This document shows, one piece after another, positions 1 through 64,000 of a stretch of 64,000 nucleotides of DNA. Within the stretch, counting starts at the first letter, position 1. Every line of letters begins with the position of its first letter. Under the pieces are notes generated by a model, which had not been told where the DNA came from, ran no database searches, and worked only from the letters and a program-made list of their open reading frames with translations. This DNA is from a virus: the IMG/VR virus record IMGVR_UViG_3300042397_000787; one strand, 5' to 3'. The translations under genes were made by a program, and so were the position numbers.

Positions 1-538
1 TGCTCGTTCACATAGATTTGAAGTGCAAATAATTCCACCAGCAGAGTTGATGGGCGACGACGGTAAAAGAGTGCCAGGCGGACAAAGAATGGCCACACAC
101 TTAACATCTGCCGGTCGTTCAGCCAATCATCTGTCTCTATTTGTAGAAGATGCTATGATTCCAGGAATACTCCTTGGAACTAGACCAGTTAGAATCAACA
201 ATTTAAATGAACAACGTGCCAGCGCAATTGATTTTGGTGGAGACTCAATTACCTTTACGTTTTTAGTTGATGCGACATGGGCAGCAAAAGACTTTTTCGG
301 AGATTGGATGCGCGGAATTATCAATAAGAGAACCCGTGAAATTGCTTTCCCGAACAAATATTATGGCGGCATGATAGTAACTGCCTTGAATAATAAAGAT
401 GAAGTCGTTGCCAAATGGGAAATAGAAGATGTATTTCCAAGATCGATTGCACCCATTCAAATGTCTAATAGTAACACACAGCCTATTAGATTACCAGTGA
501 CATTTACATATAAAAGATGGTTTGTAATACCAGTTTAA
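1..538 (+). CDS. gp54: T4 gp54-like baseplate-tail tube initiator (5'-truncated by window edge)
   Basis: Frame is open from base 2 (ARSHRFEVQII...). Tail-tube-like C-terminus 'FPRSIAPIQMS...LPVTFTYKRW'. Lies next to gp26/gp51. Confidence 0.7.
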   Translation, partial: ARSHRFEVQIIPPAELMGDDGKRVPGGQRMATHLTSAGRSANHLSLFVEDAMIPGILLGTRPVRINNLNEQRASAIDFGGDSITFTFLVDATWAAKDFFGDWMRGIINKRTREIAFPNKYYGGMIVTALNNKDEVVAKWEIEDVFPRSIAPIQMSNSNTQPIRLPVTFTYKRWFVIPV

Positions 539-556
539 TTAATGAAGGACTAAATT

Positions 557-1243
557 ATGCCGTTGCCAACTATGACTACTCCGACTTTCAGAGTAAAGTT
601 GCATTCTTTATCAAATGAAATTGAGTTTCGCCCCTTTCTCGTAAAAGAGGAAAAGATACTTATCTTGGCTCAAGAATCCAACGAGCCAAAAGAGATGATA
701 AAGGCTATGCAAGATATTGTTACATCTTGCTCTAATGGAAATGTGCAGGGCAGAGACTTGCCGTTTTTTGATCTACAGTATGCATTTATTCAATTACGCT
801 CCCAGTCTATTGGCAGTGTCACTGATTTCGTTTTGATTTGCGGTGAATGTGGACACAAGACTGAGACTACATTAGATTTGAATTCGTTGACAATCGATTT
901 TCCCGAAAATCATACGAATAAGATAATGCTTTCAGATGCCGTTGGCGTGATTATGAAATATCCAAAGGCAGAAATTTTAGTCGATGATGAAACTCCAGCA
1001 TTCAATCTTGTCGTAGCGTGTATAGATAAAATCTTCGACCAAGACGAAATCTACAACGCAGAGGATGAAGGTCCAGAAGAAGTAGAAAAGTTTATTAACA
1101 GTCTTTCGACACAGCAGTTTGAAAAGATAGTAGAATTTTTCCAGACTTCACCAAGACTTGAAAAGACAATTGATTATACATGTGTTAAATGTGAAACAGA
1201 AAATACGGTATTAATAGACGGTGTAGAAAATTTTTTCGAATAA
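557..1243 (+). CDS. gp26: T4 gp26-like baseplate hub assembly protein
   Basis: MPLP..., FRPFLVKEEKILILA, LRSQSIG, two CxxC pairs, terminal 'GVENFF' typical of gp26. Confidence 0.9.
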   Translation: MPLPTMTTPTFRVKLHSLSNEIEFRPFLVKEEKILILAQESNEPKEMIKAMQDIVTSCSNGNVQGRDLPFFDLQYAFIQLRSQSIGSVTDFVLICGECGHKTETTLDLNSLTIDFPENHTNKIMLSDAVGVIMKYPKAEILVDDETPAFNLVVACIDKIFDQDEIYNAEDEGPEEVEKFINSLSTQQFEKIVEFFQTSPRLEKTIDYTCVKCETENTVLIDGVENFFE

Positions 1244-1263
1244 CCCTTTCTCATGATAATTTG

Positions 1264-1419
1264 ATGAATCATTATAAGACAAACTTTATTTTAATGCAAG
1301 AACACAAATACAGTCTGTCAGAACTTGAAAATATGATGCCATGGGAAAGGGAAGTTTACATTGGATTGTTGATGACCCACTTGAAGAAAAAAGCAGAACA
1401 GAACCAACAGGATTATTAA
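1264..1419 (+). CDS. gp51: T4 gp51-like baseplate hub assembly catalyst (not in ORF track, 51 aa)
   Basis: Hand translation MNHYKTNFILMQEHKYSLSELENMMPWEREVYIGLL...; LENMMPWERE is the gp51 signature. Confidence 0.85.
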   Translation: MNHYKTNFILMQEHKYSLSELENMMPWEREVYIGLLMTHLKKKAEQNQQDY

Positions 1420-1422
1420 GAA

Positions 1423-3792
1423 ATGGCCAGTAACTTACAAGGACTATCAGATAGACTACAGACTGCCCCTAATAATGGGCCAGATCCTGTTGTCGACCGT
1501 CTGGATGAGGTTATAGGTCAAGCAAAAGACATCAAAAAATTATTGAGTTCGTCTGGTTCTGGCGTGGGGAAAGAAACTCAATTAGAAAAAATTAAGGAAA
1601 CTACGAATCCTTTTTCAGTGACTACTGTGGATGGCGAAAAAGCTGCTAAGATTTTATCCGCTGCCACAGAAAACATAAGCAAAGACTTAGAACAGTATAC
1701 CGACGAAGAACGTAAAATGCTGACCGAACTTGTCAAAGAAATTGGTAAGTTGACAGAAAAGAATCTAGAAGGATTCAATAAAGGTATCAAAGAGGTGCTT
1801 GCTCTTGCTAAAAAGGGACAAGCCGTTGCACAGGCTTCAGGTAATACAGACGCCGCAACTAGATTTGCGAATGCCGGAAAGGCAGCTAAAGAGCAATATT
1901 TTCAAGCAAATGATATGGGTCTTAAAGGAAAAGAAGACACATTTAGAAATCGCTTGAAGCGTGCCGTTAGTGGCAAAGACACGACAACGGGTACTGCAAT
2001 TCCAAAAGGATTTGTAAAAACTCAGCTTGAAGGTGCAAAAAGAGTCTTCACCGGAAAGCCCGGTGATATGAGATATGACCTGTTCACTTCTGATAAAAAG
2101 AAAAGAGCCGAAGCCAGAGATAGTATGGGATTGGCCCAAGAAGCGGAAAAATTAACTGATCTGACTACAGAACAGAAGAAACTACTGGCCGATAGAGGAA
2201 TAGCGCCTGCTTCTGAAAAAGATATATCATATCGTAGAGAGGGGAAACCAGTATCAAAAGATACTATTAATGCCGAACTTCAAAAAGATTACGATGAGAA
2301 AAAGGGTGCATCGGTTATTCTACCAGATAAACCAACTACAGGAGCAGTAGCGGCTGGCATCGAATCTAATGTAGCACAACCTACAAGCGAACTACAAGAA
2401 GATGCGGCTGGAATGTCAGAGAGCCCGGTTGTAGATGCTATCCAAGAAAATACGAAAAAGCTAGACGAAATATCTGATACATTCAAAGAAGCAAATGAAT
2501 TATTCTCTGCAATAAAAGATACGATAGAAAAGATTGCTCAATCGATTGAGAATTCTGGTGGCTCAGATGGACCAGGTGGCGGTGGACCCGTAATCGATAT
2601 CGATTTACCTAGCCGTAGAAATCGCGGCGGAAATATTCCTAATGCTCCAGATGGTAGCAAGAAGTCTAGATCAGAAAGAGCTAGAAGTCAACCGAGAGAT
2701 GCCAAGGGTAGATTTGTTAGAAAAACACCAGCAGTTTCTCCCGGTAGAACGCCTGGTAGGGGCAGAGGTATGCTTGGTGCATTAGCATTAGGCGCTGGTG
2801 CTCTCGGCGCGGGGGCATTGTTTGCGGGTAACGATAATGATGGCGGTGAAAACTTAGCCGGAAATAATGCCACAAATATTGCTGCCAACACTGCAATGGT
2901 GGCAGCCGATCTTGCTCCTATGTCCGGAGATACAGCAAAGCCTGTTACTAAAGCGGGTGAAAAGGCTGCTACTAAAGCGGGTGAAAAGGCTGCTACTAAA
3001 GCGGGAGAAAAGACTGCTACTAAAGCGGGTGAAAAGGCTGCTACTAAAGCTGGTCAAAAGGGTGCAGTTAAAGCCGGAGAAAAAGTTGCGTCTAAGGGTG
3101 TAGCTAAAGTTGGCGCGAAAGCAGTTGGCAAATCGCTATTGAAGAAAATCCCAGGTGTTGGTCTTGTTGCTGGTGGTGTATTTGCTGCCCAACGAGCTAT
3201 GGCTGGTGACTGGACAGGCGCAGGCCTAGAATTAGCATCGGGTGCAGCGGGAACTATTCCTGGTGTTGGAACAGCCGCTTCTGTCGGCTTAGATGCTGCA
3301 CTGGCTGCTAGAGATATGGGCGCCTTGGGTGGCACACCAGAAACACGTGCCGCAGAAGCCGCACAAAGTGGCCAAGCACCAAAGGCGGCAACACAACCAA
3401 AACAAACAGCTAAAGTCCAGGGTAAGCCAGGCGGCGGCATATTCAGCAAAGCAGCTGGATTTATGAAAAGAAATCCACTAATGACTGCGGTTGGTTTAGG
3501 TGGAGTCGGCCTTGCCGCTGTTGGTGCAAAGAAGGCTTACGATTACATGAGCGGTGGCGGAGAAGAAGCTAAAGTCCAGTCAGGACAAAATCCTGATAGC
3601 GGCATCTTAGAAAAGGGGTCGGAACAGGCTAAAGACCAAATGAAAGTCAATGTTCCGCCTCCAACAATCATCAATCAAGGTGGTGGCGGGGGCGGCGCAT
3701 CGCAAAGCTCCCCGGTACCAAATACTAAAACTTATGTTAGAGATGATGAGAGCAGTTGGATGAGATTTGCTCTAAAACGAGCAATGGCATAA
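1423..3792 (+). CDS. Probable tape-measure / baseplate hub protein
   Basis: 789 aa, helical and Ala/Gly-rich, with hydrophobic segments (KKIPGVGLVAGG...); directly follows gp26/gp51. Confidence 0.55.
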   Translation: MASNLQGLSDRLQTAPNNGPDPVVDRLDEVIGQAKDIKKLLSSSGSGVGKETQLEKIKETTNPFSVTTVDGEKAAKILSAATENISKDLEQYTDEERKMLTELVKEIGKLTEKNLEGFNKGIKEVLALAKKGQAVAQASGNTDAATRFANAGKAAKEQYFQANDMGLKGKEDTFRNRLKRAVSGKDTTTGTAIPKGFVKTQLEGAKRVFTGKPGDMRYDLFTSDKKKRAEARDSMGLAQEAEKLTDLTTEQKKLLADRGIAPASEKDISYRREGKPVSKDTINAELQKDYDEKKGASVILPDKPTTGAVAAGIESNVAQPTSELQEDAAGMSESPVVDAIQENTKKLDEISDTFKEANELFSAIKDTIEKIAQSIENSGGSDGPGGGGPVIDIDLPSRRNRGGNIPNAPDGSKKSRSERARSQPRDAKGRFVRKTPAVSPGRTPGRGRGMLGALALGAGALGAGALFAGNDNDGGENLAGNNATNIAANTAMVAADLAPMSGDTAKPVTKAGEKAATKAGEKAATKAGEKTATKAGEKAATKAGQKGAVKAGEKVASKGVAKVGAKAVGKSLLKKIPGVGLVAGGVFAAQRAMAGDWTGAGLELASGAAGTIPGVGTAASVGLDAALAARDMGALGGTPETRAAEAAQSGQAPKAATQPKQTAKVQGKPGGGIFSKAAGFMKRNPLMTAVGLGGVGLAAVGAKKAYDYMSGGGEEAKVQSGQNPDSGILEKGSEQAKDQMKVNVPPPTIINQGGGGGGASQSSPVPNTKTYVRDDESSWMRFALKRAMA
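2947..3084 (+). repeat. 24-bp coding tandem repeat (TKAGEKAA, ~5-6 copies)
   Basis: Unit actaaagcgggtgaaaaggctgct repeated, degenerating towards the 3' end. Confidence 0.9.
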
Positions 3793-3825
3793 AAAAGGGG
3801 CGCTTAGAGCGCCCCTTTCTCTTTT
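3791..3825. terminator. Bidirectional intrinsic terminator
   Basis: aaaaaa-ggggcgc-ttaga-gcgcccc-tttctctttt between convergent genes. Confidence 0.85.
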
Positions 3826-4741
3826 AGTCGTCCGCAAGACTTGCGAAGTAACTCATATTATCATCACTCTTTTCATCATTCCAAGGTGGAGTTTCTTCGG
3901 TTGCCTTAGCAGCCGTCTTCATCTTGGTTTCAACGAAGAGTTCATCCTCTGCATCAAGCGGATTTACCTTCTCTGCGGTAGGCACACGAGTACCACTACC
4001 AAGAACAGTATTCAGCTTGGTCTTGAGTTCATCATAAGACTTGAAGTTTGAGGGATCAAGAAAAGCGGCAAGTGAATGCGTCTGCTTCCAGATTGCTTCT
4101 AGCTTATCCTCATTTTCATCAAGTGGCGTATTACCATCAAATTCTGACTTATCGTAGTTACGATAGCCTTCTACCTGACGAATACGGAGCTTGAAGTTGG
4201 CACCTTCCCAAAGATCAAACGGATTAACCGGCTTCTCATCTTCAAAAGTAGGCTGCATTACGTCCTTGATCTTGTCGAAAATCTTCTTACCATACTTATA
4301 GAGAAAGACTTTACCTTCGTTCTCAGGGTTCGATGGGTCCTTAACAACAAGAACGTTAGAGATATAAGACAAGCGGCGCTTCTGCTTACGAGCGATTTCC
4401 TTATTGGCTTCGATACCCGAATTCCAGAGTTCTGAATTGAGTTCACCAAGAGGATCTGGCTTGTTAATAGTGGTCAACGAGTTTTCGATGTACCACTTTC
4501 CGGTCGGACCTTGAAAGCCGTGATCATACACGCGAACCCAGGGAAGTTCTTCGCCTGGAGGAGCAGGAAGAAAACGAAGAACAGCCTGGCCATTGCCAGC
4601 CTTATCTACTGAAGGCTTCCATAAGCGATCATCATCGCCGCGCTTTTCGTTTGTGGGATTTGCAATCTTTTCGACTTCTTTCATAAGTGAGTCGAAGTTG
4701 CCACGGTTCTTACGGAGTTCCGAGAGAGAATTAAAAGACAT
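3824..4741 (-). CDS. gp32: Single-stranded DNA-binding protein gp32
   Basis: DKAGNGQAVLRFLPAP, HGFQGPTGKWYIENS, YKYGKKIFDKI, NYDKSEF, acidic tail. Confidence 0.97.
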   Translation of the reverse strand: MSFNSLSELRKNRGNFDSLMKEVEKIANPTNEKRGDDDRLWKPSVDKAGNGQAVLRFLPAPPGEELPWVRVYDHGFQGPTGKWYIENSLTTINKPDPLGELNSELWNSGIEANKEIARKQKRRLSYISNVLVVKDPSNPENEGKVFLYKYGKKIFDKIKDVMQPTFEDEKPVNPFDLWEGANFKLRIRQVEGYRNYDKSEFDGNTPLDENEDKLEAIWKQTHSLAAFLDPSNFKSYDELKTKLNTVLGSGTRVPTAEKVNPLDAEDELFVETKMKTAAKATEETPPWNDEKSDDNMSYFASLADD

Positions 4742-4800
4742 ATTTGTATTCCTTACTTTGCGTTATATTGCGTTGTATTGCGTTAATATTTGCGTTGTGT
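4742..4800 (-). promoter_or_regulatory. Unstructured repeated leader upstream of gp32 (candidate autogenous translational operator)
   Basis: Four AACGCAA repeats in A-rich sequence before the AAGGA RBS. Confidence 0.55.
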
Positions 4801-4950
4801 ATCATAATCATCATAGTCATCGAAATCTTCTTCTTGACTACCAGAGTATTTATACAGGTTTTTGCGGTGCTTACTGGATTTGTCCACACCTTTACGAACT
4901 TCTTTGACACGAGGTTCGTAATCGAAGTCTCTACGCTTAGAATGACTCAT
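4783..4950 (-). CDS. Small hypothetical protein (55 aa, basic N-terminus, acidic C-terminus; not in ORF track)
   Basis: MSHSKRRDFDYEPRVKEV...DDYDDYDTQRKY; ATG abuts the gp59 stop. Confidence 0.6.
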   Translation of the reverse strand: MSHSKRRDFDYEPRVKEVRKGVDKSSKHRKNLYKYSGSQEEDFDDYDDYDTQRKY

Positions 4951-5541
4951 TTAACAGACCACTTGGCCTTTCTCCTTGATCCATAGTTGAGAGAATTTGT
5001 CTTTATCAAACTTGACAAAGACGCGGTACTTTGTTATCAAACGAGATACATCTTTCCATATAAAATCATTTGCTAACACAGTATTATTACTATACACGAA
5101 ATTAAACAATTTGTCAAGAATAATTAGGGTTTCAAGACTAATTTTTTTACCAAGGTATAGTTTTAATGCTAAGGGATGTTGGCCATCACTAATCAATGGA
5201 TCAACATTTGCTTTTTCAGCCTCTAACATAAGTGTAGAAATATCTTGGGTGAACAGATATGTCAACTTCTCTTTTCTAGCCTTCCAGTCCCGATATACGT
5301 TATCACTTTCGGCATCAAATAAACCATTATGTCCATTGACAAAGTTAGCAACGAAATAATCTACCATCTCAGTAAAGATAAATCGTTTCGCCAACTTGCG
5401 AAACAATAGAACATCCTTACGTTTAAGAAATGTTTCTCTCTTACACCTGACACCCGATTTCGTTTTTGTGATATCGTAATCATCAGAAGTAAAATGAAGT
5501 TTGAGTGACATGTAGACACGATAAACTTCGAAAGAGTCCAT
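4951..5541 (-). CDS. gp59: Helicase loader gp59
   Basis: YMSLKLHFTS..YD, FLKRKD, YFVANF, ISLETLIILD; synteny gp33-gp59-gp32. Confidence 0.93.
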   Translation of the reverse strand: MDSFEVYRVYMSLKLHFTSDDYDITKTKSGVRCKRETFLKRKDVLLFRKLAKRFIFTEMVDYFVANFVNGHNGLFDAESDNVYRDWKARKEKLTYLFTQDISTLMLEAEKANVDPLISDGQHPLALKLYLGKKISLETLIILDKLFNFVYSNNTVLANDFIWKDVSRLITKYRVFVKFDKDKFSQLWIKEKGQVVC

Positions 5542-5831
5542 TAGAAGGGTAGCTTTCCATCCTTGCGCTTCAACATATTTAGTTCTTCTGCTTCCGCACG
5601 AATCTTTTCCTTAAGTGAAGTTGTCAATAGAACCGATGCCGATTCCATTTCAATATCATTCTTCACGCAATAATCAACTAGCAAGTCCATACACGGTAGA
5701 CCTGTTGTCGATGCTTGCTTCTCAATAAATTGAGAAAACTCAGTAGAAGTTCTAAACTTCTTCGTAATCAGAAATTCGTTGCTGACTTCATCTACCACTT
5801 GAAAATCCTCGACCATAAAATTGTGTTCCAC
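5541..5831 (-). CDS. gp33: Late transcription coactivator gp33 (start may be 5816)
   Basis: DYCVKNDIEMES..L...LKEKIRAEAEELNML...KLPF. Confidence 0.9.
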   Translation of the reverse strand: MEHNFMVEDFQVVDEVSNEFLITKKFRTSTEFSQFIEKQASTTGLPCMDLLVDYCVKNDIEMESASVLLTTSLKEKIRAEAEELNMLKRKDGKLPF

Positions 5832-6333
5832 TCATTTCATTTTTATCAAAAAGATACCAACAAGCATTGTCCTTGCCAGTAAACTTACTATCTTCAATCC
5901 ACTTTACTCTACCTATGGCCACAACCTTACTACAATATTGTAGATAGGGTATTGCTTGTTTAGTATGCATCCAATCAGCATCAAAGAGAAGCCATGTAGG
6001 ACGAATACTAGCAAACCTATCAATCAATGGATGAAGTATCCATCGCGACCAAGGCGGATTAGTTATAATATAGCTGGTATTTGCGGGAATGTCAACAGTT
6101 AATGCATCATATTTTTCAATAGACGGGTCTTTAGGATCAATATCAGAAACCAAAGTAGCTACTGCATTACTATCTGTTAAGGTGTCTATATGCCTACAGA
6201 GTCTACCGTCGCCGGCACAAGGCTCAGCGAAGGTAAACTCCGAGGGAAGAAAGGGTAAGAGAGGCTTTACTGCATCCAACGGAGTCGGATAGAAGTCGTT
6301 CTTACGATGTTCAAAGTTACTTCTCTTACCCAT
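5788..6333 (-). CDS. DNA amino-methyltransferase (N6-adenine type)
   Basis: DFYPTP, EPCAGDG SAM-binding motif, ITNPPW catalytic motif. Confidence 0.8.
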   Translation of the reverse strand: MGKRSNFEHRKNDFYPTPLDAVKPLLPFLPSEFTFAEPCAGDGRLCRHIDTLTDSNAVATLVSDIDPKDPSIEKYDALTVDIPANTSYIITNPPWSRWILHPLIDRFASIRPTWLLFDADWMHTKQAIPYLQYCSKVVAIGRVKWIEDSKFTGKDNACWYLFDKNEMSGTQFYGRGFSSGR

Positions 6334-6336
6334 TCT

Positions 6337-6942
6337 TTATCCTGCATAAAATATATGATCACCAATTTTAGCTACTCTACGAAGATTCCAACCTGGACTT
6401 ACATAGTCGGCATGATAGAATAGAACATTTTTTCCTAATACGCCATGATTAGCCCCAGCGAACAATACCTTCTCAGCAACTTTCTTTGACTCAGCATATT
6501 GTTGCGCACTGCGGACACTCTTCTTTCCTTCGCATACCCATGAGAACTGACACACACGTTTTGTTCTCTGGTATACAACGGAGCATACGGATTTAGGAAA
6601 CTTGGGGCTATTTACCCGATTGATAGTGACAGCAGCAACGGCCAATTTGCCTTGAGTAGACTGGTTACCAGCCTCATAATAGATATTGTCTGCGAGACAC
6701 TTCAATTCTCTGTTATTTGCCAGACGAATATTTTGTGTCTGGATTCTTTGTTGTGTTACTTTACGTTGTTGTTCTTGGGCATCTTCTTTGATGTCCTGAA
6801 TTACTTCTCCGACGCCGAGGGAATATTCCCTTGCTTCTCTTTCGATGGCAGTTTCAGCATATGAATTAATTCCATATAAACTATAACTTAATAGTGTAAT
6901 AATCGAAAGAAACTTGAAAAACTTCTTATTAAAGGAAGTCAT
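6337..6942 (-). CDS. Cell wall hydrolase (SleB/Hydrolase_2 family) with N-terminal signal/TM segment
   Basis: CLADNIYYEA, AVAAVTINRV..FPKSVCSVVYQ, CQFSW, IGDHIFY. Confidence 0.92.
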   Translation of the reverse strand: MTSFNKKFFKFLSIITLLSYSLYGINSYAETAIEREAREYSLGVGEVIQDIKEDAQEQQRKVTQQRIQTQNIRLANNRELKCLADNIYYEAGNQSTQGKLAVAAVTINRVNSPKFPKSVCSVVYQRTKRVCQFSWVCEGKKSVRSAQQYAESKKVAEKVLFAGANHGVLGKNVLFYHADYVSPGWNLRRVAKIGDHIFYAG

Positions 6943-7012
6943 CTTATTTCCATTTTTTTGTTATACTTGAGAGGGTATTAACCAGTGACTCCCCACACTG
7001 ATTGTCCGAAGA

Positions 7013-7062
7013 CAAAAAATAACCCACTGTGCTTGCTGGTGTCAGGTCGCACAATGGGTCAT
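7013..7062 (-). terminator. Hairpin plus U-tract downstream of tmRNA
   Basis: TGACCCATTGTGC...GCACAGTGGGTTA followed by TTTTTT on the minus strand. Confidence 0.6.
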
Positions 7063-7064
7063 AC

Positions 7065-7493
7065 AACTATTTAGCATCCGTAGATTCTTACATCACTCAT
7101 TTCATCGTATAAACCAAACAGGTGATAGTTTTATTCTGTTTCGAGGGAAAACTATCAAAAACCCAATGAGATTATGCGGCTAGCGCATATCCTGCAAAGG
7201 CAACGTTATCGTTTGCATTTACGTTTAGTGGCACTTTGCCAAGCAATCAGTCTCGAACCGCCCTATTACACGAAAATCGAATTCCAAGGTCACCCCCATC
7301 AACAAGAAACTCATCTAGGCAAGTACCGCAGCAAAAATCATCTTCTATTATACGCGCTCTTAAATCTTCTAGGTTAGTATACTGAGAGTCACGTATGTCA
7401 CGACAACTGCAAATTACCATAATTTCCTCTTGGTGGAGGTGCGGGGAGTCGAACCCCGGTCTTTCCGCCTTTATTGTTGATTGTCAACAACTG
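7065..7493 (-). ncRNA. ssrA: tmRNA, circularly permuted two-piece (alphaproteobacterial type); outer ends approximate
   Basis: Acceptor piece with T-arm GGTTCGACTCC and CACCTCCACCA ends at 7431. It lies upstream of the 5' end GGGGGTG (7297), which pairs with CACCTCC including the G3:U Ala determinant. Tag ORF ANDNVAFAGYALAA* at 7216-7172. Confidence 0.93.
7247..7420 (-). CDS. Bfd-like [2Fe-2S] small protein (57 aa) starting in the tmRNA intervening segment (not in ORF track)
   Basis: AGAGGA RBS; MVICSCRDIRD...FCCGTCLDEF matches the C-x-C...C-x2-C pattern of bacterioferritin-associated ferredoxins. Confidence 0.6.
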   Translation of the reverse strand: MVICSCRDIRDSQYTNLEDLRARIIEDDFCCGTCLDEFLVDGGDLGIRFSCNRAVRD

Positions 7494-7499
7494 ATAATC

Positions 7500-7507
7500 T
7501 ATTTATA
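7500..7507 (-). promoter_or_regulatory. T4-type late promoter upstream of tmRNA
   Basis: TATAAATA on the minus strand. Confidence 0.7.
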
Positions 7508-7546
7508 CACTAGTTTGCTTTGGAAGTCAACAGTTTTTTATATTCT

Positions 7547-8113
7547 TCACGCCGCAGCATCGATTACAAATGACCAGAATGATGTGCCAGGGTAGAACGT
7601 AGCAGGTTTACCGAGTTGTTGCTCTAGTCGTTTTACGTTCTCAACTACGTCTGGCCAACCGGGTGGCCACACGACTTCTGGCCAGCCCTCCACATAGTCA
7701 TGGCCGCACAGTAGACCACCACTTTTTAGATTTCTCAGTCCATATTGAATGATATGCCAGTCATTTGGATTAGTGTGTGCGGCATCGACAAAGAATATAT
7801 CTGCAGGGTTGTTTACATATTCCGAGTATTTAAAATACGGACAGGCAGCGCGGATGCTATGAATATTTGGTATATCCTTAGTGTTCTTGTGGAACTCACC
7901 ATGGAAATCTGTGTCTGTCTGCGGGGCATAAAATGTGTCTACACAATATACATTTACAGAGGGATGGCAGGACTTTGCCCATGTATATGCGCTACGTCCG
8001 TAGAGACTGCCGATCTCCATGATGACTCCATTCTCTGGAACCTCATTCGCCCATTTCTCGATTTGATGAAGTTCTTGCTCGGTCATCCAACCGGGAATTT
8101 CTAAATTAACCAT
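7547..8113 (-). CDS. Class I SAM-dependent methyltransferase (Methyltransf_24-like)
   Basis: MEIGSLYGRS, FFVDAAH, GGLLCGHDY. Confidence 0.85.
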   Translation of the reverse strand: MVNLEIPGWMTEQELHQIEKWANEVPENGVIMEIGSLYGRSAYTWAKSCHPSVNVYCVDTFYAPQTDTDFHGEFHKNTKDIPNIHSIRAACPYFKYSEYVNNPADIFFVDAAHTNPNDWHIIQYGLRNLKSGGLLCGHDYVEGWPEVVWPPGWPDVVENVKRLEQQLGKPATFYPGTSFWSFVIDAAA

Positions 8114-8122
8114 TATATTATC

Positions 8123-8467
8123 CTATAGATTAAAATTGATACTCTCTCCGCAGCCGCAGCTACTAGAAGCAAGCGGTGCTTGTATTTCAATGACGCTACC
8201 AATAATATCAACTTTTTTATTAACGGTGCTACCTATAAGATATAGTTCCGACGGTCTATCCAGCCAGAACGTCCAATCATCATACTCTTGTGGAAAGTCA
8301 TCTTCTACGAGTTCGTCAGCACTCTTTACCAAATCCCACTTGTAACTGAACCCGGCACATCCACCTCCTGCGAGAGATAGTCGAACACCTAGTGCGTTAT
8401 TTGAAACTGAGACATTACGAAAATGCTCAAGTGCGGATTCCGTAAACTGTATGCGGTCTTTTATCAT
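8123..8467 (-). CDS. iscA: IscA/HesB family Fe-S cluster carrier
   Basis: GGGCAGFSY and C-terminal SSCGCGES motifs. Confidence 0.9.
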   Translation of the reverse strand: MIKDRIQFTESALEHFRNVSVSNNALGVRLSLAGGGCAGFSYKWDLVKSADELVEDDFPQEYDDWTFWLDRPSELYLIGSTVNKKVDIIGSVIEIQAPLASSSCGCGESINFNL

Positions 8468-8471
8468 CAAA

Positions 8472-9140
8472 CTATTTATTACGACTCGCTTCGAATAAAT
8501 CACGAGTTTCGATAAGTTTTTTGGCCCAGTTGTCGCGCTTTTCTACAAACACCTGAGGCTCATCGCCATCTACAGCAATCAAGATAACAAGAAAGGGAAC
8601 AGGAATACCAGTTCGTTCTTCATACATGATTGCATATGCAGCGGTCTGCATAAAGTAGGAACTGATATATTCCTTCTTCTTGGGCCGATTAGAAGTCTTA
8701 AAGTCGATTACGGCGCGAATACCATTGTATTCTCCGATACAGTCAACGCGACCAGCCATACGCAGGAAGTCGCTGTATAATGCCAGCTCTTGGCAGTGAA
8801 TGTTATCGATAGGTTCAAGAATTGACTTAAACTTAGTAAACATTTCCTTGTCGAGCAAGGACGCTCTCACGCTATCAAAATCGACTTCTTCATTCTTTAA
8901 ATATGCTTCGGTAAGTGTGTGTATTTTAGTACCGCGAGTAGAAGCCTGCTTAGAAATGCGGTCGGCTTCTTCTTCACCAACGCGCTCACGCCACTTGTTG
9001 ATGCCATCTTTATTCAGAACACCGAGAACAGTGGTAGCAGAGGGATATCCAACACCCGAGGCATTGACATAAACTCTGCTACCATCTTCTCTTGTTTCAT
9101 CTTGGGCGAAATCAGTATAATCATAGATCGTTTTAAACAT
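8472..9140 (-). CDS. PD-(D/E)XK exonuclease
   Basis: YPSATTVL, RGTKIH, AGRVDCI, IDFKTS, Q..AYA. Confidence 0.88.
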   Translation of the reverse strand: MFKTIYDYTDFAQDETREDGSRVYVNASGVGYPSATTVLGVLNKDGINKWRERVGEEEADRISKQASTRGTKIHTLTEAYLKNEEVDFDSVRASLLDKEMFTKFKSILEPIDNIHCQELALYSDFLRMAGRVDCIGEYNGIRAVIDFKTSNRPKKKEYISSYFMQTAAYAIMYEERTGIPVPFLVILIAVDGDEPQVFVEKRDNWAKKLIETRDLFEASRNK

Positions 9141-9146
9141 ATACTC

Positions 9147-9174
9147 TTATAACATGATTCGCATAGTTTGTCAA
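9147..9174 (-). promoter_or_regulatory. Early promoter with GANTC spacer
   Basis: TTGACA-AACTATGC-GAATC-ATG-TTATAA. Confidence 0.65.
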
Positions 9175-9179
9175 GTCTT

Positions 9180-9935
9180 TTATGCGTATCTCTCCTCATA
9201 TTCTAATCTGGCCAGAATATATTCTTTAACCAATTTGGACCTTACTATATCATGAACAGAAAACTCTACAGTTTTGAACGAGGGCATTAGTTCGGCGATA
9301 GCGATGAACTTTTGAAGTCCAGACATATCGGTCTTTTTATATAGATCAGTCTGTCGGAAATCTCCGCAGAATATGATCTTTGAGTTTCTGCCAATTCTGG
9401 TCATAATTGAATTTAATTCCATATCCGTCATATTCTGACATTCATCAACGATGACGATGGAATTATCTAGAGTGATACCACGAACAAATGAAGTGATCAT
9501 AAAGTTCACTGACTTTTGTTCTTGCAATCGCTGAAATGGCTGGATATGATTAAACAAATCCTCGCAGATTTCTACATAAGGTAACTGATAAACTTCTGTC
9601 TTTTCTTTTTCATCACCAGGTAGGTGACCAATTTCTCTTGATGGAACAGCAGAGCGGACTATTACTACTCGCTCAAATACTGTTTCTGGATCTAGTGCTT
9701 CTTCTAGTGCCTTAAAAAGCGCGATGTATGTTTTCCCTGTTCCTGCTACACCGTGAAGTAATATTGCTGCGGACTGTTGATTATAAAGTTCAAAAAATTG
9801 TCTCTGATTAAAGGTTTTTGGTTGAATATTTTTTAGGTCTTCGTATTTTACTTTGCATAGCTTACTCTTCTCTAGGGTTACGGGCGAGTCATTATTTGAG
9901 ACAACTTGTAAGGCGTTTTGTTTTCTTCTTGACAT
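9180..9935 (-). CDS. phoH: PhoH-like ATPase
   Basis: GVAGTGKT, IGHLPGD, RGITLD, VDECQN, TRIG, GD..QTD. Confidence 0.95.
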   Translation of the reverse strand: MSRRKQNALQVVSNNDSPVTLEKSKLCKVKYEDLKNIQPKTFNQRQFFELYNQQSAAILLHGVAGTGKTYIALFKALEEALDPETVFERVVIVRSAVPSREIGHLPGDEKEKTEVYQLPYVEICEDLFNHIQPFQRLQEQKSVNFMITSFVRGITLDNSIVIVDECQNMTDMELNSIMTRIGRNSKIIFCGDFRQTDLYKKTDMSGLQKFIAIAELMPSFKTVEFSVHDIVRSKLVKEYILARLEYEERYA

Positions 9936-9964
9936 AACAGTCCTTTGAGGTTTGAGGTTGATAC

Positions 9965-9997
9965 AAAAAAGGCGACACTGCAATAGCAGAGTCGCCT
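9965..9997 (-). terminator. Intrinsic terminator-like hairpin upstream of phoH
   Basis: AGGCGAC TCTGCTATTGCAGT GTCGCCT TTTTT. Confidence 0.6.
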
Positions 9998-10061
9998 AGT
10001 GCCGAGGGAGGCACGATGGATTCGGGAAGAGAAATCGGTATAACTGTCTTCATGTAGTTAT

Positions 10062-10610
10062 TTATTGTGTATCATCTTTCCACCAGCAAGGAATTTCACG
10101 ATTTTTCCATTTTGCCATAGTTTTTTTTGCGCCGATATAATAGTTACGATATGATTGTAAGGAATCACCTTGTACCTTGTATTCATCTGGCATCGCAGGC
10201 GTCGGCTGTGTTAGATAACTTACCGGAATATTTTTGGGTGGCTTGCGAAGAAAATAAACTAATCGGTCGGTCGCATGAATTTTACCATACCGATAAGTGT
10301 ATTCTGCCAGTAGGGATTGGAATAGACATACAAGCCAGTTATAATTATTGTTAGACTGGCGAACCCAGATAGCACTCGGATGATTGATATGTGTTGCTTT
10401 GTAGAGAACTGTTTCAAGGGTGTTGTCTTCCATACGCCAACGCTTGATTGAACGGCCATTCGCAGTTTTGTCTAGGTATTGTTCACCGTCGATTACGCGA
10501 TGTGCAGTAGATAACAGTTGTGCATATTCTAAGATCATCTTAACGACATGCTTGTCATTATGATATTCAGCACATTTGGAAACGTCACGATCCAAATAAA
10601 AGATATTCAT
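10062..10610 (-). CDS. Pyrimidine-dimer DNA glycosylase / DenV-like protein
   Basis: MNIFYLD, DKHVVKMILEYAQLLSTAH, HINHPS..W, EYTYRYGKIH, YRNYY. Confidence 0.8.
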   Translation of the reverse strand: MNIFYLDRDVSKCAEYHNDKHVVKMILEYAQLLSTAHRVIDGEQYLDKTANGRSIKRWRMEDNTLETVLYKATHINHPSAIWVRQSNNNYNWLVCLFQSLLAEYTYRYGKIHATDRLVYFLRKPPKNIPVSYLTQPTPAMPDEYKVQGDSLQSYRNYYIGAKKTMAKWKNREIPCWWKDDTQ

Positions 10611-10616
10611 GATATA

Positions 10617-10886
10617 TTAACTTTCTTCGATAGATTCACGTATGCAGCGTATATGCTCTTTTGCTACACTTGATATTATATCAGATTCCCTCGCAATGTC
10701 AAGACATTCTATAACTTCAATTGGGTCCATTTCTAATAAATCGTCCATCATGTTTCTTTCTGGTGTAACTCCGAAAGCATTGACGCAAAATAAAACAAGC
10801 TCCACATCGGCATCCGTATATAACGGTATGCGATAGCGTCTAGGTTCCTTACGAAATCTATCTGGAAACTGGAGGATGTTATTCAT
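10617..10886 (-). CDS. Hypothetical protein
   Basis: ORF in operon orientation. Confidence 0.6.
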   Translation of the reverse strand: MNNILQFPDRFRKEPRRYRIPLYTDADVELVLFCVNAFGVTPERNMMDDLLEMDPIEVIECLDIARESDIISSVAKEHIRCIRESIEES

Positions 10887-10897
10887 GTTAATATTTA

Positions 10898-12331
10898 TTA
10901 GGAAAAGACTTTTACCATGTATTTCGCCTCGAAATCATCCGCGTCTTTGAAGTTATTCACCATGGGCATACCCTTGATATTAAGACTAGTATTCAATAGC
11001 ATTGGACAGCCGGTTTCTTCATACCACCTACTAAGAAGTTCATACAGTCCAGAGTGTTGCTCTTTTGTCACAGTTTGGACGCGACTTGTACCATCAGCAT
11101 GGACAATAGCAGGAAACTGATCAGGATATTTACATCTTGAAGTATATTGCATATAAGGGGAGTCTTCCCATGACATCTCAAAGTAGTCTCTCGCATGTTC
11201 TGCCAAAATAACTGGAGCGAATGGCCGAAATTTTTGACGCTTTTTAATGGCATTTACTTTATCCTTAATGTCATGTCCTCTTGGATCAGCTAGAAGGCTG
11301 CGATTACCTAATGCTCTAGGACCAAATTCAGCTTGACCATTTGCAACTCCTACTATACTAGCCTTATGCAATTCTGTCAAGAGTTTTTCTACTGGATATT
11401 CTCCTCCCATATCTGCACCTAGATATGGACCCTTCCAGTTCAATTTTTGTCTGTTGTTAGCTGCAATCGCACCCAAAGAACTACCCGAATCTCCAGGATT
11501 AGGCATAATCCAGACATTATCAAAATACTTTCGTGCAATATGATTTGCACTACAGTTTAACGCACAACCACCCATAAGAACGAGATTATTTTGTCCGGGG
11601 TCTTTCATTTTTGCTCGTATCAGAAGTTTTTCGAATTCTTCTTCATAGACTTTTTGAGTTGCCGCAGCGACACTATAAATGTCCAGGTCTCCATCATCTG
11701 GCCTCCACCAGCGACATCCACGATGCAGGTTCTCAGATTTCCAAAGATTTTTTACTTCATCATAATACTTTCCAGGATCACCATATGCTACCATTCCCAT
11801 TAAGATATATTCGTCTTCATTGGGCTTTAACCCAATTCTATCTGTCATAGCAGAATAGAACAGGCCCAAAGACTTGGGATAGTCCATAGACCATTTCTTT
11901 TTGAGTTTACTACCAGAACATTTCCAGATTGATGCAGTATCGAATTCCCCAATAGCATCAATAACAAGAGCGGTTGCATCATCATATGGCGAAGTGTAAA
12001 AGCCAGCAGCGGCATGTGACTCGTGGTGATAAGCAAACTCTACCGGAATATCTTTTAGACCAAAATGTTCAAGATACTGCCTGACACTAAATCGAATCAG
12101 TCCCTGACCGGCTAACAGTCTTCTCATTGCCCTAAGTTTAGGCTTTTCATACCAGTGAATTTTTTCTGGTTTGCCAAATTTCAAAGCAGCATGAATTAAA
12201 TCATCATTTAAGTCTTTGTCGTTTTTGATACCAGAATATCTTTCTGCATGGGAAGCAAACAAAATTTCATTGCCAGAAACAACAGTCAAAGACGCATCGT
12301 GTGCGGCCGCAGATATACCCCATTCAATCAT
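10898..12331 (-). CDS. Carbamoyltransferase (NodU/CmcH family)
   Basis: HDAS, HHESHAA, DAIGE, GGCALN, EFGPRALGNRS, RPFAP, LLNTSLN. Confidence 0.95.
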   Translation of the reverse strand: MIEWGISAAAHDASLTVVSGNEILFASHAERYSGIKNDKDLNDDLIHAALKFGKPEKIHWYEKPKLRAMRRLLAGQGLIRFSVRQYLEHFGLKDIPVEFAYHHESHAAAGFYTSPYDDATALVIDAIGEFDTASIWKCSGSKLKKKWSMDYPKSLGLFYSAMTDRIGLKPNEDEYILMGMVAYGDPGKYYDEVKNLWKSENLHRGCRWWRPDDGDLDIYSVAAATQKVYEEEFEKLLIRAKMKDPGQNNLVLMGGCALNCSANHIARKYFDNVWIMPNPGDSGSSLGAIAANNRQKLNWKGPYLGADMGGEYPVEKLLTELHKASIVGVANGQAEFGPRALGNRSLLADPRGHDIKDKVNAIKKRQKFRPFAPVILAEHARDYFEMSWEDSPYMQYTSRCKYPDQFPAIVHADGTSRVQTVTKEQHSGLYELLSRWYEETGCPMLLNTSLNIKGMPMVNNFKDADDFEAKYMVKVFS

Positions 12332-12339
12332 AAAGAATC

Positions 12340-13215
12340 CTATTTTGGTTTTATCAAATAATCATATATTTCGGTAGCAAACATTTTGTGGGCTTCGATG
12401 CCAGCATGTCCATAAGCACATCTTTCACCCTTATATTTATACATTGAGCCAACAGGTACAAAATTCAATCTATCAAATGTATCTTTATAAATCGTTTTTA
12501 GACGTTTAATTAAATCAATGTCTGTTTTTGTTTTTAAGAATTTTAAATTAGAATGCTGACTAGATGGATCATCAGGATAAGGAATGTAGGGATGCGTTTC
12601 TATAAAAATATGTGGTATATTTTCTTGGTGTAAAGCAGTTTGTATTGACCGTAAAATAATCATATTGTTCAGGGCCACTTGATATTCGTTATTAATTTGT
12701 ATCAGTGCATCATATAAGGTCTCTAGTTTATTTAATGTATGTCTATGAGACATAATAAAGTTGTGTAAATTACCTTCTTCATCTATGATCATATCTCTTA
12801 CAGGAGATGTCGCTCCTATAAATACCACATCTCCATCTTTGTAATAACCATTTGCTATATCCGACAGTATATTAAACAATATCTTTTTTTGAGAAGTGCC
12901 TGGTTCAGCAAAGTTCACATATTCCGTGGATAACATATCACTAAGATGTTTTGCGTATGAATATTGATTGCACAATTTCACATATCGGTCATTAGCTGAT
13001 TCCGAACACCTTGGATCTAACATGGCATAAACTTTACTGTATAGTTGTGCGTTCCAGTTGCTGCGCCCATATCTCATTTTCAAAGTATTGACTTCTTTGA
13101 GCGACATATCGAATATATCCGCATCTGCCAATTCGGACCCAGCAGTATTGGAACAGCCATAAAAAATTGTTCTTTTTATGTTGCATTCTTCAATATTATG
13201 GTATCGGATCGACAC
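12340..13215 (-). CDS. SGNH/GDSL-like hydrolase or acyltransferase
   Basis: FYGCSNTAG, NFAEPGTS, C-terminal GHAGIEAH. Confidence 0.5.
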   Translation of the reverse strand: MSIRYHNIEECNIKRTIFYGCSNTAGSELADADIFDMSLKEVNTLKMRYGRSNWNAQLYSKVYAMLDPRCSESANDRYVKLCNQYSYAKHLSDMLSTEYVNFAEPGTSQKKILFNILSDIANGYYKDGDVVFIGATSPVRDMIIDEEGNLHNFIMSHRHTLNKLETLYDALIQINNEYQVALNNMIILRSIQTALHQENIPHIFIETHPYIPYPDDPSSQHSNLKFLKTKTDIDLIKRLKTIYKDTFDRLNFVPVGSMYKYKGERCAYGHAGIEAHKMFATEIYDYLIKPK

Positions 13216-14329
13216 TTAGCTCATTCCACAAGTTATAAAATTTTATGTCTTTTTTAAGAAATTTTGTTTCTAATTCTTCAATCCAAGAATCTAATTGTAT
13301 CGTTTCATCTCTAACATTTGTAACTTCATTGTCGTCAACATGAGATAGAAGACTTTCTCTGATATTTACCAATTGAATGATATCAGAAGAAAAGTAGGAT
13401 TCATATTTGTCGATGCATATATCTAACTGATCTATTGCTAATTTTTTTATTTCAGGCGTAGCAGCAAAAATATTAAGTGAACGAGGAGAAGTCAATAGCT
13501 GAAATGTAATACCGTCATAATAGTCGCTGTAGTAAACATAATCACAGAATTCCACTAAACTTAAAGCACTGGGCAAACAATAGGTTGCATGAATAGTAAG
13601 TTTACTATCACTAAAATTTCTAATATATTTTACATTTTCCTCAAATGCATTCCATTTTGCACCATGTCTAATATATTCGAATTTGTCCTTAATAGTTTCA
13701 AAGCTAACTGCCCACTTAACTTTTTTTCCTAGAGTTAATAGCTTTTTAGCAACGTCATTGTTTTTAACATCTACCGCCATATTAGATAGGACATAGTAAA
13801 ACTTGTCAGGTAAAATATCAATTAAATCCAAATTTTGCTTCTGTAGTAGAGGCTCACCCCCTAGAAGTTGCACACTAAAAACGTCATCTGCATTCTGTTT
13901 TATAAACTCAAGCAATTGAGCATCGGTATCTTTCGAGTTCTTTTCAAAATTGTCTTGGAGTATAGATGCCCACTTAGAACTAAATTGTGAGTTACAGTAA
14001 ATACAACTTAGGTTACATGTGTTGTCCCATCTTAGATCCAGGGATGTCAATTGAAAATCTGTTGGTTCAGAGAAGTTTTTAGGATTAGTAATCTTTCGTT
14101 GTGATATACTTCCTCCTTTTTCTGCCAAATCACAATAAGAACAATAACTTTCTGGTTGGCCAAGTAGAATATTTTCACGAATTTTATTAGCCTTTTTCCC
14201 TAGTAACATCTCAGAAGGATTGTCTTTTTTTATGTTACCCAAAGGAAAAGAGCCAGCACAACAGAACTTAATATCTCCGTTGGTGTTGAGAAATAATCCA
14301 GTAAAAGGATATTCACAGAATTTATTCAT
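13196..14329 (-). CDS. Radical SAM protein with N-terminal SPASM/twitch-like Cys domain
   Basis: CNLSCIYC, GGEPL; N-terminal C..P...CC...CxxC. Confidence 0.92.
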   Translation of the reverse strand: MNKFCEYPFTGLFLNTNGDIKFCCAGSFPLGNIKKDNPSEMLLGKKANKIRENILLGQPESYCSYCDLAEKGGSISQRKITNPKNFSEPTDFQLTSLDLRWDNTCNLSCIYCNSQFSSKWASILQDNFEKNSKDTDAQLLEFIKQNADDVFSVQLLGGEPLLQKQNLDLIDILPDKFYYVLSNMAVDVKNNDVAKKLLTLGKKVKWAVSFETIKDKFEYIRHGAKWNAFEENVKYIRNFSDSKLTIHATYCLPSALSLVEFCDYVYYSDYYDGITFQLLTSPRSLNIFAATPEIKKLAIDQLDICIDKYESYFSSDIIQLVNIRESLLSHVDDNEVTNVRDETIQLDSWIEELETKFLKKDIKFYNLWNELSVDPIP

Positions 14330-15191
14330 TAATCAAATACTTATATAGTTCTTCTGCCATCACTTGGTGTTCAGAAATTTTAGGATGACCGAAACCACAA
14401 TATTTTGGATGAGGCTCTAATGCATTCCAATTTCTACCATATTCATAACTCTTAAAATAATAATCAAGTTTCATGATGGAGGGCAAATCTTTACTTTTTT
14501 CTGCTATACGATACATATTTGATTGATAGAAAGTCGGATCTGAAATCCCTTTGAAAATATTATTGTAGTTAGTGGTGACATGAAAACTTTTTACTCTACC
14601 ATTTGTTCGATGGTAGAGATTATCAATATATTGAATTTGCCAGTAGGCATCCCAGCATATTTGATATGTGTTTCCCACGGTAGCTACATAATCTTTGTGA
14701 AATTTCGGCGAGGGCCAATCCGCATGATATGACAATAACGGCTTCTTCGTTATTCCATTCTCATTTAACCAAAACCATCTATTAGCACTTGTTAATCCAA
14801 ATAGAACTAAGTCTTTATCTCCGATTTTCCCAGTGGCCAGGTCTTCCTCATAGCAGTATATTGAATACTCCATGCCTGCTCCACCAAGCCCTCTGTTTAT
14901 CCAAGGAACGCCAAACTTATCTGCCAGCCAACGCGGCCATGCCACTTCTTTGGTACGGCGTATCTGTTCGCCCCAATCCCATCTGCCGTTCTCATCGAAT
15001 AAAGTTTTATCGGAACAATACTTCGGATTATAATATTTTGTATTCCACTCAGGACAGTATAATCCGCCCAAGTCAATTTTTGTTTTATCAACTTCGTATT
15101 CCGTTAACGCATCAACAAAAACATGATCTAGCGTTTCATCACCGGCAGTCATACTACAACCATAAGCAATGATTCTATCGAATTCAATCAT
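14322..15191 (-). CDS. SGNH/GDSL-like hydrolase or acyltransferase
   Basis: AYGCSMTAG, NRGLGG, GHPKISEH. Confidence 0.5.
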   Translation of the reverse strand: MIEFDRIIAYGCSMTAGDETLDHVFVDALTEYEVDKTKIDLGGLYCPEWNTKYYNPKYCSDKTLFDENGRWDWGEQIRRTKEVAWPRWLADKFGVPWINRGLGGAGMEYSIYCYEEDLATGKIGDKDLVLFGLTSANRWFWLNENGITKKPLLSYHADWPSPKFHKDYVATVGNTYQICWDAYWQIQYIDNLYHRTNGRVKSFHVTTNYNNIFKGISDPTFYQSNMYRIAEKSKDLPSIMKLDYYFKSYEYGRNWNALEPHPKYCGFGHPKISEHQVMAEELYKYLINE

Positions 15192-15291
15192 AAATGAACG
15201 GGTCCTGCTTTCGGATCTCAGCCAGTCTCTTTTTATACTTTTGCTTTAGAACATATGAATTATATAATCTTTGAATCCATTTAAACAACAT
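15184..15291 (-). CDS. 35-aa basic peptide ending DPFIYD (not in ORF track)
   Basis: MLFKWIQRLYNSYVLKQKYKKRLAEIRKQDPFIYD*; overlaps both neighbours, suggesting translational coupling. Confidence 0.65.
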   Translation of the reverse strand: MLFKWIQRLYNSYVLKQKYKKRLAEIRKQDPFIYD

Positions 15292-16453
15292 AAATTTCGT
15301 CCCTATTATTATTTTTACCACATGCTTCTGAGCAAACATAAAGTTTACCGTCAGAGCAGCTTTTCTTCTTCCATGTATCTTTCAGATTTTGATAGTAAAG
15401 ACCATCGACAATTGTTTGAAAGTTGCTAGTATTTAGATTGATGGAGGAAGTTCTTGTTTGAGAATAATGCCATTTTTTAAATTGATATTCATCAATTCTA
15501 TGATAGCTATTATTAATCGCACTATCAAACCAACAACATGGTAGTAAATCGCCACTAGAATTGACATAAAATGTTTTCTTGTTATTAGAATTGCATTTAG
15601 GTTCGATTTCAGTATGCTCTAGTTCACTGGTATATTCTTTTGGACTTCTGAATATCTTTTTAAAATCTTCATGTTCGTCTTCTATGCTCATAAAGATATC
15701 TCTTACATCAACAGCCGTTTTATCCATTCGCTCTACATCATAGTTTCTAAAAACGATGTTTCTTTCGTTGTCATATTGAAAAGACACTCTATATTTTTCA
15801 GATGGTGCCTGAATTGCATATTCAAACTTACCGGTAGCATCATGAACTGGAATACTACTAACACTCTCAAATCCTAGCGGTCGTTTCGCAATAAATTTTG
15901 CTCCAACACTCTCGGCCAAACTTTTAGCGTAATTAACCTGATGTTCATTGTGGGCAAATACTAAAAATTCCCAGACAATATTCGCACCAGTGGTAGTAGC
16001 GGCAATAAAATTATTAAATGCCGTATCCCATTTGACATTTCTACGATATATATGGTTGGTGTCTTCAAGCCCATCTATACTAAAGACGATATCTCCCTTG
16101 TATAATTCTGGATTGAATAACGCGCCCATTTTTTGCCAGAAATCTTCATTTCTAGTGCCACCGTTTGTGTGAAGTCTTATCGCTGATTTAGGCGACACTT
16201 CTCGAATATAGGAAACAATTTCGTGTAGATCCCTACACAATGAGGGATCACCAGAACTTCCGCATAAAATCCACACTTCAACTTTTTCACATACTTCCGG
16301 CGTGAACCAAGTTTTAAATTTTTCTAGACTAATCTGAGATAATTCAATCGTGCTTTTAGTTTTCCCACCCATCCAGTTACGTGTGCATCCGGGGCATGCC
16401 GCATTACAGTTATTGGTGAGTTCGATGTGTAACTCGTAAATATTAGGAATCAT
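15281..16453 (-). CDS. Radical SAM protein with C-terminal SPASM-like domain
   Basis: HIELTNNCNAACPGC, FSIDGL, LPCC...C...C. Confidence 0.92.
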   Translation of the reverse strand: MIPNIYELHIELTNNCNAACPGCTRNWMGGKTKSTIELSQISLEKFKTWFTPEVCEKVEVWILCGSSGDPSLCRDLHEIVSYIREVSPKSAIRLHTNGGTRNEDFWQKMGALFNPELYKGDIVFSIDGLEDTNHIYRRNVKWDTAFNNFIAATTTGANIVWEFLVFAHNEHQVNYAKSLAESVGAKFIAKRPLGFESVSSIPVHDATGKFEYAIQAPSEKYRVSFQYDNERNIVFRNYDVERMDKTAVDVRDIFMSIEDEHEDFKKIFRSPKEYTSELEHTEIEPKCNSNNKKTFYVNSSGDLLPCCWFDSAINNSYHRIDEYQFKKWHYSQTRTSSINLNTSNFQTIVDGLYYQNLKDTWKKKSCSDGKLYVCSEACGKNNNRDEIYVV

Positions 16454-17694
16454 CTATATGCTTCCAATTTTTTTGCCCAGTCTGGAAAGTATTCAGAAAA
16501 CTTTTGATTTTTATACTTATCATGTTTTTCTGAAATAACATAGAAATTGCTGAAATGTCTTTCCGAAGGCCTCTCTGACATTAAATGCGTAGTCACATTT
16601 CTTAGCGTATCAAAATTCCATTCATTAGCCTCTTTATATTCAGAAATATAAGATGTGATTTTTTGGATTAGCTCTAGCTTAATTTCTCTGGGCAAATTGG
16701 TTATCTTATAATGATCTGGCTTGTATAACATGTTATACCATATACCAGAATTCACTCCATATCTATTACGTATGAATCTATCAAACTCTGTGATGTGGTC
16801 AATATTAGCTATGCTTATAGTATAACAAAAACTAATCTTTATTGACGGATGTTTCCGACTTAACTCATGAAACTTGTCAATATTTGCAAGAACCACATCC
16901 CATTTTGCAGGATGTCTCATGTATTCAAATACCTGTTCTATTCCATCGATACTTAGTGCAATATCAGAGGTTTGAAACTGAGTGAAAACATCAATCTGTT
17001 TTTGACTAGGAAAAATTGTGCCATTTGTATTACAATGCAGGTACTGGGACTTACTTACCCCAGCTTCAATACACTTATGTAACATTTTCCATGGCTTAGT
17101 AATTAATAACGGTTCACCGCCATAAAAGTCAATTCTTTTAGATTGTAGAATCCATTGTTCAAATTCTTCCCACAATAATGGATTGTCATCCGAGTAACTT
17201 ATTCTCGCGGGCTCGAAGCGGGCAAGAAATTTTCTTTTATCTGCATATTCTTTTAAATATACATCATATTCTTCTGTTTGCCAAGCACTACTGCTATTTG
17301 AGTTGCACGTTCTACACCTTAAATTGCATGTATTACCAAACTTCATGTCAATATAGAACGGCGTTTCTGGGCCCATAACATCAGGATAATCCTGTTCATA
17401 TTTTTCCCACAAATGTTGCTCTCTCAGGCGCTTACTAATTTTTCCTCCAGCATTTTCTTCTTCCCAACAAGCAATACAATTGGGATGCTGAATGCCAGCA
17501 TCTAATGCTTCCAAAATTTCTCGTCTGTGATTGCTTTTCCAAAACTGACTAGGCTTATGCGTATTGAACCGCATCTCCTTGCCATCATCGTCTAATAATA
17601 CGTCTCTTGCCATGCAGCATGTTTTAGCATTGCCCATAGTCTCGGTTGCAATTCCATATTTGGCAGTCAGACAAGTTAATTTTTTGGTAGACAT
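16450..17694 (-). CDS. Radical SAM protein (twitch-type N-terminal Cys domain)
   Basis: CNLRCRTC, YGGEPL, NTNG, SIDG. Confidence 0.92.
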   Translation of the reverse strand: MSTKKLTCLTAKYGIATETMGNAKTCCMARDVLLDDDGKEMRFNTHKPSQFWKSNHRREILEALDAGIQHPNCIACWEEENAGGKISKRLREQHLWEKYEQDYPDVMGPETPFYIDMKFGNTCNLRCRTCNSNSSSAWQTEEYDVYLKEYADKRKFLARFEPARISYSDDNPLLWEEFEQWILQSKRIDFYGGEPLLITKPWKMLHKCIEAGVSKSQYLHCNTNGTIFPSQKQIDVFTQFQTSDIALSIDGIEQVFEYMRHPAKWDVVLANIDKFHELSRKHPSIKISFCYTISIANIDHITEFDRFIRNRYGVNSGIWYNMLYKPDHYKITNLPREIKLELIQKITSYISEYKEANEWNFDTLRNVTTHLMSERPSERHFSNFYVISEKHDKYKNQKFSEYFPDWAKKLEAYR

Positions 17695-18887
17695 TTTTCA
17701 GCCCAAGGATAGGTTTCAAACACATTCTGTTTTCTGATCTTATCAAGTAACTGTTGTTTCATAACAAAATTATTTTGAATAATAGGATTATGTAGATTAT
17801 CGGTTCTGGATTCCAGGTATTTGATGATAAATTCTACTGCTTGTTTATTTAAAGCATTAGTATTTTTCTGAACCTCAAAATATTCCCGCAATTCGTTCAA
17901 TCTAAGATTATAATTATCTTCGGGCATAACATCAGGCTGCAAAAAATCTGGACTATTAACAGGAATAACGGAACAGTGAATTCCAACCGTATCAAAGAAA
18001 CGAATCAAGTCTGCCATTGTATCCAAAGATAAGTTTTGTAATGTTGTGCTTATGGTAGCATGAATGTTTTGATGTTCTTGCATAATGGTTTTGTAAGTCA
18101 ATAAGTTCTTTTCGATTTTTTTCCACCTACCAGGAAATCTAATATATTCAAACGTTGACTTATAACCATCAATACTAAGGCCGAGATGAACTTCTCTAAA
18201 CTGTTTCCAGTAGTCGATAAATTCATACGGGTTGTTCATTCCGTTGGTATTATAGTGTAGCGCAATGTTTTTTGCCGCACCAGTCTCGCATAAAAATTGT
18301 AGTAGCTTAAGGTTTTCATCAATGATTAGCGGTTCACCGCCTATCAAATAAATTTGTTTGATAGTATGAATATGTTGTGACAATACCTCATTGATATCTA
18401 CGGCATCAATCCACTTTGTATCCGACCAACTAGACTGATAATATTGTTTTGCTTCCGGGTGTTCATCTACTTCCTTACGAATCAGAGAACTACTGAACGG
18501 CCCACACATTCTGCATTTAAGATTGCACTTGGCATCCAAATCAAATTCAACTTTTACAATACCAATAGGCTCTGGACTTTTTTCAGCCACAATCCTATCA
18601 TATTCTTTACGAAAGACTGAATTCGCATAATCTCTAAAACTCTTATTACCAGAGTCTTCGATATTCCAGCATCGTGAGCAAAGTTCTGGCTTATTCCCCT
18701 TTAACATTTCATCTCGCAGATACGACATGGTTTTTGTTTTCAGTAATGTATTCACATCATAGTTTTCTTTGTCTTTGATGTTTTCTTGAACTTGTTTTGA
18801 GCCAATCGCATTGCAACAAGGCCTAAATTCCCCGTGTGAGCCAATGCTCAAATTCATCCAGGGATATACGCAAATAGTATCTGACAT
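17676..18887 (-). CDS. Radical SAM protein (twitch-type N-terminal Cys domain)
   Basis: CVYPW..RPCC, CNLKCRMC, GGEPL, SIDG. Confidence 0.92.
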   Translation of the reverse strand: MSDTICVYPWMNLSIGSHGEFRPCCNAIGSKQVQENIKDKENYDVNTLLKTKTMSYLRDEMLKGNKPELCSRCWNIEDSGNKSFRDYANSVFRKEYDRIVAEKSPEPIGIVKVEFDLDAKCNLKCRMCGPFSSSLIRKEVDEHPEAKQYYQSSWSDTKWIDAVDINEVLSQHIHTIKQIYLIGGEPLIIDENLKLLQFLCETGAAKNIALHYNTNGMNNPYEFIDYWKQFREVHLGLSIDGYKSTFEYIRFPGRWKKIEKNLLTYKTIMQEHQNIHATISTTLQNLSLDTMADLIRFFDTVGIHCSVIPVNSPDFLQPDVMPEDNYNLRLNELREYFEVQKNTNALNKQAVEFIIKYLESRTDNLHNPIIQNNFVMKQQLLDKIRKQNVFETYPWAEKCLPKN

Positions 18888-20137
18888 TATTGTACCTCGT
18901 TTACGTGATTTCTATTATTACCCAATTCACCCTGATCCAGTTTATTGAATTCTAAACCACAACAAGAACTGCATTGATGACTGCGCATCGAACTACCACG
19001 CTCGAAACTCATCGGTAGATATCTTTGAAAATATGCAGTATTAATAATTTCTTCTAAAGTATGCTTATGAAGATCCAGTGAGTCCATACCACCATTAAGT
19101 TCGATCATTTTAAGCGAGTTATCATTAGGATTTGACCATTGCGCACCAAATCTCCATGGTTCTCCGCCTAGAAAACAACAAGGGAAAACATGACCTGTGG
19201 CAGACAAGAACACTTCGTTGTTTTTCTGGTGTTCATTAATCTTTGCTCGACACATAATACCCAAAGAGTTGTGTTTAATCTTAATTGTTTCGTTGGAGTC
19301 GGGATCATGATTTACTAAAAACTCTTCTGTGTTTTCAGGCATCAATCTACCAAATTCTTCATTTGTGATATATTGTGGAATAAGATTCTTTATTGCTTTT
19401 GCAAAAACAACATCATTTTGATGCTTTAGTCTCTCTTCTTCCGGTTGCTTGATGTAGTATGAGGAACCATCTGGATTTCTAACTCTGTAGTACCCTCTTC
19501 CGGCTGCATCATATCCTTGCCATCTAGTTGTTCTTTTAATATTGAAAGTTCTAAAATTCAATTCTTTTGCGATGGCCTTGGCTTCGTCAATTTGATGCTC
19601 ATTAAAATCAAACGCGATAAAGTCCCATTTAGCTATGCCGCCTGCGGCAGTAAATGCTTTCATATTAGCATGAATTTTAGCAAAATTGGTATTTCTTCTG
19701 TATAGGTGATTTGTGTCCCATAAGCCATCAACAGAAAAAGTTACACCATCATCTCGTTGATTTTCTCCGTTGAGAATTTGACCTAGTTCTTTCCACCAAC
19801 CTTCCGATCTAGCACTAGCATTTGTGTGCATTACTAATGAGAGATATGGGTTATTTTCTCGCAAATACTTGAATATTGGCAAAGTATCTTTAGCAGTAAT
19901 AGGATCTCCATAATTCCCACATGCATACACCCGTCTAAGTTGTGAAACAAACGGAATAGGAAACCATTCTTTGAATTGTTCTAGAGAAATATCTGTTAGA
20001 TTTAGAAGAGGATTGATTTCTTTACCCTGATTGATATAACGAGGACACATAGGACATCCTGCATTACATTTATTAGATAATTCAATGTGCATCGCAGTAA
20101 TATTGCGCCACGATTTGTATAGTGGTTCAACTTGCAT
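18887..20137 (-). CDS. Radical SAM protein with C-terminal SPASM-like domain
   Basis: HIELSNKCNAGCPMC, CGNYGDP, FSVDGL, FPCC. Confidence 0.92.
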   Translation of the reverse strand: MQVEPLYKSWRNITAMHIELSNKCNAGCPMCPRYINQGKEINPLLNLTDISLEQFKEWFPIPFVSQLRRVYACGNYGDPITAKDTLPIFKYLRENNPYLSLVMHTNASARSEGWWKELGQILNGENQRDDGVTFSVDGLWDTNHLYRRNTNFAKIHANMKAFTAAGGIAKWDFIAFDFNEHQIDEAKAIAKELNFRTFNIKRTTRWQGYDAAGRGYYRVRNPDGSSYYIKQPEEERLKHQNDVVFAKAIKNLIPQYITNEEFGRLMPENTEEFLVNHDPDSNETIKIKHNSLGIMCRAKINEHQKNNEVFLSATGHVFPCCFLGGEPWRFGAQWSNPNDNSLKMIELNGGMDSLDLHKHTLEEIINTAYFQRYLPMSFERGSSMRSHQCSSCCGLEFNKLDQGELGNNRNHVNEVQ

Positions 20138-21533
20138 TTTCAGTTAATTCCTTGCACATGTGGTAAAAATCCTTGTATTCAGGAAAAGTTTCTATTAGAT
20201 TAAGCCCAGGAGAACGTTTGTCATATTCGGAAAAGAACTTATAGAAGTCCTTGCGACCGGTTTCGATTAATTCAGGAGTAATCCTAGGTCCACCAGTCAC
20301 AAAGTAATTTCTTACTCGCTTTAGCTTTTCCCATTCATGTTCATTGAATCCAAACTCCATTCCGTATGGAGTAATACGCTGCTTGATGAAATCAAGGTCC
20401 TCATCGATATATGATACCCATTCTGGCGGAAGAAGATTAATCATCCAATGTGGTGGTTCTTTTAGATACGGCGTATCAAATCCAATACGCTCTTTACCCC
20501 ACTTATCGCGAAGTTCTAATATCTTTTCTAAGAATGGACGGAAAGAAGCAACACACAGAATGTTGTAGGTACACATAAAACTAATGTTTGCTTTTGGAAC
20601 AATTCTTAGATATGTTTCTACGTTCTGCAAGAAAAGATCCTGATCCAGACCTCTGCGCATATATTCTGCCTTCGGTCCCCACGATTCTAGACTTGTGTAA
20701 AGTTTGAAATCCTTAATTTTCTTATTTTCGATCATCGACTTTACTGTTTCAGCAAACTTTGTCACTCGATTATTCGAAACGCCAAGATTACTATTCAAAT
20801 TCAATTCAAGATGCTGAGTACCATCACCCTCTTCAATCAATTTAAACAACTTCATTGTGTTTGAGTTGATAAGTGCTTCGCCGCCCGTCAGGCGAAGAAC
20901 ACGGAGATCCTTCTTTAGGTCAGGCCACCACTTCCAAAATGCCTCGATGTAGGGATTGTATTCGTCATCTCTATACACCTTACTAGTTTCTAGATATTCA
21001 ATCCCATACTGATTATAACTAATGTCATAATTACCATGCTTGCGGATTTCATCTTCCCATAGTGAAGATGCTTGTGGACAGCAATAACCACACTTAAAAT
21101 TACAACCTGCACCAAAACTAACTTCAAGGAAGTAAGGATTGTAGTCTGCATCCCATGCCGTATTCTTAATCATTTCAGTTTCAGCGGCGGCATCTATCCA
21201 ATGACTTGCATTATGAAACATTCTATCGCTAAAATTTTCGCCAGGAAGATTTTCTACGTTCCAGCAGTAGTAACATTCTTCTGGACGTCCGCCCTCAAGC
21301 ATAATTTTACGCTGTTCTTTCTTCCACTTCGTATTATGAAGTGCAGAAGGATTTTCAGCAATTTCTTCTAAAGGAATATGACGAGGGCGAGGATGATAAC
21401 AACTGTGATTGTCGCCCATATGAAGATACAGAGTCTCGTGGCGCCATTTTTGCAGACAAAATCCATTACCCACTGTATTCAGTGTATCTCGGACTTTTTT
21501 TACCTTATTAATATATTCTAAATTATCACTCAT
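20127..21533 (-). CDS. Radical SAM protein (twitch domain)
   Basis: FCLQKW..HSCYHP, CNFKCGYC, TGGEA. Confidence 0.92.
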   Translation of the reverse strand: MSDNLEYINKVKKVRDTLNTVGNGFCLQKWRHETLYLHMGDNHSCYHPRPRHIPLEEIAENPSALHNTKWKKEQRKIMLEGGRPEECYYCWNVENLPGENFSDRMFHNASHWIDAAAETEMIKNTAWDADYNPYFLEVSFGAGCNFKCGYCCPQASSLWEDEIRKHGNYDISYNQYGIEYLETSKVYRDDEYNPYIEAFWKWWPDLKKDLRVLRLTGGEALINSNTMKLFKLIEEGDGTQHLELNLNSNLGVSNNRVTKFAETVKSMIENKKIKDFKLYTSLESWGPKAEYMRRGLDQDLFLQNVETYLRIVPKANISFMCTYNILCVASFRPFLEKILELRDKWGKERIGFDTPYLKEPPHWMINLLPPEWVSYIDEDLDFIKQRITPYGMEFGFNEHEWEKLKRVRNYFVTGGPRITPELIETGRKDFYKFFSEYDKRSPGLNLIETFPEYKDFYHMCKELTENAS

Positions 21534-22962
21534 TAATCAGGCCTTCGCATTCTTCAATAAATTCTATCATTTCTGGAAATGTTTCTTTGAGGTTAGTCTT
21601 ACGCCGCTTATCATGTTCTCTAAAATGCATAGTGAAGTTTTTCTTATGAAGAATTTCTTCATCTTTAGGCATTGGTTCAACTGCCCAGTCATAAAGGCGC
21701 TTTACTTTGTCAATTTCATAATCTTTGAAACCCTTAAATCGATTTGATACGGTCTCTTTGTTTTGCTCCATAAATTCGATACTATTTAGCAAAGGCTGCA
21801 ACATCTCTTTAGATGCCAACTTTAGACTCAGCCACTTAGGATCAGTAAGCATAGGAGTATCAAACCAAACCAACTGTCTATCCGTATTATACTCTTGACG
21901 CAATCTTAAAATATTTTGAAAGTATGTCATCCAATTCGGTAAACATAGAATGTTACATGTCACAATAAAGGTTAGAGAATGCTTTTCACCTTCACTCAAA
22001 AATTGTGTGATGTTTTTATAAAGAACATCAAAATCCATACCTGTCCGAATATACTCTGCCTGTTTTCCCCAACTATCGAGACTACAGAAGAGCATGAAGT
22101 GATCGATTGCATCCTGATCTGTGATTTCTTTCAAGTCATCCATAAACTTTTGCCACTGTCCTTTTGGAGGGCAACAATTGCTAGTAATACTTAGCGTCAA
22201 ATCTGGTTTTGGATTTTTCTTGACATGGTCAAAAATCTTAAAAGTATTCTTATCCATCAAAGGCTCGCCGCCTGTCATACGAAATGTCTTTAACTTGTCA
22301 TATACAGTAGGAAACCACTCCCAGAATGCAACAAGATATGGATTTACAGGAGAATTATCCGGCACCCAACCCTGTTCTTTCATCCAACCATCGTCATTAT
22401 GAGTTCTATCGAAAAGCCGATATGGACCATGCTCTTTAATTTCTTTATGCCACTCTGTAGACAAATGAGGGGAACAATATGTGCATTTTAAATTGCAGGC
22501 CTGATTAAAGTTGACTTCCAAATATTTGGGGGCAGGATTTCCTTCAAACCCAACTGCTAACGCTTCATCGATAATACCCGGCGAGTTAACATCAAAACTG
22601 CGATACGCTCTATCGCTCATATTACCAGTATCTTCGATATCCCAACAGAAAGAGCATTCCGACGGTCTTTCGCCTAGTAACATCTTCTTTCGCTGTTCTT
22701 TCTTGTATTTTGTGTTATGTAAAGCACCTGGATCTGCCGCAAGTTCCTCTAAAGGAACCTTATGGGTTCTAGGATGATAGCAACTATGAGTTCTGCCAGT
22801 AGGAATATGAATGCTGACATTAAACCACTTTGCAAGACAAAAGGAAGGACTTACTTTGTTTAAGCCTTCCAGCATATCCTTAGTGTTGTCAAAGTAAACA
22901 CTCTTGTATGCTCCATCTAGATCGGCAGTTACTTCATCACCGCGTTGATTTTCATCGTTCAT
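21526..22962 (-). CDS. Radical SAM protein (twitch domain)
   Basis: FCLAKW..HSCYHP, CNLKCTYC, TGGEPL. Confidence 0.92.
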   Translation of the reverse strand: MNDENQRGDEVTADLDGAYKSVYFDNTKDMLEGLNKVSPSFCLAKWFNVSIHIPTGRTHSCYHPRTHKVPLEELAADPGALHNTKYKKEQRKKMLLGERPSECSFCWDIEDTGNMSDRAYRSFDVNSPGIIDEALAVGFEGNPAPKYLEVNFNQACNLKCTYCSPHLSTEWHKEIKEHGPYRLFDRTHNDDGWMKEQGWVPDNSPVNPYLVAFWEWFPTVYDKLKTFRMTGGEPLMDKNTFKIFDHVKKNPKPDLTLSITSNCCPPKGQWQKFMDDLKEITDQDAIDHFMLFCSLDSWGKQAEYIRTGMDFDVLYKNITQFLSEGEKHSLTFIVTCNILCLPNWMTYFQNILRLRQEYNTDRQLVWFDTPMLTDPKWLSLKLASKEMLQPLLNSIEFMEQNKETVSNRFKGFKDYEIDKVKRLYDWAVEPMPKDEEILHKKNFTMHFREHDKRRKTNLKETFPEMIEFIEECEGLINE

Positions 22963-24296
22963 AGGGTATTACACCATTCTAAAAATTCTTTGAATTCTGG
23001 AAATACTTCCACTAGGTTGCTTTTGCTTCGTCTATCGTATTCTGGGAAAAACTTAGCAAAATCTCGTCTGGCATTTAGACGATACGTATCATCAATTGCA
23101 TGTTCATCGTTATAAAAGTAATCTCGAATACGTAACATCTTTTGACGTTCTATATCAGTAAACCATTCAGACTCCTGAATGAATTTCAAGTCAGAATCGA
23201 TATACTTACCGAAATCTTTAGTTAGAATATTGATTGTCCAGTGTGGCGGTTCTTTAAGATGTGGAATATCAACAATAATTCTATCTTTGCCCCATTTTTT
23301 TCTAAGTTCCACAATATAATCTAAGAAGTCTCTGAAATACGGTACTACAAGATTATTATACGTTACCATAAAGGACATGTAAGCAGTTGGGACCAATTCT
23401 AGAACGGTGTCAACATTCTTCTTAAACAACTCGTAGTCCAGACCACGCCGAATGTATTCAGCTTGTTTACCGGTGCATTCAATACTGGTAAAACAACGAA
23501 AATTCTTAATCTTATTGTTATCTATAAGTTCTCGAACAGTATTACTTACTTCAACAACTTTTCGATTGGTTACACCGAGATTGGTATTAATCTGCAACAT
23601 AAGGTCAGAATTACCCTCGTCACGCAACGTCTCTAACAGACGATATGTATTGGTGGTCATCAGAGGTTCACCACCAGTAATACGGAAAATCTTCAACTCT
23701 TTTTTTAGTTCTGGCCACCATTTCCAAAATGCTTCCACATAGGGATTATATTCTTTCTCAGAATATATTTTCTTTCCTCTAGTTCCATATGGACTGTCTG
23801 TTAGATCATAGTCACCAAATTCTTCAAGTTCTTGTTCCCACATAGAAGAAAAAGATGCAGTGCAATATCCACACTTGAAATTACACGCATTACTAAAACT
23901 AATTTCCATGTTGTATGGATTTACGTTCTGATCCCATGGAGTATTGCGTAGAAGTTCGGTTTCTTCATTAAGATCAAAAATAGGATTAATTTTATCAATA
24001 TTCTTCAATACGCGGTCGCTGACCTTACCAATCTTTTCAATATTCCAACAATATGAACAACCAGGCGGTTTACCACCAGAAAGCATATACTTTCTAGTGA
24101 ATTTCTCATAAAGTGTGTTGTGAAGAGCGGCTGGATCTTCCTCAATTTCTTCCAGCGGAATAATTCTAGGACTAGGATGATGGCAGCTATGCTTGTCACC
24201 CGAATGCAGATACAGCGCAAGCCATCTCCACTTCTGTGGACAAAATCCCTCGCCTACAGAATTTAGTGTGGTTAAAGCATCATCTATTTCACTCAT
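22959..24296 (-). CDS. Radical SAM protein (twitch domain)
   Basis: FCPQKW..HSCHHP, CNFKCGYC, TGGEPL. Confidence 0.92.
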   Translation of the reverse strand: MSEIDDALTTLNSVGEGFCPQKWRWLALYLHSGDKHSCHHPSPRIIPLEEIEEDPAALHNTLYEKFTRKYMLSGGKPPGCSYCWNIEKIGKVSDRVLKNIDKINPIFDLNEETELLRNTPWDQNVNPYNMEISFSNACNFKCGYCTASFSSMWEQELEEFGDYDLTDSPYGTRGKKIYSEKEYNPYVEAFWKWWPELKKELKIFRITGGEPLMTTNTYRLLETLRDEGNSDLMLQINTNLGVTNRKVVEVSNTVRELIDNNKIKNFRCFTSIECTGKQAEYIRRGLDYELFKKNVDTVLELVPTAYMSFMVTYNNLVVPYFRDFLDYIVELRKKWGKDRIIVDIPHLKEPPHWTINILTKDFGKYIDSDLKFIQESEWFTDIERQKMLRIRDYFYNDEHAIDDTYRLNARRDFAKFFPEYDRRSKSNLVEVFPEFKEFLEWCNTL

Positions 24297-24691
24297 CTAC
24301 GCATCCTTGAGATTTCTTCCATCTGATCTTGATTAATTACTGGTACTGCATTAGATTTATGCATCGTGGCAATACCCCTGATCAGAGTACCAGTATATTC
24401 ATTAGGCTTCTTAGCAAACGTCATACCACCGCTATCTACAGATTTATAACGTTCGCGATGATCGGATTTATACGCTGCTGGCATGGGAGTGCCACGCAGC
24501 TTAGGCTTATACTTACCTTGACGGTATTGCACATATTCGTCAAAGGTCTTAGTCGAAGAACCAAGACGTTTCATCTGCTTATTGTAGTCTACCCAGTCCT
24601 GAGCATACTTACCAGTGATTCCCTTATTTACAGTCTTTCTATTTTTGGTATTTGTTGTAGTATAAGCTGGGCCCAACAGATGCATTGACAT
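24293..24691 (-). CDS. Conserved phage hypothetical protein
   Basis: GAGGAG RBS before MSMHLLG; C-terminal YTG..I.GIATMHKSNAVPV motif seen in T4-like phages. Confidence 0.7.
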   Translation of the reverse strand: MSMHLLGPAYTTTNTKNRKTVNKGITGKYAQDWVDYNKQMKRLGSSTKTFDEYVQYRQGKYKPKLRGTPMPAAYKSDHRERYKSVDSGGMTFAKKPNEYTGTLIRGIATMHKSNAVPVINQDQMEEISRMRR

Positions 24692-24755
24692 AATAATCTC
24701 CTCAAGACTTTTACAATACAACATATAGCCAAGATTGTCAATAGAAAAATAATGG

Positions 24756-24785
24756 TTGACATTTGGTCGCGAATCGTCTATAACT
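24756..24785 (+). promoter_or_regulatory. Early promoter with GANTC spacer (plus strand; back-to-back with a minus-strand TTGACA at ~24741)
   Basis: TTGACA-TTTGGTCGC-GAATC-GTC-TATAAC. Confidence 0.75.
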
Positions 24786-24797
24786 AGATTATAAGTT

Positions 24798-25001
24798 ATG
24801 GAGATTGTGATGATTCTTGAGATATCTAGAAGTGAAGAGACCCTGCTTAAAGAGTTGGGTGTCACATGGAACGGTTGGCAGTATGAACATGCCGAGTTTC
24901 TTGAAATTAATTTTGAACTAGAAGCGAATGGTATTCCTACCTATTCGTCTTTTGAAGAATATCTTGAAGGCCGTGTGGCATATAAAAGGAAGGTTGCATA
25001 A
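24798..25001 (+). CDS. Hypothetical early protein (inverted relative to neighbours)
   Basis: Directly downstream of the early promoter. Confidence 0.6.
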   Translation: MEIVMILEISRSEETLLKELGVTWNGWQYEHAEFLEINFELEANGIPTYSSFEEYLEGRVAYKRKVA

Positions 25002-25064
25002 TGAACACCGAAGAACTAGAACAACACTTCCTTCAGATGGAGAAGGAACTATTCGAACAAGAAG

Positions 25065-27125
25065 TTACTTCGAAGTCGCCCGATACACGCCGTCCCAATC
25101 TTTCGGAGGCGATACCTGAAACTCTTCAATACGGCTAATCATCGAGTCGTAATAATCAGATAGTTCACCTTGCCAGCACTTCTTTAAGTCGCTGGCAAAT
25201 TTTTTGGCTATTTCCCAGTTACCTTCACGATAAAATGTAAGAAACTTCTCATGCTGTTTCTCGCCTGGATGATCGAAGGTTTCCAAGATAGTGAAAATCT
25301 TAGCTGGCAGTGTCTTACCTTTAACTGCAATCAAATCAAGTTCGACTACTTGGTATACATCCCTAACCAGTTCGGCAGTTTGCGGTCCGACGATGAGTTT
25401 GACGCCATAAGACTTGGTTTGACCTTCCAGACGAGCAGCCAGATTAACGCCATCCCCCAAGCAAGTATAGTCAAAACGCTGAGTGCTGCCCATATTACCA
25501 ACAACCACAGTGGCAGTGTTAATACCAAGACCCATCCCAAAAGCGGGAATGCCTTCTCTTTGAACTTCTTCATTGAAAGTCTCCAAATCTTTTAGCATCT
25601 GAAATGATGTTTTAACTGCATCTAGTGCATGTTGGTTATTATCGAGAGGCGCATTCCAGAATGCCATCTGTGCATCGCCGATATACTTATCAAGTGTGCC
25701 GTTATTTTCAAGAATTGCTTTTGTCATGACCGTCATATAACGATTCATGATTGAAGTCAAGCCTTGGACATCTTCACCATAATGTTCTGAGATAGTAGTG
25801 AACCCTCGAACGTCCGTAAACATAATTGAAAGTTCGCGAGACTCTCCGCCAAGTTTTAATAGTTCTGGTTCTCTTTGTAGTCTTGCTACCAAATCTGGAC
25901 TCAAGTAGGTACCAAACTGTTTCTTAATTTGTTGCTTCTGAAGGAATTCGCTAATAAACTTTACAGTGTAGATATGCATATAGATTATTGCAATTGCTAG
26001 TATGTTAAATGTTACATCAAGTAAAATACCGTGTTGCGAGAACAGATATAATGGTAGATAGAAATATCCGCCTAGTAGAACTGCGATAAATATAATCGAA
26101 AATCTAAATCTAGAGAGAATGATCAATGCCAGAGCAAGACCCAGAAACGCCGCAAGATCCGCAATTGCTGACCAATTCGGAATCGAAACAGAATCCCCAT
26201 TTATCAGAGTTTCTAGTAGACTGGCCTGAAGGACATGGGGATGTTGCGCACCTGATGGAGTCGCTACAGGATTTGCAATTCCAGCAGCAGTTACGCCAAG
26301 AATTACAATTTTCCCATCAAGACGAGGAATATCAGAACCTACTTCAACAGTCGGAAATACGTAATTGGGGTTGACAAATACTCTTCCATATTCATCAGTT
26401 TTAATAGTTTCAAAAGAAGGAATTCGTAATGCTTCAACCCCAGTCTGATTTATCTTGGCTTGATACGAAGAGTCTCCTGCAGCTACACGCAGCATCTCTA
26501 GAGCAAATGCGGGATAGTATTCGCCTGATGTTTGAGATAGAAGAGGAACTCGCCTTACAACCCCATCACTCTCGGGTAGGGTCGACGTTATCCCAACACC
26601 GACTGCGGCTTCTTGAAGAGGTGCGATATTACTTAGAACGCACGGATATTGAGGAAGAAATTCAGTTGCTTCTCCATCGCCGATTACGGCAACGCCTGTT
26701 CTCCGAATTGTCGCACTTGCCCGAGAACAAGAATCACTTACCGTCTGACTCAGAACGACTGGATGTGATCTAAGGGTATCGACAAGAACACCGTCAGTCC
26801 CCATACGATCAGGCTCAGGCATAAGTATAGTGCTGCCAACAAGAGCAGCCCCTCTGCCATAAATGTCGCTAATAATTTGAGCATGGACTTCCCTAGGGAA
26901 AGGCCACTGGCCATATTTCTCAATTGCTTTCTCCCCAATATTGATAGTTACAATTTGTTCAGATTGCGTCGGCGAACCGAGCATCAAATAATCATAAAAC
27001 TTCAATCTCGCGGATTCGACCATGTATGGGTTTGATAATTTTACTGCTAACAGCACCGCGAAAGTAATCAATGCCAACCACGGCGAAAGAAGAGCTTTCT
27101 TAGTTTTTTGTATAAGAGTATCCAT
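25065..27125 (-). CDS. CHASE2-domain class III adenylate/guanylate cyclase
   Basis: GQWPFPR and DGVVRRVP (CHASE2), TM helices, FTDVRGFT, DKYIGDAQMAFW, GINT, GDGVNLAARLE. Confidence 0.96.
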   Translation of the reverse strand: MDTLIQKTKKALLSPWLALITFAVLLAVKLSNPYMVESARLKFYDYLMLGSPTQSEQIVTINIGEKAIEKYGQWPFPREVHAQIISDIYGRGAALVGSTILMPEPDRMGTDGVLVDTLRSHPVVLSQTVSDSCSRASATIRRTGVAVIGDGEATEFLPQYPCVLSNIAPLQEAAVGVGITSTLPESDGVVRRVPLLSQTSGEYYPAFALEMLRVAAGDSSYQAKINQTGVEALRIPSFETIKTDEYGRVFVNPNYVFPTVEVGSDIPRLDGKIVILGVTAAGIANPVATPSGAQHPHVLQASLLETLINGDSVSIPNWSAIADLAAFLGLALALIILSRFRFSIIFIAVLLGGYFYLPLYLFSQHGILLDVTFNILAIAIIYMHIYTVKFISEFLQKQQIKKQFGTYLSPDLVARLQREPELLKLGGESRELSIMFTDVRGFTTISEHYGEDVQGLTSIMNRYMTVMTKAILENNGTLDKYIGDAQMAFWNAPLDNNQHALDAVKTSFQMLKDLETFNEEVQREGIPAFGMGLGINTATVVVGNMGSTQRFDYTCLGDGVNLAARLEGQTKSYGVKLIVGPQTAELVRDVYQVVELDLIAVKGKTLPAKIFTILETFDHPGEKQHEKFLTFYREGNWEIAKKFASDLKKCWQGELSDYYDSMISRIEEFQVSPPKDWDGVYRATSK

Positions 27126-28554
27126 TACATGGTCCAGTCGTGCATGTTATTTCCATTTTCGCAGAGTCGGCGGCAGTCAAGTTATTTTGTGTGACAGTTA
27201 CACCAATTCCAGGACTATTTAGTAAAAGTTGAAATTGCTTCATAGAAGAACCCAATTGAGTAACCGATGCAGTAACTCCACCAAATGGTGCGCTGATATC
27301 CAGAAAATGGTTAGCAGTTCCCTGTTGTAAGGTACTGATATTATTAGCATTTCCTAACGCATTGATAAACAACGATTTTCCTCCAGCATCTTTTTGTTGA
27401 GCCGAGATTTGATTGCCAAGTCCATTGGTGATAATCTCGGCATATTTGCTGCCTTGTTGTTGCGTCAATGACACTACGTTGTTATCACCAGTAACGGAAA
27501 CTTCTGCTAAGTTCTTGCCGATTGGTGTAGTTGCTGTTCCTTGATTAATAGTAACGCTGTTACCACTACCATTGATAGTCATTGCTTGTGCGCCATTTAC
27601 GCCACGGATTTGGTTCTGCTTAGAGGACTGTTCGATGTAAACAGAATTGCTAGAACCAGTTACATTGATGTAGATAGAGTTTTGTGTGATCGCATTAGTT
27701 TGATTAATCTTCAATGATTGGTTTGCACTGATAGAAGCGAGAGGATATGTCGGTTCAGGTGGTGCAGGTGCAGGAGGTGGCGGCGCAGAAGAACCAGCAT
27801 TCGGTTGAACTGGAGTAAATGCTGTTCCATTCAGCGAGGTACTACCTTGTAACTGATCAATAAACAAAATTGGCGATAATGAAGTATCACCGAGATTGAA
27901 TGATGCAAATCCTAGATTATAGTTACCATCAGCAGGAACAGTAAACACTGCGACTTGCCAACCTGTTGCACCATATGAGTTTGTAGAATAGTTACCTGTT
28001 CCTGGATTCGTAAACCCAAGTAGCGCATAGTTCTGCGTAAGACCATTGACAGTTGGTGTTCCTGGACCGCCAGTAAGAGTTATGATTGAACCATCATTGA
28101 ATGGAACGTAATCGGTCGAAAGATATTGCCACGCAAAGGTATATGTTACACCTGCCTGCAATGCTACGCTTCTTCTAACCCAAGATGCGTTAGTTGGAGT
28201 TGAGTTTCCACCAAGAGATGTAAGATAGGATCTGATACTAGAAATGTCGGATCCTTGTAAACCAAGCGATGTCATGGCAGGGTCGAAGTTGACTGACCCT
28301 GCTCCTGCTTGAACAGCAAGCATGTAAGAACCATATGGCGTAACTGTCCAACACTTACCGCCACCTGGACAATAGTTAGTCATTCCAGTTGTAACTTGAG
28401 AACCTGAACCGTTTGGACTCCAACTGTTTCTTAGAGTTGTTGACCCATTACTGACAGTCCATTCGGTATAGTTACCGTTTTCAAATCCAAGGTTTGTTTG
28501 TGCGAACGCTGGTATCGTAAAGAATAGTAAAAATAAAGCAATTAGTTTTTTCAT
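27100..28554 (-). CDS. Secreted protein: beta-sandwich N-domain, Pro linker, curlin-like repeat C-domain
   Basis: Signal peptide, NLGFENG, PPPPAPAPP linker, repeated 'G..N...i.Q' units. Confidence 0.6.
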   Translation of the reverse strand: MKKLIALFLLFFTIPAFAQTNLGFENGNYTEWTVSNGSTTLRNSWSPNGSGSQVTTGMTNYCPGGGKCWTVTPYGSYMLAVQAGAGSVNFDPAMTSLGLQGSDISSIRSYLTSLGGNSTPTNASWVRRSVALQAGVTYTFAWQYLSTDYVPFNDGSIITLTGGPGTPTVNGLTQNYALLGFTNPGTGNYSTNSYGATGWQVAVFTVPADGNYNLGFASFNLGDTSLSPILFIDQLQGSTSLNGTAFTPVQPNAGSSAPPPPAPAPPEPTYPLASISANQSLKINQTNAITQNSIYINVTGSSNSVYIEQSSKQNQIRGVNGAQAMTINGSGNSVTINQGTATTPIGKNLAEVSVTGDNNVVSLTQQQGSKYAEIITNGLGNQISAQQKDAGGKSLFINALGNANNISTLQQGTANHFLDISAPFGGVTASVTQLGSSMKQFQLLLNSPGIGVTVTQNNLTAADSAKMEITCTTGPCNGYSYTKN

Positions 28555-29696
28555 CTTGCACCTGTTTCTTGCATCACAGTTATATTACCCTGTGGTCTAC
28601 CAGTTCCCGATGTTGTCCACTTATCGTCCATAAAGTTATAGACATCTACTAATCCGTTTTGAACGGATACAACTTGTGCTTCGTTACCCTTCTCTAACCA
28701 GATAGTAACTGCCTGTTGTCTGTCATCTGATAGTCGAGTATACACCCAACCGACCTGAACGTTCTTCTTGAATGTCGGCGACACATTAGTATAAACTGTT
28801 TCCGCTGGTTTACTACCTTCGTTAAACTCAGCATAAACTTCTAGAAGTTCTTGTGGTGTTGCTTGGCGAAGCATGGCAACAGTAACTTGTTCTGTATTAT
28901 CATTCGTGCCTGCATCTGGATCCTTATTGTCATCCGATGCTGCTTTTGCTGGGTTAGTGAATTTCTTTAAACTATCTCTAGCAAGTTGAAGTAAACTCTG
29001 ACCATCATCTGTTTCCAACGGAACAATTTGAACGTTGTTATCTAATGTCTTAATCAAAGGATTAATGATTACTGGTGGAGCAGGAGGAGCAAAATTGTTT
29101 TCTACAACTGTTGCTTGGAATGGTTGGTTTAACGTAACTACGCCAGATGCAGTTATTACATCGATTGAACCGTTAGGACATTCGGCAGTTTGTTTTGTGA
29201 TGTCCAATTCGTTATAGCATTCGGGAACCAGCACGACCGTAGAACGACCTGCTTCATCAACCGACATAACGAAGTCTGTGCCACGAACTGCGATAGTAGC
29301 AGTCGGTGTGCGAATGTTTACGCCTCGTGGGTTTGTTTTTGCGACTTTGCCTGATGCGTATCTGACGGTGCCAAGCGCGACCCGAAGTCCAAGTTTGCCC
29401 TTCGTCTTCCCTCCCCCATCATACACAAAGTCATCCACAAGAAGGCGAGAGTTTTCTGTAATATTAACGGTAGTCGAGTCATTGAATGTAATCCTAAATC
29501 TGCCTTGACTGTTTGTTGAAACAGTGTCCATCTTTTGAACTCGTGCACCCTTAGATGCAACTGTAGTCTTGGCGCCACGCTTAATAGCACCACCTCCTCT
29601 GAAATCTGTTATCGACCCAATATCCGCAAAGGCAGGAGTCGATAACAGAAATATCAGTAGAAGATTAGTGACCAGTTTTGATATTAAACGTGCCAT
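28551..29696 (-). CDS. FecR-domain periplasmic protein
   Basis: Signal peptide; ITF.D.T.V.I.ENSRL..DDFVYD, IRTPTATIAVRGTDF. Confidence 0.88.
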   Translation of the reverse strand: MARLISKLVTNLLLIFLLSTPAFADIGSITDFRGGGAIKRGAKTTVASKGARVQKMDTVSTNSQGRFRITFNDSTTVNITENSRLLVDDFVYDGGGKTKGKLGLRVALGTVRYASGKVAKTNPRGVNIRTPTATIAVRGTDFVMSVDEAGRSTVVLVPECYNELDITKQTAECPNGSIDVITASGVVTLNQPFQATVVENNFAPPAPPVIINPLIKTLDNNVQIVPLETDDGQSLLQLARDSLKKFTNPAKAASDDNKDPDAGTNDNTEQVTVAMLRQATPQELLEVYAEFNEGSKPAETVYTNVSPTFKKNVQVGWVYTRLSDDRQQAVTIWLEKGNEAQVVSVQNGLVDVYNFMDDKWTTSGTGRPQGNITVMQETGAR

Positions 29697-30438
29697 TTGA
29701 TCCCACACTATTAATATTGATCACAGTTTCAGATGCACCATACTGTTGTGTTGTTACAGTGTTTAGCGAACCTGTCAGGTTTACATATAGTGAGTGACCG
29801 AATGTTCCACCGAGATCGGTTTGTGTAACATCAAAGTCATTGTAGTTGCCTGTCACCAGAATAGTTTGTGACGCATTTGGTGATAGTGCATCCATGTTGA
29901 TTGTGTTATTGTTACCGTTGAAATCCATCGAGTTGCGGATATTAGCACCCGAACCACGGAAAACAAAAGCATTGTTGTTACCAGTGAACTTGGCATTCAT
30001 GTCGAGTTGATTACATGAGGAGTCAGACTCTTCTGTTCCACAACGAATAGTAGCAGTGTTCAAATCGCCAATTTGACGAATTGTTACATCGGCGATTCCT
30101 TGTGCTCCTGTATCGGATACGACACCCATATAAAGTTGGTTTCCATTGCCTGTCTGTATTGCGATAACGCTCTGGTTATCACCACGTAGGTAAATAGGAT
30201 CAAGAGTAGAACCGATAACGTTAGCAGTACCAGTTTGAACGATGTTAACATCTACGTTACCCCCTTCTTGATCGATATATACCTTATTTGTTGTTGCAAC
30301 AGTATTCGCTTCTGTTTCATTTGGCGAAGTTGTTACAATTGCTGGAGGAGTTGGTGCTGTTGGCAGCACAGTTTGTGCAATCACAGATGTTCCATAACAA
30401 AGAGCAGCGCCAACGAATAAAAACTTACTTAGTTTCAT
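29665..30438 (-). CDS. Curlin-like (CsgA/CsgB-type) secreted repeat protein
   Basis: Signal peptide; NKVYIDQEG, QTGTAN, QTGNGN, QIGDLN repeats; adjacent to csgG. Confidence 0.7.
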   Translation of the reverse strand: MKLSKFLFVGAALCYGTSVIAQTVLPTAPTPPAIVTTSPNETEANTVATTNKVYIDQEGGNVDVNIVQTGTANVIGSTLDPIYLRGDNQSVIAIQTGNGNQLYMGVVSDTGAQGIADVTIRQIGDLNTATIRCGTEESDSSCNQLDMNAKFTGNNNAFVFRGSGANIRNSMDFNGNNNTINMDALSPNASQTILVTGNYNDFDVTQTDLGGTFGHSLYVNLTGSLNTVTTQQYGASETVININSVGSNGTFNIKTGH

Positions 30439-31249
30439 TTGTTGTTTCCTTTTGTTTGAATCTCCATAGATTTTTGGTTTCACCATCCTTGATTAACTCA
30501 ACAACGGCCGTTTCTATGGCAGAACGGATCGCATAACTACCTGCTTCATTACTTGTTTGTTGTCCATCAAATTCAAACGCTTTAGTTGCCATGTCGAAGA
30601 ATGTGAATGCAGTTATCCCCTCAGATGTAGAGAGAACAGTTTTCTCTACAGTAACCGAATTGAGAACTTCACCAGTCTGGACAGAAACTAGACGAAGACT
30701 AACTGTAACTTGGTCTTGTGTGTATTGCTGGTATGGACCGACGCCAAGGAATCTAGCGCCAGTACCACCAGTTTTAATGTTAGAGTTATAGTCAATGATA
30801 CCACCTTCTATGATGATACCTGCAACCTTTAGTGGTGGAAGAGGTTCGGCAGATTCACCTGAAATCTGTTCGCGCATCTGGCGAACAAGTTGACGTTCTT
30901 TAATCAGCGAATCAATACCAACACGCTCAACAGGGATAAACCACTTACCATTGCCCGTATCTTGTAAAGTCTTAATCAGATATGCATCTGCACCTTGGGT
31001 AACCGCAGTAGAGAAACTTGCGAGAGTCGAAGATGGTTTACGTTGACCAGTTCTATCAGTAAATGAATACAACGCAATAGGAATTGGTTGACCATCAAGT
31101 TCTGGTAAATTTTTAAAAAGTTTTGGATTAGCAAAACGCTTGACTTCTGCATCGTCTCTGAATAGATATGATTGGTTAGCAGTAGGATGAAGCGCACCAA
31201 CGCAACCAGAAAGAACGAGTAAAAGTGGAAGGAGAATTAACTTTTTCAT
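30425..31249 (-). CDS. csgG: Curli secretion channel CsgG (lipoprotein)
   Basis: Lipobox LSGC; FTDRTGQRKP, STAVTQG, WF..VER, KERQ, EGGIIDY, VSLRLVSVQTGEVL. Confidence 0.95.
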   Translation of the reverse strand: MKKLILLPLLLVLSGCVGALHPTANQSYLFRDDAEVKRFANPKLFKNLPELDGQPIPIALYSFTDRTGQRKPSSTLASFSTAVTQGADAYLIKTLQDTGNGKWFIPVERVGIDSLIKERQLVRQMREQISGESAEPLPPLKVAGIIIEGGIIDYNSNIKTGGTGARFLGVGPYQQYTQDQVTVSLRLVSVQTGEVLNSVTVEKTVLSTSEGITAFTFFDMATKAFEFDGQQTSNEAGSYAIRSAIETAVVELIKDGETKNLWRFKQKETTNETK

Positions 31250-31258
31250 AACGTCTCC

Positions 31259-31708
31259 TTAGAATGCAAACGTAGCAATAGGAACGACAACAACCGTAGT
31301 ATTGCCATTCTTATCAACTACTGTTAGAGTAACTTCGGTGCCAGTCTTGACATAACTTACAGAGTTACCATCGAGATTGAATGTTCCCGTGGTTGCTGTT
31401 CCGCCTTCTGCGAACAGATTGTTAGAAAGTTGTGTTGCAAGTTGTGCGTAAACCTGAGAGGTAAAGAGTGCCATGAATTTAGCAAGAGGAGTATTTGATG
31501 CCTCTGCCCTTATCAGTGCCGCTTTCGCTGCTTCGGCATCCTTAATTGCCTGCTCACGCGAACGCTCTTGCGCATCGATTGATTGCACATGCGAAGACCA
31601 CCCATAACCAGTAAAGGAAGGTGATTTAAACTGTTGAACAATTGGATCCGCGTATGCTGGACTACTTAGACTTAGTAGCGTCAGGAGCACCATCGCTCGT
31701 TTTAGCAT
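31259..31708 (-). CDS. csgF: Curli assembly protein CsgF-like
   Basis: Signal peptide followed by FKSPSF.G.G; C-terminal G..T.V.VP; immediately upstream of csgG. Confidence 0.8.
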   Translation of the reverse strand: MLKRAMVLLTLLSLSSPAYADPIVQQFKSPSFTGYGWSSHVQSIDAQERSREQAIKDAEAAKAALIRAEASNTPLAKFMALFTSQVYAQLATQLSNNLFAEGGTATTGTFNLDGNSVSYVKTGTEVTLTVVDKNGNTTVVVVPIATFAF

Positions 31709-31799
31709 CTTTCTCTTCCTTTTTGTTTTTGTTGTCAGAAGAAAAATTTAAATCAAAGGAAAATACTTTAAGGATCTCAATCTTTAGATTTAGTGTCAT
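31662..31799 (-). CDS. Small hypothetical protein (45 aa; not in ORF track)
   Basis: MTLNLKIEILKVFSFDLNFSS...; fills the gap between neighbours. Confidence 0.4.
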   Translation of the reverse strand: MTLNLKIEILKVFSFDLNFSSDNKNKKEEKDAKTSDGAPDATKSK

Positions 31800-32043
31800 T
31801 ACTGTGATCCTCTTTTATTTGCAAAACTACACTCACCTTCTGGTTTAATCTAATCAAATCGTTGTCGAGCATACGAACACGATCAATCAACGCAATCAAA
31901 ATTACGTTTGTCTCACCAATCAACGGCATCAATTTATCAGTTACGAACTTATAAATGAACCAAACAAAATATCCCATACCGACAGATGCGACGATTGGGA
32001 ATCCATATTGTTTAACTAGTTCTGCTACAATTGATGGATCCAT
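31777..32043 (-). CDS. Small single-TM protein (GFPI motif) with coiled coil
   Basis: YGFPIVASVGMGYFVWF...IDRVRMLDNDLIRL; paralog of the next gene. Confidence 0.75.
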   Translation of the reverse strand: MDPSIVAELVKQYGFPIVASVGMGYFVWFIYKFVTDKLMPLIGETNVILIALIDRVRMLDNDLIRLNQKVSVVLQIKEDHSNDTKSKD

Positions 32044-32330
32044 TAATCTTTCCGAGCATCGTTCTTCCCGTCTGCTCGTGCGATTCTGTCTAGATCTGGT
32101 TTAAGACCCAAGGCGGAACTAACAACTGCATCAACGCGAATAATATCATGGTTCATTGTCTTGACTCGGTTGTCGAGTCCCATAATAATACCCTGCATTC
32201 CCTTGAGTGCTTTAACAACGCTCTCGAGGATGTAGTTGATAACAAAATATACGAAGACACCACCGAGCAAGGCCGCTGCAATGGGGAATCCTACATCTCC
32301 AATAAGTTTAAATATCGTATCGTATGACAT
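32043..32330 (-). CDS. Small single-TM protein (GFPI motif), paralog
   Basis: VGFPIAAALLGGVFVYF...LDNRVKTMNHDIIRVD; start follows a late promoter. Confidence 0.75.
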   Translation of the reverse strand: MSYDTIFKLIGDVGFPIAAALLGGVFVYFVINYILESVVKALKGMQGIIMGLDNRVKTMNHDIIRVDAVVSSALGLKPDLDRIARADGKNDARKD

Positions 32331-32338
32331 ATCAATTC

Positions 32339-32350
32339 TATTTATAAATA
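32339..32350. promoter_or_regulatory. Overlapping divergent T4 late promoters
   Basis: Palindrome TATTTATAAATA gives TATAAATA on both strands. Confidence 0.75.
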
Positions 32351-32373
32351 AACGTAAAGAAGGAAGACAAAAA

Positions 32374-33108
32374 ATGGCAGGTGCAGCGGCAGAAAGACAA
32401 GAAAATACTTTTGTTAAGTCAATTAATGATGCGGTCAAGAAAAATCCGGCTGGAATTAAGATAAAAGCCGGTTCTCAGACTATTTCTGGAGTAATTAAAG
32501 CGGAAAAATTCACCGGAAGACAAGTTTCTGGCTCTGAACCCTATATTGATGTCAATTTACATCTGGCTGACGGTAAAACTACAGTAGGCATCTCTATGAA
32601 AGGTGAGACTGCGCCCTCATTAGCGGGTGGCGGACTGAAAGGCATCAATTTAGCCGTCCCAGGACTTGCGAATAAGTTTATGAAAGCAGTTTTAGCGCAT
32701 CTAAAGAAAAAAATTAAGCCCGGAGACAAAGTTCCGGACTGTTATGGTAAGATTAGTGACCAACATAAAGTAACAATTGTGGTTGGTAACAAAGATATGG
32801 GTGGCCCAATTGACTACATGTATATTGGCAACATGACTCCCGTATCTAACTACAACAAAAGCACCAACACACTTTCGTTTAACAATGGAAACTTCTATGA
32901 AGCAACCAAATATGCTAAGTCACATGACCTATATTTCAGACTTCGTGCTAGAAGAGAAGACCAAGTGTTTGATCCAACTGCAAAAGACAGTATGAACGTG
33001 CCTAAAATCTATTCTAAGTCACCAAGTAAAGGGGACTCCGCCGGTAGAATAGTTGTTACCGACAAAGTCCCCAATAATGCATTACAAAATGTAGTTAATA
33101 TTGTTTAA
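32374..33108 (+). CDS. Late protein, possible PD-(D/E)XK nuclease fold
   Basis: AAGGAAG RBS; ERQE...PYID...GISMK pattern. Confidence 0.5.
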   Translation: MAGAAAERQENTFVKSINDAVKKNPAGIKIKAGSQTISGVIKAEKFTGRQVSGSEPYIDVNLHLADGKTTVGISMKGETAPSLAGGGLKGINLAVPGLANKFMKAVLAHLKKKIKPGDKVPDCYGKISDQHKVTIVVGNKDMGGPIDYMYIGNMTPVSNYNKSTNTLSFNNGNFYEATKYAKSHDLYFRLRARREDQVFDPTAKDSMNVPKIYSKSPSKGDSAGRIVVTDKVPNNALQNVVNIV

Positions 33109-34043
33109 ACGAAAACGTCTACGTCTAAATCCTTAGAATACTTTGTATCGGGCGGCAGAGTAATCAGCTTCATACCATAATTGTTGACGCCTTCGGGAAG
33201 AACAACACCCTCTTTAAGAGTTAGTGTGTTCTTCTTGAAGGGTGTATAGTCAACATAATGATGCCAACGACCATAACGCCATACAACACGCGCAACATCT
33301 GGGTGCATATCAGCCAACATCTGTGACTTGTTGATGGTGCCCTTCTCGTGGTAACGCTTACCTTCTACTTCTTCACCCTCTTCCAAGAATTCTTTGTGAT
33401 AGAACTCTGCGGTATTACCACCCTTGACGGTTTGTGTAGCAACTTTACCCTGCAAGAACGCATTGAACTGCACCGTGCAGTCACCATCTTTGAGGACGCG
33501 AAGGCAAATATCAGTATCTTCATTGTAACGACCGCGCCAGCGATGCTTACAATCGTTACGGATTAGCAATGTCGAGTAGATACGAGTGTTGGCGACATAA
33601 GGAGGATACTTCTGGTTCGGTGCAATGAAGAACCGATACTGCGGACCAGCAATGTAGAGGTTCTCATAACGGTCAAAGAAGTCTTCCATCACTTTGAAGA
33701 ACACACCAGACTCCACGCGAATACGTTCGTTGCGATACAGACGATAGAAATCTGAAATGTTATCATCTAGAACCCAGTGGGCATCTGCACCGATACTGAT
33801 AGAGTGGTCCCATGCCCAGTTTCTAGCGCGACCGGGGCCATCACCGTGATTGGAGAACGGCGCAACCAGCAGAGTGACACCAGAAAGTCCGAAATTGGTT
33901 ATCGCATCTTTGTAGGGCTGCAAATCTTGAGGTTCGATAATGATATAATGCGGCACTCTCATACGAGAAAGTGACCGCGAAGTAATCATAGTATCGGCAC
34001 GACCCTTAGAAACAATGTAAACGGGGTATTTTGGGTTAGTCAT
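33105..34043 (-). CDS. TET-associated/GREB1-like GT-A glycosyltransferase
   Basis: YPVYIVSKGRA, ARNWAWD, HWVLDDNI, RYNEDTD, KGGNT, RWHHYVDY. Confidence 0.8.
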   Translation of the reverse strand: MTNPKYPVYIVSKGRADTMITSRSLSRMRVPHYIIIEPQDLQPYKDAITNFGLSGVTLLVAPFSNHGDGPGRARNWAWDHSISIGADAHWVLDDNISDFYRLYRNERIRVESGVFFKVMEDFFDRYENLYIAGPQYRFFIAPNQKYPPYVANTRIYSTLLIRNDCKHRWRGRYNEDTDICLRVLKDGDCTVQFNAFLQGKVATQTVKGGNTAEFYHKEFLEEGEEVEGKRYHEKGTINKSQMLADMHPDVARVVWRYGRWHHYVDYTPFKKNTLTLKEGVVLPEGVNNYGMKLITLPPDTKYSKDLDVDVFV

Positions 34044-35118
34044 AAAACAAATGATCCAATGATGTTGATTTCCATCTCGCCAAACTATCAGCGAACATAT
34101 TATTTAGGTTGAGAATCCAGTTCTCTTTACTGTGCTTGGCTTTAGTTCTATTAGATATATCACACCTTTGCTCAAAAGTCAAGCCTTTCAGTGTATTAAT
34201 AACATCTTCTAGTTCTTCTTGCTTGACATTCGTAGGAACCATGATATAGTCAGTATCACTATCAGCAACAGCTTGGCTACCATGTGTACCACTACTATCT
34301 GTAACAAGCACCAGAGGTAGTCCTCTTGTCAAGGCTTCTAATGCAGTAATGCCCCATGACTCCACAGGACAAGTAGAAACGTAAACAGAACCAGTTGCCA
34401 TTACTGCCATGGTATCATGGTGCTTCAAACCGCGAATTGTATCTCTTGGTGTTTCCCAATGAGCATTCTTCTCTGCATATTCTTTCTGTGTATCACTATC
34501 AAATAGAGGAATACTTGTTAGAACACAAGACTTTAGCGCAGACACTTTAAGTTTGTTGTGAAGAAAGAATGGATTCTTAGTAGGGTCCGTGCGACCAACT
34601 GTCACCGCATCAAAGTGTTTGTTTTCAGATACTTGTTCATCGCCGTTAGCAAAGGCTGAGTTGATATAACCATAAGCATTCAAAACATCATGGCCTACGA
34701 TACGCTTAGAGATTGCATTCATCTTACTGTGTTGGTCTTTAGAGACGAAGTAAATGGAACCACCATTAGCAGCGAACTCTTCTTTGGCTTTGATGGATTC
34801 CACGTTGTAGATAGACCGAATACCAGGCGAGTGATTAAGCCACACCACCGGTAAATCAAACTGTTGAAATGCTACTGTATACGCATGACTGAAATGATTA
34901 GTGAAGATAATGTCTGGCTTATGCTCATTCACAGCCCGTTGCATGATATCACCTGTTCTACGTTCCATTCTGTCTTCGAATGTAATGTAAACGGGTATCA
35001 CGCCTTCGATGTTCTCATACACCAGCTTCTGGAATAACTCCACACCACCAAGCACAACATCCGACTCAAGTCGGACATTCTTATCTTTGTGCTGGATGAC
35101 GGGCATTAGTATTCTCAT
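34036..35118 (-). CDS. GT-B (GT4-like) glycosyltransferase
   Basis: GGVE, VGR.DP.KNP, ESWGITALEALTRGLP. Confidence 0.85.
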   Translation of the reverse strand: MRILMPVIQHKDKNVRLESDVVLGGVELFQKLVYENIEGVIPVYITFEDRMERRTGDIMQRAVNEHKPDIIFTNHFSHAYTVAFQQFDLPVVWLNHSPGIRSIYNVESIKAKEEFAANGGSIYFVSKDQHSKMNAISKRIVGHDVLNAYGYINSAFANGDEQVSENKHFDAVTVGRTDPTKNPFFLHNKLKVSALKSCVLTSIPLFDSDTQKEYAEKNAHWETPRDTIRGLKHHDTMAVMATGSVYVSTCPVESWGITALEALTRGLPLVLVTDSSGTHGSQAVADSDTDYIMVPTNVKQEELEDVINTLKGLTFEQRCDISNRTKAKHSKENWILNLNNMFADSLARWKSTSLDHLFYD

Positions 35119-35726
35119 TCGGCTTCAATCCAGCGCAGAAGATAATTCGGTGTCCGTTCTAGCTTGGGGTGCCAGATTGCTTTAGACTTATCCGTCAGCA
35201 CCTGGTCAATGCGCCGCGAGAACTCTTCATAGTCCTCAAGCCGACGAAACTTCACAATAACCGAACGAATTGGTCCGTTATCTTCTAGATACTCAAACTC
35301 TGGCATCCCCACCCAATGCTCTTTCCAAGCACTCTCTTCGGTATCATTCACTTCCACTTCAAGCGAAGCTAGATTCTTATCCGTTCGCGGAGCGCATAGG
35401 CGCCTATCCACATCCACCAATGGTGCTTGGCCATCATCAAACAGCGCAGCACGAGGGTCTGCCAAAGGGTACCAGAAGTCTTTAAGATTACTCGCTACGA
35501 TATACCCGATACGCTTAGAGAGGTCTACGATATCTTCTACGGTGCGGAAGTGGACGTAGATAGCCTTCCACAGGTCTTGGTCTACCTTCTTCTTACCAGA
35601 ATTATCCGCAAGCGGAGTATCTATCACCCCTACCAGATGCTCAAGGGACATGCGATACTCGTCTTGCATCCGCGCATTCTGGTCGAGATAGTTTTCATAA
35701 TCACCAGATTCTTTTACTTCACTCAT
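35115..35726 (-). CDS. Hypothetical protein with internal duplication, in the glycosyltransferase cluster
   Basis: IYVHFRTVED...WYP / VIVKFRRLED...WHP; HWVGMPEF. Confidence 0.7.
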   Translation of the reverse strand: MSEVKESGDYENYLDQNARMQDEYRMSLEHLVGVIDTPLADNSGKKKVDQDLWKAIYVHFRTVEDIVDLSKRIGYIVASNLKDFWYPLADPRAALFDDGQAPLVDVDRRLCAPRTDKNLASLEVEVNDTEESAWKEHWVGMPEFEYLEDNGPIRSVIVKFRRLEDYEEFSRRIDQVLTDKSKAIWHPKLERTPNYLLRWIEAE

Positions 35727-35757
35727 AACATCTCCTTATTCCACCAATATAACACTA

Positions 35758-36621
35758 TTAGCTATACAAGTCAAGCATTTTCCTAATACCTTCTCTTAAT
35801 TTCGTAGAAGGACCAAACCCAAGGTCTTTGCGCAATTTACTACCATCCATACGCTGGTAAGGTATCTCAGAAAAATCCTTCTTATTATATAGGATAGGTA
35901 ATTTGGTACCCATCTCCTCTTGGATTATATCAATAACCTCTCTCGTAGAGTAATTCTCCTCACTCGTCACGTTATAAGCGCCAGCTAGATTCTCCCTCCT
36001 CGCAAACGCCATAATAACCTCACACAGGTCGCCAATCCACAGATAGTCACGGCGCATCTCCTCAGACCCCGCCCATATCATAGGCGCCTCACCGCACCGC
36101 AGCCGCGCCACCGTACCAGGTATCAGCCGCGTAAGGTTATTATCGTGCGGCCCGTAAGTATTCGTAAGCCGCAAAGAGATTACGTCCATACCATAATAGT
36201 CACGGTAGAAATCACACAGTTCCGCAGCCAACACCTTGGACTTCTCATAAGGAGAAAAGCCATTCAATGGTGCAGTCTCCGTCAATGGTTTCAGACTTTG
36301 CGCACCATATACCTTATCAGACTCCAGCACAATCACTGGAACACCAAGACCTCGAGCGGATTCCAATACACTAGCAGTAGCAAGAGTATTACTGAGGAAC
36401 GCACCCATGGGATTAGTCGCACACACCGATACAATAGAATTGCCAGCGCAGTGGACAATCGCCTCGATATTACTCATATTATCAACGGCTACGCGAAACT
36501 CCGTGGTCGCAACATCTAGATCGGTTACAACCCATTCCACAGTGGGTTGATGGTATCTCAGAGACTTACCAATGAAGCCTTCATGCCCAGTCAATAATAT
36601 CACGGCGTCAACTCTTTCCAC
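35758..36621 (-). CDS. NAD-dependent epimerase/dehydratase (extended SDR)
   Basis: TGHEGFIG, SDKVYG, YEKSK, NTYGP. Confidence 0.92.
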   Translation of the reverse strand: MERVDAVILLTGHEGFIGKSLRYHQPTVEWVVTDLDVATTEFRVAVDNMSNIEAIVHCAGNSIVSVCATNPMGAFLSNTLATASVLESARGLGVPVIVLESDKVYGAQSLKPLTETAPLNGFSPYEKSKVLAAELCDFYRDYYGMDVISLRLTNTYGPHDNNLTRLIPGTVARLRCGEAPMIWAGSEEMRRDYLWIGDLCEVIMAFARRENLAGAYNVTSEENYSTREVIDIIQEEMGTKLPILYNKKDFSEIPYQRMDGSKLRKDLGFGPSTKLREGIRKMLDLYS

Positions 36622-37106
36622 TCTTCCGGGCTAATGACGTTACAATTTTTTCTAAAGTATCGATACTGTATCAACTCTTCTCTTAGACCCGATGAACCTT
36701 TAGCATCATGTCTATTAACATTGTTACTGTTAGATACCAGAGTACCCTCATCCATGGGTAAGTAATCACTCAAGTTTTCGAAAGGAATTATCTCAAAGTC
36801 AACATAGCGTGGAATATTGATAAGATATGGCTGTCTGTGAACCCATATCCAAAAGTCTTTATCCATACCGTTGTGAGGTTCATGATGGATAAACCAACCC
36901 GTTGTCTCGAACACCTCAGCAGACTTCCATCTGTCTATAGGGTTTCGTAGCACAAGAACTCTTCTCGTAGTAGAATTTATCCACTCGTTCCATCGGTCAT
37001 GCATACCCCTTGGCACCTCTTCGAAGCCAAAGTATTTGCGCATCGATGTATGTCCACATCTAGTGTTAGACAATACATGGACATTACCGTTGTCGTGTAT
37101 GAACAT
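36600..37106 (-). CDS. Sulfotransferase-like protein
   Basis: TRCGHTS (5'-PSB-like) and VLRNPIDRWKS (3'-PB-like) motifs. Confidence 0.55.
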   Translation of the reverse strand: MFIHDNGNVHVLSNTRCGHTSMRKYFGFEEVPRGMHDRWNEWINSTTRRVLVLRNPIDRWKSAEVFETTGWFIHHEPHNGMDKDFWIWVHRQPYLINIPRYVDFEIIPFENLSDYLPMDEGTLVSNSNNVNRHDAKGSSGLREELIQYRYFRKNCNVISPEEWKELTP

Positions 37107-37289
37107 TCAGGTAGCTGCCTCGGTGCTCCGCTGTAGTATAGTAGCATTAACTAGCTTCCACACAATCTGTTCAATGATATTGGCTTCTTCGTCCATATCC
37201 ATATCATAGAGAGCCATCTGTAGGTCACCTACGCGGCCATCTACGAGGTCATCGAAATACGGGGCATCTTGTTCTAGTAGTATATTCAT
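37107..37289 (-). CDS. Hypothetical protein
   Basis: GAGGAG RBS, 60 aa. Confidence 0.6.
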   Translation of the reverse strand: MNILLEQDAPYFDDLVDGRVGDLQMALYDMDMDEEANIIEQIVWKLVNATILQRSTEAAT

Positions 37290-37521
37290 TTACTTACTCT
37301 CCTCGACTTTATTTAGGGGTTTTTGGTGGCGCGAAAAATTCTGGTGGAGGCCATCAGCTTTTTCCTTGGTGCCAGGTGAACGACCTTAAAGCAAGCCGCG
37401 TCTAAAGTCTTGGCACCTAGCCCGGGCCCACCAGATTTCACTATGGCTTACCTGGCTCTAAGTCTGTGCAACCGCACCTTACTACAACCGTATCTTACTA
37501 CAGGTTACCGGGTTCGCCCGC

Positions 37522-37746
37522 TCACTTCATGGCCCGACGGAGCCTTGCCATATCTTTATCCATAAAGTCACCATCGGCTGACCACTGCCTAAACGCTACA
37601 CATTCGAGCATCTTAGCACCACAGTCTTCCATCATCGGACATCCATCACAGGGTACATCCCGTGCGCTCTCTGGTGTTCCAGTATCAAGCATCGATACCC
37701 GGCTGGGTTCGTGCTGATAATACATATCGAAGCCAATCATATCCAT
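37522..37746 (-). CDS. Hypothetical Cys-containing protein
   Basis: CDGC....C......C; AAGGA RBS. Confidence 0.6.
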   Translation of the reverse strand: MDMIGFDMYYQHEPSRVSMLDTGTPESARDVPCDGCPMMEDCGAKMLECVAFRQWSADGDFMDKDMARLRRAMK

Positions 37747-37764
37747 AATATATTTCCTTTTTTA

Positions 37765-38097
37765 TTAGAGGTAGTATGGTCCAGTCCACTGGATCTTATA
37801 ACCACCGTCTAGGATGTTACCACGTGCTTTGTTCTTAGTAGGTGCATTCCAACCAGCAGCTTTGAGGATATCACCCTTACGGAACCCCTTAGCGCAGTCT
37901 TCTTTCTGAATGAAGCCCCACACGCTGTTCTGTGTCACGATGCGGATATACTTGCGGCCTTCTTCGACGCGGATACCCTCTACAAACTCTTCATACATGC
38001 GGTCATTAATCTCGCTGCGGGCCTTACCACTGCATGTCTGCCATGCGAAGTAGTCGGCGTTGATATCTTGGATTAGCTGTTCAATCTGGTTCTGCAT
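37765..38097 (-). CDS. Conserved phage early protein
   Basis: GRKYIRI..SVWGFI..GDILKAAGWNAP...RGNI..WTGP; downstream of a promoter cassette. Confidence 0.75.
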   Translation of the reverse strand: MQNQIEQLIQDINADYFAWQTCSGKARSEINDRMYEEFVEGIRVEEGRKYIRIVTQNSVWGFIQKEDCAKGFRKGDILKAAGWNAPTKNKARGNILDGGYKIQWTGPYYL

Positions 38098-38156
38098 GAT
38101 GATTCTCTTTCTTTTCTCTTACTATACCAATATACACGATTCGCAGGGAATGTCAA
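38098..38156 (-). promoter_or_regulatory. Early promoter cassette
   Basis: TTGACA-TTCCCTGC-GAATC-GTG-TATATT...GAGAATC. Confidence 0.8.
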
Positions 38157-38359
38157 GCGGTATTTTGAAGAATTCTATTGCGCTTTGTGAGGCTATAACC
38201 ATCTTCGTACCATGGTGCATCGTCTGGTGTGATGAGTTCGGTATAACGAATGCCCGCTTGGACACGCATGTAATTCCAGAACTTACGAGCATCTTCGAAG
38301 TTATCGAACAGCTTGTCCTTAAGGGAATAGTTGTAATAGCGATATTGGACCTTATACAT
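38153..38359 (-). CDS. Hypothetical early protein
   Basis: Preceded by the GAGAAAGTGATTCGTT leader. Confidence 0.65.
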   Translation of the reverse strand: MYKVQYRYYNYSLKDKLFDNFEDARKFWNYMRVQAGIRYTELITPDDAPWYEDGYSLTKRNRILQNTA

Positions 38360-38418
38360 AACGAATCACTTTCTCTCTGACTTCTATTTCACTATAGCAG
38401 AACCAGTAGTAATGTCAA
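38360..38418 (-). promoter_or_regulatory. Early promoter cassette
   Basis: TTGACA...GCTATA...GTCAGAGAGAAAGTGATTCGTT-ATG. Confidence 0.8.
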
Positions 38419-38520
38419 CCATTCATTTCAGCTAACCAAGTGATTGATTCATTAGAGTTATTCTTTAGTCGCTACACTCCTTTATAACACATGGCAAGTG
38501 ATTCGTCAAGAGAAAAACAT

Positions 38521-38552
38521 AAAAAAGGTCCCCGAGTCGAAACCCGAGGACC
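38521..38552 (-). terminator. Intrinsic terminator
   Basis: GGTCCTCGGG-TTTCGA-CTCGGGGACC-TTTTTT. Confidence 0.8.
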
Positions 38553-38581
38553 AGTGTGTGACCTAGAGAAAGGAAGTAAAA

Positions 38582-38746
38582 CTAGGTCATGATGAAACGC
38601 TGTGGCATACGCTTGTTGATAAAGCTAGTGGCATATTGCTCAACCGCATGCTTGGAACCCTTTCGGTCCGCTACCCAGGAACCGTTAACGTATAGGTCCA
38701 GCAGGTAGGTACCAGGCTTTATCTTCGTAATGGTATAGTCTCGCAT
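38582..38746 (-). CDS. Hypothetical early protein
   Basis: AGGAG RBS before MRDYTITK. Confidence 0.55.
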   Translation of the reverse strand: MRDYTITKIKPGTYLLDLYVNGSWVADRKGSKHAVEQYATSFINKRMPQRFIMT

Positions 38747-38973
38747 GGTGGTTCTCCTAGTGAGGGTTACCGAACCGTTATGATTCGTATTATCTATAAT
38801 ATAACACAAAGGCACCATGGTGTCAAGTAAAAAATGCGCGGCGGTGCCGAGGAGGAGGGAATTGGCCGAGGATTAAGACCAGGTTATATGGTCGCTAATA
38901 TGCTCTGGTGGCGTGGTCTAGTTCATGGACACTGGAATCTGAATATTATACTAATAGTTAGTGGGATTTACTA

Positions 38974-39013
38974 ACCCCAGTTCAACCCAGTGTAACCCAG
39001 TGTCAACCCCAGT
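38974..39013 (+). repeat. Short tandem repeat AACCC(C)AGT x4
   Basis: aaccccagttcaacccagtgtaacccagtgtcaaccccagt. Confidence 0.7.
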
Positions 39014-39206
39014 CTAGTTGTTCTCTCACCACTGGTACAATGACTGTCTTGTCATCTTCTCTTATAGCTTTATGGGTTGCTTCTCTCTCTGTGATATACT
39101 TACCATACTGGTGATTGGTATATCCTAGTTCATTCTCTATAAGATAATTGTTACTCATTACACAAGGATGACCAATATAACGATGATTGCTACTACTAAT
39201 GACCAT
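39003..39206 (-). CDS. Hypothetical protein
   Basis: ORF track; operon orientation. Confidence 0.45.
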   Translation of the reverse strand: MVISSSNHRYIGHPCVMSNNYLIENELGYTNHQYGKYITEREATHKAIREDDKTVIVPVVREQLDWG

Positions 39207-39717
39207 TCTACTGGTCCATAGTCTTTGATGATTTCTTTAATAAATTTAATCAAAATTGATACTCCACCCAATAGTGTGCTGTTTTACCACTGGACCATGT
39301 TACCTTACTACCTCTATATCTCTTATATGGAATAAGAGGTGTTTCGGTTGGTAGTGGTAGTTTCTTCCATTCTTTCTCTGTCATACTGTTATCTCTCTAT
39401 ACAAAAATAATGAAAAATTGTTCATTTCGGCCGTGTGGTGATCATATAATTGGTACACTAATAGAGGTCTTTTGCCATTGCTCTTCACCATTATCCTCTG
39501 ACAATAGCCTGTTCTCCTGTATCTTCTTTACCACTTTACCGGTTTGTTCGTCATACCAGTATTCTATGATTTCTTCACGGATTTTCTTCATTGTCCTCGG
39601 CCTTCTTCAATGCTTTTGCTGCAATATTGGCACAGGTATATCCGTGTCCATGGCCGTGTGAATGACCGAACTTCTCGATTTCTTTGAGGGCTTGTTCATA
39701 TACCTTCAGCAGTTCGG

Positions 39718-40167
39718 TCATTTGTTGGGTACCTGGGCTAGTAGTTCAAGATAGAATTGATTATACTTGGCCAGACGGGCGATATCCTTTTCGGTAACAC
39801 CCTTGAGGCGACGGATATCGGTGTTGTGGCGAAGGTCTGACATCTTCACTCTCATGGCATCTTCGTTGGCCATTACCTCTTGCTTGTATTGGTCATAGGA
39901 TTGACCTGGCATCTTGGTGAGTGCGGAGACTGCGGCTAGAACACGTTCGGTGCAACCAATGGCGCGTAGGTCGTCCCAGGTGGTATCGGTATCTTCGATA
40001 ACGTCATGAAGCAATGCGATGCACTGGAGTTCTTCGTCTGTTGTCTTGAGGTAATGCATCACCTTCATTGGGTGAAGGATGTATGGGTTACCACCGCGGT
40101 CAAACTGACCTGCATGGGCATTCGTGGCTAGGACGAGGACTTTACCGAGTAGTTCACCTTTTTTCAT
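39718..40167 (-). CDS. HD-domain (p)ppGpp hydrolase-like protein (SpoT-HD/Mesh1)
   Basis: AHAGQ.D..G.PYI.HP, ALLHDVIEDT, VK.SD..HN. Confidence 0.85.
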   Translation of the reverse strand: MKKGELLGKVLVLATNAHAGQFDRGGNPYILHPMKVMHYLKTTDEELQCIALLHDVIEDTDTTWDDLRAIGCTERVLAAVSALTKMPGQSYDQYKQEVMANEDAMRVKMSDLRHNTDIRRLKGVTEKDIARLAKYNQFYLELLAQVPNK

Positions 40168-40222
40168 AATCAAATCTCTTTCTCTATATTATTATAGTAG
40201 ACGATTCGAGACCAAATGTCAA
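40168..40222 (-). promoter_or_regulatory. Early promoter cassette
   Basis: TTGACA-TTTGGTCTC-GAATC-GTC-TACTAT. Confidence 0.75.
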
Positions 40223-40259
40223 GTAAAAAGGTGAGAAACTTTAGTTCGATAGGAGAAAA

Positions 40260-41252
40260 TTATTTTCCATGCATAGTCCCTGAACCTTTAACACCGGAAA
40301 GGGGATCCGATTGGCTGTTATATTTCATTCTGTGTTGTGCGAACTTTTTACCTTTATAATAAAAGGAAATTGCTGCGCCAGAACGTTCTGTTTTTAAATT
40401 GATATGTTTAGGATCTGCTAGAATGTGTTCATGGTGTGCAGCAGGATCGATGGCATGTGTGGAGTGATTGCCATATGTGGTATGACGTATATGGTTGTGT
40501 CCTGCTTGCTGAAGTGGGGTGGCATGTGCATGAAGAACATGATTTCGAATATGAGTTACCAAGTCTTCATGAGTACCTGAAGTTAAGTGTTTATGCATAT
40601 GTTCTGCAATGCTGTGCAATACATGGGCATTTTGTCGCTTGATTTCCGCATGTGCTTCCGGATTAGCCTTTGCCCACTCTTTACGACTGGCCGCATTTGT
40701 TAGGTTCTTTAGTTCTGGATGTTGTTTTTTGATATTCTCACGGTGTGCAGCCAAAATCTTTTCGCCGCCATGAGTTGATTCCATACCTGGATTAGATACA
40801 GGAACGTGACCGGTGTTACTGTCCGTCACTTTTAGACTTATACCGTGATGTTTTCCATGTTTGTCTGATACCATGACATCAGAGGCGTCTTGCTTTTGAG
40901 TAGAATGAATACCAGTTGATCTATGAATGTCGCCCGGCTTCGAGGTCCAATGAACATGCTTTATTGGATGACCAATTCGCTTTTTAATATCATCAGCCGC
41001 AGCCTTTGCTCTATCATTAATTTTTTTATAGTTCTCGTGGGACATTGTAGACTTTAACTGGTCATGAGCTTCTTTAGGTGAATGTCCGTTTACATCATGG
41101 TGTTTTTCCATGTGGTTGCCGCCATTTAGATGATAGCCAGTTAATAGTTCATGCATAACACCTTTAGTGTTTGCACTAACAGTATTATGGGTCTCTGTGG
41201 CTTCTGATAGATAAAACCAATGTAAATCATTCCACTGGGCAAACGATATCAT
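40260..41252 (-). CDS. His-rich protein, probable head-internal protein; possible PD-(D/E)XK fold
   Basis: N-terminal MISF...YLSE capsid-targeting-like leader; ASDVMV...GISLK. Confidence 0.55.
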   Translation of the reverse strand: MISFAQWNDLHWFYLSEATETHNTVSANTKGVMHELLTGYHLNGGNHMEKHHDVNGHSPKEAHDQLKSTMSHENYKKINDRAKAAADDIKKRIGHPIKHVHWTSKPGDIHRSTGIHSTQKQDASDVMVSDKHGKHHGISLKVTDSNTGHVPVSNPGMESTHGGEKILAAHRENIKKQHPELKNLTNAASRKEWAKANPEAHAEIKRQNAHVLHSIAEHMHKHLTSGTHEDLVTHIRNHVLHAHATPLQQAGHNHIRHTTYGNHSTHAIDPAAHHEHILADPKHINLKTERSGAAISFYYKGKKFAQHRMKYNSQSDPLSGVKGSGTMHGK

Positions 41253-41543
41253 ATTATTCTCCTTGAATACTTATATTTATTCAAGCGAAATTCTTACGCC
41301 GAACCACCATAAATCTACACGAAAGAACCAGCGCCCGTTGTGCTTACCGAAGCCTATACGGAGCATACGGTTGTCGGCGTCAAGAGACAGGCGTGAAAAG
41401 GTCATCTAATGCTATCTTCTTGAGGTTGTTGCTTTTCATATCACGAAGAATACTCGCCGCTGGTCCAGCACCGGGCCCGGGCCACTCTCGTTCAAGCCTC
41501 TGCGCACACTCCTCAATAACGGCATCCCTGGCTTCCTTATCCA

Positions 41544-41960
41544 TTAGATTCCTGAGAATGTTACCAGTTGTTTATACCCACGCCACGAAGGGTGCACACC
41601 ATCTGGCTGCACGAATTTGGTACCGATGATGGTATCACCATAACTCTTAGCAATCTCCGTGACGGTCTTGTTCACACCGGGCTTGCAGAATTTGGCATTG
41701 CAAGGAGGCATAATCCAGACGACCTTCAGAGACTTGATACGGTACCGCACCTTGGACAGTTCTTTATAGGTGTTCACACCCTTGTGGTCATTGGTACCGA
41801 GACTGATCACTACGGTCTTAGCCGCTAGTGGTGTGGTACCCCACCGCTTGTTCCATTGCCAGGTGTTGAAGCCACCCTTGGCATAGGACACGCACTCGGT
41901 AGGTGCGAACATCTTGGTACCTACAGCGATGGAGTCACCTATAATCAAACATTCAAGCAT
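41544..41960 (-). CDS. Small SGNH/GDSL hydrolase
   Basis: IIGDSIAVG, ISLGTND, DGVHP. Confidence 0.8.
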   Translation of the reverse strand: MLECLIIGDSIAVGTKMFAPTECVSYAKGGFNTWQWNKRWGTTPLAAKTVVISLGTNDHKGVNTYKELSKVRYRIKSLKVVWIMPPCNAKFCKPGVNKTVTEIAKSYGDTIIGTKFVQPDGVHPSWRGYKQLVTFSGI

Positions 41961-42135
41961 TTTGTAGCCTTTCTAGTTCCATAATTGTTCTTTGTAATGA
42001 CTGCAATTCAGCACCCATATCCATTACACCATGTGCGTCACGGTTCTGTAGGAATACCTCAGCCATGTCCCAGCACTTCTCCTCACGCCAGCGAAGATTG
42101 GCAATCGCTTCTTGTTCTTTGGTTCTCATTGTCAT
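41953..42135 (-). CDS. Hypothetical protein
   Basis: Overlap-coupled ORF. Confidence 0.55.
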   Translation of the reverse strand: MTMRTKEQEAIANLRWREEKCWDMAEVFLQNRDAHGVMDMGAELQSLQRTIMELERLQNA

Positions 42136-43103
42136 TGTCCTAATGTTACATATGAATTAGTGGCATCAAGATATGTATAGACAACGGAAAAATCATTTAC
42201 CAGCATGGAGCCGTTACCTGCTTGCACTTCCACACCCAATTCTACACCCTTCACGTACCATTCAGGCCTAATGTCAAGATCATCATCCAATACGTCAAAT
42301 ACCTTAACCCAGTCAATTGTTCCCATGGTGATTTTTGTCTTGTTGTCCTCAGGTGTGATGATTACCATCTTCTGTCCTTCTGGATTGGTAGAGACTAGAA
42401 TATCATACAGCACACCGTTCATGGTAATCTGGTGATTATGCGACCCTGGTTGTGTACCGAAATAGTTCACGGGATCTGACCAGTATAGAATATGGTCACT
42501 AGGATGGATATTGAACGTGATTTCCGCTGCAATCTTACCAGTATCATCGAACAAAAACAGGTCCGACATGAGGTTCATATATTTCAGGTCACCCGATAGC
42601 ATAACATCAAAGGTTTCTGAAAATTTGGTAATATTCTTGACCTGTGATAGGGCATTTTCGGTATTATATCCCGTGAGACCTAGGGTGGTCTTACCAAAGG
42701 CTACCGATGGGTAGCCGTATACCACAGCACCGTTACCATATGGTTGGTCAGGATAGTCCCAAGTAAATAGAGTACCGTCTGGCATCGTTAGCTTGTTATA
42801 GGTAACAGTCTGGGTATAGTCCTTACCATATACCATACCGAACTTGTCTGCACCCCAATTGTTATTCACTGCGATATACATGCCACTCTGGTAATAATCT
42901 ACCCCATTCTGGCGCACCGATAGATTGGTGACCAGTTTCCCGGTGTTGTCAACGACGGCAGGTGTTGCAACCGCAGCGGGTGATATGGGTGCAAATGCTG
43001 GAACTTGTATGATGGCTGGCGCTTGACTATCGCTGCCTCCACCACACGCTGCCAGTCCTAAGACCATAGCACCCAGTGCAATCCCATTCAAAGCGTTACG
43101 CAT
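42132..43103 (-). CDS. Lipoprotein with GH12-like glycoside hydrolase domain
   Basis: Lipobox LAAC; NNNWG, YGYPS, D.F...AE, GVE...G.G....DFSV. Confidence 0.65.
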   Translation of the reverse strand: MRNALNGIALGAMVLGLAACGGGSDSQAPAIIQVPAFAPISPAAVATPAVVDNTGKLVTNLSVRQNGVDYYQSGMYIAVNNNWGADKFGMVYGKDYTQTVTYNKLTMPDGTLFTWDYPDQPYGNGAVVYGYPSVAFGKTTLGLTGYNTENALSQVKNITKFSETFDVMLSGDLKYMNLMSDLFLFDDTGKIAAEITFNIHPSDHILYWSDPVNYFGTQPGSHNHQITMNGVLYDILVSTNPEGQKMVIITPEDNKTKITMGTIDWVKVFDVLDDDLDIRPEWYVKGVELGVEVQAGNGSMLVNDFSVVYTYLDATNSYVTLGQ

Positions 43104-43105
43104 GG

Positions 43106-43546
43106 TCAGGCCTCGTCCCAATCCTCATACATCTCGGTAATACCCCATTGCTCGTTCAAATCATCTGGGATATTGGACAGGTCATCGGGGTCGATATCAA
43201 ACGACACCTCTTCGCCGTTGACATATTGACCAACGAAGGATGACTCGAAGTATTGGCCGTTGACGGTGAATCCCTGTTCCATGAGTTCATCATAGAAGGC
43301 ACAAGGTGGTGACCATGCGGTCTCAAATCCTACACAAACTGCCTCTGGCATCAAACGGTCGATGACCTCACCATTGGAGATATCCCACTTGGTACCCCAA
43401 GATTCGACGGCATCATCCCAGCTCCATTCAGCCAGAGGCACAAACGTCTGAAACAGATTGCCATCACGGACAGCCTGCTCAAACTTGTCAATCATTGCGG
43501 GATCCGCATGTTCTACGGTAACAGTATTTGAACACCAATTAGGCAT
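43106..43546 (-). CDS. DUF1281/YubB-like protein
   Basis: MPNWCSN, WGTKWD, FETAWSPP. Confidence 0.75.
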   Translation of the reverse strand: MPNWCSNTVTVEHADPAMIDKFEQAVRDGNLFQTFVPLAEWSWDDAVESWGTKWDISNGEVIDRLMPEAVCVGFETAWSPPCAFYDELMEQGFTVNGQYFESSFVGQYVNGEEVSFDIDPDDLSNIPDDLNEQWGITEMYEDWDEA

Positions 43547-43815
43547 TATATATCTCCATCTAAATCAATTTTTACACGTTCAACAGGTTCCCATATTGTG
43601 TTATCAGCAATCTGTCCATACTCATCATAGGTCCACATACGATATTGGAGTTCCACCTTGACAATGCGCTCAATCCCGCTGTTATCTGTTTTGGTATACT
43701 CTACCACACGTATCTCCATCTTCTCAGGAAGAGGAATATTCATTGACGGTAGAGATACCGGAGGAGAGGGCGCAATCGTCCTTACCCGTGGTGTTCTTAG
43801 CATGTTACCATTCAT
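43546..43815 (-). CDS. Hypothetical protein
   Basis: Coupled ORF. Confidence 0.55.
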   Translation of the reverse strand: MNGNMLRTPRVRTIAPSPPVSLPSMNIPLPEKMEIRVVEYTKTDNSGIERIVKVELQYRMWTYDEYGQIADNTIWEPVERVKIDLDGDI

Positions 43816-44012
43816 GCTGCTTTGTTCCAGTTGGCCATGCGGGCGCGCTCACCAATCTCTTTCCGCACTTCTGGGAAACGTGCCATCATGGACAGAAGGG
43901 TGGATTCATAGTATCCTGCTTTATAGGACATAAAAGACTCGGCGGACACATTGGCACCCTCGATAAGAGCCGAGAGTAATTCGGCATCGGTCATTTCAGT
44001 AACATCATTCAT
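43812..44012 (-). CDS. Hypothetical protein
   Basis: GAGGAG RBS before MNDVTE. Confidence 0.6.
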   Translation of the reverse strand: MNDVTEMTDAELLSALIEGANVSAESFMSYKAGYYESTLLSMMARFPEVRKEIGERARMANWNKAA

Positions 44013-44023
44013 AATAAAACTCC

Positions 44024-44194
44024 TCAATCAAAAAAATTACCAAGAGCCCAACGGTAGTTGAGTATCGAACCATTTGCCATCCAGGCACCCTGTGGCAGGC
44101 TACCGAACGTCTTGTTGGCTTTTTCCATTGCTTCACCCATACGGGCGGCTTCAACGACAATCTTCTTACCGTTTGCTTCAAATTGATATTTCAT
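44024..44194 (-). CDS. Hypothetical early protein (56 aa; not in ORF track)
   Basis: MKYQFEANGKK...; directly after the cassette leader. Confidence 0.65.
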   Translation of the reverse strand: MKYQFEANGKKIVVEAARMGEAMEKANKTFGSLPQGAWMANGSILNYRWALGNFFD

Positions 44195-44256
44195 AACGAA
44201 TCACTTTCTTTTCACTGACTACTATCTAACAATAGCAGGATTTACCAGAATGTCAA
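44195..44256 (-). promoter_or_regulatory. Early promoter cassette
   Basis: TTGACA...GCTATT...GTAGTCAGTGAAAAGAAAGTGATTCGTT-ATG. Confidence 0.8.
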
Positions 44257-44264
44257 CCCCTAAA

Positions 44265-44501
44265 TTAATAGAGGTTGCGAATATCTTCTATGTTGAAGAG
44301 GGCCTGACGAACGGCAATCTTAGCAATCGAAAACTGGTGCGTAGGAGCATCACTCGCTTTTGGGTAATATTCCATCAGAACGTTGTTTACGCAAGCGTTG
44401 ATGTCACTGGAACCAATCTCTTCGGCGTCATCAAACATCCACAGGACATGCTCGGCTACAACACGGTCAAACTTCTCAACGTTTTCTAAAATATCAATCA
44501 T
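44265..44501 (-). CDS. Hypothetical early protein
   Basis: Follows the cassette leader. Confidence 0.65.
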   Translation of the reverse strand: MIDILENVEKFDRVVAEHVLWMFDDAEEIGSSDINACVNNVLMEYYPKASDAPTHQFSIAKIAVRQALFNIEDIRNLY

Positions 44502-44563
44502 AACGAATCACTTTCTCTCTTCTGACTACTATCTAACTATAGCAGATTCTGCGGTAATGTCAA
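44502..44563 (-). promoter_or_regulatory. Early promoter cassette
   Basis: TTGACA-TTACCGCA-GAATC-TGC-TATAGT...GAAAGTGATTCGTT-ATG. Confidence 0.85.
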
Positions 44564-44570
44564 GCAATCA

Positions 44571-44777
44571 TTACACCACAGCAGGAAAGGCTTTCGCAGC
44601 AAGGGCAGCATCAGCCACTGGCATCGCCAGCACGGCTTCGTTGGCATAGAGCCGCATCAAACCATCGGGCTTCAAGAGCCATACTGCTTTCTGAGGCTCT
44701 GGGTTGTTGTACCAGACCCGAACAGGGACATCATCAAGAACGACAACTAGGTTAAGGGCAGGCTGGGCAACTATCAT
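44571..44777 (-). CDS. Hypothetical early protein
   Basis: Follows the cassette leader. Confidence 0.65.
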   Translation of the reverse strand: MIVAQPALNLVVVLDDVPVRVWYNNPEPQKAVWLLKPDGLMRLYANEAVLAMPVADAALAAKAFPAVV

Positions 44778-44839
44778 TTCGAATCACTTTCTCTCACTGA
44801 CTACATTATTAAATATAGCAGATTCGCAAGGAAAGTCAA
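44778..44839 (-). promoter_or_regulatory. Early promoter cassette
   Basis: TTGACT-TTCCTTGC-GAATC-TGC-TATATT...GAAAGTGATTCGAA-ATG. Confidence 0.85.
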
Positions 44840-44847
44840 GCGGTATT

Positions 44848-45591
44848 TTACCTCTGAGGTATTTCCGCTAAGATTTCTTCATACATACCATTTACATCGG
44901 CCTCAGGTAGAAGCTCCAGTGACGCTTCGATTTGGCGAATGACAAATGCGTCCACTTCCTTCTGGGTCATGCCATCATAGATATCACCTGCAATGGCAGT
45001 AATCTTCATTTCTTGTGTAATCTCTGACATAAAAATATTCCTGTATTGTTCTACCACATCACTCCATGTGATAGGGTTATTCGAATCATATGATGAGTCC
45101 ACTGGGCGTAAAGACATTACCCACCGCTCGGTGTCACCCACCTTTATACCGTGATATGTGGTGGTGTCCATGAGTAGCGGCCTATCGCTTGGGCATACTA
45201 CGCAATCAACCTCTACCACCTCGCGGTCTGGGTATTGGGTGACCGCTGGTGTGCCATCCGCGTTCTCATACCACATAAGCCGCGAGGACTCGCAGCCTTG
45301 TAACGTATAGTTGATTGCATAGATATACCCACGGTCTGGTGGGAAGTAGTCCTTATGCACAGGAGGCATCAATTCCTGGCTACGTGGCTCTCGCACAAAC
45401 ACAAACGAGGTGCTTGTCATAGGCACAGGAAACTTGGCTAGCCACTCCTCATTGAATACATCCGCATTATTGATAATGAATAGTCTGTAGCCATTGGTGT
45501 CCACAAATGGTTGTAGGGACTGGCAATGCGCAATAGGATCTACCTTGTATGCACCGTCCAGTGGTATATCAAGAACGTGGCTATGCTTCAT
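44848..45591 (-). CDS. Hypothetical protein, possible cupin/2OG-Fe(II)-like fold
   Basis: HKD...AINY...YHGI...RWVMSLR pattern. Confidence 0.45.
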   Translation of the reverse strand: MKHSHVLDIPLDGAYKVDPIAHCQSLQPFVDTNGYRLFIINNADVFNEEWLAKFPVPMTSTSFVFVREPRSQELMPPVHKDYFPPDRGYIYAINYTLQGCESSRLMWYENADGTPAVTQYPDREVVEVDCVVCPSDRPLLMDTTTYHGIKVGDTERWVMSLRPVDSSYDSNNPITWSDVVEQYRNIFMSEITQEMKITAIAGDIYDGMTQKEVDAFVIRQIEASLELLPEADVNGMYEEILAEIPQR

Positions 45592-45956
45592 CGCTTGTTC
45601 TTTCTCTGTTGTTCAATAAAATCTTTGTTGCCTACCCAGGTGTAGGCCTTATATCGAATCTTATTTTCTGCCATCATGTCTTGCTTCGTGAACACAATAT
45701 GTCCATCGGTAATCATCTTTTCAGCCAGCTTGACTGCCATTTCCTTCTTGAACCTGCCTTCCATTTCGTCCGGCGTACCACGTTGCATGAGCCAGTCTTT
45801 ATCATGTTCAAGGGTGTAATCAACCAAGCTACCTGGCATGCTGTAATCATACTTGATCGGAGCAGCACTGATGGTACCGTTAGAGAAGCTATCGACTGGT
45901 ATTGAAATGCTATCCCAGTCCAATGGTTTAAACGCGCCTGTGTTACCGATTGCCAT
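45588..45956 (-). CDS. Hypothetical protein
   Basis: Coupled to the ligase gene. Confidence 0.6.
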   Translation of the reverse strand: MAIGNTGAFKPLDWDSISIPVDSFSNGTISAAPIKYDYSMPGSLVDYTLEHDKDWLMQRGTPDEMEGRFKKEMAVKLAEKMITDGHIVFTKQDMMAENKIRYKAYTWVGNKDFIEQQRKNKR

Positions 45957-47257
45957 TACTTATCATCTCTCCAACGAACGAACCGTGGGAACCTCAGTGA
46001 ATAGGTGCCGTCTTGGTTCTGGGTTATTACATCGCACAAGATTTCGGCTGTCTTACCAACCACATCGCTCTTCTGATTCCAGAATAGGTCACGCTCGGTG
46101 TCACTAAAGCCACTGCCGACGTTGACTGTGATATCTTTACCGTGGTCATTACCGCTGCACACCAGAGCGCCTAGGCGACCCTTGTTGCGACCAGTGCCCT
46201 CTTCTAGTGCAATAACAGGAAGGTCAACGGTGATAACGGGCTTCCACTTCATCCAGAAGGTGTTGCGCTTACACTCATACGGTGCTTCCATGTCCTTAAT
46301 CATGATGCCTTCAAACCCAGCCGTTACCATCTCTGTTGCATACTCATGGAGCTTGGTGCGGCCTTCTTCGGTATTTAGGTCTACCACAATCTGGCTATCT
46401 ACCCGCGTAACGTTGGGCATAGCATCAAATACGCGCTGCATGTCAGTCAGGATTGCAAGCCGCTTGCGCAACTGGGCATTCCAGAAGCCACGCTTGAAGT
46501 CCTCAAGAGGTAGAATATCAAACACATTGAACACCGTGTCCTGTGTCTGGACGTTCTCCTTGCGCTGGGCCTGACGCATCAGGTCTTGAAAGGACTTGCC
46601 CATAATCTCGCCGTCAAGCACAAAGCCACCCTTTGTTTTAAGGTAAGCACGGATAGCATAGACATTGCTCAGGACCTGTTGTTCCACGTGTGGGAAGTTA
46701 TCGAACACCTTGCCATTGCGGCTGTAGCATGTGGCGGTATTATCTTCTGAAACAACCAACAACACACGGGCGCCATCCAGCTTAGGCTCAAGCCACTTGG
46801 TACCTACCATCTCTGGTCGACCTTCGCTGTTAGCAGCCAACTGGCAACCAAAGGTGGGAATCACATACTCGGTACCCTTGCATACCTTATTGATAGTTCT
46901 TTCACTAAAGCCTGCCCGCATGTCACGGCGCAAGATAGGAGCAAGGAACAGGTTCCACTCATCACTATCAAACTTTAGGGACATACCAAGAATGGCATCA
47001 CGGGCTGCGTGGCCAGTCAACTGTCGAGCGGACAGGCTGGTGAGTAGTTCATCAAACTCCTCATACGGATTAGGTGCGCCAGTGATACCCTCGGTAGCTG
47101 GAATCTGCTTGACACCAAAGGTAATGTATGGGTTGTAGCAGTTACGAATACCATTCAGGAACACATGGTCACCTGCGTCCAGCGCCCGCTTAAGGACATC
47201 TTCCTTATGCAGGCGACTATCGGACTCGGTAAGCTGTTTAATCCACTTATGCTTCAT
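45956..47257 (-). CDS. gp30: ATP-dependent DNA ligase
   Basis: EPKLDGAR, SRNGK, VLDGEI, FDIL, EGIMIK, WMKWKP, VGSGFSD, SLRFPRF. Confidence 0.96.
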   Translation of the reverse strand: MKHKWIKQLTESDSRLHKEDVLKRALDAGDHVFLNGIRNCYNPYITFGVKQIPATEGITGAPNPYEEFDELLTSLSARQLTGHAARDAILGMSLKFDSDEWNLFLAPILRRDMRAGFSERTINKVCKGTEYVIPTFGCQLAANSEGRPEMVGTKWLEPKLDGARVLLVVSEDNTATCYSRNGKVFDNFPHVEQQVLSNVYAIRAYLKTKGGFVLDGEIMGKSFQDLMRQAQRKENVQTQDTVFNVFDILPLEDFKRGFWNAQLRKRLAILTDMQRVFDAMPNVTRVDSQIVVDLNTEEGRTKLHEYATEMVTAGFEGIMIKDMEAPYECKRNTFWMKWKPVITVDLPVIALEEGTGRNKGRLGALVCSGNDHGKDITVNVGSGFSDTERDLFWNQKSDVVGKTAEILCDVITQNQDGTYSLRFPRFVRWRDDK

Positions 47258-47504
47258 TAGGAAATACCAATCCAAATTGTTCAATCATCACATCACGGAC
47301 ACCCTCACGGTCAACCGAATCCAGTGCAAGGTTCTCATAGCCAACGCGGTTGGCGTAAATGTCGAAGGCGTCAAGGATTTGACGCGAGGTCGCACCCATA
47401 TCATACACACCACCTTCGGCGTAAAAGTCACCGACATAGACTAGGAAGTTACAAATCTCACGCACAACGCCTTGAATATTCATACCAACAGGTTCGACTC
47501 GCAT
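47247..47504 (-). CDS. Hypothetical early protein
   Basis: AAGGAG RBS; DSVDRE.VRD motif. Confidence 0.65.
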   Translation of the reverse strand: MRVEPVGMNIQGVVREICNFLVYVGDFYAEGGVYDMGATSRQILDAFDIYANRVGYENLALDSVDREGVRDVMIEQFGLVFPNEA

Positions 47505-47561
47505 AACAATCTCCTTTTTCACTCTATATTCTCATAATAGCAGATTCGCTAGGAATGTCAA
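47505..47561 (-). promoter_or_regulatory. Early promoter cassette
   Basis: TTGACA-TTCCTAGC-GAATC-TGC-TATTAT. Confidence 0.8.
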
Positions 47562-47570
47562 GCATTATTT

Positions 47571-47849
47571 TTAGTCGGTAGGATAAGGCAGGCGATGAGG
47601 CTGATTGACAAAATCGCGGGCAAAATCAAGGGCGCTTTCTGGCATATAGAATGACCGAGTATCTACCCACTCATCTTTCTCCCAATAGCGGACCAGATAT
47701 GCGGTGCGCCAAGGAGCAGTGGTCGTTTTATTCTCCACTTCCTCTGACCACACGATTGCTGTGCGGTCTACTACGGACCACTCATCAATGAAATCACCCC
47801 AATCACCGAGGCTCTGAATATATTCCAATGTTTCTTTAATGGTATACAT
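47571..47849 (-). CDS. Hypothetical early protein
   Basis: Follows a promoter cassette. Confidence 0.65.
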   Translation of the reverse strand: MYTIKETLEYIQSLGDWGDFIDEWSVVDRTAIVWSEEVENKTTTAPWRTAYLVRYWEKDEWVDTRSFYMPESALDFARDFVNQPHRLPYPTD

Positions 47850-47900
47850 AACTTCTCACTTTCTATAATCACTTATAGACGATTCGCAGGCAAATGTCAA
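47850..47900 (-). promoter_or_regulatory. Early promoter cassette
   Basis: TTGACA-TTTGCCTGC-GAATC-GTC-TATAAG. Confidence 0.8.
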
Positions 47901-48937
47901 GAAAATAAATGGTCCAATGTGACAGGTACAGCCTTCTCTGGCTTTTTTGAAAATACCATAATGCTCTCATCGGTATTGATATCTACCTTCGCACTGGGTC
48001 TGGTTATATTCTTTAGCGTAATGGACTCCACATAATAGAAGCCGAGACTTTCTGCAATGGCTCTAGTATCAGCGCATAACTTATAATTCAGGAAGTCCTT
48101 GATGTTGATTAGCATCTTGCCATCATCAATCAGATATTTTTTGATGTTTTCCAGAGTGGGTCTTAGATATGTATCTAGCCATTCCTGATATGTAGTACCA
48201 GGCTTAAATGACTGGTCACCAATTTTATAATCTTCTAGACTGAAATACGGCGGACTGCTAAATGCTACACCGATGGTGTTCTCCCACTCTGGAACAAATG
48301 TTTGAGAACCATGACACCGAATGTCATACTTTGCAGAGGTGCCATTCACTGTATTGTAGTCAGTGGCCATTTGGTTGAGGCGTTCTACTAGCAGATTGTT
48401 GGGGTCAGTGCCGTAATATTCCACTCGGTTTCTTAGGGACGAAAGCATCCTAACGCCCCAACCACACGAGAAGTCATAGTATTTACCATTGATATTATAC
48501 CTGAATAGGATATCGTCAACCGACTTAATTGGATAATTAGACGGCTTCATTGCAACACCACCGCCACTAAGCCGTAATGCGGCCTCAAAGTTCTCTATAT
48601 CAGAGTTGGTCTTTGGATATACCTTGTCACTAGAAAGCACCCTACTCCAGAAGTATCGAATCAAATCCATAGATTCGAATACTTCTTCTATTGACCAACG
48701 TGGAGACTCCAGCTTCACCTTGGCCATAAGGTCTTTTACATAGTAACTAGTAATGGTGCTTATGATAGTGCTACCATCATATACTGCTTTTAGGTTTTTG
48801 TTAACCAGTTCAAAATCAGGCTTTTCGTAATATGCGGCCTTCAATTCTAAGCACTTATCTTCTGGCAAATCATACCAGTGGTCGGTATTAAGTGTCTTGC
48901 CTAAATGGGTAATTTGGTATTTTTTACTTTTTCCCAT
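47897..48937 (-). CDS. DNA amino-methyltransferase (SPPY type)
   Basis: DFSCGWGVR, YYGTDPN, FSSPPYF..E.Y. Confidence 0.85.
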   Translation of the reverse strand: MGKSKKYQITHLGKTLNTDHWYDLPEDKCLELKAAYYEKPDFELVNKNLKAVYDGSTIISTITSYYVKDLMAKVKLESPRWSIEEVFESMDLIRYFWSRVLSSDKVYPKTNSDIENFEAALRLSGGGVAMKPSNYPIKSVDDILFRYNINGKYYDFSCGWGVRMLSSLRNRVEYYGTDPNNLLVERLNQMATDYNTVNGTSAKYDIRCHGSQTFVPEWENTIGVAFSSPPYFSLEDYKIGDQSFKPGTTYQEWLDTYLRPTLENIKKYLIDDGKMLINIKDFLNYKLCADTRAIAESLGFYYVESITLKNITRPSAKVDINTDESIMVFSKKPEKAVPVTLDHLFS

Positions 48938-48952
48938 ACTAATGTCAATCCT

Positions 48953-49309
48953 TTAGGCAGCCTTCTGGTACGGTTTGTTCCACTGTCCAGCATTCACGTT
49001 AACGTACCAACCGACACAAAAGTAGTCGATTTGGGCGTTGCTGGTGTCGTGATTGCCATCATTCATGGCAGTCTTGATTTCTTCGAGGAAAGCCAGTTCC
49101 TTACCTTGATAGCTATCAGCCAACCAATACAGATTGACCTGGCTGTAGCCACGGTCATTGTTGGCAAGGTCTAGAGGACCTGACTTGAGGTTGAGAACAA
49201 GGGTGCTGTAGTTGCGAACCGCAAGACTACCCTTCATATTATATTTCTTGAGGACTGCTTTTACCTTAGGGGCAAGACGAGCCTTCTCACTTTGGTTCAT
49301 ATAAGCCAT
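48953..49309 (-). CDS. Conserved phage early protein
   Basis: MAYMNQ..., DYF.VGWY...G.WNKPY. Confidence 0.7.
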   Translation of the reverse strand: MAYMNQSEKARLAPKVKAVLKKYNMKGSLAVRNYSTLVLNLKSGPLDLANNDRGYSQVNLYWLADSYQGKELAFLEEIKTAMNDGNHDTSNAQIDYFCVGWYVNVNAGQWNKPYQKAA

Positions 49310-49371
49310 AACGAATCATTCCTTTCTCACTGACTACTTATTAAATATAGCAGATTCGTGAGGAAAGTCAA
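49310..49371 (-). promoter_or_regulatory. Early promoter cassette
   Basis: TTGACT-TTCCTCAC-GAATC-TGC-TATATT...GAATGATTCGTT-ATG. Confidence 0.85.
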
Positions 49372-49374
49372 GCA

Positions 49375-50052
49375 TTATTTTTTGTAGGCAGCATCTTCCT
49401 TCTTGCCGATAGGATTACGGACTTCGGCAGATGCTATCTTACGGATGTGCTTGTGAACCTGAGTGAGGCCATGCTCGTCGGTGTGGTCATTGTCCACAAT
49501 GTGCATATGTTCTGCGCCGAAATGCTTCTGGAAGTGGCCGATGTTGCCCTGCACTTGCTTGTGCATTCTCTCGACTTCATGGTGCGGCAGACTACGTTCG
49601 CGCTGGTCGTTGCGCTTCTTGGCTGTCTCTAGTGAGGTGTTTACGAATACCATGTGAGTATCGTAGCCTGCTTTACGTAGGCGTTCGGAGTGCTTTCTAA
49701 TCTTCTCCGGGTCTTTACCTGTGCCATCAATCACTAGACCAAGGCGACCTTTAACGTAATGGTGTTCACGCTTATGGGTTAGTTCCTTAGCATGGTCACG
49801 AATCTCTTGACCCTTCTTGGAGTAGACATTTTCAGGAGTGGCTTTCAGGCCATGCTTCTTCATACCCTTCTCGAATAGGTCATCCGAGTTGACTTGCTTG
49901 AAGCCAAGACCATGTGTGGTCTTCTTAGATACATAAGACTTACCTGAGCCGGGACCACCTGCTAGGAAGATAGCCTTACGTCTAGCTGGGTCATGGATAC
50001 CCTCATCTAGGACTTCTTCTACGAGGTTGATAAAATCGGCAAATGATAGCAT
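49375..50052 (-). CDS. Zeta-toxin-like P-loop kinase with capsid-targeting-like leader
   Basis: MLSFADF...LDEG; AGGPGSGKS, NSDD, VIDGTG, FVNTSLE.A..RN..R.R; TATAAATA at 50073-50080. Confidence 0.75.
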   Translation of the reverse strand: MLSFADFINLVEEVLDEGIHDPARRKAIFLAGGPGSGKSYVSKKTTHGLGFKQVNSDDLFEKGMKKHGLKATPENVYSKKGQEIRDHAKELTHKREHHYVKGRLGLVIDGTGKDPEKIRKHSERLRKAGYDTHMVFVNTSLETAKKRNDQRERSLPHHEVERMHKQVQGNIGHFQKHFGAEHMHIVDNDHTDEHGLTQVHKHIRKIASAEVRNPIGKKEDAAYKK

Positions 50053-50082
50053 AATAGACTCCTTATTGCGTCTATTTATATC

Positions 50083-50649
50083 TTACTTACCCTTTACCAT
50101 ATCGTAAATGTCAGCCCAGGTCTTGGCCCGGAAGCTGTCCAGAACACCCATGTTGTGTTCGTGATCGATTAGAATACCACGCAGACCAACCTTTAGACCG
50201 GCTTCAACGTTTTCTGGCTTGTCTTCAATCCAGAACAGTCCGCTGTCCTTATATGGTGCAAGGGCATCATCCTTGTCGGCACCACAGTCAAGGCAAATTA
50301 CACTCTCAATGGCATCACCAAAGAACTGCTTAAGGTTTGCTTCACGTGCCTTGACAGCCCATGGGTCCTTGCTCAGGCTGGTGATGACACGGAACTGATA
50401 TCCCTGCTCCTCATACATACGCCGAACATAGTAGACGGCATCACGGAAGGGCTTTAGGAAGCCGATGGCTGCGCTCTCGTTGAATTGCCGCACTAGTTCC
50501 TTGCTCTTCTTCTTGTCGATACCGTACCGTTCGTTGATATGGTAGACATCGGTGCGAATTTCTTTGTAGCCTTTGAGTGCCATCCACTCGGTAAACGTGG
50601 TACTCCAGTCTAATAGAACACCGTCACAATCTGTAAGAATCAATTTCAT
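50083..50649 (-). CDS. HAD-family 5'-deoxyribonucleotidase-like protein (T4 30.2-like)
   Basis: DCDGVLLDW, ITS, WIEDKPEN. Confidence 0.8.
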   Translation of the reverse strand: MKLILTDCDGVLLDWSTTFTEWMALKGYKEIRTDVYHINERYGIDKKKSKELVRQFNESAAIGFLKPFRDAVYYVRRMYEEQGYQFRVITSLSKDPWAVKAREANLKQFFGDAIESVICLDCGADKDDALAPYKDSGLFWIEDKPENVEAGLKVGLRGILIDHEHNMGVLDSFRAKTWADIYDMVKGK

Positions 50650-50663
50650 TTTTTTATTTTCTC

Positions 50664-51137
50664 TCAATTAGGTATCTTCTGCGTTGCACACCACTTGTGG
50701 TTCAACCCCACTTCGCGACCGTATGCTTCAATCTCCCAAGGAGCATCGAAATATGCATCTTCCTTACCCTTAGGCTTCCATATCTGGCCCATCCACTTGC
50801 TGTAGATTTTGAGACCACCACGAGCAGCCACCGCATGACCAGTCTGAAGTTCGTTCTTGGCATGTTGCTTGACATGGACCATTTCGTGACCGAGAACCTT
50901 GATCATCTCATCGATGTCTTGGTTCTTGAGACCAATGGTGAACCACCGTGGGTTCTTGGTGCCGTCCTCGTCAACGCACTCGCCCTCTAGGTCAAAGTTT
51001 TTCCAAACTTCGATATCAAGGGTGAGATTGCGGACCATGCGTGGGTCCATTAGTTGAGCGGCGAAGAATTCTGCTGCCTCGATCAACTTCTGCTTATCAG
51101 CGCGACGACCAATCAAACCTGTAACTGAAATATCCAT
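50664..51137 (-). CDS. Zincin-like metallopeptidase
   Basis: HEMVHVKQ, PWEIEAY; early promoter at 51165-51191. Confidence 0.7.
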   Translation of the reverse strand: MDISVTGLIGRRADKQKLIEAAEFFAAQLMDPRMVRNLTLDIEVWKNFDLEGECVDEDGTKNPRWFTIGLKNQDIDEMIKVLGHEMVHVKQHAKNELQTGHAVAARGGLKIYSKWMGQIWKPKGKEDAYFDAPWEIEAYGREVGLNHKWCATQKIPN

Positions 51138-51159
51138 AATAACCTCTTTCGCTTATAGA

Positions 51160-51191
51160 CTCACTATAAGCGATTCGTGACCAAATGTCAA
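51160..51191 (-). promoter_or_regulatory. Early promoter cassette
   Basis: TTGACA-TTTGGTCAC-GAATC-GCT-TATAGT. Confidence 0.75.
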
Positions 51192-51356
51192 GCGTTTTCT
51201 TCAAGCCATTCTATCTGGTGATTAGCTACCGTAATGGAAACTATGTTGCCGCCATCGTCCTCAAGGGTCAGGTCCACCCCAGTGGAGTTTTCTCTTGTCT
51301 TGGCCTCGTGGACGAAATAAATCTTACCAGCATGTTCCCAGCTGTCGTTGTCTATT

Positions 51357-52718
51357 CTACAGTGCATAGTGATGCTCCAAATACGCTCTTAGTTGTTCCA
51401 TACTGACTTTGGTATCTACCATAAAGTCTTCTTTATTTAGGTATACAAATGTAAACGCCTTTTCAAGATAAGTCTTACCATTTTCTATATCATATCTTTC
51501 TTGCTTGTTCCAAAGGACAATAAAATGCTTTCCATTATTAGGAACTACAAAACTATGATCGCCAAATTGTTCTTGCATCATCTGTTTAAGTTCGCCCGTG
51601 TATAACGGGTGGTCGTCATTTCTACCACCATAATAAAAACGGTCGCCTTCAACTAATAAAGCGTCTGCTACTGGTCTTGGTGCTGGCCAGAGGTCAGAGT
51701 GAACCATATCACCGTCGATCTTGTATAGGTCATCTACCAATTTACCTATATATCCTGGTTGGTATACGGAATCTGGTGTTATTCTATTTACCAGCAAAGG
51801 TACACCAGTATCGACAGAGCCGTAATGGGACATGAAATCTATTGGATATTCTTTGGTCATATCGTATATCTCTGGCCCAGCTGGAAACCCAGACATATTG
51901 ATTGTAATTCTATGACTAGGACGCCGATCGGCCTCAGGAAAACCGAGTTTCAGTGCGTCTAGCACAAAACTATTAGAGCATATCAGAGTGTCTACTTTTC
52001 TATCGGTCAAACATTCTTCGACAAATTCTTTTGGGCGCCATATTTTCTTTTGGTGATGAGGAACCCAAGCAACGCTTCCAGAATAATGAACGTCACACAC
52101 CATTAGAGTTGGAAGAAGATATGATAACATAGCAGAAGCATGGTGCATATTTACCGTCTGTTGCACCACGTTCCGCTTAGTATAACCAAAAGCAGATATA
52201 TTTCTTTGCGAAATCTTATACACCTCATCGTGGGTAAAGAAGTATGGCTTAGATACGCCTGTGGTACCACTAGTTGAAGCGAATATCAGAGCATCACTAG
52301 GAGAAACGGGTATATCTACATCTGTGTCGTTTGTTATCTCATCGATTTCATCTTCGTAACAAACCTGCTTGCTATATCGCTCAAACATTTCAGTCTGTAG
52401 GTCATTTTCATCCAACATTCTCTGAGAGATAGTTATATCAACAGGACCAAATATTGCCATCTTTGTAACATGAAGTGTTTCTTTGGCAATTGGCTTGGCA
52501 ATGATGAAAATTTTCAATCCTAATTCTGCGGCTGCAAATAGACAGGCAATATGATTTAAGTTTACATCAAAAATACCAAGGGCCATTACATCACCGCTGC
52601 GAAGTTCCTTGTATATCAGAAGTCTCTTCCAACGGTTGATGAGGCGAAATAGATCATCTCTATTCGCCCCATCGTAGTTTATGTCAGGATTGATTATATG
52701 CCTGTTAATCACGGGCAT
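51357..52718 (-). CDS. Divergent AMP-binding (ANL superfamily) enzyme
   Basis: STSGTTGVSK, MSG, HYGSVDTG, D...GR. Confidence 0.7.
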   Translation of the reverse strand: MPVINRHIINPDINYDGANRDDLFRLINRWKRLLIYKELRSGDVMALGIFDVNLNHIACLFAAAELGLKIFIIAKPIAKETLHVTKMAIFGPVDITISQRMLDENDLQTEMFERYSKQVCYEDEIDEITNDTDVDIPVSPSDALIFASTSGTTGVSKPYFFTHDEVYKISQRNISAFGYTKRNVVQQTVNMHHASAMLSYLLPTLMVCDVHYSGSVAWVPHHQKKIWRPKEFVEECLTDRKVDTLICSNSFVLDALKLGFPEADRRPSHRITINMSGFPAGPEIYDMTKEYPIDFMSHYGSVDTGVPLLVNRITPDSVYQPGYIGKLVDDLYKIDGDMVHSDLWPAPRPVADALLVEGDRFYYGGRNDDHPLYTGELKQMMQEQFGDHSFVVPNNGKHFIVLWNKQERYDIENGKTYLEKAFTFVYLNKEDFMVDTKVSMEQLRAYLEHHYAL

Positions 52719-52893
52719 AGAGCGCGGCCCTAATATCCTTGTATGCTTGGTCTAGAATGGCCTTGATACGAGCCTTCTCTGATGGCATGGCACCCTTAGC
52801 CTCAACGTAAATGTTACAATTGAGAGTGCTTTCACCAGCTTCTGTTTCCATATCGCTGGTCATGTCGTTGTAAAAGAGTTGTGTATTAATCAT
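52705..52893 (-). CDS. Hypothetical protein
   Basis: Coupled ORF. Confidence 0.5.
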   Translation of the reverse strand: MINTQLFYNDMTSDMETEAGESTLNCNIYVEAKGAMPSEKARIKAILDQAYKDIRAALYARD

Positions 52894-53110
52894 TTTTATT
52901 CATTGCCTCCATAATTATATTTACGCGGTGCATCGCTTCTAGAATGCGAGTTATTGTAATTAGTAGCACACAACCTATCCACCATCCAAAAAACATGGCC
53001 TCTCCGATATGTGTTCCGCTAACGAAAAATTTAGTGGCTGCAATAAATGCGGCCAAGACAAAGCCCTTGAAACAATTATCAATAAACCAATTAGCTAAGG
53101 TTATGTTCAC
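52886..53110 (-). CDS. Small two-TM membrane protein
   Basis: Two hydrophobic segments. Confidence 0.55.
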   Translation of the reverse strand: MNITLANWFIDNCFKGFVLAAFIAATKFFVSGTHIGEAMFFGWWIGCVLLITITRILEAMHRVNIIMEAMNKND

Positions 53111-53291
53111 TCTTTAGTCTTTCAATTTCGGTTTTGATTTTTAGTTTGCGGCGCTTAATGGTATTTACCAGCCAGTCTTGAGGCTTCGGGCGCTGCATTA
53201 GAATTTCAAGACCTTCGTCTTGTTCTCGGTGTTTTTGTTCCAAGGCTCTGATATGGTTCAATACACTTTGTTTATCCATAATATACTCCAT
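53091..53291 (-). CDS. DUF465/YdcH-like small protein
   Basis: L..KH...D......KRRKLKIK.EI. Confidence 0.6.
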   Translation of the reverse strand: MEYIMDKQSVLNHIRALEQKHREQDEGLEILMQRPKPQDWLVNTIKRRKLKIKTEIERLKSEHNLS

Positions 53292-53590
53292 TACAAATGT
53301 TTACGGATCATCTCCAAGGTAGAAGCGGCGTCTTGCTGCTTTTCTACATCCCGTAAAAACTTACCTATTATATGCCGCCAGTCACCCTTATCCATGACAG
53401 TGGTTAGAATATTCTTAGACAAGACTTGAAGGAGTGAGCCGAGGGCTATAAGGTCTTCCTCGTCGTCACAATACATGACAATTTCTTTGATATAATCATC
53501 AACGTCTTCTAGTAGAGAAACGCGCTTTTCTTGACGCTCTCTTGAGGTAAGCCTGCGCTGAGGATCATATGGATGTTCAATCATATTCAT
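53291..53590 (-). CDS. Hypothetical protein
   Basis: ORF in operon. Confidence 0.55.
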   Translation of the reverse strand: MNMIEHPYDPQRRLTSRERQEKRVSLLEDVDDYIKEIVMYCDDEEDLIALGSLLQVLSKNILTTVMDKGDWRHIIGKFLRDVEKQQDAASTLEMIRKHL

Positions 53591-53592
53591 AT

Positions 53593-54321
53593 TTATTCAA
53601 AATATTCCTTGAACCAATTGGCCACATGAACGTGGGCTTCTTCGCTTGGATGGTCGTCCCATGGGCAGAGTAGATTCTTACCCATAGACTCAAATGTCTT
53701 GCTCTTGTCAAACAGGAAAATATTTTCATCGGTTTCCAGATAATCAATGTATTCATCCATAGTCTTACGAGAGGCAATGCGTCGAGTTTGCAGGCCGCGC
53801 TTCAATGCGGTGTCAATACATGCATCACGGAACCACATCTGCACACAGGTAATATCCATAGAGTCGCATAGATTTTTAATTGTGGCAACATGGTACAATG
53901 TCTTCAACATGTCGGAATGATACGAAGACAACTGTTCGTAGTATGTGGCCAGAGCCTTCTTTGTGGCTTTGGGTATATTATCAAAGTCAACCGATGAGCC
54001 GCGTAGTTGTAGGGCATCCACATCAAAAGGATATGGTTCATCCCTGTAGTCGGTGAATTCAAAACGAGATGGGTCCGACCACACGATAATAACACGCTCT
54101 GGTTTGTGTTGTAGAATATCTATGAAGGCACGGCGGGCAATCCGAGAGTTAGAAGAGCCTGGCGTTGCCATGTTCATTTCTTCCATATCCCAGGCATCAG
54201 CCAGTAGTTTAGAGAAACGCTTGGCTTCACACTTGGCATAGACTTCTTTCATGTTACCAGGTGCATAACGCTCAATACCGATACCATATGCAAAACTACA
54301 ACCGTTTACGTATAACTTCAT
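53593..54321 (-). CDS. SGNH-like protein
   Basis: VNGCSFAYG, NMATPGSSN, WS..SR.E, DHPSEEAH. Confidence 0.6.
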   Translation of the reverse strand: MKLYVNGCSFAYGIGIERYAPGNMKEVYAKCEAKRFSKLLADAWDMEEMNMATPGSSNSRIARRAFIDILQHKPERVIIVWSDPSRFEFTDYRDEPYPFDVDALQLRGSSVDFDNIPKATKKALATYYEQLSSYHSDMLKTLYHVATIKNLCDSMDITCVQMWFRDACIDTALKRGLQTRRIASRKTMDEYIDYLETDENIFLFDKSKTFESMGKNLLCPWDDHPSEEAHVHVANWFKEYFE

Positions 54322-54509
54322 GTTCTTCTCCAGAAGGGGACATATGTTTCGCCCACCCATTTTGATTTTGGACACTTAGTATATAGTAGTTTCACTTTAG
54401 CTGGCATATGACACCCACATATACCACAGGTTTTACCGTTTAAGTGGACACATTCTAAACAAATATTCCAACGTCTCTCTTGTTCTTCTTCACTTGCTAT
54501 CATAATCAA
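54318..54509 (-). CDS. Cys-rich small protein (DUF6171-like)
   Basis: R..IC..C......C..CGC...K......CP..KW. Confidence 0.6.
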   Translation of the reverse strand: MIMIASEEEQERRWNICLECVHLNGKTCGICGCHMPAKVKLLYTKCPKSKWVGETYVPFWRRT

Positions 54510-54765
54510 TTGCGTTTACAAATGAAAATTTCTGTCCTTCGGTCCAGTCTTTTAGATACTCATTGTCTTCGTCAAACTGGCGAAGATACTCCACATCATC
54601 AATCTCACGAGCGGTGGTAATCACTTCATCAACATGGTGTTGAGAAAACTCCGCAAGTTCTCCCACATTCATGGTAACTTCATCCTTGGCATCGGCCGGG
54701 CTATTTGCTTCGATGACATACCGCATACGGAACATGGAGATTGTTTCTACAAGATACTTAGCCAT
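54490..54765 (-). CDS. Conserved phage hypothetical protein
   Basis: YLVETIS.FRMRYV.EA, EFSQ.H, FDEDN.YL..W. Confidence 0.65.
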   Translation of the reverse strand: MAKYLVETISMFRMRYVIEANSPADAKDEVTMNVGELAEFSQHHVDEVITTAREIDDVEYLRQFDEDNEYLKDWTEGQKFSFVNAIDYDSK

Positions 54766-55480
54766 TTAAAAATCCTTTCTTAAAGTCAACTTCTAGCATA
54801 CTTCTATAGTCTCCGTCAAGACATTTTAAAACATAATCACAAAAAATCTTGTGATTGTCTTCTGATATATGATTAGGTCTAGCATCAAAAATTCTATTTC
54901 TAGAGTATTCACCCTCTGTTGCAAATTCTTGATGGCTAATCTGTCTCATATAGCCGTCTAAGTGAAAATCATATGACAGAGTAAAATCGGAATAACGGGC
55001 CTCATCAAAGGCATTAATCAACAGTTTTTTGTTGCTTAATCCGTTAAGGGCTTCTCGTATCAAATTTACTTGCGCCCGATGTAACTCAGGATTATAGAAA
55101 TGAAACCAAGTTTCATAAAAACTTTTATGCTCATTATAATGTTGTTTCAATGATGGTGGAAACTTAACATTCTCAAATGAGAAGCCTTGCGTCGAAAACA
55201 GTTGTAATATGGCCGAAGATTCTGCATCAAAATCTGGATGTACCAAAGGAGAGCGTCCACTAGAAGTCACGACAAAAATAATAATATCGTCAGGAGAATA
55301 TGACTTATTCAGGTATTCATAATATTTTACGGTAGCATAGTTTAATGAACTGCCTCGGCGGGCATAGTTGTTAATACCTAACCCTAACGTCTTAGCAGTC
55401 TCTTTCCACCAAATATATTTACCATCTGTATCCGTATATTCGGCACAAAAACTATCACCGAACAATACTAAGTTAGCCAT
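54758..55480 (-). CDS. SGNH-like protein
   Basis: FGDSF, NYARRGSS, DARPNHISEDNH. Confidence 0.6.
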   Translation of the reverse strand: MANLVLFGDSFCAEYTDTDGKYIWWKETAKTLGLGINNYARRGSSLNYATVKYYEYLNKSYSPDDIIIFVVTSSGRSPLVHPDFDAESSAILQLFSTQGFSFENVKFPPSLKQHYNEHKSFYETWFHFYNPELHRAQVNLIREALNGLSNKKLLINAFDEARYSDFTLSYDFHLDGYMRQISHQEFATEGEYSRNRIFDARPNHISEDNHKIFCDYVLKCLDGDYRSMLEVDFKKGFLNG

Positions 55481-55658
55481 CGATGCGCCCAAGACGATGC
55501 AGCAAGTTTGAGATAACCGCTACATCTGGATGAGGTTCTCGTTCGCTATATCCCTCTACTCTCATAATGTCGAGTAGATACGAATGCAATGCCCGCTTGA
55601 TGACGGGAATATCGGTGGGGGCAAACGCGCCGCCCTTAGCTTCTTTTACCATTGTCAA
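55473..55658 (-). CDS. Hypothetical protein
   Basis: Coupled ORF. Confidence 0.5.
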   Translation of the reverse strand: MTMVKEAKGGAFAPTDIPVIKRALHSYLLDIMRVEGYSEREPHPDVAVISNLLHRLGRIDG

Positions 55659-56401
55659 TCTTCCTTAAAAAGGTCAGTCTTAAATTTTACGGAACTTAAC
55701 GGTGAATAATTATACTGCAAACACTCATACATGTAATCCGCTAGAATATAGTGGTTATCTTCGTGGAGATGGTTAGGTCTAGCATCCCAGCTACCAAGTT
55801 TACCTGTTCTGGTTTTTATCTTACCTCTGAAATGCTCACCGCTCTTTCCGCTTATATGCTCATTCTCACTAGCAACCATTAGATTGCCGCATGGATGACA
55901 TTCGGGTCGATTATTATCATTTGTTGGGTCAGAATCCTCGAATGCAGATAATACCAATTTCTTATTAGGCAAAGAGTTTATTGCTTTTGTAATAAAGTAA
56001 CACTGTGACTTATGAATAGCCGGATTAAAGAATTTTAGCCAGGTCTTGTAGTATTCTTCATGTTCTTTGAAGTGTTCGGTAACATATGGATTATCTAGTT
56101 TTTCCAATAGTTTATCATCACCCACGATGAATTTATATAGTGTCGACCAGGATGGATAATATGCATCGTGGACTATAGGTGCCCGGTAGCAAGATGTCAG
56201 GACAACAACTATGATATCCGTTTCTTGGTAATCATTCTCTAGATAGTCGAACAGCTTAATAGAGGTATATTCCAGATTGGTGGCAGCCAGTGAATAGTAT
56301 TTCACTGGTACATCAAATTTGGAAGACAGGAGTTTGGGCCAAGTTATTTCTTGTACCCTCTCATCTGCAAAACTATCGCCAAAAACTACTAATCTAGACA
56401 T
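55655..56401 (-). CDS. SGNH-like protein, paralog of 54758
   Basis: FGDSF, DARPNHLHEDNH. Confidence 0.6.
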   Translation of the reverse strand: MSRLVVFGDSFADERVQEITWPKLLSSKFDVPVKYYSLAATNLEYTSIKLFDYLENDYQETDIIVVVLTSCYRAPIVHDAYYPSWSTLYKFIVGDDKLLEKLDNPYVTEHFKEHEEYYKTWLKFFNPAIHKSQCYFITKAINSLPNKKLVLSAFEDSDPTNDNNRPECHPCGNLMVASENEHISGKSGEHFRGKIKTRTGKLGSWDARPNHLHEDNHYILADYMYECLQYNYSPLSSVKFKTDLFKED

Positions 56402-56952
56402 TAATCCCATAGTCCTCTATAGTAGACACCAAACAGACGGGTGCCATTGTCAATACGCTTGTTATGTGCCTTCCATCCCTCAACATCGAGGATACCATTT
56501 TTGAAGTAAATATCATCGTTGCCATCTTCCACCATCTGTTCGAATGCCCAGATCATTTCATCCATGACCCAGTCCCAACGCTTGTGCCAGTTGCTGTCAG
56601 TTTCAAACTCATGTCCTGGATCTTCGGAGGCAGCAAAGCGAAGTTCTTCTGGAACATCTTCATCTGCCACGGCAGGTGAACCATGCTTGGTTGCCTTGAG
56701 TTGCTTTAACATAGGAAGAATAATCAGAGCAAGAGTGTCGTCCATACTCCATGTGTCATATGGGTCGATACGAATCTCGACCTTCCTCTTACTGAAAAAA
56801 TATGCGGATATTTCGGTAATTGGTGTGTGTTTATCTAACCATTCCCCTAATGCGAAAACCGCATCATCGTCTTTGTCTTTCCAGAACAGAATCTTTTCTG
56901 CAATCTGGTATGGACCAAACCAACGTGGATATGGACCTATGTTAATCTTCAC
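56401..56952 (-). CDS. Conserved phage hypothetical protein
   Basis: DTWSMD.TLA.II.PML, RWDWVMDEMIWAF, LFG.YY..LWD. Confidence 0.7.
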   Translation of the reverse strand: MKINIGPYPRWFGPYQIAEKILFWKDKDDDAVFALGEWLDKHTPITEISAYFFSKRKVEIRIDPYDTWSMDDTLALIILPMLKQLKATKHGSPAVADEDVPEELRFAASEDPGHEFETDSNWHKRWDWVMDEMIWAFEQMVEDGNDDIYFKNGILDVEGWKAHNKRIDNGTRLFGVYYRGLWD

Positions 56953-57133
56953 GAGAATCTTCCGAAAGTCCAGTCAAATATTCATCATTACCAAAATCCA
57001 ACGGAAAAATATCAATTTCCTTTGCTGCTTGTGCGAGTTTAGTTACACCATAAACTGCTAGTGCCGCTACTCCGAACACTGCTAGATATGGAATGGCTTC
57101 GATTGCCTTTTCTTTTAGGTCATCCTTAGTCAT
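56942..57133 (-). CDS. Small TM protein
   Basis: One hydrophobic segment. Confidence 0.5.
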   Translation of the reverse strand: MTKDDLKEKAIEAIPYLAVFGVAALAVYGVTKLAQAAKEIDIFPLDFGNDEYLTGLSEDSRED

Positions 57134-57371
57134 CTGTAATTCCCATTTCTGCTAGTTGGTCTTTGGTAGAAAACCATTTGAGTAGAAGTTCAGCCGCATC
57201 GATATGCTTCTGAATCTCAATATCATCTGCTTCCTGGTCACCCCAAACAAATACCCATGCTTGATTACCTTTGTCGTTTTTTAGAGTTTCCCATGTGCTA
57301 CGTAATTGTTCTACAACGACACGGTCAACGGTTTCCCAATCAAGTTCTACTGTAACCTTACTCATCATCAT
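57126..57371 (-). CDS. Hypothetical protein
   Basis: Coupled ORF. Confidence 0.55.
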   Translation of the reverse strand: MMMSKVTVELDWETVDRVVVEQLRSTWETLKNDKGNQAWVFVWGDQEADDIEIQKHIDAAELLLKWFSTKDQLAEMGITDD

Positions 57372-57759
57372 TTACCTTCTTATAACGATTATAATTACCA
57401 TCTGCCTCGATGACCATAACTTCATCAAGATCCTTACTCTTCGCCATCACACGTTGTTCGCCTTCCGCGACAATATGTCCGCGCTCACGCAAAACCCGCA
57501 TCACAGCATTGGCAATACCAAACTTATTGCGCCCAGTGTCGGCAGCATTTTGCGCTGCCTCTGCACATTCTTTGTAAACATCATCAGGAAGCGACCAAGA
57601 CAAATCCATTGCATTAGTAAAGTCACCCACGCGACGGAGGTATTCTTGACCACCATCCACCCAGATTGCACCGCAAGTGCAATTTACAAAGTCATGTCGA
57701 TGCCGGGAGAAAATTTTGTCTCCACAACTCAGACATACTGCGGTATTCTCAATAATCAT
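57358..57759 (-). CDS. Zn-ribbon-like conserved phage protein
   Basis: CLSCGD.I.S.HRHDF..C.CG...VDGG..YLR. Confidence 0.65.
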   Translation of the reverse strand: MIIENTAVCLSCGDKIFSRHRHDFVNCTCGAIWVDGGQEYLRRVGDFTNAMDLSWSLPDDVYKECAEAAQNAADTGRNKFGIANAVMRVLRERGHIVAEGEQRVMAKSKDLDEVMVIEADGNYNRYKKVNDDE

Positions 57760-57989
57760 TCTGCTATCACCTTTTCATGTACCGCAACAATGTGTTTACA
57801 CTTGTTGTGGAAGTTATAACCCATGCAATTACAAACCCAACCACTAGGGGTCAACGTTGTATCATACTGCTTACCCTTAGAATTGACATAGGGCCATGTG
57901 AAGCCATTTAGAAAATGTCTCTCACCATAATTCATACCAGGCAATTGCACGGGTTTACGAAAAGCACTCACACCAGCAGGAAGAATCAT
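57756..57989 (-). CDS. SWIM zinc-finger-like protein
   Basis: CNC.......CKH. Confidence 0.6.
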   Translation of the reverse strand: MILPAGVSAFRKPVQLPGMNYGERHFLNGFTWPYVNSKGKQYDTTLTPSGWVCNCMGYNFHNKCKHIVAVHEKVIAE

Positions 57990-58159
57990 TAATTCAACTT
58001 TCCATCATAAGTTCGCAGCCAAGGCTGACCAAAGACATACTTGGCTTCTAGGTCATCAGCAACACCGTGCCAATACGCTTGAAACCATTCACTCTTAGCT
58101 TTATACGCTATTTCACGGCATTTGTCAATAGATTTAAATATCTTTGCATAATTAGTCAT
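57989..58159 (-). CDS. Hypothetical protein
   Basis: Coupled ORF (MTNYAK...). Confidence 0.45.
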   Translation of the reverse strand: MTNYAKIFKSIDKCREIAYKAKSEWFQAYWHGVADDLEAKYVFGQPWLRTYDGKLN

Positions 58160-58583
58160 TTTCTTTTGTTGCCTTATACAGCATGACATTCGCTTCTCTA
58201 AACATCAATTCGGTAATGTCCCAGTTAAACGTATCTTCTCGGTCAGATTTATAACAAATGACCTTCTTGATGCCGCGCTGGATGATGCTCTTGGCGCACT
58301 CGTTGCACGGCATCAAAGGTACATACATTGTGCAACCCTCAACCGACATGGGAGAGTTGTCTAGTGCATTGCGCTCGGCATGAGCCACAAACAGGTGCTT
58401 GGTGGGTCGGTCTTCGTAGCGTTTTGCCAGGTCCTTGACGCCACGCGGAAACCCATTGTAGCCTATTGAGATAATACGATTGCGGTCATCCACAATAACT
58501 GCACCAACTTTGGTGCGAGGATCATACGACCATTCGCCAATATGGTCGGCTAGGTCAAGAAACCTCTGACACCATTTAGACAT
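58152..58583 (-). CDS. cd: dCMP deaminase
   Basis: KVGAVIV, GYNGFPRG, HAERNA, PCNEC. Confidence 0.93.
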   Translation of the reverse strand: MSKWCQRFLDLADHIGEWSYDPRTKVGAVIVDDRNRIISIGYNGFPRGVKDLAKRYEDRPTKHLFVAHAERNALDNSPMSVEGCTMYVPLMPCNECAKSIIQRGIKKVICYKSDREDTFNWDITELMFREANVMLYKATKEND

Positions 58584-58686
58584 TCAACTGAAACTCCAAA
58601 TCACAGTTATCATGGCAATCAAAATCAGAATACCGAAACATCCTGATGCAGTCAACCCATCCCACATTGCTCGTTGTCGAGGATGA

Positions 58687-58899
58687 TTAGTCATAATCAA
58701 CACCTTCATCTTGCTTGCGACCCATATAGTGGTCGTCGCTTACGCAATGAAACTGTGCCTGGAGTTTGCTATTGATAATGGTGCGAGTGACATCACCCGC
58801 GAACTTTTCACATTGCTCCTTAGATGCAGTCTCGTAGACATCCTTGGCCACAAATTCGCCCTCTTGCGTGAACAAAAATACTATAAGCCAATAACTCAT
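58687..58899 (-). CDS. Hypothetical protein
   Basis: ORF in operon. Confidence 0.5.
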   Translation of the reverse strand: MSYWLIVFLFTQEGEFVAKDVYETASKEQCEKFAGDVTRTIINSKLQAQFHCVSDDHYMGRKQDEGVDYD

Positions 58900-59102
58900 T
58901 TCACAACTCCATACAGAAGGATGGCGGTAATGAAACCATTAACTACCATCAGAGGTTTATCTTGCATCTTATATGCTGCGTAGCCCCAAGCGGCGGCACC
59001 GATGACCGATAGGATCAGGTCTACCTGGTGAAACTCAAATGCCCGACAAGTGGCAGCAAGGATGACACACGCGGTACCGAACCATTTAATAATCTCAAGC
59101 AT
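58896..59102 (-). CDS. Small multi-TM membrane protein
   Basis: KW.GT...W.Y......D..L..VN; hydrophobic. Confidence 0.55.
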   Translation of the reverse strand: MLEIIKWFGTACVILAATCRAFEFHQVDLILSVIGAAAWGYAAYKMQDKPLMVVNGFITAILLYGVVK

Positions 59103-59244
59103 ATTTTTCTTCTTCCAACATAAGTGCAATACCAGCGATGAACATCATCATACCAAAAGCGGCTTGCAAGGCAAAACGAAGAAAACTAGCATCTTCAGGA
59201 ACACACATCACAAACAGACCGGCAAACAACAAAACATATTTCAT

Positions 59245-59305
59245 AACGAATCACTTTCTTTTCTCAGCTTATAATCTACTATAGCATATTCTGAGAAAAT
59301 GTCAA
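59245..59305 (-). promoter_or_regulatory. Early promoter cassette
   Basis: TTGACA...GCTATA...GAAAGTGATTCGTT-ATG. Confidence 0.8.
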
Positions 59306-59625
59306 GCGGTAATTTCATCAAAACCAAACGTAGCACAACGGAACAGTTTTCCGTCTACCTCGAGGATGTCGCCTACTGACATCGAGGAGCAGGGACCGAG
59401 TTTCTCAACCGTAGCACCTTCCCAAAGATTCATGGCAGCGAATGCTTCTTCCATATCATTGGTATCAACGTTAGCAACGTGGGCGTAATACTGGAAGTTC
59501 TCAGTCTTGAAGGGCGACATCGGCCACGAACGGTCAAAATACGCTTTGATGCGGTCACTGGTTTCGCCGTTATTTACAGCCGCGATTTCAGCATCGGTCA
59601 GTTGAATTTGGTACACCTTAATCAT
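59302..59625 (-). CDS. YodL-like early protein
   Basis: VYQI..., F...N, SMSVGDI...GF. Confidence 0.6.
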   Translation of the reverse strand: MIKVYQIQLTDAEIAAVNNGETSDRIKAYFDRSWPMSPFKTENFQYYAHVANVDTNDMEEAFAAMNLWEGATVEKLGPCSSMSVGDILEVDGKLFRCATFGFDEITA

Positions 59626-59687
59626 AACGAATCACTTTCTCTTTTCTGTCTACTATTACATCCTAGCAGATTCGCAGGGAAAGTCAA
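59626..59687 (-). promoter_or_regulatory. Early promoter cassette
   Basis: TTGACT-TTCCCTGC-GAATC-TGC-TAGGAT...GAAAGTGATTCGTT-ATG. Confidence 0.85.
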
Positions 59688-59844
59688 GTGCTAATTTACC
59701 AATGATGAATGACATTTGCCACAAGAAAAATGTTTGCGATAATGGCCTGACAAATCAGAAAGGTCCGAATCCATGCTATCTTGTCGGATTCGCTATTACA
59801 CGGAGAGGCTTTTTCACCTAAGGCTTTTGACCATATTCGCCACA

Positions 59845-60162
59845 TTATCCTATTAACGAGCCCCCGGCTTTCTTTCTGGCCTTATCAATGGCTTCCCTGG
59901 TCTTAACGTCTCTAATAGACTTTGAGCCATATTTTTCCGCGACCGGTGTGTTGGGGTTCTGTTCTGCAACTCGGCTCATAACTTCTTTGAAGTGGTCTGG
60001 CACCTTGCCGCCGCCATCTGAACCAGAAGCATGAGCAAAATTCATTTGAAAAATTTGATGTAATTGAGGATTATCAGCAACGAATTGCTTCATTTCCTCG
60101 TATGACATCTTGGTTTCCCATTGCTCTTCCGTTTCAGGATTATAAAACTCATATATTGGCAT
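59845..60162 (-). CDS. FmdB-like small protein
   Basis: MPIYEFYN.ET.E..., F.EV.SR; GAGG RBS. Confidence 0.6.
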   Translation of the reverse strand: MPIYEFYNPETEEQWETKMSYEEMKQFVADNPQLHQIFQMNFAHASGSDGGGKVPDHFKEVMSRVAEQNPNTPVAEKYGSKSIRDVKTREAIDKARKKAGGSLIG

Positions 60163-60177
60163 ATTAACCTCGTTTAA

Positions 60178-60260
60178 TGGTAGGCACGGCGGGACTCGAA
60201 CCCGCAAGGTTTCCCGACGAATTTTAAGTCCGTTGCGTTTACCAATTTCGCCACGCGCCC
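60178..60260 (-). tRNA. tRNA-Leu(TAA)
   Basis: Cloverleaf with long variable arm, CT-TAA-AA loop, GTTCGAG, encoded CCA. Confidence 0.93.
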
Positions 60261-61147
60261 AAATTCTGACCCCATGTGGTGTCAGTCATTTCGTAGTAGA
60301 CATAGTTATCAACTAACGTCTTATTTAGACCCAGAGAAACAAGCCAGTCTGAGTAAGTTGATTTACTATCACCCATCATTTTTCTGACTTGCCGGTGTAT
60401 ACCATGTGTAGGACTGTTTATACTCAAACAAAATTGTATTTGTTCATTTACGTATTCATCTACATTACCATCTATGCTCAAATGATCCAATACACTACAT
60501 ACAGCATACTCTGGCGAATCCAGAAGGTCATCGTCTACAAAAAAGTAATAATAATGCCATTCTGCCATTGGAATGATGCCATCATCCTGCATAAAAAGAT
60601 ATTCAAACAACGGATGCTCTATCGCAGTCTTTACATAAGACGTTGTAGCAGCAAACGGAGCCTCAAGCACCCCGGGATGTCTTCTAGGTGCAACCATACC
60701 AGTTTTAGCGGCAATAAAATTTGTCCACTTTCTTGGTAGATACATTTCACTTCGTTCTTCTGGGTAAATGTATCTGCCATTACCATGTTTAAATGGCCAC
60801 TCATCCAGATTAGTAGGACGGACAAAAATGTTTTTGCAGTCAAGCACAAGTACCGTATCATCCAGAGATTGTGCGGCTGTAGTCAACTTCAACATCTGTT
60901 GTCTGCGCCACCCAAAAGTAAACGGTTGATCAAAATGTAAATAATTCTCACGTTTAGAAAACGCTAGATTAAGTTTGTGTCGGGTATAATACGGAGCCAA
61001 AATGTTATGCCATTCTTCTGGTGTTAAGGATTCATCCTCAACTGTAATCCAATGGCGACATGGCTTCTCAATAAACTTATCAATTGAGTGGGCCTGAAGT
61101 AGAAGGTCTTGAATATCCCTCTCACAGGCAATAGTAACTATATCCAT
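60239..61147 (-). CDS. DUF6492-like (glycosyltransferase-fold) protein
   Basis: GWRRQQMLKL, VLDCKN.F.RP. Confidence 0.6.
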   Translation of the reverse strand: MDIVTIACERDIQDLLLQAHSIDKFIEKPCRHWITVEDESLTPEEWHNILAPYYTRHKLNLAFSKRENYLHFDQPFTFGWRRQQMLKLTTAAQSLDDTVLVLDCKNIFVRPTNLDEWPFKHGNGRYIYPEERSEMYLPRKWTNFIAAKTGMVAPRRHPGVLEAPFAATTSYVKTAIEHPLFEYLFMQDDGIIPMAEWHYYYFFVDDDLLDSPEYAVCSVLDHLSIDGNVDEYVNEQIQFCLSINSPTHGIHRQVRKMMGDSKSTYSDWLVSLGLNKTLVDNYVYYEMTDTTWGQNLGAWRNW

Positions 61148-62031
61148 TAGCAGTCCATATATTGTTTAACTAATTCATCATTCAGCCCAAGTGATAGAAG
61201 CCATTCTGTATAGAACATACCAGTTTTACTCGGAAGGTTTTCTCTCACGGTTTTATGTAAGCCATGAGTTGGGCTGTTAATATTCAGGCATCTTTCAACA
61301 TCGTTTCTGATACTCTGATCATACCGTCCCTCTATCATATCAAAGGGACTGATTGCATTACATATAATATCTTTTTCTTCTGGTAGTTCATCAGGATCAA
61401 CATAGAACATATACGTATGAAACTCCGAGTTTGGAGTAACATCTTGATTTAGAAAGAGTGCTTCCAAATCAAAGTCTTCTGCCATTTGCTGAACTATTTT
61501 CTTCTCAAAGACAAATGGTGTTTCTAACAAACGACCAAACTTATCTGGTATTTGTTTACCAGAAATCTCACTGAAATATAATAGCCATCCTTGTATGATA
61601 TCATGGTTAGTACCAGTGAAAATTGTATCTCTAGTCAGATATGCACCATTACCATGCTTTACTGGCCAAGAATATAGGTCAGTGGGTCTAACAAATAAAT
61701 TTTTAGAATCTAGAACTAATGCATGGTCGCTTATAACATGATCACTGGTGGTAAGAAGTTTTAAGTATTGTTGCCTTCTCCAGCCATGCCCAAATCTACC
61801 CCAATCCGCAAAGACAGCATCCAAGGTGGGGTCTCTACGATAAGTATTTAATCTAAGGGTATGCTTTGTATAATACGGCGACAAGATATCTTGCCATTGA
61901 TCAAGCGAAAGATGTGTATCTTCTACCGTGACGAAATGTGTTATAGGCTTCTCAATAAACTTATCAATTGAATGTGCTTGTAGAAGAAGGTCTTGAATGT
62001 CTCTTTTACAAGCAATAGTAACTAAATCCAC
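61147..62031 (-). CDS. DUF6492-like protein, tandem paralog
   Basis: GWRRQQYLKL, VLDSKN.F.RP; near-identical N-terminus. Confidence 0.6.
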   Translation of the reverse strand: MDLVTIACKRDIQDLLLQAHSIDKFIEKPITHFVTVEDTHLSLDQWQDILSPYYTKHTLRLNTYRRDPTLDAVFADWGRFGHGWRRQQYLKLLTTSDHVISDHALVLDSKNLFVRPTDLYSWPVKHGNGAYLTRDTIFTGTNHDIIQGWLLYFSEISGKQIPDKFGRLLETPFVFEKKIVQQMAEDFDLEALFLNQDVTPNSEFHTYMFYVDPDELPEEKDIICNAISPFDMIEGRYDQSIRNDVERCLNINSPTHGLHKTVRENLPSKTGMFYTEWLLSLGLNDELVKQYMDC

Positions 62032-62044
62032 AATTATCTCCTAA

Positions 62045-62122
62045 TGGGGTGAATGACGGGACTCGAACCCGCGACATTCGGCATCACAAGCCGACACTCT
62101 AACCAACTGAGCTACATCCACC
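62045..62122 (-). tRNA. tRNA-His(GTG) with G-1 and C73
   Basis: G-GTGGATG...TT-GTG-AT...CATTCAC-C-CCA. Confidence 0.93.
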
Positions 62123-62143
62123 ATACTCAGGAATACTTATAAC

Positions 62144-62232
62144 TGGCGGAACATCAGGGAGTCGAACCCTGTATACCCTTTAGAGGTATTACGCATTAGC
62201 AGTGCGTTGCATTACCGTCCTGCCCATGTTCC
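62144..62232 (-). tRNA. tRNA-Ser(GCT)
   Basis: CT-GCT-AA loop, long variable arm, G73-CCA. Confidence 0.92.
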
Positions 62233-62238
62233 TAAAAT

Positions 62239-62313
62239 TGGTAGCCCGAACGGGTTTCGATCCCGCTTCTCCGCCTTGAAAGGGCGGTGTCCTAGCCACT
62301 AGACGACCGGGCC
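62239..62313 (-). tRNA. tRNA-Glu(TTC)
   Basis: CT-TTC-AA loop, CCA. Confidence 0.9.
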
Positions 62314-62316
62314 ATT

Positions 62317-62391
62317 TGGAGCGGAAGAGCGGATTCGAACCGCCGACCATCTCGTTGGCAACGAGAAGCTCTACCACTGAGCTACTTCCGC
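62317..62391 (-). tRNA. tRNA-Gly(GCC)
   Basis: TT-GCC-AA loop, U73-CCA. Confidence 0.93.
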
Positions 62392-62395
62392 ATTA

Positions 62396-62473
62396 TGGAG
62401 CGCCGAGCCGGATTCGAACCGGCGGTTTTACGGATTTGCAATCCGTTGCGATGGACCACTCCGCCATCGGCGC
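62396..62473 (-). tRNA. tRNA-Cys(GCA)
   Basis: TT-GCA-AA loop, U73-CCA. Confidence 0.92.
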
Positions 62474-62474
62474 T

Positions 62475-62546
62475 TGGTACCAGCAGGTGGTAATGATCCA
62501 CCCAAACTAACCTTATGAGAGTCAGTCGAACACCTGTTCTACTGGT
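62475..62546 (-). tRNA. Atypical tRNA(CAT) with non-canonical D and T loops
   Basis: ACCAGTA/TGCTGGT acceptor stem, CT-CAT-AA loop, T-loop ATCATTA, CCA. Confidence 0.65.
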
Positions 62547-62547
62547 G

Positions 62548-62623
62548 TGGTGCGAATAACAGGAATTGAACCTGTGACCTTTCCCTTATCAGGGGAATGC
62601 TCTACCATCTGAGCTATATTCGC
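62548..62623 (-). tRNA. tRNA-Ile(GAT)
   Basis: CT-GAT-AA loop, CCA. Confidence 0.93.
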
Positions 62624-62629
62624 ATCTTA

Positions 62630-63073
62630 TCAATTAAATAACTTTTCTAAGTCCTTGAGAGGAATTATGCAGTTACTATATTGATTTGTTAAATCTGGTC
62701 CTTTTTTAAATATCAATCTTATTTTTGGAAATGATAGAATATCACATATAATATAATTCATAGTGGAGGAATGTTCTATAGCTTTTTCTTCATTAAAAAC
62801 TCTTCCGCCGCCAAAATTTATAGATTGCATAAATCTACATCCAGACTTTGTAAAACATTTCTGTTCATATTTCTGGCCGTCGGTCAAACTAACATGATCA
62901 TGACCTCTGGCATTTACATATTGCAAATCTGGAAACCATTTCTCAATCATTATTTCCAGAAATTTTGAGGCTATTCTTCCATCTTTAAACATTCTATTCA
63001 ATTCAGACTCTTGTAGTATATCAAATGATATATTTTCAAGTTCAAAATAATATGTTTTGTCAAATACTATCAT
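62630..63073 (-). CDS. AT-rich ORF within the tRNA array, possible PD-(D/E)XK endonuclease
   Basis: E...GHDH...KYEQKCF pattern; GAGG RBS. Confidence 0.5.
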   Translation of the reverse strand: MIVFDKTYYFELENISFDILQESELNRMFKDGRIASKFLEIMIEKWFPDLQYVNARGHDHVSLTDGQKYEQKCFTKSGCRFMQSINFGGGRVFNEEKAIEHSSTMNYIICDILSFPKIRLIFKKGPDLTNQYSNCIIPLKDLEKLFN

Positions 63074-63087
63074 TATAACCTCAATAT

Positions 63088-63163
63088 TGGTGGACACTTT
63101 GGGGTTCGAACCCAAGACCTACAGGTTAAAAGCCCGTTGCTCTACCTACTGAGCTAAGTGTCC
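63088..63163 (-). tRNA. tRNA-Lys(TTT)
   Basis: CT-TTT-AA loop, CCA. Confidence 0.93.
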
Positions 63164-63169
63164 GTGAAA

Positions 63170-63245
63170 TGGTAGACGATGTAGGATTCGAACCTACGAC
63201 CTAAGGATTAAGAGTCCCGCGCTCTACCGACTGAGCTAATCGTCC
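63170..63245 (-). tRNA. tRNA-Lys(CTT)
   Basis: CT-CTT-AA loop, CCA. Confidence 0.93.
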
Positions 63246-63253
63246 ATTAAATT

Positions 63254-63328
63254 TGGTAGACGAGGAGGGACTCGAACCCCCAACCTAACCGTTATGAGCG
63301 GTCGGCTCTACCATTGAGCTACTCGTCT
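63254..63328 (-). tRNA. tRNA(CAT), probably Ile2 (lysidine type) or elongator Met
   Basis: ACCG-CT-CAT-AA-CGGT anticodon arm, CCA. Confidence 0.88.
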
Positions 63329-63524
63329 ATATGTAGACCCGAACACGATCGGAATCTACAGGAGCACCGACCACTCGACGCTCTATGTAGTAATAATCTA
63401 TGAAATGATCGCCGTCACGGGTATACACACCGTGGGCAGCCCGCGCTTCATCTTCAGATGCATACACACCCAACAGCAACGAACCTTCGTAATCCCATTC
63501 ACCTAACAATGCAAAAACTTCCAT
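63327..63524 (-). CDS. Hypothetical early protein
   Basis: Follows the cassette leader; DYEG..LLGVYAS. Confidence 0.65.
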   Translation of the reverse strand: MEVFALLGEWDYEGSLLLGVYASEDEARAAHGVYTRDGDHFIDYYYIERRVVGAPVDSDRVRVYI

Positions 63525-63584
63525 GACGAATCACTTTCTCTCTGACTATATTCTCATAATAGCTGATTCGCCGGTAAATGTCAA
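63525..63584 (-). promoter_or_regulatory. Early promoter cassette (probably also drives the tRNA array)
   Basis: TTGACA-TTTACCGGC-GAATC-AGC-TATTAT...GAGAAAGTGATTCGTC-ATG. Confidence 0.85.
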
Positions 63585-63970
63585 GTGCTAAATTTTTCTA
63601 GATATCCCAAAAGTTGATAAACATTGACCTTGGTTTCGGTAGTCCATTGTTCTTTACTGAGGTAATGAACGGTCATACCAGGCACTTCAACGCCCTCACT
63701 ATCATTCCAGATGATTAGGTTGTTTCCGTAAACAGATAGGTCTTTCTTTAGCAGACGCTTACATGCCTTTTCAACGGGATCTACCTCAACACGGCCGTTA
63801 TGATACCACTTACCATTCTTCTCGGTCAACTTATCTTCTAGAACTCTACGTCCTACCCAAGGACCTTCTACTAGAATTTCATCACCCGTAATGATCTTGT
63901 AGTAATCATCAGGCTCTACGCCTAGCCAATTTTCTTGCCATTTGGAATGCTTTGTCACATGATTCAACAA
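63581..63970 (-). CDS. Hypothetical protein (start uncertain)
   Basis: ORF track. Confidence 0.5.
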   Translation of the reverse strand: MLNHVTKHSKWQENWLGVEPDDYYKIITGDEILVEGPWVGRRVLEDKLTEKNGKWYHNGRVEVDPVEKACKRLLKKDLSVYGNNLIIWNDSEGVEVPGMTVHYLSKEQWTTETKVNVYQLLGYLEKFST

Positions 63971-64000
63971 AAGGGGAATGCCCGTATCTACAGAACCGAA

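Follow-up and report, generated by a model that had tools for sequence, protein, structure and literature searches.

Can the intervening segment of a two-piece tmRNA, which is excised during maturation of the RNA, also be a protein gene, and if so, what kind of protein does it encode and how is it read from a transcript that will be cut? The question is raised by a T4-like freshwater phage, part of whose genome, a stretch of 64,000 nucleotides, was analysed here (the window). A first-pass annotation of this DNA had pointed to an ORF lying straight after the CCA of a tmRNA, called its product a Bfd-like Fe-S protein and proposed that the tmRNA precursor doubles as its mRNA.

Architecture of the tmRNA locus

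ARAGORN calls a permuted tmRNA (tmRNA*) on the minus strand at 7526-7081, with the tag ANDNVAFAGYALAA*, and the Rfam family RF04321 (tmRNA_permuted) matches 7492-7172 at 95.8 bits (gathering score 47) over model positions 1-213 of 213. Read along the minus strand, the promoter is followed by the acceptor piece with its CCA (7433-7431), the spacer, and the coding piece with the tag frame (Table 1). The acceptor stem is 7 bp long, formed by 7297-7291 (GGGGGUG) and 7441-7435 (CACCUCC), and contains the alanine identity pair G3-U70 (G3 at 7295, U at 7437), and comparison of relatives reveals compensatory double changes in the T-stem. Given the Rfam score, the intact tag frame, the G3-U70 pair and the compensatory T-stem changes, the tmRNA is under selection and is predicted to be a functional two-piece tmRNA.

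The promoter, TTGACT-17-TATAAATA, is sigma-70-like in this reading, and a T4-type late motif is also matched. It was found by eye, as the consensus promoter scanner demands a T at the end of the second hexamer and so skips it; the identical arrangement stands 5' of near-identical tmRNAs in two relatives (L097 and L089). The promoter scan found no promoter-like site on the minus strand between 7492 and 7420. The neighbourhood of the locus in relatives comprises a PD-(D/E)XK nuclease on one side and a cell-wall hydrolase, a gp33-like coactivator, gp59 and gp32 on the other. Two-piece tmRNAs have been described in the aquatic T4-like myophages Melnitz, a Methylophilales phage, and Mosig, a Pelagibacter phage (pelagimyophages; PMC9004378). 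Their permuted ssrA is likewise of alphaproteobacterial type and stands behind an early or late promoter, and Melnitz and the pelagimyophages also have the PD-(D/E)XK nuclease upstream and the gp33-like coactivator, gp59 and gp32 downstream; in contrast to the present locus, the paper reports the tmRNA and a glutamine riboswitch, but no protein gene inside the spacer or next to it (PMC9004378).

Within the spacer, the first-pass annotation had read CCA-AGAGGA-N4-ATG followed by a 57-codon ORF, and direct reading, ARAGORN and Rfam agree with it at every coordinate. It had put the stop about 50 nt into the tmRNA coding piece; the distance is 51 nt (TGA at 7249-7247, G1 at 7297).

Table 1. Features of the tmRNA locus and the nested ORF
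Feature	Position	Strand	Description
tmRNA promoter	7530-7500	-	TTGACT 7530-7525, 17-nt spacer, TATAAATA 7507-7500; direct reading
tmRNA acceptor piece	7492-7431	-	5' stem-loop, T-arm, 3' acceptor strand, ACCA ending at 7431; RF04321 model positions 1-64
Intervening segment	7430-7298 (133 nt)	-	Contains SD, ATG and ORF codons 1-41; insert in the Rfam alignment
Shine-Dalgarno sequence (SD)	AGAGGA 7430-7425, AATT 7424-7421	-	SD starts one base past CCA
ORF, four-Cys protein	7420-7247 (57 codons)	-	ATG 7420-7418, TGA 7249-7247; start MVICSCRD
Anti-SD stretch AGTTTCTT	7311-7304	-	Codons E37-F38-L39; pairs with SD at the base of the spacer hairpin
tmRNA coding piece (GGGGGTGA)	7297-7081	-	G1 = 7297 begins the 5' acceptor strand; 3' part pairs with the acceptor piece
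Tag reading frame ANDNVAFAGYALAA	7216-7172	-	TAA 7174-7172; within the coding piece; frame intact

Selection on the nested ORF

A word-indexed search, which detects close copies only, recovered 16 variants of the ORF with 86-96% identity, spread over dozens of contigs from lake metagenomes. Among the nine clade haplotypes, the first 40 codons contain 20 variable sites, distributed 2:3:15 over first, second and third codon positions (chi-square p 4e-4), and pairwise dN/dS among these close relatives is 0.05-0.24; in the +2 frame, the one alternative frame scored, the ratios are about 1-3 and stops are present. Synonymous sites are saturated in comparisons of the more distant nested versions (the window, L085, L091/L132 and L133), with dN at about 0.2. 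Conservation of the ORF and its dN/dS, which the first-pass annotation had singled out for analysis, thus came out on the side of a gene, and the Cys pattern is largely kept in the family described next.

HMMER, run exhaustively with residues 1-43 as the query over 1.84 billion representatives, recovered 90 clusters at E<=1e-3; almost all of these are 45-90 aa long, with the match beginning at their own Met1. These proteins of about 50 aa have in common the motif M-[IV]-[IV]-C-x-C-R-[ND]-I ... C-G-x-C; C6, R7, D28 and C31 are invariant in the 92-row family alignment, and M1, C4, I9, L20, R23 and C34 are conserved in at least 90% of its rows. Cys4, 6, 30, 31 and 34 of the window protein are all encoded in the 133-nt intervening segment, as had been claimed for four putative ligands, and the identity of the four can now be corrected: Cys30 is variable across the family, and the ligand-like set is therefore C4, C6, C31 and C34. 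Residues 42-57, whose codons belong to the tmRNA coding piece, vary between variants or are frameshifted and have an AF2 pLDDT of 51-56, and the predicted folded core spans about residues 1-40. Because the ORF is under purifying selection and belongs to a family of 90 clusters, it is almost certainly a real, translated phage gene.

Probable kinship with Bfd ferredoxins

The proposed likeness to Bfd was upheld as a remote homology with the four Cys aligned, but not as a family match: the HMM search against Fer2_BFD, which had been suggested along with it, gave no match for the window protein in Pfam at E<=1 (PF04324, gathering score 26 bits), and the protein is 8-9 residues short. Matches of the window protein to the Pfam families TRASH and DAN (E 0.13) were rejected as noise-level. 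Seven of the 92 family members match Fer2_BFD weakly (best E 0.028), making it the commonest family among the weak Pfam matches, and a single member of the 92 matches one unnamed family in PHROGs.

When the family profile is aligned with E. coli Bfd alone by hhalign, the four Cys are in register across a 9-residue gap (P 4e-4, probability 35%). Against 13 accepted Fer2_BFD members (Bfd proteins from the motif scan described below, together with enterobacterial Bfd) the probability is 97.3% (E 1.9e-11), a value that is inflated because nine of the 13 rows were picked by the N-terminal motif they share with the family; the C-terminal C-G-x-C helix still aligns independently in this comparison. 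The two Cys pairs are separated by 24 residues in the family versus about 31-35 in Fer2_BFD, and hhalign places the deletion of 8-9 residues relative to Bfd after residue 15-16.

A scan of viral contigs with the back-translated N-terminal motif picked up phage proteins that grade toward the canonical domain, scoring 32 bits (L122, above threshold), 20 bits (L113) and 16 bits (L095) against Fer2_BFD. The same N-terminal DNA motif, scanned against one genome per species (185,579 cellular genomes), gave 34 matches, about 27 of which look like full-length Bfd; these come from Alpha- and Betaproteobacteria, and all eight that were tested pass Pfam (35-56 bits).

The family resembles Bfd (PF04324, E. 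coli b3337 and proteobacterial homologues) in being a small stand-alone protein that starts M-x-[IV]-C-x-C, in having its second Cys pair, C-G-x-C, at a helix start and in the alignment of all four Cys in the profile comparisons; it shares M-I-[IV]-C-x-C-R-N-I verbatim with those Bfd proteins of Alpha- and Betaproteobacteria that score above the Pfam threshold. It differs in the shorter distance between the Cys pairs, in falling under the Pfam cut-off, in its invariant R7 and D28, and in being carried by phages and linked with a tmRNA, not with bfr.

The AF2 model has a pLDDT of 84-89 for residues 1-30; a model built on a shallow 12-row alignment was poor (pLDDT 57). Three of the ten nearest family sets in the ESM Atlas carry Fer2_BFD (TM 0.47-0.50), one of them a 57-aa stand-alone Bfd cluster (TM 0.47 over 43 residues). 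Foldseek of the model against the PDB returned no match, a wide VIA structure alignment only helical matches or repeats (Z<=3), a PDB sequence search with the family profile nothing meaningful and an Atlas feature search no usable match. The Cys register and the intermediate forms make it very likely that the protein is homologous to Bfd, and we conclude that it is a putative shortened, phage-specific Bfd offshoot, to which strict Fer2_BFD membership is not assigned.

The gene and the tmRNA in related phages

At all 67 loci found in the viral-contig scan with the back-translated N-terminal DNA motif, the ORF at the match is a family member. The motif scan, a tmRNA-pattern scan and the metagenome contigs together yielded 41 unique 40-codon phage variants, 32 of which lie next to a same-strand permuted tmRNA (ARAGORN and Rfam). 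Eighteen of these lie upstream, immediately 5' of the acceptor piece, 13 are nested, and in one (L126) the gene begins just past the tmRNA. Some upstream genes run into the tmRNA or its control region: at L087-type loci the gene ends inside the acceptor piece, which its last codons overlap, and in L089 and L097 the last codons contain the tmRNA -35 and -10 elements. Four of the nine variants with no adjoining tmRNA stand beside tRNA genes, with the tRNA of L104 ending 9 nt before the ATG, and more distant family members are found away from tmRNA, one of them in a bacterial metabolic neighbourhood. The usual place of the gene in relatives is beside the tmRNA, not inside it. A weakly resolved tree of the 40-residue core has canonical-like and tmRNA-free forms at its base and all nested forms in one supported clade, mixed with upstream forms, such that one to three moves are needed.

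The tmRNA is also found alone. In L097 (gene upstream) and L033/L066 (no gene) the acceptor piece is almost identical to that of the window, with a simple hairpin of 45-80 nt as the spacer (45 nt in L033/L066), and no family gene occurs within 8-12 kb of the tmRNA in L033/L066. Of 50 further permuted tmRNAs from phages, sampled among T-arm/CCA matches irrespective of any ORF, not one carries the family gene, and the permuted tmRNAs of the cultured phages Mosig, BUCT-ZZ01 and RpAliso are without a family ORF; tblastn with residues 1-43 gave no match in 50,697 phage records. The linkage is one-sided: the gene seeks the tmRNA locus, and the tmRNA does not need the gene, since near-identical tmRNAs do without it. 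A requirement of the tmRNA for the protein was rejected on this ground and on the sample of 50.

Other genes occupy the same position elsewhere. In other phage tmRNAs an SD (TAAGGAAG or AAAGGAG) stands straight after the CCA and is followed by unrelated ORFs of 39-122 codons (L100, L101, L119/L094, L151, L177, L235 and L239). Two diverged copies of one such ORF differ by 16 nucleotide changes in the first 25 codons, 15 at third positions and none altering an amino acid; the ORF of L100 has its stop just before G1. A literature search found no paper describing ORFs in phage tmRNA spacers. The spacer, like the flanks of the tmRNA, is probably a permissive and strongly transcribed slot, and this would be why the gene is present in it, as the same gene lies upstream or downstream in relatives and other small genes fill the spacer in other phages. 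The first-pass annotation was silent both on the usual position beside the tmRNA and on the filling of the spacer by unrelated genes.

The tmRNA precursor as the probable message

The proposal that the pre-tmRNA doubles as an mRNA agrees with the arrangement of signals, the precursor being the only evident mRNA and the interval from the tmRNA start to the ATG being free of promoter-like sites. Because the tmRNA promoter is the only evident one and the SD starts one base past the CCA, the message is taken to be the tmRNA precursor, and the gene is in all likelihood translated from it.

The fold of this precursor suggests when translation could occur. The spacer has a minimum free energy of -64.3 kcal/mol (z -3.3) and folds better than shuffled sequences, into an extended imperfect hairpin. 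In the minimum free energy fold of the precursor, as in a consensus fold computed from 10 nested loci, the acceptor stem runs on through C-A-A/U-U-G and becomes an 8-bp helix, in which AGGAAAUU (7428-7421) on the SD side pairs with AGUUUCUU (7311-7304, codons 37-39). GTTTCTT of the anti-SD is invariant in all nested relatives, and the adjoining pair 7430:7302 switches from A-U to U-A in L091/L132. As the SD is paired with codons 37-39 and the stop lies 51 nt into the coding piece, ribosomes would have to load early and leave ahead of acceptor-stem formation and the RNase P cut. Loading would take place during transcription or before folding, at a time when the anti-SD is not yet made or the helix stands open. 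A ribosome nearing the end of the ORF would cover the 5' acceptor strand, and folding and the RNase P cut at 7297 would wait. Each transcript would then be first an mRNA and later a tmRNA precursor. A paired SD could also mean that there is little translation.

One primary transcript gives rise to both a protein and a functional non-coding RNA in SgrS/SgrT, RNAIII/hld and the tRNA-tufB operon; the phage ORF differs from these in lying between the halves of one RNA's gene and in overlapping the mature RNA by 51 nt. An ORF is likewise found in the 23S rRNA intervening sequence of Coxiella burnetii, a segment that is cut out of the precursor of a stable RNA without religation and encodes S23p (PMC4990558). 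S23p is there suggested not to be made (PMC4990558), whereas the phage ORF has an SD and is under strong protein-level selection; moreover, in the phage the host RNA is a tmRNA, the frame runs into the mature RNA and an SD-stem is built in.

Predicted function and iron context

Bacterial Bfd frees iron from bacterioferritin. The phage protein, small and ferredoxin-like, may similarly assist in supplying iron or Fe-S clusters, for example in iron release from host bacterioferritin. From the pattern of its Cys, the putative four-Cys domain has a somewhat better than even chance of binding a [2Fe-2S] cluster; the four Cys could hold zinc instead. A service in iron supply, as suggested by the family, is put forward tentatively, at rather less than even chance.

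The genomic context makes an iron-supply role plausible: an A-type carrier gene (Fe-S_biosyn, IscA-like; 8503-8123) lies two genes upstream of the tmRNA locus, seven Radical_SAM matches, two of them slightly below the Pfam cut-off, lie at 13.2-24.3 kb, and 2OG-Fe(II) oxygenase genes are found near the locus in relatives. A carbamoyltransferase gene lies in the same stretch as the Radical_SAM matches (10.9-24.3 kb overall). The first-pass annotation had cited a neighbouring IscA and eight Fe-S enzymes; the IscA-like gene and a radical-SAM array of seven matches are indeed there, but the former is absent from most relatives, and its candidacy as a conserved partner was rejected for that reason.

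The genes inspected around the locus, over about 5.8-24.3 kb of the window, include no bfr. The residues by which Pseudomonas Bfd touches bacterioferritin, which we take to be Tyr2 and Leu5, are Val2 and Ser5 here. The shortened domain, the invariant R7 and D28 and the lack of these contact residues speak against a strict Bfd role, and the two invariant residues suggest a partner of the protein's own.

Alternative readings

That the ORF is untranslated and its conservation that of a spacer hairpin needed for tmRNA processing would fit the long hairpin fold (z -3.3) and the preservation of several inner pairs through G-C to G-U changes. This leaves without explanation the codon periodicity of the substitutions, dN/dS near 0.1, saturated synonymous sites beside a conserved protein and 90 protein clusters, many of them outside any tmRNA, and we regard it as extremely improbable. 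Alternatively, the protein might be made and be no ferredoxin, working instead as a small zinc- or other metal-binding factor with the phage tmRNA or the ribosome, whether by serving as a cofactor, by chaperoning the two-piece RNA or by modulating host trans-translation; this role would then be what keeps it beside the tmRNA. The tight linkage of ORF and tmRNA over three layouts and down to about 45% protein identity would be expected of such a factor, as would the invariance of the non-ligand residues R7 and D28 and the missing bacterioferritin contacts noted above. The linkage, however, is one-sided, the gene being absent from all 50 newly sampled permuted phage tmRNAs and from near-identical ones, distant members live away from tmRNA, one in a bacterial metabolic neighbourhood, and C-x-C ... 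C-G-x-C with N-terminal M-I-V-C is the signature of Bfd, not of a zinc-ribbon; a factor of this kind is quite improbable.

A stronger version of the one-transcript model would couple the two fates of the RNA; the first-pass annotation had suggested that tmRNA maturation could be coupled to Bfd synthesis or iron status, and the geometry would permit it. The level of the protein would then follow tmRNA maturation or activity. The RNase P cut at 7297 would turn the spacer RNA into a non-stop message, whose product would be tmRNA-tagged and degraded by an ArfA-like logic, and full-length protein would, on this unlikely account, come only from unprocessed precursor or under saturated trans-translation. 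ArfA is controlled in this way (PMC3985003), a cut inside the reading frame giving a non-stop message and a tmRNA-tagged product; there the control was shown by experiment (PMC3985003), whereas here it is drawn from geometry alone and the nuclease would be RNase P at the 5' end of the tmRNA. The stop lies inside the coding piece in every nested lineage seen (the window, L085, L091 and L133; P0019, P0022 and P0023), the L087-type upstream copy also ends within the acceptor piece, and the tmRNA-encoded tail, variable and with a pLDDT of 51-56, looks dispensable. Against this, the common frame may be inherited from one ancestor, as the tree permits a single origin of nesting, other spacer ORFs (e.g. 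L100) stop just before G1, and in L089 and L097 the gene is outside the tmRNA transcript with an ordinary stop, which argues that the protein needs no such control. It is doubtful, if conceivable, that the SD-hiding helix permits a short co-transcriptional burst of translation while precursors cut first by RNase P yield tagged product, with translation and maturation coupled. If true, ribosome rescue and an iron-sulfur protein would be tied together by a self-referential timer or feedback, and the spacers of phage two-piece tmRNAs would, as a more general rule, be regulated expression slots.

Implications

Taken as a whole, the explanation we consider probable, as far as the DNA and its relatives allow, is that the excised spacer harbours a minimal Bfd-type gene, likely for a [2Fe-2S] protein, which would be read from the pre-tmRNA, lodged in a permissive slot, and would serve as a helper in iron supply.

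The spacer of a two-piece tmRNA, treated as throw-away RNA, here holds a protein gene under strong purifying selection. At such loci gene callers and tmRNA finders give overlapping calls that are not reconciled, which matters for annotation. The locus offers a concrete, cloneable case in which one transcript would be partitioned between translation and maturation of a stable RNA, and it lets one ask whether trans-translation polices a message cut from its own precursor. The phage-specific short Bfd branch may be a new auxiliary iron-supply gene of abundant, radical-SAM-rich freshwater T4-like phages.

Results and discussion

Carriage of the Bfd-like gene at the tmRNA varies by presence or absence between close relatives: the window holds it in the tmRNA spacer, but two sampled loci with a tmRNA that nearly matches the window's in its acceptor piece (L033 and L066) have a perfect 45 nt hairpin as spacer, and the gene was not found in the 8-12 kb examined around either tmRNA. 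In the closest relatives with the gene just before the tmRNA (L089 and L097) it lies outside the tmRNA transcript, and its final codons carry the tmRNA promoter (TTGACA, 17 nt, TATAAATAG).

Other ORFs also occupy phage tmRNA spacers. The ORF shared by L119 and L094 is preceded by AAAGGAG or TAAGGAG directly after the CCA and is unrelated to the Bfd-like gene; over the first 25 codons its two copies differ by 16 nucleotide changes, all synonymous. Both loci also have the Bfd-like gene, immediately upstream of the tmRNA. The stop codon of the L100 spacer ORF directly abuts G1 of the coding piece, and the L101 ORF, within a tmRNA gene of 622 nt, encodes a 122-residue product with weak GNAT-like matches (E 0.03). 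The tmRNA T-stem (window 7435-7465), compared with L002-L011, shows double compensatory changes, C-G to G-C and G-C to A-U, so the ORF-bearing tmRNA is itself under selection.

At a CCACCA match, L029 and L058 each have a tRNA-like-domain mini-gene of about 85 nt (GGGGGTGG..TTCGAC, T-arm, CCACCA) that ARAGORN does not report, and directly after it a conserved 104-residue membrane-protein ORF.

Features at the window and related loci
Feature	Locus	Coordinates	Strand	Remark
Gene array: carbamoyltransferase, seven or more Radical_SAM-type proteins	window	10898-24296	-	tightly packed, same orientation; one Radical_SAM member with SPASM domain
PhoH gene	window	9180-9983		noted with Radical_SAM array
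Cluster of ten tRNAs	window	60178-63328	-	Leu, His, Ser, Glu, Gly, Cys, Ile, Lys (two), Met
Second spacer ORF	L119	3446-3637	-	permuted tmRNA; start MPVDMYYYTESEW
Second spacer ORF	L094	153-338	-	as L119
Spacer ORFs, 39-122 codons	L100	6302-6496	-	TAAGGAAGTTT leader after CCA
	L101	538-906	+	same leader
	L151, L177, L235, L239			same leader
tmRNA, acceptor near-identical to window's	L033	6074-6431
	L066	1861-2218
P0049, distant Bfd-like family member, 70 aa	L146	1501-1713	+

The surroundings of P0049 look like those of a bacterial chromosome, with a 2OG-Fe(II) oxygenase gene on one side and genes of the transthyretin-like, LysR and urate-oxidase types on the other; the short form of the Bfd-like family is therefore not strictly viral.

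Follow-up and report, generated by a model that had tools for sequence, protein, structure and literature searches.

A translationally coupled phage operon of eight radical SAM enzymes, SGNH-fold proteins and a carbamoyltransferase with a DPFIY micropeptide, possibly for tailoring a sugar-bearing metabolite

The window, i.e. the whole stretch of 64,000 nucleotides analysed here, contains a run of genes for eight radical SAM (rSAM) enzymes together with SGNH-fold proteins and a carbamoyltransferase (CT), and the question is what product a phage would make or modify with such a set. The DNA comes from a T4-like phage in lake water, its phage origin being supported by syntenic relatives, which have gp32, gp59 and PhoH and share its CHASE2 cyclase. 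All eleven ORFs named in an earlier note on this DNA were present on the minus strand at the positions given there, and the region 10898-24691 was confirmed to be one translationally coupled operon (Table 1). Its 13 genes, which overlap or lie 8-11 nt apart, encode eight rSAM enzymes, two SGNH-fold proteins, one CT, a 35-aa ORF and a 132-aa protein. The SGNH genes had been placed at the end of the run but are interleaved with the rSAM gene g03, and the first gene (24293-24691) codes for a conserved small protein of 132 aa, g12, and for no enzyme. The stop codon of g12 overlaps the start of g11; homologs were found in the syntenic relatives L001 and L003 (E 1e-55 to 1e-58) and not in the other modules described below.

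Table 1 Features of the operon and its upstream region (positions in the window)
Feature	Position	Strand	Remarks
g01, NodU/TobZ/GdmN-type O-carbamoyltransferase, 477 aa, micropeptide-associated subfamily	10898..12331	-	Carbam_trans_N + Carbam_trans_C
g02, SGNH-fold enzyme, g04 paralog, 291 aa	12340..13215	-	25 % identical to g04, E 3e-20
g03, N-terminal-twitch radical SAM, 377 aa	13196..14329	-	N_Twi_rSAM 203.1 bits; SPASM match residues 5-67
g04, SGNH-fold enzyme, divergent DUF6071, 289 aa	14322..15191	-	model pLDDT 94.6
Micropeptide, 35 aa, ending DPFIYD; predicted CT subunit (or substrate)	15184..15291	-	overlaps g05 stop and g04 start
g05, radical SAM with C-terminal Cys cluster, 390 aa	15281..16453	-	Radical_SAM E 8e-6; CNAACPGC
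g06, N-terminal-twitch radical SAM, 414 aa	16450..17694	-	N_Twi_rSAM 291.3 bits
g07, N-terminal-twitch radical SAM, 403 aa	17676..18887	-	N_Twi_rSAM 320 bits; model pLDDT 94.5
g08, radical SAM with C-terminal twitch/SPASM-like Cys motif, 416 aa	18887..20137	-	Radical_SAM E 5e-5
g09, N-terminal-twitch radical SAM, 468 aa	20127..21533	-	N_Twi_rSAM 280.4 bits; CNFKCGYC
g10, N-terminal-twitch radical SAM, 478 aa	21526..22962	-	N_Twi_rSAM 312.9 bits; CNLKCTYC
g11, N-terminal-twitch radical SAM, 445 aa	22959..24296	-	Radical_SAM E 4.6e-10; 49 % identical to g09
g12, basic protein, 132 aa, phrog_27048; first operon gene, lineage-specific	24293..24691	-	phrog E 8e-19
Sigma-70-like promoter match, TTGACA-17-TATTGT	24713..24741	-	10 of 12 matches (consensus scan); 5' of first gene

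Downstream of the promoter match come GAGGAG and then the ATG at 24691. Such sigma-70-like matches were no commoner in the consensus scan than in shuffled sequence, and this one match, from which alone the timing is read, would suggest early expression of the operon. A 92 % identical relative (L086/L087) has the same 11 enzyme genes with identical lengths, all intact, and the dN/dS values of 0.01-0.18 against it indicate purifying selection. The earlier idea of a single multi-step pathway is supported by this purifying selection, by the joint conservation of the genes and by their translational coupling. The neighbours of the operon are replication and repair genes (PhoH and PD-(D/E)XK, with gp32 and gp59 in relatives). 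An A-type Fe-S carrier of the phage kind is encoded 2.4 kb downstream, in agreement with published rSAM-rich T4-like marine phages (PMC5332604).

Each of the eight rSAM ORFs contained exactly one CX3CX2C motif, as had been noticed earlier, and matched the Pfam Radical_SAM domain (E 4e-10 to 5e-5). The division into three paralog groups was also real, with amino acid identities of 34-49 % for g09/g10/g11, 27 % for g05/g08 (E 6e-47) and 24-27 % for g03/g06/g07, but two of the three groups form a single NCBIfam family, N_Twi_rSAM (NF033640). Five proteins (g03, g06, g07, g09 and g10) matched this family at 203-320 bits, the cut-off being 170 bits, and g11, with CNFKCGYC at residue 138 and N-terminal Cys residues 19, 38, 80 and 83, is probably a sixth member, judging from its identity to g09. 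Both g05 and g08 scored under the cut-off and have the Cys motif at the C-terminus; g08, whose Atlas neighbours were nearly all viral, has CNAGCPMC, a SPASM match at residues 306-392 (E 1e-4) and the cysteines C296, CC320-321 and CxxCC389-393.

N_Twi_rSAM is a named sequence family without known reaction, and membership therefore gives no function. Neither a characterised member nor a close characterised relative was found in fold and sequence searches, so that the earlier premise of SPASM/twitch enzymes as modifiers of peptides, proteins or sugars is too broad to be useful. For the model of g07 the PDB gave no more than generic rSAM/twitch neighbours, and the PDB neighbours of the rSAM enzymes, all of them distant, were divided evenly between peptide maturases (SkfB, CteB, anSME) and enzymes acting on nucleotides or sugars (BlsE, viperin, MoaA).

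The protein g01, earlier called a NodU/CmcH carbamoyltransferase, was indeed matched by the two Carbam_trans domains (E 1e-36 and 4e-53) and corresponds to phrog_1601 over its full length. It matched GdmN, NovN and TobZ in the PDB (about E 1e-36 to 1e-51; TobZ E 3e-36), and these closest solved relatives all O-carbamoylate hydroxyls of natural products or sugars. The HHxSHA and GD motifs are conserved, and an NLH loop is restricted to the micropeptide-associated CT subfamily. The two genes described earlier as SGNH-like are paralogs with the same conserved motifs, neither having a Pfam match. Their SGNH fold is predicted from the model of g04, for which the top PDB matches were exclusively SGNH/GDSL proteins; g04 aligned with DUF6071 proteins (hhalign 98.5 %), and its residues G11, S13, R138 and H269 are invariant.

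The micropeptide ORF was missing from the earlier ORF list, although it is a core part of the module. Its DPFIY tail was invariant across 30 aligned sequences, the N-terminal half varying while the enzymes stay conserved, and it matched 609 database clusters; in L086 the reading frame is preserved, the changes being synonymous. The micropeptide with invariant DPFIY was present in every locus, among those compared, that has the CT subfamily of g01, and absent from CT-less arrays of 4-8 rSAM genes (L003, L005, L014, L017, L032, L063, L074). It has no Cys, no transmembrane segment and no Pfam match to DUF5989, to which it aligned with only 15 % probability (hhalign). A model of the CT-micropeptide complex had an ipSAE of 0.61 (best control 0.00), a value reached by 58 of 80 solved complexes and by 2 of 110 mismatched pairs; contacts agreed by at least 97 % between runs, and the pLDDT of the partners was at least 72. 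In the model, residues 26-35 of the micropeptide lie in the Kae1-like cleft beside the invariant H11/D12 and D125-G128, and the NLH loop is touched. Since the micropeptide tracks the CT and not the rSAM enzymes, and its tail is modelled in the CT cleft, it is read as a probable CT subunit rather than a RiPP precursor.

The invariant tail and its modelled position in the cleft would also suit a RiPP- or HypE-like pathway, in which the micropeptide is substrate or carrier, its C-terminal Tyr tail entering the CT as the tail of HypE enters HypF, and the rSAM enzymes modify it to a peptide-derived cofactor or toxin as in the mycofactocin and PQQ pathways. The RiPP maturases SkfB and CteB are among the nearest PDB neighbours of the rSAM enzymes, and GT1 enzymes of the OleD/Gtf type, one of which is found in L086, glycosylate peptides too. 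However, the operon has no RRE/PqqD-like domain, protease or exporter, the micropeptide offers no Cys, and its N-terminal half varies beside conserved enzymes. Bacterial DUF5989 proteins with the PFIY motif, moreover, adjoin CTs as membrane proteins, and the small proteins of the saxitoxin cluster are taken to help carbamoylate a small molecule (PMC2679770). Because this sole peptide candidate follows the CT and is absent from CT-less rSAM arrays, the peptide target proposed earlier is disfavoured, and we regard a peptide scaffold as unlikely.

The module, i.e. a twitch rSAM array, DUF6071, the DPFIY micropeptide and the CT subfamily of g01, occurs in many large phages and some bacteria. It was found in the syntenic T4-like relative L001 (six rSAM genes, CT and a 2OG oxygenase), in IMG/VR contigs of up to 244 kb (L061-L073), in MAG contigs (L007-L015), in the isolate Ralstonia phage RsoM2USA and in marine contigs, whose micropeptide appears in over 800 collection blocks. 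An N_Twi rSAM, a CT and DUF5989 follow each other directly in Bacteroidetes MAGs; phage and cellular DNA may be mixed in such MAG and metagenome neighbourhoods. Several relatives have sugar enzymes nearby. The CT is directly followed by an OleD/EryCIII-like GT1 in L086 (PDB E 1e-6; Atlas structure TM 0.87), Polysacc_synt_2/epimerase, DegT aminotransferase, PIG-L, GFO/IDH/MocA and APS kinase genes come after the CT in L076-L082, and L074 has CTP_transf_like, cupin and a C-methyltransferase of the NDP-sugar type (Methyltransf_13/14). An NDP-sugar dehydratase is also among the neighbours in relatives, and an aminotransferase and an epimerase are found in the neighbourhood in Pelagibacter phage Mosig. 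Around bacterial N_Twi_rSAM genes (114 proteins), GT2 (six), PhyH (five), CT (three), epimerase and GDP-mannose dehydratase genes were found.

The likeliest substrate would thus be a sugar-bearing metabolite, e.g. a nucleotide-(amino)sugar or a glycoside made from such a sugar, and among the earlier candidate targets a sugar-bearing substrate handled in the cytoplasm is favoured. Against a sugar, most interleaved genes of the arrays elsewhere have no family assignment, and L003 has seven rSAM genes without CT, SGNH gene, peptide or sugar gene, which implies that rSAM enzymes can use a substrate not defined by the cassette. The GT1 of L086 is absent from the operon in the window, in which no sugar-nucleotide enzyme or glycosyltransferase was found. 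As the cassette varies in this way among close phages (L003 with rSAM genes alone, L001 with six, CT and oxygenase) and CT, peptide and SGNH genes can be missing, the rSAM paralogs might have no shared product, acting independently, e.g. on different host or phage macromolecules, next to an unrelated CT unit. The tight translational coupling and the rSAM-array-to-CT order, which recurs in many independent lineages including Bacteroidetes MAGs, leave this very improbable.

Further decoration of a sugar or hydroxymethyl group on phage DNA bases was also considered, the operon then extending a cluster 9 kb upstream (33.1-36.6 kb) that encodes a TET-associated glycosyltransferase (TAGT, E 4e-43), GT-B and an NDP-sugar epimerase/dehydratase. 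In some phages rSAM enzymes participate in thymidine hypermodification, and the operon lies amid replication and repair genes behind an early-type promoter match. The TAGT cluster, however, forms an operon of its own, searches of the rSAM operon gave neither a hydroxymethylase or kinase nor a DNA-binding domain, and the module is also present in cellular loci beside polysaccharide-type genes, so that DNA hypermodification appears improbable. Decoration of virion proteins or glycans, with the product attached to capsid or fibre proteins, might be hinted at by one TATAAATA lying some 100 nt 5' of the CT start, but this element was not enriched in the window (7 found, 4.7 expected), structural genes are far from the operon, and a role in virions is impossible for the bacterial versions of the module. 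The match at the operon head is moreover sigma-70-like, apparently early-type and not late. This target of the earlier note was neither supported nor excluded, and only a small probability is assigned to it.

The preferred reading, held with slightly less than even confidence, is an early, cytoplasmic tailoring of a sugar-bearing metabolite with O-carbamoylation as the last step. Each rSAM paralog would carry out one radical C-H functionalisation on the sugar scaffold (oxidation, epimerisation, deoxygenation or C-C/C-X bond formation), and the SGNH-fold enzymes may attach or cleave off an acyl or carbamoyl group. The CT, with the micropeptide tail in its Kae1-like cleft, would form carbamoyl-AMP from carbamoyl phosphate and ATP and then O-carbamoylate the pathway product, which could be destined for a host envelope glycan, a phage DNA sugar or a virion glycan, or remain a free metabolite.

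Among known systems, HypF has a YrdC+Kae1 architecture like that of the phage CT, accepts the C-terminal tail of its partner HypE and carbamoylates the Cys at its end. In the mycofactocin and PQQ pathways, rSAM enzymes process the short peptides MftA and PqqA, which have a conserved C-terminal Tyr. The phage module differs from these in that its micropeptide does not accompany CT-less rSAM arrays and offers no Cys acceptor, and in having no RRE domain. The tailoring of aminoglycoside and nucleoside antibiotics (TobZ; BtrN, BlsE; KanJ) likewise combines a NodU-family CT with twitch rSAM enzymes, and sugar aminotransferases, dehydratases and 2OG oxygenases (there the PhyH-type KanJ) are found in relatives of the module. 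The twitch domain of BtrN aligns with the N-terminal domain of the rSAM profile and BlsE with its core, the similarity being remote; the phage enzymes differ in their N-terminal twitch and phage setting, and no scaffold-forming enzyme such as 2-deoxy-scyllo-inosose synthase was seen.

Pelagimyophages and T4-like marine viral genomes have aquatic hosts, curli genes (csgF/csgG) and variable rSAM cassettes (PMC7029224; PMC5332604), the T4-like genomes having as many as 12 rSAM genes as well as Fe-S carrier genes of the phage kind (PMC5332604). The cassettes were given there without family assignment, partner genes or function. Freshwater SAR11 myophages were reported without rSAM and curli genes, whereas the lake-water phage studied here has rSAM genes. 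Similar clusters are found in two isolates. In Ralstonia phage RsoM2USA a single rSAM gene is accompanied, in the same order as here, by three genes of DUF6071, a DPFIYK peptide missing from the annotation and a CT that shares 49 % identity with g01. Pelagibacter phage Mosig EXVC030M combines rSAM genes and a DUF6071-like gene with a sugar aminotransferase and with a CT that is of another subfamily and has no DPFIY peptide. The cluster genes of both are annotated as hypothetical or with generic names.

The saxitoxin set comprises the O-carbamoyltransferase sxtI, the small proteins sxtJ and sxtK, thought to act jointly with the CT, and the GDSL enzyme sxtL (PMC2679770). Like the phage module, it combines a NodU-type CT, a very small protein and an SGNH/GDSL-fold enzyme; the module differs in having no SxtJ and in its additional 5-8 rSAM enzymes. 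Bacterial DUF5989 proteins adjoining CTs, a family to which SxtK presumably belongs, end in LAPFIYTLF and have PFIY and an M-x-F/W-I-K-x-L start in common with the phage peptide.

Adjacent minus-strand ORFs of the operon share 1-20 nt or have gaps of 8-11 nt between them. After g12, the order of transcription is g11, g10, g09, g08, g07, g06 and g05, all radical SAM (rSAM) ORFs, followed by a micropeptide ORF of 35 amino acids, g04 (SGNH-like), g03 (rSAM), g02 (SGNH-like) and g01, which codes for a carbamoyltransferase (CT). The ORF of 190 amino acids that was listed mechanically at the upstream end is really the 132-amino-acid g12, since a sigma-70-like promoter match, a GAGGAG sequence and an ATG precede it (Table), and the operon end placed at 24691 in the earlier note agrees with this start. 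The idea that g12 might be the substrate protein was rejected, as the gene is lineage-specific and relatives have another gene between it and the array. All operon proteins, by inspection, are without a signal peptide or membrane segment and the SGNH nucleophile is residue 13, which argues for cytoplasmic chemistry. A short plus-strand ORF diverges from the operon behind a promoter-like sequence containing GAATC, an element missing from the operon's own promoter match.

Table. Coordinates of the operon, of neighbouring features and of features in related loci
Sequence	Feature	Coordinates	Strand	Remarks
Window	A-type Fe-S carrier	8123-8503	minus	PF01521, E 1e-9; 2.4 kb downstream of rSAM operon
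Window	DenV-like/phrog_624 'DNA binding protein'	10062-10610	minus	E 1e-55
Window	89-aa Cys-containing protein	10617-10886	minus	11 nt from CT gene (10886-10898)
Window	rSAM operon, g12 to g01	10898-24691	minus	
Window	Micropeptide ORF, 35 aa	15184-15291	minus	between g05 and g04
Window	Sigma-70-like promoter match	24741-24713	minus	TTGACA-17-TATTGT, upstream of g12; then GAGGAG and ATG at 24691
Window	ORF of ~70 aa	24756-25010	plus	behind TTGACA-N9-GAATC-N3-TATAAC
Window	TET-associated glycosyltransferase (PF20691, E 4e-43), GT-B, 203-aa protein, NDP-sugar epimerase/dehydratase	33105-36621	minus	one run; GT-B at 34036-35118
Window	DUF6071/SGNH-like ORF	53593-54375	minus	profile E 4e-16
Window	DUF6071/SGNH-like ORFs	54758-55492, 55655-56410	minus	profile E 3e-7 and 1e-6
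L086	OleD/EryCIII-like GT1, 371 aa	14427-15542		between CT and 89-aa gene
L083 (RsoM2USA, record 125.9 kb region)	Micropeptide gene	8026-8148		ends RKQDPFIYK
L076-L082	Conserved protein of ~185-225 aa	7107-7680		directly after micropeptide; also in L010

Each rSAM ORF contains one CX3CX2C motif and matches the Radical_SAM profile (PF04055, E 4e-10 to 5e-5 across the eight ORFs), which bears out the eight enzymes counted in the earlier note; five of the eight reach the 29.5-bit cut-off, and g05, g08 and g10 are slightly under it. With a whole-protein score of at least 170 bits taken as membership of the NCBIfam family NF033640 (twitch domain-containing radical SAM protein), five scanned genes are members: g03 (203 bits), g06 (291), g07 (320), g09 (280) and g10 (313). 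g05 (37 bits) and g08 (47 bits) fall outside it. These scores cover g03 and g05-g10; g11 is 49 % identical to g09. The three paralog groups proposed in the earlier note are correct as groups, but two of them belong to one family, NF033640.

The N-terminal ~75 residues of the NF033640-type (N_Twi) enzymes align with Pfam SPASM (residues 5-74) and with the twitch domain of BtrN, and four cysteines in this region (C6, C24, C70 and C73 in g07 numbering) are invariant in 64 sequences. This is the twitch-type cysteine set, a predicted site for an auxiliary Fe-S cluster. g05 and g08 are without the N-terminal domain and carry a comparable C...CC...CxxC set at the C-terminus; the sequence clusters containing them are almost purely viral. 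The best PDB sequence matches of the rSAM profile were remote and confined to the core (8vpo, a cyclopropylglycine synthase-type RiPP enzyme, SkfB, GDGT-MAS, BlsE, MoaA and viperin), and a PDB sequence search with g08 was without a match. For the g07 model (pLDDT 94.5), Foldseek returned the same mixed set of generic rSAM, twitch and SPASM neighbours at TM 0.3-0.4, so that no function could be transferred to g07. By sequence and by model, no characterised relative lies near the rSAM enzymes of the operon.

g02 and g04 are paralogs, and a profile search with their family found 692 relatives. Direct Pfam sequence searches assigned them neither to an SGNH family nor to DUF6071. With the g04 model (pLDDT 94.6), all Foldseek matches of E <1e-3 among those listed were SGNH/GDSL proteins, and across 68 sequences of the g04 family G11, S13 and H269 never vary and H275 hardly does. 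By its model, g04 has the flavodoxin-like SGNH fold, and the sequences show the N-terminal nucleophilic serine and the C-terminal histidine that go with it. Profile-profile comparison linked the g02/g04 family with DUF6071 proteins (probability 98.5 %, E 1.8e-15). DUF6071/SGNH-like genes recur in the module loci, in one case, L074 (a CT-less array), fused to DUF6492. A second set of three tandem minus-strand ORFs of this type, of 244-260 amino acids, is found in the window 30 kb from the operon (Table).

g01 has the Kae1-like N-terminal and YrdC-like C-terminal domains of its superfamily (Carbam_trans_N, 127 bits, cut-off 24; Carbam_trans_C, 180 bits, cut-off 27) and a full-length match to phrog_1601; among solved structures, those of GdmN, NovN and TobZ are closest to it. 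The sequences HHESHA (residues 102-107) and GD (280-281) are kept throughout the g01 subfamily and in distant CTs, and the HxxxH and Asp motifs presumably bind metal, by analogy with TobZ and Kae1. With the NodU equivalog model NF041651 (cut-off 1000 bits) g01 scored 144.8 bits; on its profile scores it is a member of the superfamily and not NodU proper. Defined by at least 600 bits on its own profile, the g01-type subfamily follows an rSAM array in the window, in the syntenic relative L001, in MAG contigs (L007-L009, L013, L015), in IMG/VR contigs (L061-L069, L073) and in L075-L083, which include the marine module loci and Ralstonia phage RsoM2USA (L083), the CT of which is 49 % identical to g01.

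Every locus with a g01-type CT also codes for a peptide of 32-36 amino acids (42 in L064) that ends in DPFIY(K/D), mostly immediately before the CT gene or before a DUF6071 gene. None of 30 micropeptide sequences departs from D-P-F-I-Y. A database search with the micropeptide gave 609 clusters, with lengths of 34-35 amino acids among the matches listed, and one micropeptide was listed in 880 collection blocks, mostly from marine samples. The peptide is present only alongside the g01 CT subfamily and is absent from seven rSAM arrays lacking a CT, and thus goes with the CT and not with the rSAM enzymes. The complex predicted for g01 and the micropeptide had an ipSAE of 0.61, compared with 0.00 for the best control. 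The mark of this complex was attained in 58 of 80 solved complexes and in 2 of 110 mismatched pairs; the runs agreed in at least 97 % of contacts and the partner pLDDT was at least 72. This model supports binding of the micropeptide by g01. In it, the peptide tail (residues 26-35) contacts CT residues 10-11, 71-76, 126-127, 157-171 and 202-208, including H11, D12 and A126, which are invariant within the subfamily, and an NLH loop found only in micropeptide-associated CTs. RsoM2USA has an unannotated micropeptide gene that is flanked by RsoM2USA_201 and _200 and lies a short way upstream of its CT gene, _199; the products of _200, _201 and _203, all given as hypothetical in the annotation, are DUF6071 proteins.

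The micropeptide shares a PFIY tail, an M-x-F/W-I-K-x-L start and a position beside a CT with DUF5989 proteins, and two Bacteroidetes MAG contigs carry an N_Twi rSAM gene, a CT gene and a gene for a DUF5989 membrane protein of 49 amino acids (ending LAPFIYSLF) in direct succession. Ten micropeptides gave no Pfam match to DUF5989 at E up to 10 and have no hydrophobic segment, and hhalign gave a probability of 15 %; homology was not demonstrable.

The operon is flanked by genes for PhoH, a PD-(D/E)XK nuclease, a DenV-like protein and a CHASE2 adenylate cyclase. This cyclase occurs on the syntenic contigs too, along with gp32 and gp59, and the phage is thus T4-like and of the same type as the pelagimyophages described in PMC7029224. 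Its DNA was found in 20 lake-water metagenome runs; the runs listed as carrying it include no RNA run. The slot between cyclase and PhoH holds a variable cassette. In L001 this contains six rSAM genes, one SGNH-like gene, the micropeptide, the CT and an Asp/Arg hydroxylase-type oxygenase, and in the second syntenic relative, L003, seven rSAM genes and nothing more. As L003 shows, the rSAM enzymes can function with none of the accessory genes. On its right side the cassette ends, in each of the three related phages, at one fixed border, made up of the DenV-like and 89-amino-acid genes.

In a relative with 92 % identity (L086/L087) all eleven enzyme genes are retained at identical lengths with dN/dS of 0.01-0.18; pseudogenes in relatives, which according to the earlier note would have spoken against the cluster, were thus not seen. 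The frame of 35 amino acids is also kept in this relative through synonymous changes. An OleD/EryCIII-like GT1 gene lies immediately after the CT gene in L086; as the corresponding gap in the window is only 11 nt, the GT1 is a presence/absence polymorphism between close phages. It is unrelated to the GT-B of the window. A nucleotide search of 50,697 phage records with the cluster and one marine module locus gave no match, nor did a protein search with the 789-amino-acid ORF of the window and a marine flank gene.

Arrays of 4-8 N_Twi paralogs also occur in MAG contigs of Haliscomenobacter, Legionellales and Bdellovibrionota, in one case adjoining the housekeeping gene obg, in IMG/VR contigs of 60-244 kb and in KVP40-like vibriophages. 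Pfam assigned almost no families to 30 genes interleaved in arrays elsewhere. One family, absent from the window, is found in 20 module loci (L007, L009-L011, L013, L015, L061-L066, L071-L082) ahead of the first rSAM gene as well as beyond the CT gene, in forms of ~310 and ~440 amino acids and as domains of proteins of 650-1360 amino acids. It had neither a Pfam nor a PDB match; the VDGDN of its motif YLSYDEP...VDGDN might be the DxD of a GT-A glycosyltransferase. The conserved protein directly after the marine micropeptide (Table) had no Pfam match and no counterpart in the window.

The operon of the window is itself without a sugar enzyme. In relatives, the GT1 of L086 is one such enzyme, and further along the abundant marine module lie genes for an NDP-sugar 4,6-dehydratase/epimerase, a DegT aminotransferase, PIG-L, GFO/IDH/MocA and APS kinase. 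L074 contributes genes for a sugar nucleotidyltransferase and for an enzyme of NDP-sugar C-methyltransferase type, and in phage Mosig the rSAM and CT genes have an aminotransferase, an epimerase and a methyltransferase for neighbours. In a tally of 114 bacterial neighbours of N_Twi genes, GT2, PhyH, further rSAM and CT were the most frequent families. Taken together with the cytoplasmic chemistry, these sugar enzymes and neighbour families suggest that the operon tailors a sugar-bearing metabolite with O-carbamoylation as the last step, a reading given somewhat less than an even chance.

Because the window also carries the TET-associated glycosyltransferase, GT-B and NDP-sugar cluster, which probably serves to glycosylate a modified base of the phage DNA, a link of the rSAM operon with DNA glycosylation is possible. 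That cluster is a separate operon 9 kb away, and Pfam found no base hydroxymethylase, 5-hmdU/5-hmC pathway enzyme or DNA-acting transferase inside the rSAM operon. HypF carbamoylates the tail of HypE and, by analogy, the micropeptide could be a carrier or scaffold whose C-terminal tyrosine tail would be carbamoylated in the CT cleft and then be processed by the rSAM array. This is considered improbable. The micropeptide does not co-occur with the rSAM enzymes as a RiPP precursor would with its maturases, but follows the CT subfamily, and Pfam, NCBIfam and PHROGs identified no RRE/PqqD-like domain, leader protease or exporter in the operon. If it were true, a new class of cofactor or effector, anchored to a peptide and decorated with sugar and carbamoyl groups, would be produced during infection by large phages and by some bacteria of predatory or aquatic habit.

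Should the product be a modified sugar on the host surface, DNA or virions, it would bear on phage-host recognition and defence evasion in abundant aquatic bacteria; as a free or peptide-anchored metabolite, it would be one of the rare instances of secondary metabolism encoded by a phage. Large aquatic phages spend 5-14 kb on oxygen-sensitive rSAM arrays, and some bring their own Fe-S carrier. Such cassettes have been noted in papers which never assigned partners or function; no published function, partner set or family was found for them, and no paper on 'N-terminal twitch', DUF5989 or DUF6071. The recurrent module can now be defined as N-terminal-twitch rSAM paralogs, DUF6071 SGNH-fold enzymes, an overlooked micropeptide and a dedicated CT subfamily. 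NF033640, DUF6071 and the DPFIY peptides are uncharacterised families, and a function for the module would be the first for all three. The predicted CT-micropeptide complex offers the first testable handle, and RsoM2USA and Mosig are cultured systems in which the product could be sought.

The cluster is a phage auxiliary biosynthetic cluster assembled from known superfamilies, and what is new is the recognised CT-micropeptide pair. T4-like marine genomes have up to 12 rSAM genes together with Fe-S carriers (PMC5332604), and the A-type Fe-S carrier downstream of the operon fits such rSAM-rich phages with Fe-S supply genes. In the saxitoxin cluster, the CT is thought to work with the small proteins sxtJ and sxtK, beside the GDSL enzyme sxtL, and this combination of a CT with small proteins and a GDSL enzyme is a published precedent for the CT-micropeptide pairing.

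Follow-up and report, generated by a model that had tools for sequence, protein, structure and literature searches.

A freshwater phage member of the published viral curli cassette, with a FecR-fold protein and a predicted CHASE2 adenylate cyclase

Why would a lytic phage carry the parts of a curli secretion system in one operon with a FecR-fold protein and a CHASE2 adenylate cyclase? The window analysed here, a 64,000-nucleotide stretch of DNA from a T4-like phage from lake water, holds eight tightly packed genes on the minus strand (32330..25065) in the order tmA, tmB, csgF, csgG, cur1, the FecR-fold gene, cur2 and the cyclase gene (Table 1). The gene content, positions and strand given for all eight by a first-pass annotation were confirmed, as were the tight packing and the intact cyclase motifs; the start of tmA was corrected, to ATG 32330 (95 aa) from an upstream TTG at 32438. 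That annotation had also reported csgE and csgC as absent, and indeed neither CsgE nor CsgC was matched in the operon (Pfam), nor was CsgE (PF10627) matched in five related phage genomes.

The combination is not new. Wittmers et al. (2022; PMC9599517) described an "HK"-CsgF-CsgG-CsgA/B-FecR-CsgA/B-AC cassette in marine pelagiphages, FecR and cyclase included, and the present copy follows it gene by gene: csgF adjoins csgG with a curlin-repeat gene next, the FecR-domain gene comes after this first curlin and is followed by a second curlin and the adenylate cyclase, and two small genes lie 5′ of csgF. With its phage context and its homology to the copies in phages HTVC008M and Melnitz, the operon is a freshwater member of the viral type VIII secretion (curli) cassette that those authors published. 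A DNA-level search of deposited phages returned no match, and relatives were found by protein searches only.

Table 1. Features of the operon and its flanks, in order of transcription.
Feature	Position	Strand	Description
TATAAATA, T4-type late-promoter consensus	32339..32346	-	8 nt 5′ of the operon's first start codon; forms a palindrome with a plus-strand copy at 32343-32350
tmA	32043..32330	-	Single-pass membrane protein of 95 aa (TM helix at residues 14-32) with a GFPI motif and a charged helical tail; phrog_18771 1e-29
tmB	31777..32043	-	88-aa tmA paralog (alignment); phrog_18771 9e-31
csgF	31259..31708	-	Predicted secreted CsgG-capping protein; PF10614 2e-17; signal peptide and FKSPSF motif
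csgG	30425..31249	-	Predicted outer-membrane lipoprotein pore; PF03783 4e-52
cur1	29665..30438	-	257-aa secreted CsgA/B-like protein; about nine Q-x-G-x-x-N curlin repeats
FecR-fold protein	28551..29708	-	Exported, 385 aa; signal peptide, FecR domain (PF04773 2.5e-13), Cys pair, acidic linker, small C-terminal beta domain
cur2	27100..28554	-	484-aa lectin-headed curlin; signal peptide; CBM-like beta-sandwich head (~20-235), Pro linker, curlin repeats (~295-470), C-terminal CxxxxC
CHASE2 class III adenylate cyclase	25065..27125	-	686 aa; TM, periplasmic CHASE2, hydrophobic block 319-385, cytoplasmic cyclase domain
Weak terminator-like hairpin	25028..25048	-	Directly after the cyclase stop codon; consensus match, of a kind no commoner than in shuffled sequence

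CsgG and the curlin-repeat subunits correspond to those of canonical curli. CsgG matches E. coli CsgG over its full length (3x2r, 6e-49, residues 1-268), with an LSGC lipobox and the constriction loop TGQxKP...FSTAV retained; the single CsgF sequence did not retrieve E. coli CsgF from the PDB. The start of cur1 is probably ATG 30438 (MKLSK..., beginning a signal peptide). Curlin calls on single sequences are weak (Curlin_rpt 1.6e-3, below the cut-off), as are the NCBIfam matches of cur1 to CsgB and CsgA. The curlin-like character that the first reading had assigned to both proteins is upheld by family profiles, which match the solved curlin 8c50 at 1.7e-9 (cur1) and 1.5e-8 (cur2), the cur1 profile also reaching E. 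coli CsgA (8enq) at 3e-4. The modelled head of cur2 resembles CBM61, CBM27, CBM4, CBM16 and CBM22 in fold matches that are weak (E 1e-3 to 1e-2). In other lineages the corresponding protein carries a PA14 (PA14/GLEYA) or a discoidin (F5/8 type C) head fused to Curlin_rpt: lectin-type heads have been swapped between lineages on a conserved curlin stalk, the one here being CBM-like. One lineage (L047) has nothing in the cur2 slot, so the lectin-headed subunit is dispensable.

The FecR-fold protein was modelled confidently over residues 30-220, and the model matches a FecR-like protein (4m0h, 3.9e-5), PupR (6ovk, 2.9e-4) and the cell-surface anchoring domain of MpIBP (5ix9; 61 aa, 30% identity). 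Pfam and structure matches agree on a periplasmic FecR-fold domain of the FecR/PupR kind, and similarity to the LapA retention module is weak, at 22-24 bits against a cut-off of 50. The anti-sigma N-terminal domain and the TM anchor of Fec-type proteins are absent; a cleavable-type signal peptide is all that precedes the FecR domain, and Pfam found neither an ECF sigma factor nor a TonB-dependent transducer in the operon. These absences bear on a suggestion we consider highly improbable, namely that CsgG/CsgF without the CsgE gate forms an open outer-membrane channel importing nutrients or cofactors (the uptake idea of PMC7029224 and PMC9599517), with FecR and CHASE2 sensing the import. The missing CsgE would suit such a channel, as would iron-citrate signalling, the role for which FecR-fold domains are best known, and the lack of a known ligand for CHASE2. 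However, this FecR protein lacks what makes a true FecR, its operon lacks the usual partners, and curlins and CsgF are conserved although a bare pore needs neither, which argues for secretion.

The last gene encodes a protein with the layout of a CHASE2 receptor, in which a TM segment, a periplasmic CHASE2 domain (Pfam 2e-37, residues 23-335) and a multi-TM block precede a cytoplasmic output domain (Guanylate_cyc, 3e-17). The TM scan placed one segment at 12-30 and called two in the block, which spans two to three TM helices. The output domain aligns to CyaB (3r5g, 9e-31) and CyaC (1wc0) and keeps every catalytic residue in a IIIb-like arrangement: D438 and D484 for metal, K480 and T554 for substrate, and N561 and R565 for the transition state, Ser replacing the transition-state Asn in two lineages. 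From these residues the protein is predicted to make cAMP. Its CHASE2 domain is conserved across relatives, with many invariant positions, and five phage genomes related to this one, among them HTVC008M, Melnitz and a sister genome estimated by CheckV to be 100% complete, yielded no cNMP-binding domain or protein.

On balance, and with modest confidence, we favor a reading in which the cassette provides, during infection, a curli pore, a lectin-decorated fibre and a FecR/CHASE2 sensor pair that makes cAMP. The infected host would gain a phage CsgG/CsgF pore in its outer membrane, through which the two Sec-exported curlins would pass and then polymerise at the cell exterior. One subunit, plain and CsgA/B-like, and another with an N-terminal, sugar-binding-type beta-sandwich head would together give a lectin-decorated fibre. 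The exported FecR-fold protein and the inner-membrane cyclase would act as the sensor pair, turning the state of the pore or fibre, or something that enters the periplasm through the pore, into cytoplasmic cAMP, with tmA and tmB as phage-specific accessories. Of this, fibre formation, the FecR-CHASE2 partnership, the signal's direction and the target of cAMP are what we infer; that the system senses superinfection, aggregation or contact to time lysis, as originally proposed, is pure conjecture.

A reading we regard as unlikely makes the cassette an adhesion or shielding device only, in which the fibre captures neighbouring host cells for the sibling phages or coats the cell against superinfecting ones, and FecR and the cyclase regulate fibre production with no sensing of its state. 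In E. coli, csgD is regulated by cAMP-CRP, which offers a model for such regulation. The complete curlin set and the swapped heads are what an adhesin would show, the hypothesis appears in PMC7029224 and PMC9599517, and an S. meliloti FecR-domain protein acts downstream of cAMP (PMC5498481). Yet the cyclase shares an operon with the genes it would regulate, related phage genomes encode no CsgD, CRP or other cNMP reader, and the conserved periplasmic CHASE2 implies that the input is extracytoplasmic. Buchholz et al. (PMC9004378) observed no clumping in Melnitz-infected cells, which counts against this reading and also against the one we favor.

The cassette is abundant: Wittmers et al. (PMC9599517) put viral curli proteins at ~0.1% of assembled viral proteins from the ocean. 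From the cassette, streamlined planktonic hosts, themselves devoid of curli genes, would gain a fibre on their surface and a source of second messenger during infection. If the fibre has exchangeable sugar-binding heads and is wired to cAMP, this bears on how phages of dilute waters find the next host or exclude rivals, on particle formation in lakes and oceans, and on the input of the widespread CHASE2 sensor. Two cultured phage-host pairs, HTVC008M with SAR11 and Melnitz with OM43, make the cassette attractive as a test system.

The two small membrane proteins at the head of the operon have been published under the label "HK" (histidine kinase), which finds no support in their size of 88-95 aa or in their domains: none of 18 family members matched HisKA/DHp or HATPase_c even at E up to 5, and the family profile found no kinase in the PDB. 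A match of one paralog to CLZ (cyclic-nucleotide-gated channel zipper) was single and weak and was dismissed as noise. Among 50,697 deposited phage records tmA occurs only in HTVC008M and Melnitz, and the pair was found only together with the cassette. The nearest named Atlas clusters of tmB, YvrJ (0.89) and Holin_BhlA (0.86), are leads only. Holin_BhlA is nevertheless among the points that speak for a lysis timer, an extension of Buchholz et al. (2022) in which CsgG/CsgF would be a gated pore or pinholin-like channel, tmA/tmB would be holin/antiholin-like and the cyclase would set the clock. Like many holins, both proteins are small and single-pass with a charged helical tail; they are a phage-specific addition, confined to cassette-bearing phages and missing from the one cassette-bearing bacterial genome, and a late-promoter consensus abuts tmA. 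We consider this timer very unlikely, as the Atlas score lies under the level where chance matches are common, neither Pfam nor the PDB supports tmA/tmB as holins, CsgG, being an outer-membrane pore, is unable to depolarise the inner membrane, lysis alone hardly accounts for two curlin substrates with lectin-type heads, and no endolysin is linked within the operon.

The first-pass annotation also called the operon late. The TATAAATA motif is real, conserved 5′ of tmA in close relatives and present too in distant loci (L073, L079). It is, however, one half of a palindrome whose plus-strand copy points at a divergent gene with a good Shine-Dalgarno sequence, and its seven copies in the window compare with 4.7 expected by chance; a late operon is therefore not established by this single match, and the genes may be expressed late. 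Scans for terminators and sigma-70 promoters gave results at or below chance. RNA-library contigs from four studies of lakes match portions of the operon at 90-99% identity; these are contigs only, with DNA carry-over possible, and carry no information on strand, timing or operon structure. Wittmers et al. report expression of the cassette in ocean metatranscriptomes (PMC9599517).

Co-inheritance of the cassette genes is strict. Down to 45% CsgG identity, all 80 viral loci found via CsgG retain csgF, csgG, cur1, fecR and the cyclase as far as the contig extends, and csgG is present in all 46 loci found via the cyclase with at least 6 kb of upstream flank; in some loci the cyclase or tmA/tmB is inverted and still adjacent. 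The linkage of cyclase and FecR to csgG, on which the original proposal had been staked, was thus unbroken in every related viral locus that reached far enough. The phage cyclases have a single origin: they group in one clade with support 100, and its sisters are CHASE2 cyclases of Alphaproteobacteria. At the thresholds used, metagenomes yielded 4,531 FecR-type and 1,242 cur2-head proteins, and these large searches returned close phage relatives only, with no bacterial context.

Among bacteria, genomes with the closest cyclases have no CsgG, and in the seven alphaproteobacterial genomes whose CsgG is closest, neither FecR nor a cyclase lies within 10 kb of it. That bacteria lack the cassette altogether was overturned by a Caulobacteraceae MAG contig (L084) carrying a TonB-dependent receptor, an S9 peptidase and glycosyltransferases, on which csgF, csgG, two curlins, FecR and the cyclase lie in a low-GC island without tmA/tmB. 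As its cyclase nests inside the phage clade, we read the island as a phage-to-bacterium transfer or, possibly, an assembly error; among 301 genomes of the same order, a profile search turned up no other full-length FecR of the phage-cassette type. Two further loci under bacterial MAG labels (L083, L085) look like mis-binned phage contigs.

A FecR match lies nearby in 37 of the 77 closest bacterial cyclase loci. In most of these the match lies within a giant open frame (1,200-3,080 codons), 110-140 aa from its N-terminus, and the frame stops 100-300 bp ahead of the cyclase. In all five giants tested, FecR occurs with cadherin/Big/VCBS repeats as well as RTX or serralysin-C repeats, and TIGR03661, the C-terminal target domain of type I secretion, was found in one of three scanned with NCBIfam. 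Adhesin, FecR head and cyclase therefore travel together in bacteria too. This invites a bolder reading, which we think rather improbable, in which FecR is a periplasmic "stub" that reports adhesin load to CHASE2, the adhesin being lectin-tipped curli in the phage and, in Alphaproteobacteria, a retained giant of the RTX type; the phage would then have a contact sensor by which captured neighbouring cells or particles raise cAMP and tune the infection, and tmA/tmB could be its phage-side effector. If true, an adhesin-reporting FecR stub would give the orphan CHASE2 domain its ligand.

Among known systems, the pelagiphage T8SS region (PMC9599517, PMC7029224, PMC9004378; HTVC008M KC465899, Melnitz MZ577097) is identical to the present copy in gene set and order, with cassette proteins at 40-50% identity in HTVC008M and Melnitz. 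Both have parts of alphaproteobacterial affinity and lack CsgE, CsgC and CsgD. The present copy differs in coming from a freshwater lineage, in the CBM-like head of its second curlin and in giving no support to the "HK" label. Freshwater fonsimyophages were reported to be without the operon (Zaragoza-Solas 2020, PMC7029224), and the pelagiphage curli papers make no mention of CHASE2, lectin heads or transmembrane features. With E. coli curli (CsgBAC/CsgDEFG) the cassette has in common, from sequence, the CsgG lipoprotein pore, CsgF and Sec-exported Q-x-G-x-x-N subunits; it differs in lacking CsgE, CsgC and CsgD, in fusing one subunit to a lectin-type head, in holding a FecR-fold protein and a CHASE2 cyclase inside the operon, and in being carried by a lytic phage.

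The S. meliloti cyclases CyaD1, CyaD2 and CyaK are likewise receptors with a periplasmic CHASE2, and a FecR-domain gene adjoins cyaD1; the phage cyclase is ~35% identical to this alphaproteobacterial group. Their extracellular protein signal crosses the outer membrane through the barrel protein NsrA (PMC13001267), a route that we liken to the phage cassette. The first-pass annotation had taken FecR-CHASE2 cyclase modules to relay outer-membrane signals in proteobacteria. FecR-domain genes do lie beside CHASE2 sensors in bacteria (our loci; PMC5192318, PMC5498481) and NsrA provides the relay, but the FecR-domain protein of cyaD1-smc02177, the only CHASE2-cyclase locus to have been studied, is a downstream target of cAMP/Clr, dispensable for signal perception (PMC5498481), so the phage FecR could be an output and not an input. 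The S. meliloti system has the reader Clr with SMc02177 as output and no curli, whereas no reader was found in the related phage genomes. Finally, the retained RTX adhesins (LapA of P. fluorescens, MpIBP of Marinomonas) and the alphaproteobacterial FecR-headed giants resemble the cassette in placing a FecR-fold, retention-like N-terminal module by a surface adhesin, and the giants, like the cassette, adjoin a CHASE2 cyclase. In the RTX systems a single giant substrate of type I secretion serves as the adhesin and has the FecR head fused to it, whereas here the adhesin would be a curli fibre accompanied by a separate FecR protein.

The first-pass annotation described eight genes packed into one operon, and this description was confirmed: in this uncultured T4-like phage all eight lie in a single minus-strand block in which adjoining genes abut or overlap, the sole exception being a 68-nt gap ahead of csgF that contains a strong Shine-Dalgarno sequence. 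One flank carries a run of radical-SAM genes and a carbamoyltransferase, and the opposite flank a TET-associated glycosyltransferase, a GT-B glycosyltransferase, a sugar epimerase, a DNA ligase, and a DNA methylase. The cassette is real and intact, and it is under selection. Two small plus-strand ORFs (24798–25138) are convergent with the cyclase gene.

Features of the cassette and its borders (window positions)
Feature	Position	Strand	Remarks
ORF, 67 aa	24798-25001	+	
ORF, 45 aa	25001-25138	+	strong AAGGAAGG Shine-Dalgarno; overlaps cyclase gene 3' end
CHASE2 cyclase	25065-27125	-	
cur2	27100-28554	-	
FecR-domain gene	28551-29708	-	
cur1	29665-30438	-	
csgG	30425-31249	-	
csgF	31259-31708	-	
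tmB	31777-32043	-	
tmA	32043-32330	-	
Divergent gene, 244 aa	32374-33108	+	own TATAAATA at 32343-32350; good Shine-Dalgarno

The sequence TATAAATA lies 8 nt upstream of tmA, leaving hardly any leader; it was found again ahead of tmA in close relatives and two distant lineages, and precedes csgF in HTVC008M, a cultured phage with the cassette. The motif is palindromic with the copy facing the divergent gene and shows no enrichment across the window. Late expression, as read from it earlier, is plausible. A PHROG search with the divergent gene gave no match. The small membrane proteins TmA and TmB are paralogs (phrog_18771) of ~90 residues, each built of a single TM helix plus a tail that is helical and charged. 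Among 50,697 deposited phage records, tmA was present only in HTVC008M and Melnitz, both cultured cassette carriers. The label “HK” given to this pair (PMC9599517) did not hold in the tests run here.

Conservation was assessed in 80 IMG/VR loci found via CsgG and 80 loci found via the cyclase, 46 of which have at least 6 kb upstream. Wherever the contig reaches, the CsgG-found loci keep csgF, csgG, cur1, fecR, and cyclase in the same order, at CsgG identities down to 45%, and csgG is present in all 46 cyclase-found loci with sufficient upstream sequence. The linkage of csgG, fecR, and cyclase, whose loss in relatives had been named as grounds for abandoning the proposed coupling, is therefore retained; inversions of the cyclase or of the tm pair occur in some lineages without breaking adjacency. 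The cyclase likewise runs opposite to the other cassette genes in L085:10001-16301, a contig filed under a Luteolibacter MAG whose record holds three tm paralogs; it is probably a mis-binned phage contig, because a DNA ligase resembling the one near our cassette is found nearby.

The match of CsgG to E. coli CsgG is full-length (6e-49), with lipobox and constriction loop retained, and CsgF belongs clearly to its Pfam family (2e-17). Both proteins previously called curlin-like were sub-threshold as single sequences, but phage-family profiles of cur1 and cur2 match the solved curlin 8c50 (1.7e-9 and 1.5e-8) and also E. coli CsgA, bearing out that description; Curlin_rpt occurs in both genes of five related phage genomes, above cut-off in four. 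The cassette very probably encodes a T8SS that exports curlin subunits. The cur2 head forms a beta-sandwich, and its model is similar to carbohydrate-binding modules, with weak yet consistent scores. The slot between fecR and cyclase differs by lineage, being empty in one and holding a bare curlin in others or, in further ones, a curlin to which a PA14/GLEYA or F5/8-type-C head is fused. In one lineage a PA14-headed protein and the cyclase are separated by an additional gene of 959 aa (L074:14492-17371), with no match in Pfam.

In the FecR protein a signal peptide alone precedes the FecR domain. Its model (confident for residues 30–220) matches FecR/PupR periplasmic signalling domains and, in part, the “cell surface anchoring domain” of the MpIBP adhesin, in agreement with weak sequence matches to the LapA retention module. 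The cyclase runs from a TM helix through CHASE2 and a hydrophobic block with two to three TM helices to a class III catalytic domain. This domain has six of six canonical residues, all of ATP type, and its motifs are intact as first annotated; the protein is likely a functional receptor adenylate cyclase. Cyclases from two divergent phage lineages (L064:15222-17282 and L070:13394-15427) carry Asp for the substrate Thr and Ser for the transition-state Asn (VSTAARLE), and may differ in activity or specificity.

The closest bacterial cyclases are alphaproteobacterial (~35% identity), and 37 of the 77 closest bacterial loci have a FecR-domain match nearby, mostly within a giant open frame, 110–140 aa from its N-terminus, that ends 100–300 bp before the cyclase. 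These giants look like type I secreted adhesins, since each of the five tested carries, besides FecR, cadherin/Big/VCBS repeats together with RTX or serralysin-C repeats; of the three scanned with NCBIfam, one showed the type I secretion target domain itself. In Labrenzia sp. DG1229 (L107:4168-9853), a TolC-like outer-membrane gene neighbors a 1,330-aa FecR + cadherin + RTX protein directly upstream of a CHASE2 cyclase, a bacterial adhesin/FecR/cyclase trio. CsgG was absent from the three genomes of this group that were checked, and no FecR or cyclase lies near the closest alphaproteobacterial CsgG genes. The core of the cassette, with csgF, csgG, two curlins, FecR, and the CHASE2 cyclase but no tmA or tmB, also occurs on a Caulobacteraceae MAG contig (CANGEH010000001; L084:6001-12058) that looks bacterial (TonB-dependent receptor, S9 peptidase, glycosyltransferases). 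There it lies in a low-GC island: contig GC falls from 63–66% to 52–55% at the cassette start and does not recover across the downstream peptidase and receptor genes. In the tree, the cyclase of this contig falls among those of phages, which form a single clade (support 100). In our reading, the cassette joins a curli system to an adhesin-linked FecR/CHASE2 cyclase pair, is carried by phages, and has on occasion returned to bacteria.

We lean towards the curli and FecR/cyclase halves acting together; that fibre or pore state signals to cAMP is a tentative suggestion. NsrA sets a precedent for signals reaching CHASE2 cyclases from across the outer membrane (PMC13001267); in the same organism, however, the FecR-domain neighbor acts downstream of cAMP (PMC5498481). 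HTVC008M, Melnitz, and a sister genome (CheckV estimate 100% complete) encode no cNMP-binding protein, so any cAMP reader must be host-encoded or of unfamiliar type. The function of the cassette is a testable question.

Pelagimyophage csgF and csgG were reported by Zaragoza-Solas et al. (2020; PMC7029224), and Buchholz et al. (2022; PMC9004378) modelled Melnitz CsgG/CsgF and suggested that they take part in timing lysis; the cyclase is mentioned in neither paper. The whole cassette (“HK”, CsgF, CsgG, CsgA/B, FecR, second CsgA/B, AC) was described in pelagiphage Podoviridae and Myoviridae by Wittmers et al. (2022; PMC9599517), with trees of CsgG, CsgF, FecR, and AC, ocean-wide distribution, and metatranscriptome matches, and with superinfection defence, sibling capture, import, or recombination as proposed functions. 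Their paper is silent on CHASE2, lectin heads, and membrane topology. At its core the finding is hence already published and the discovery is not new; the cassette studied here is a freshwater member of the published kind.
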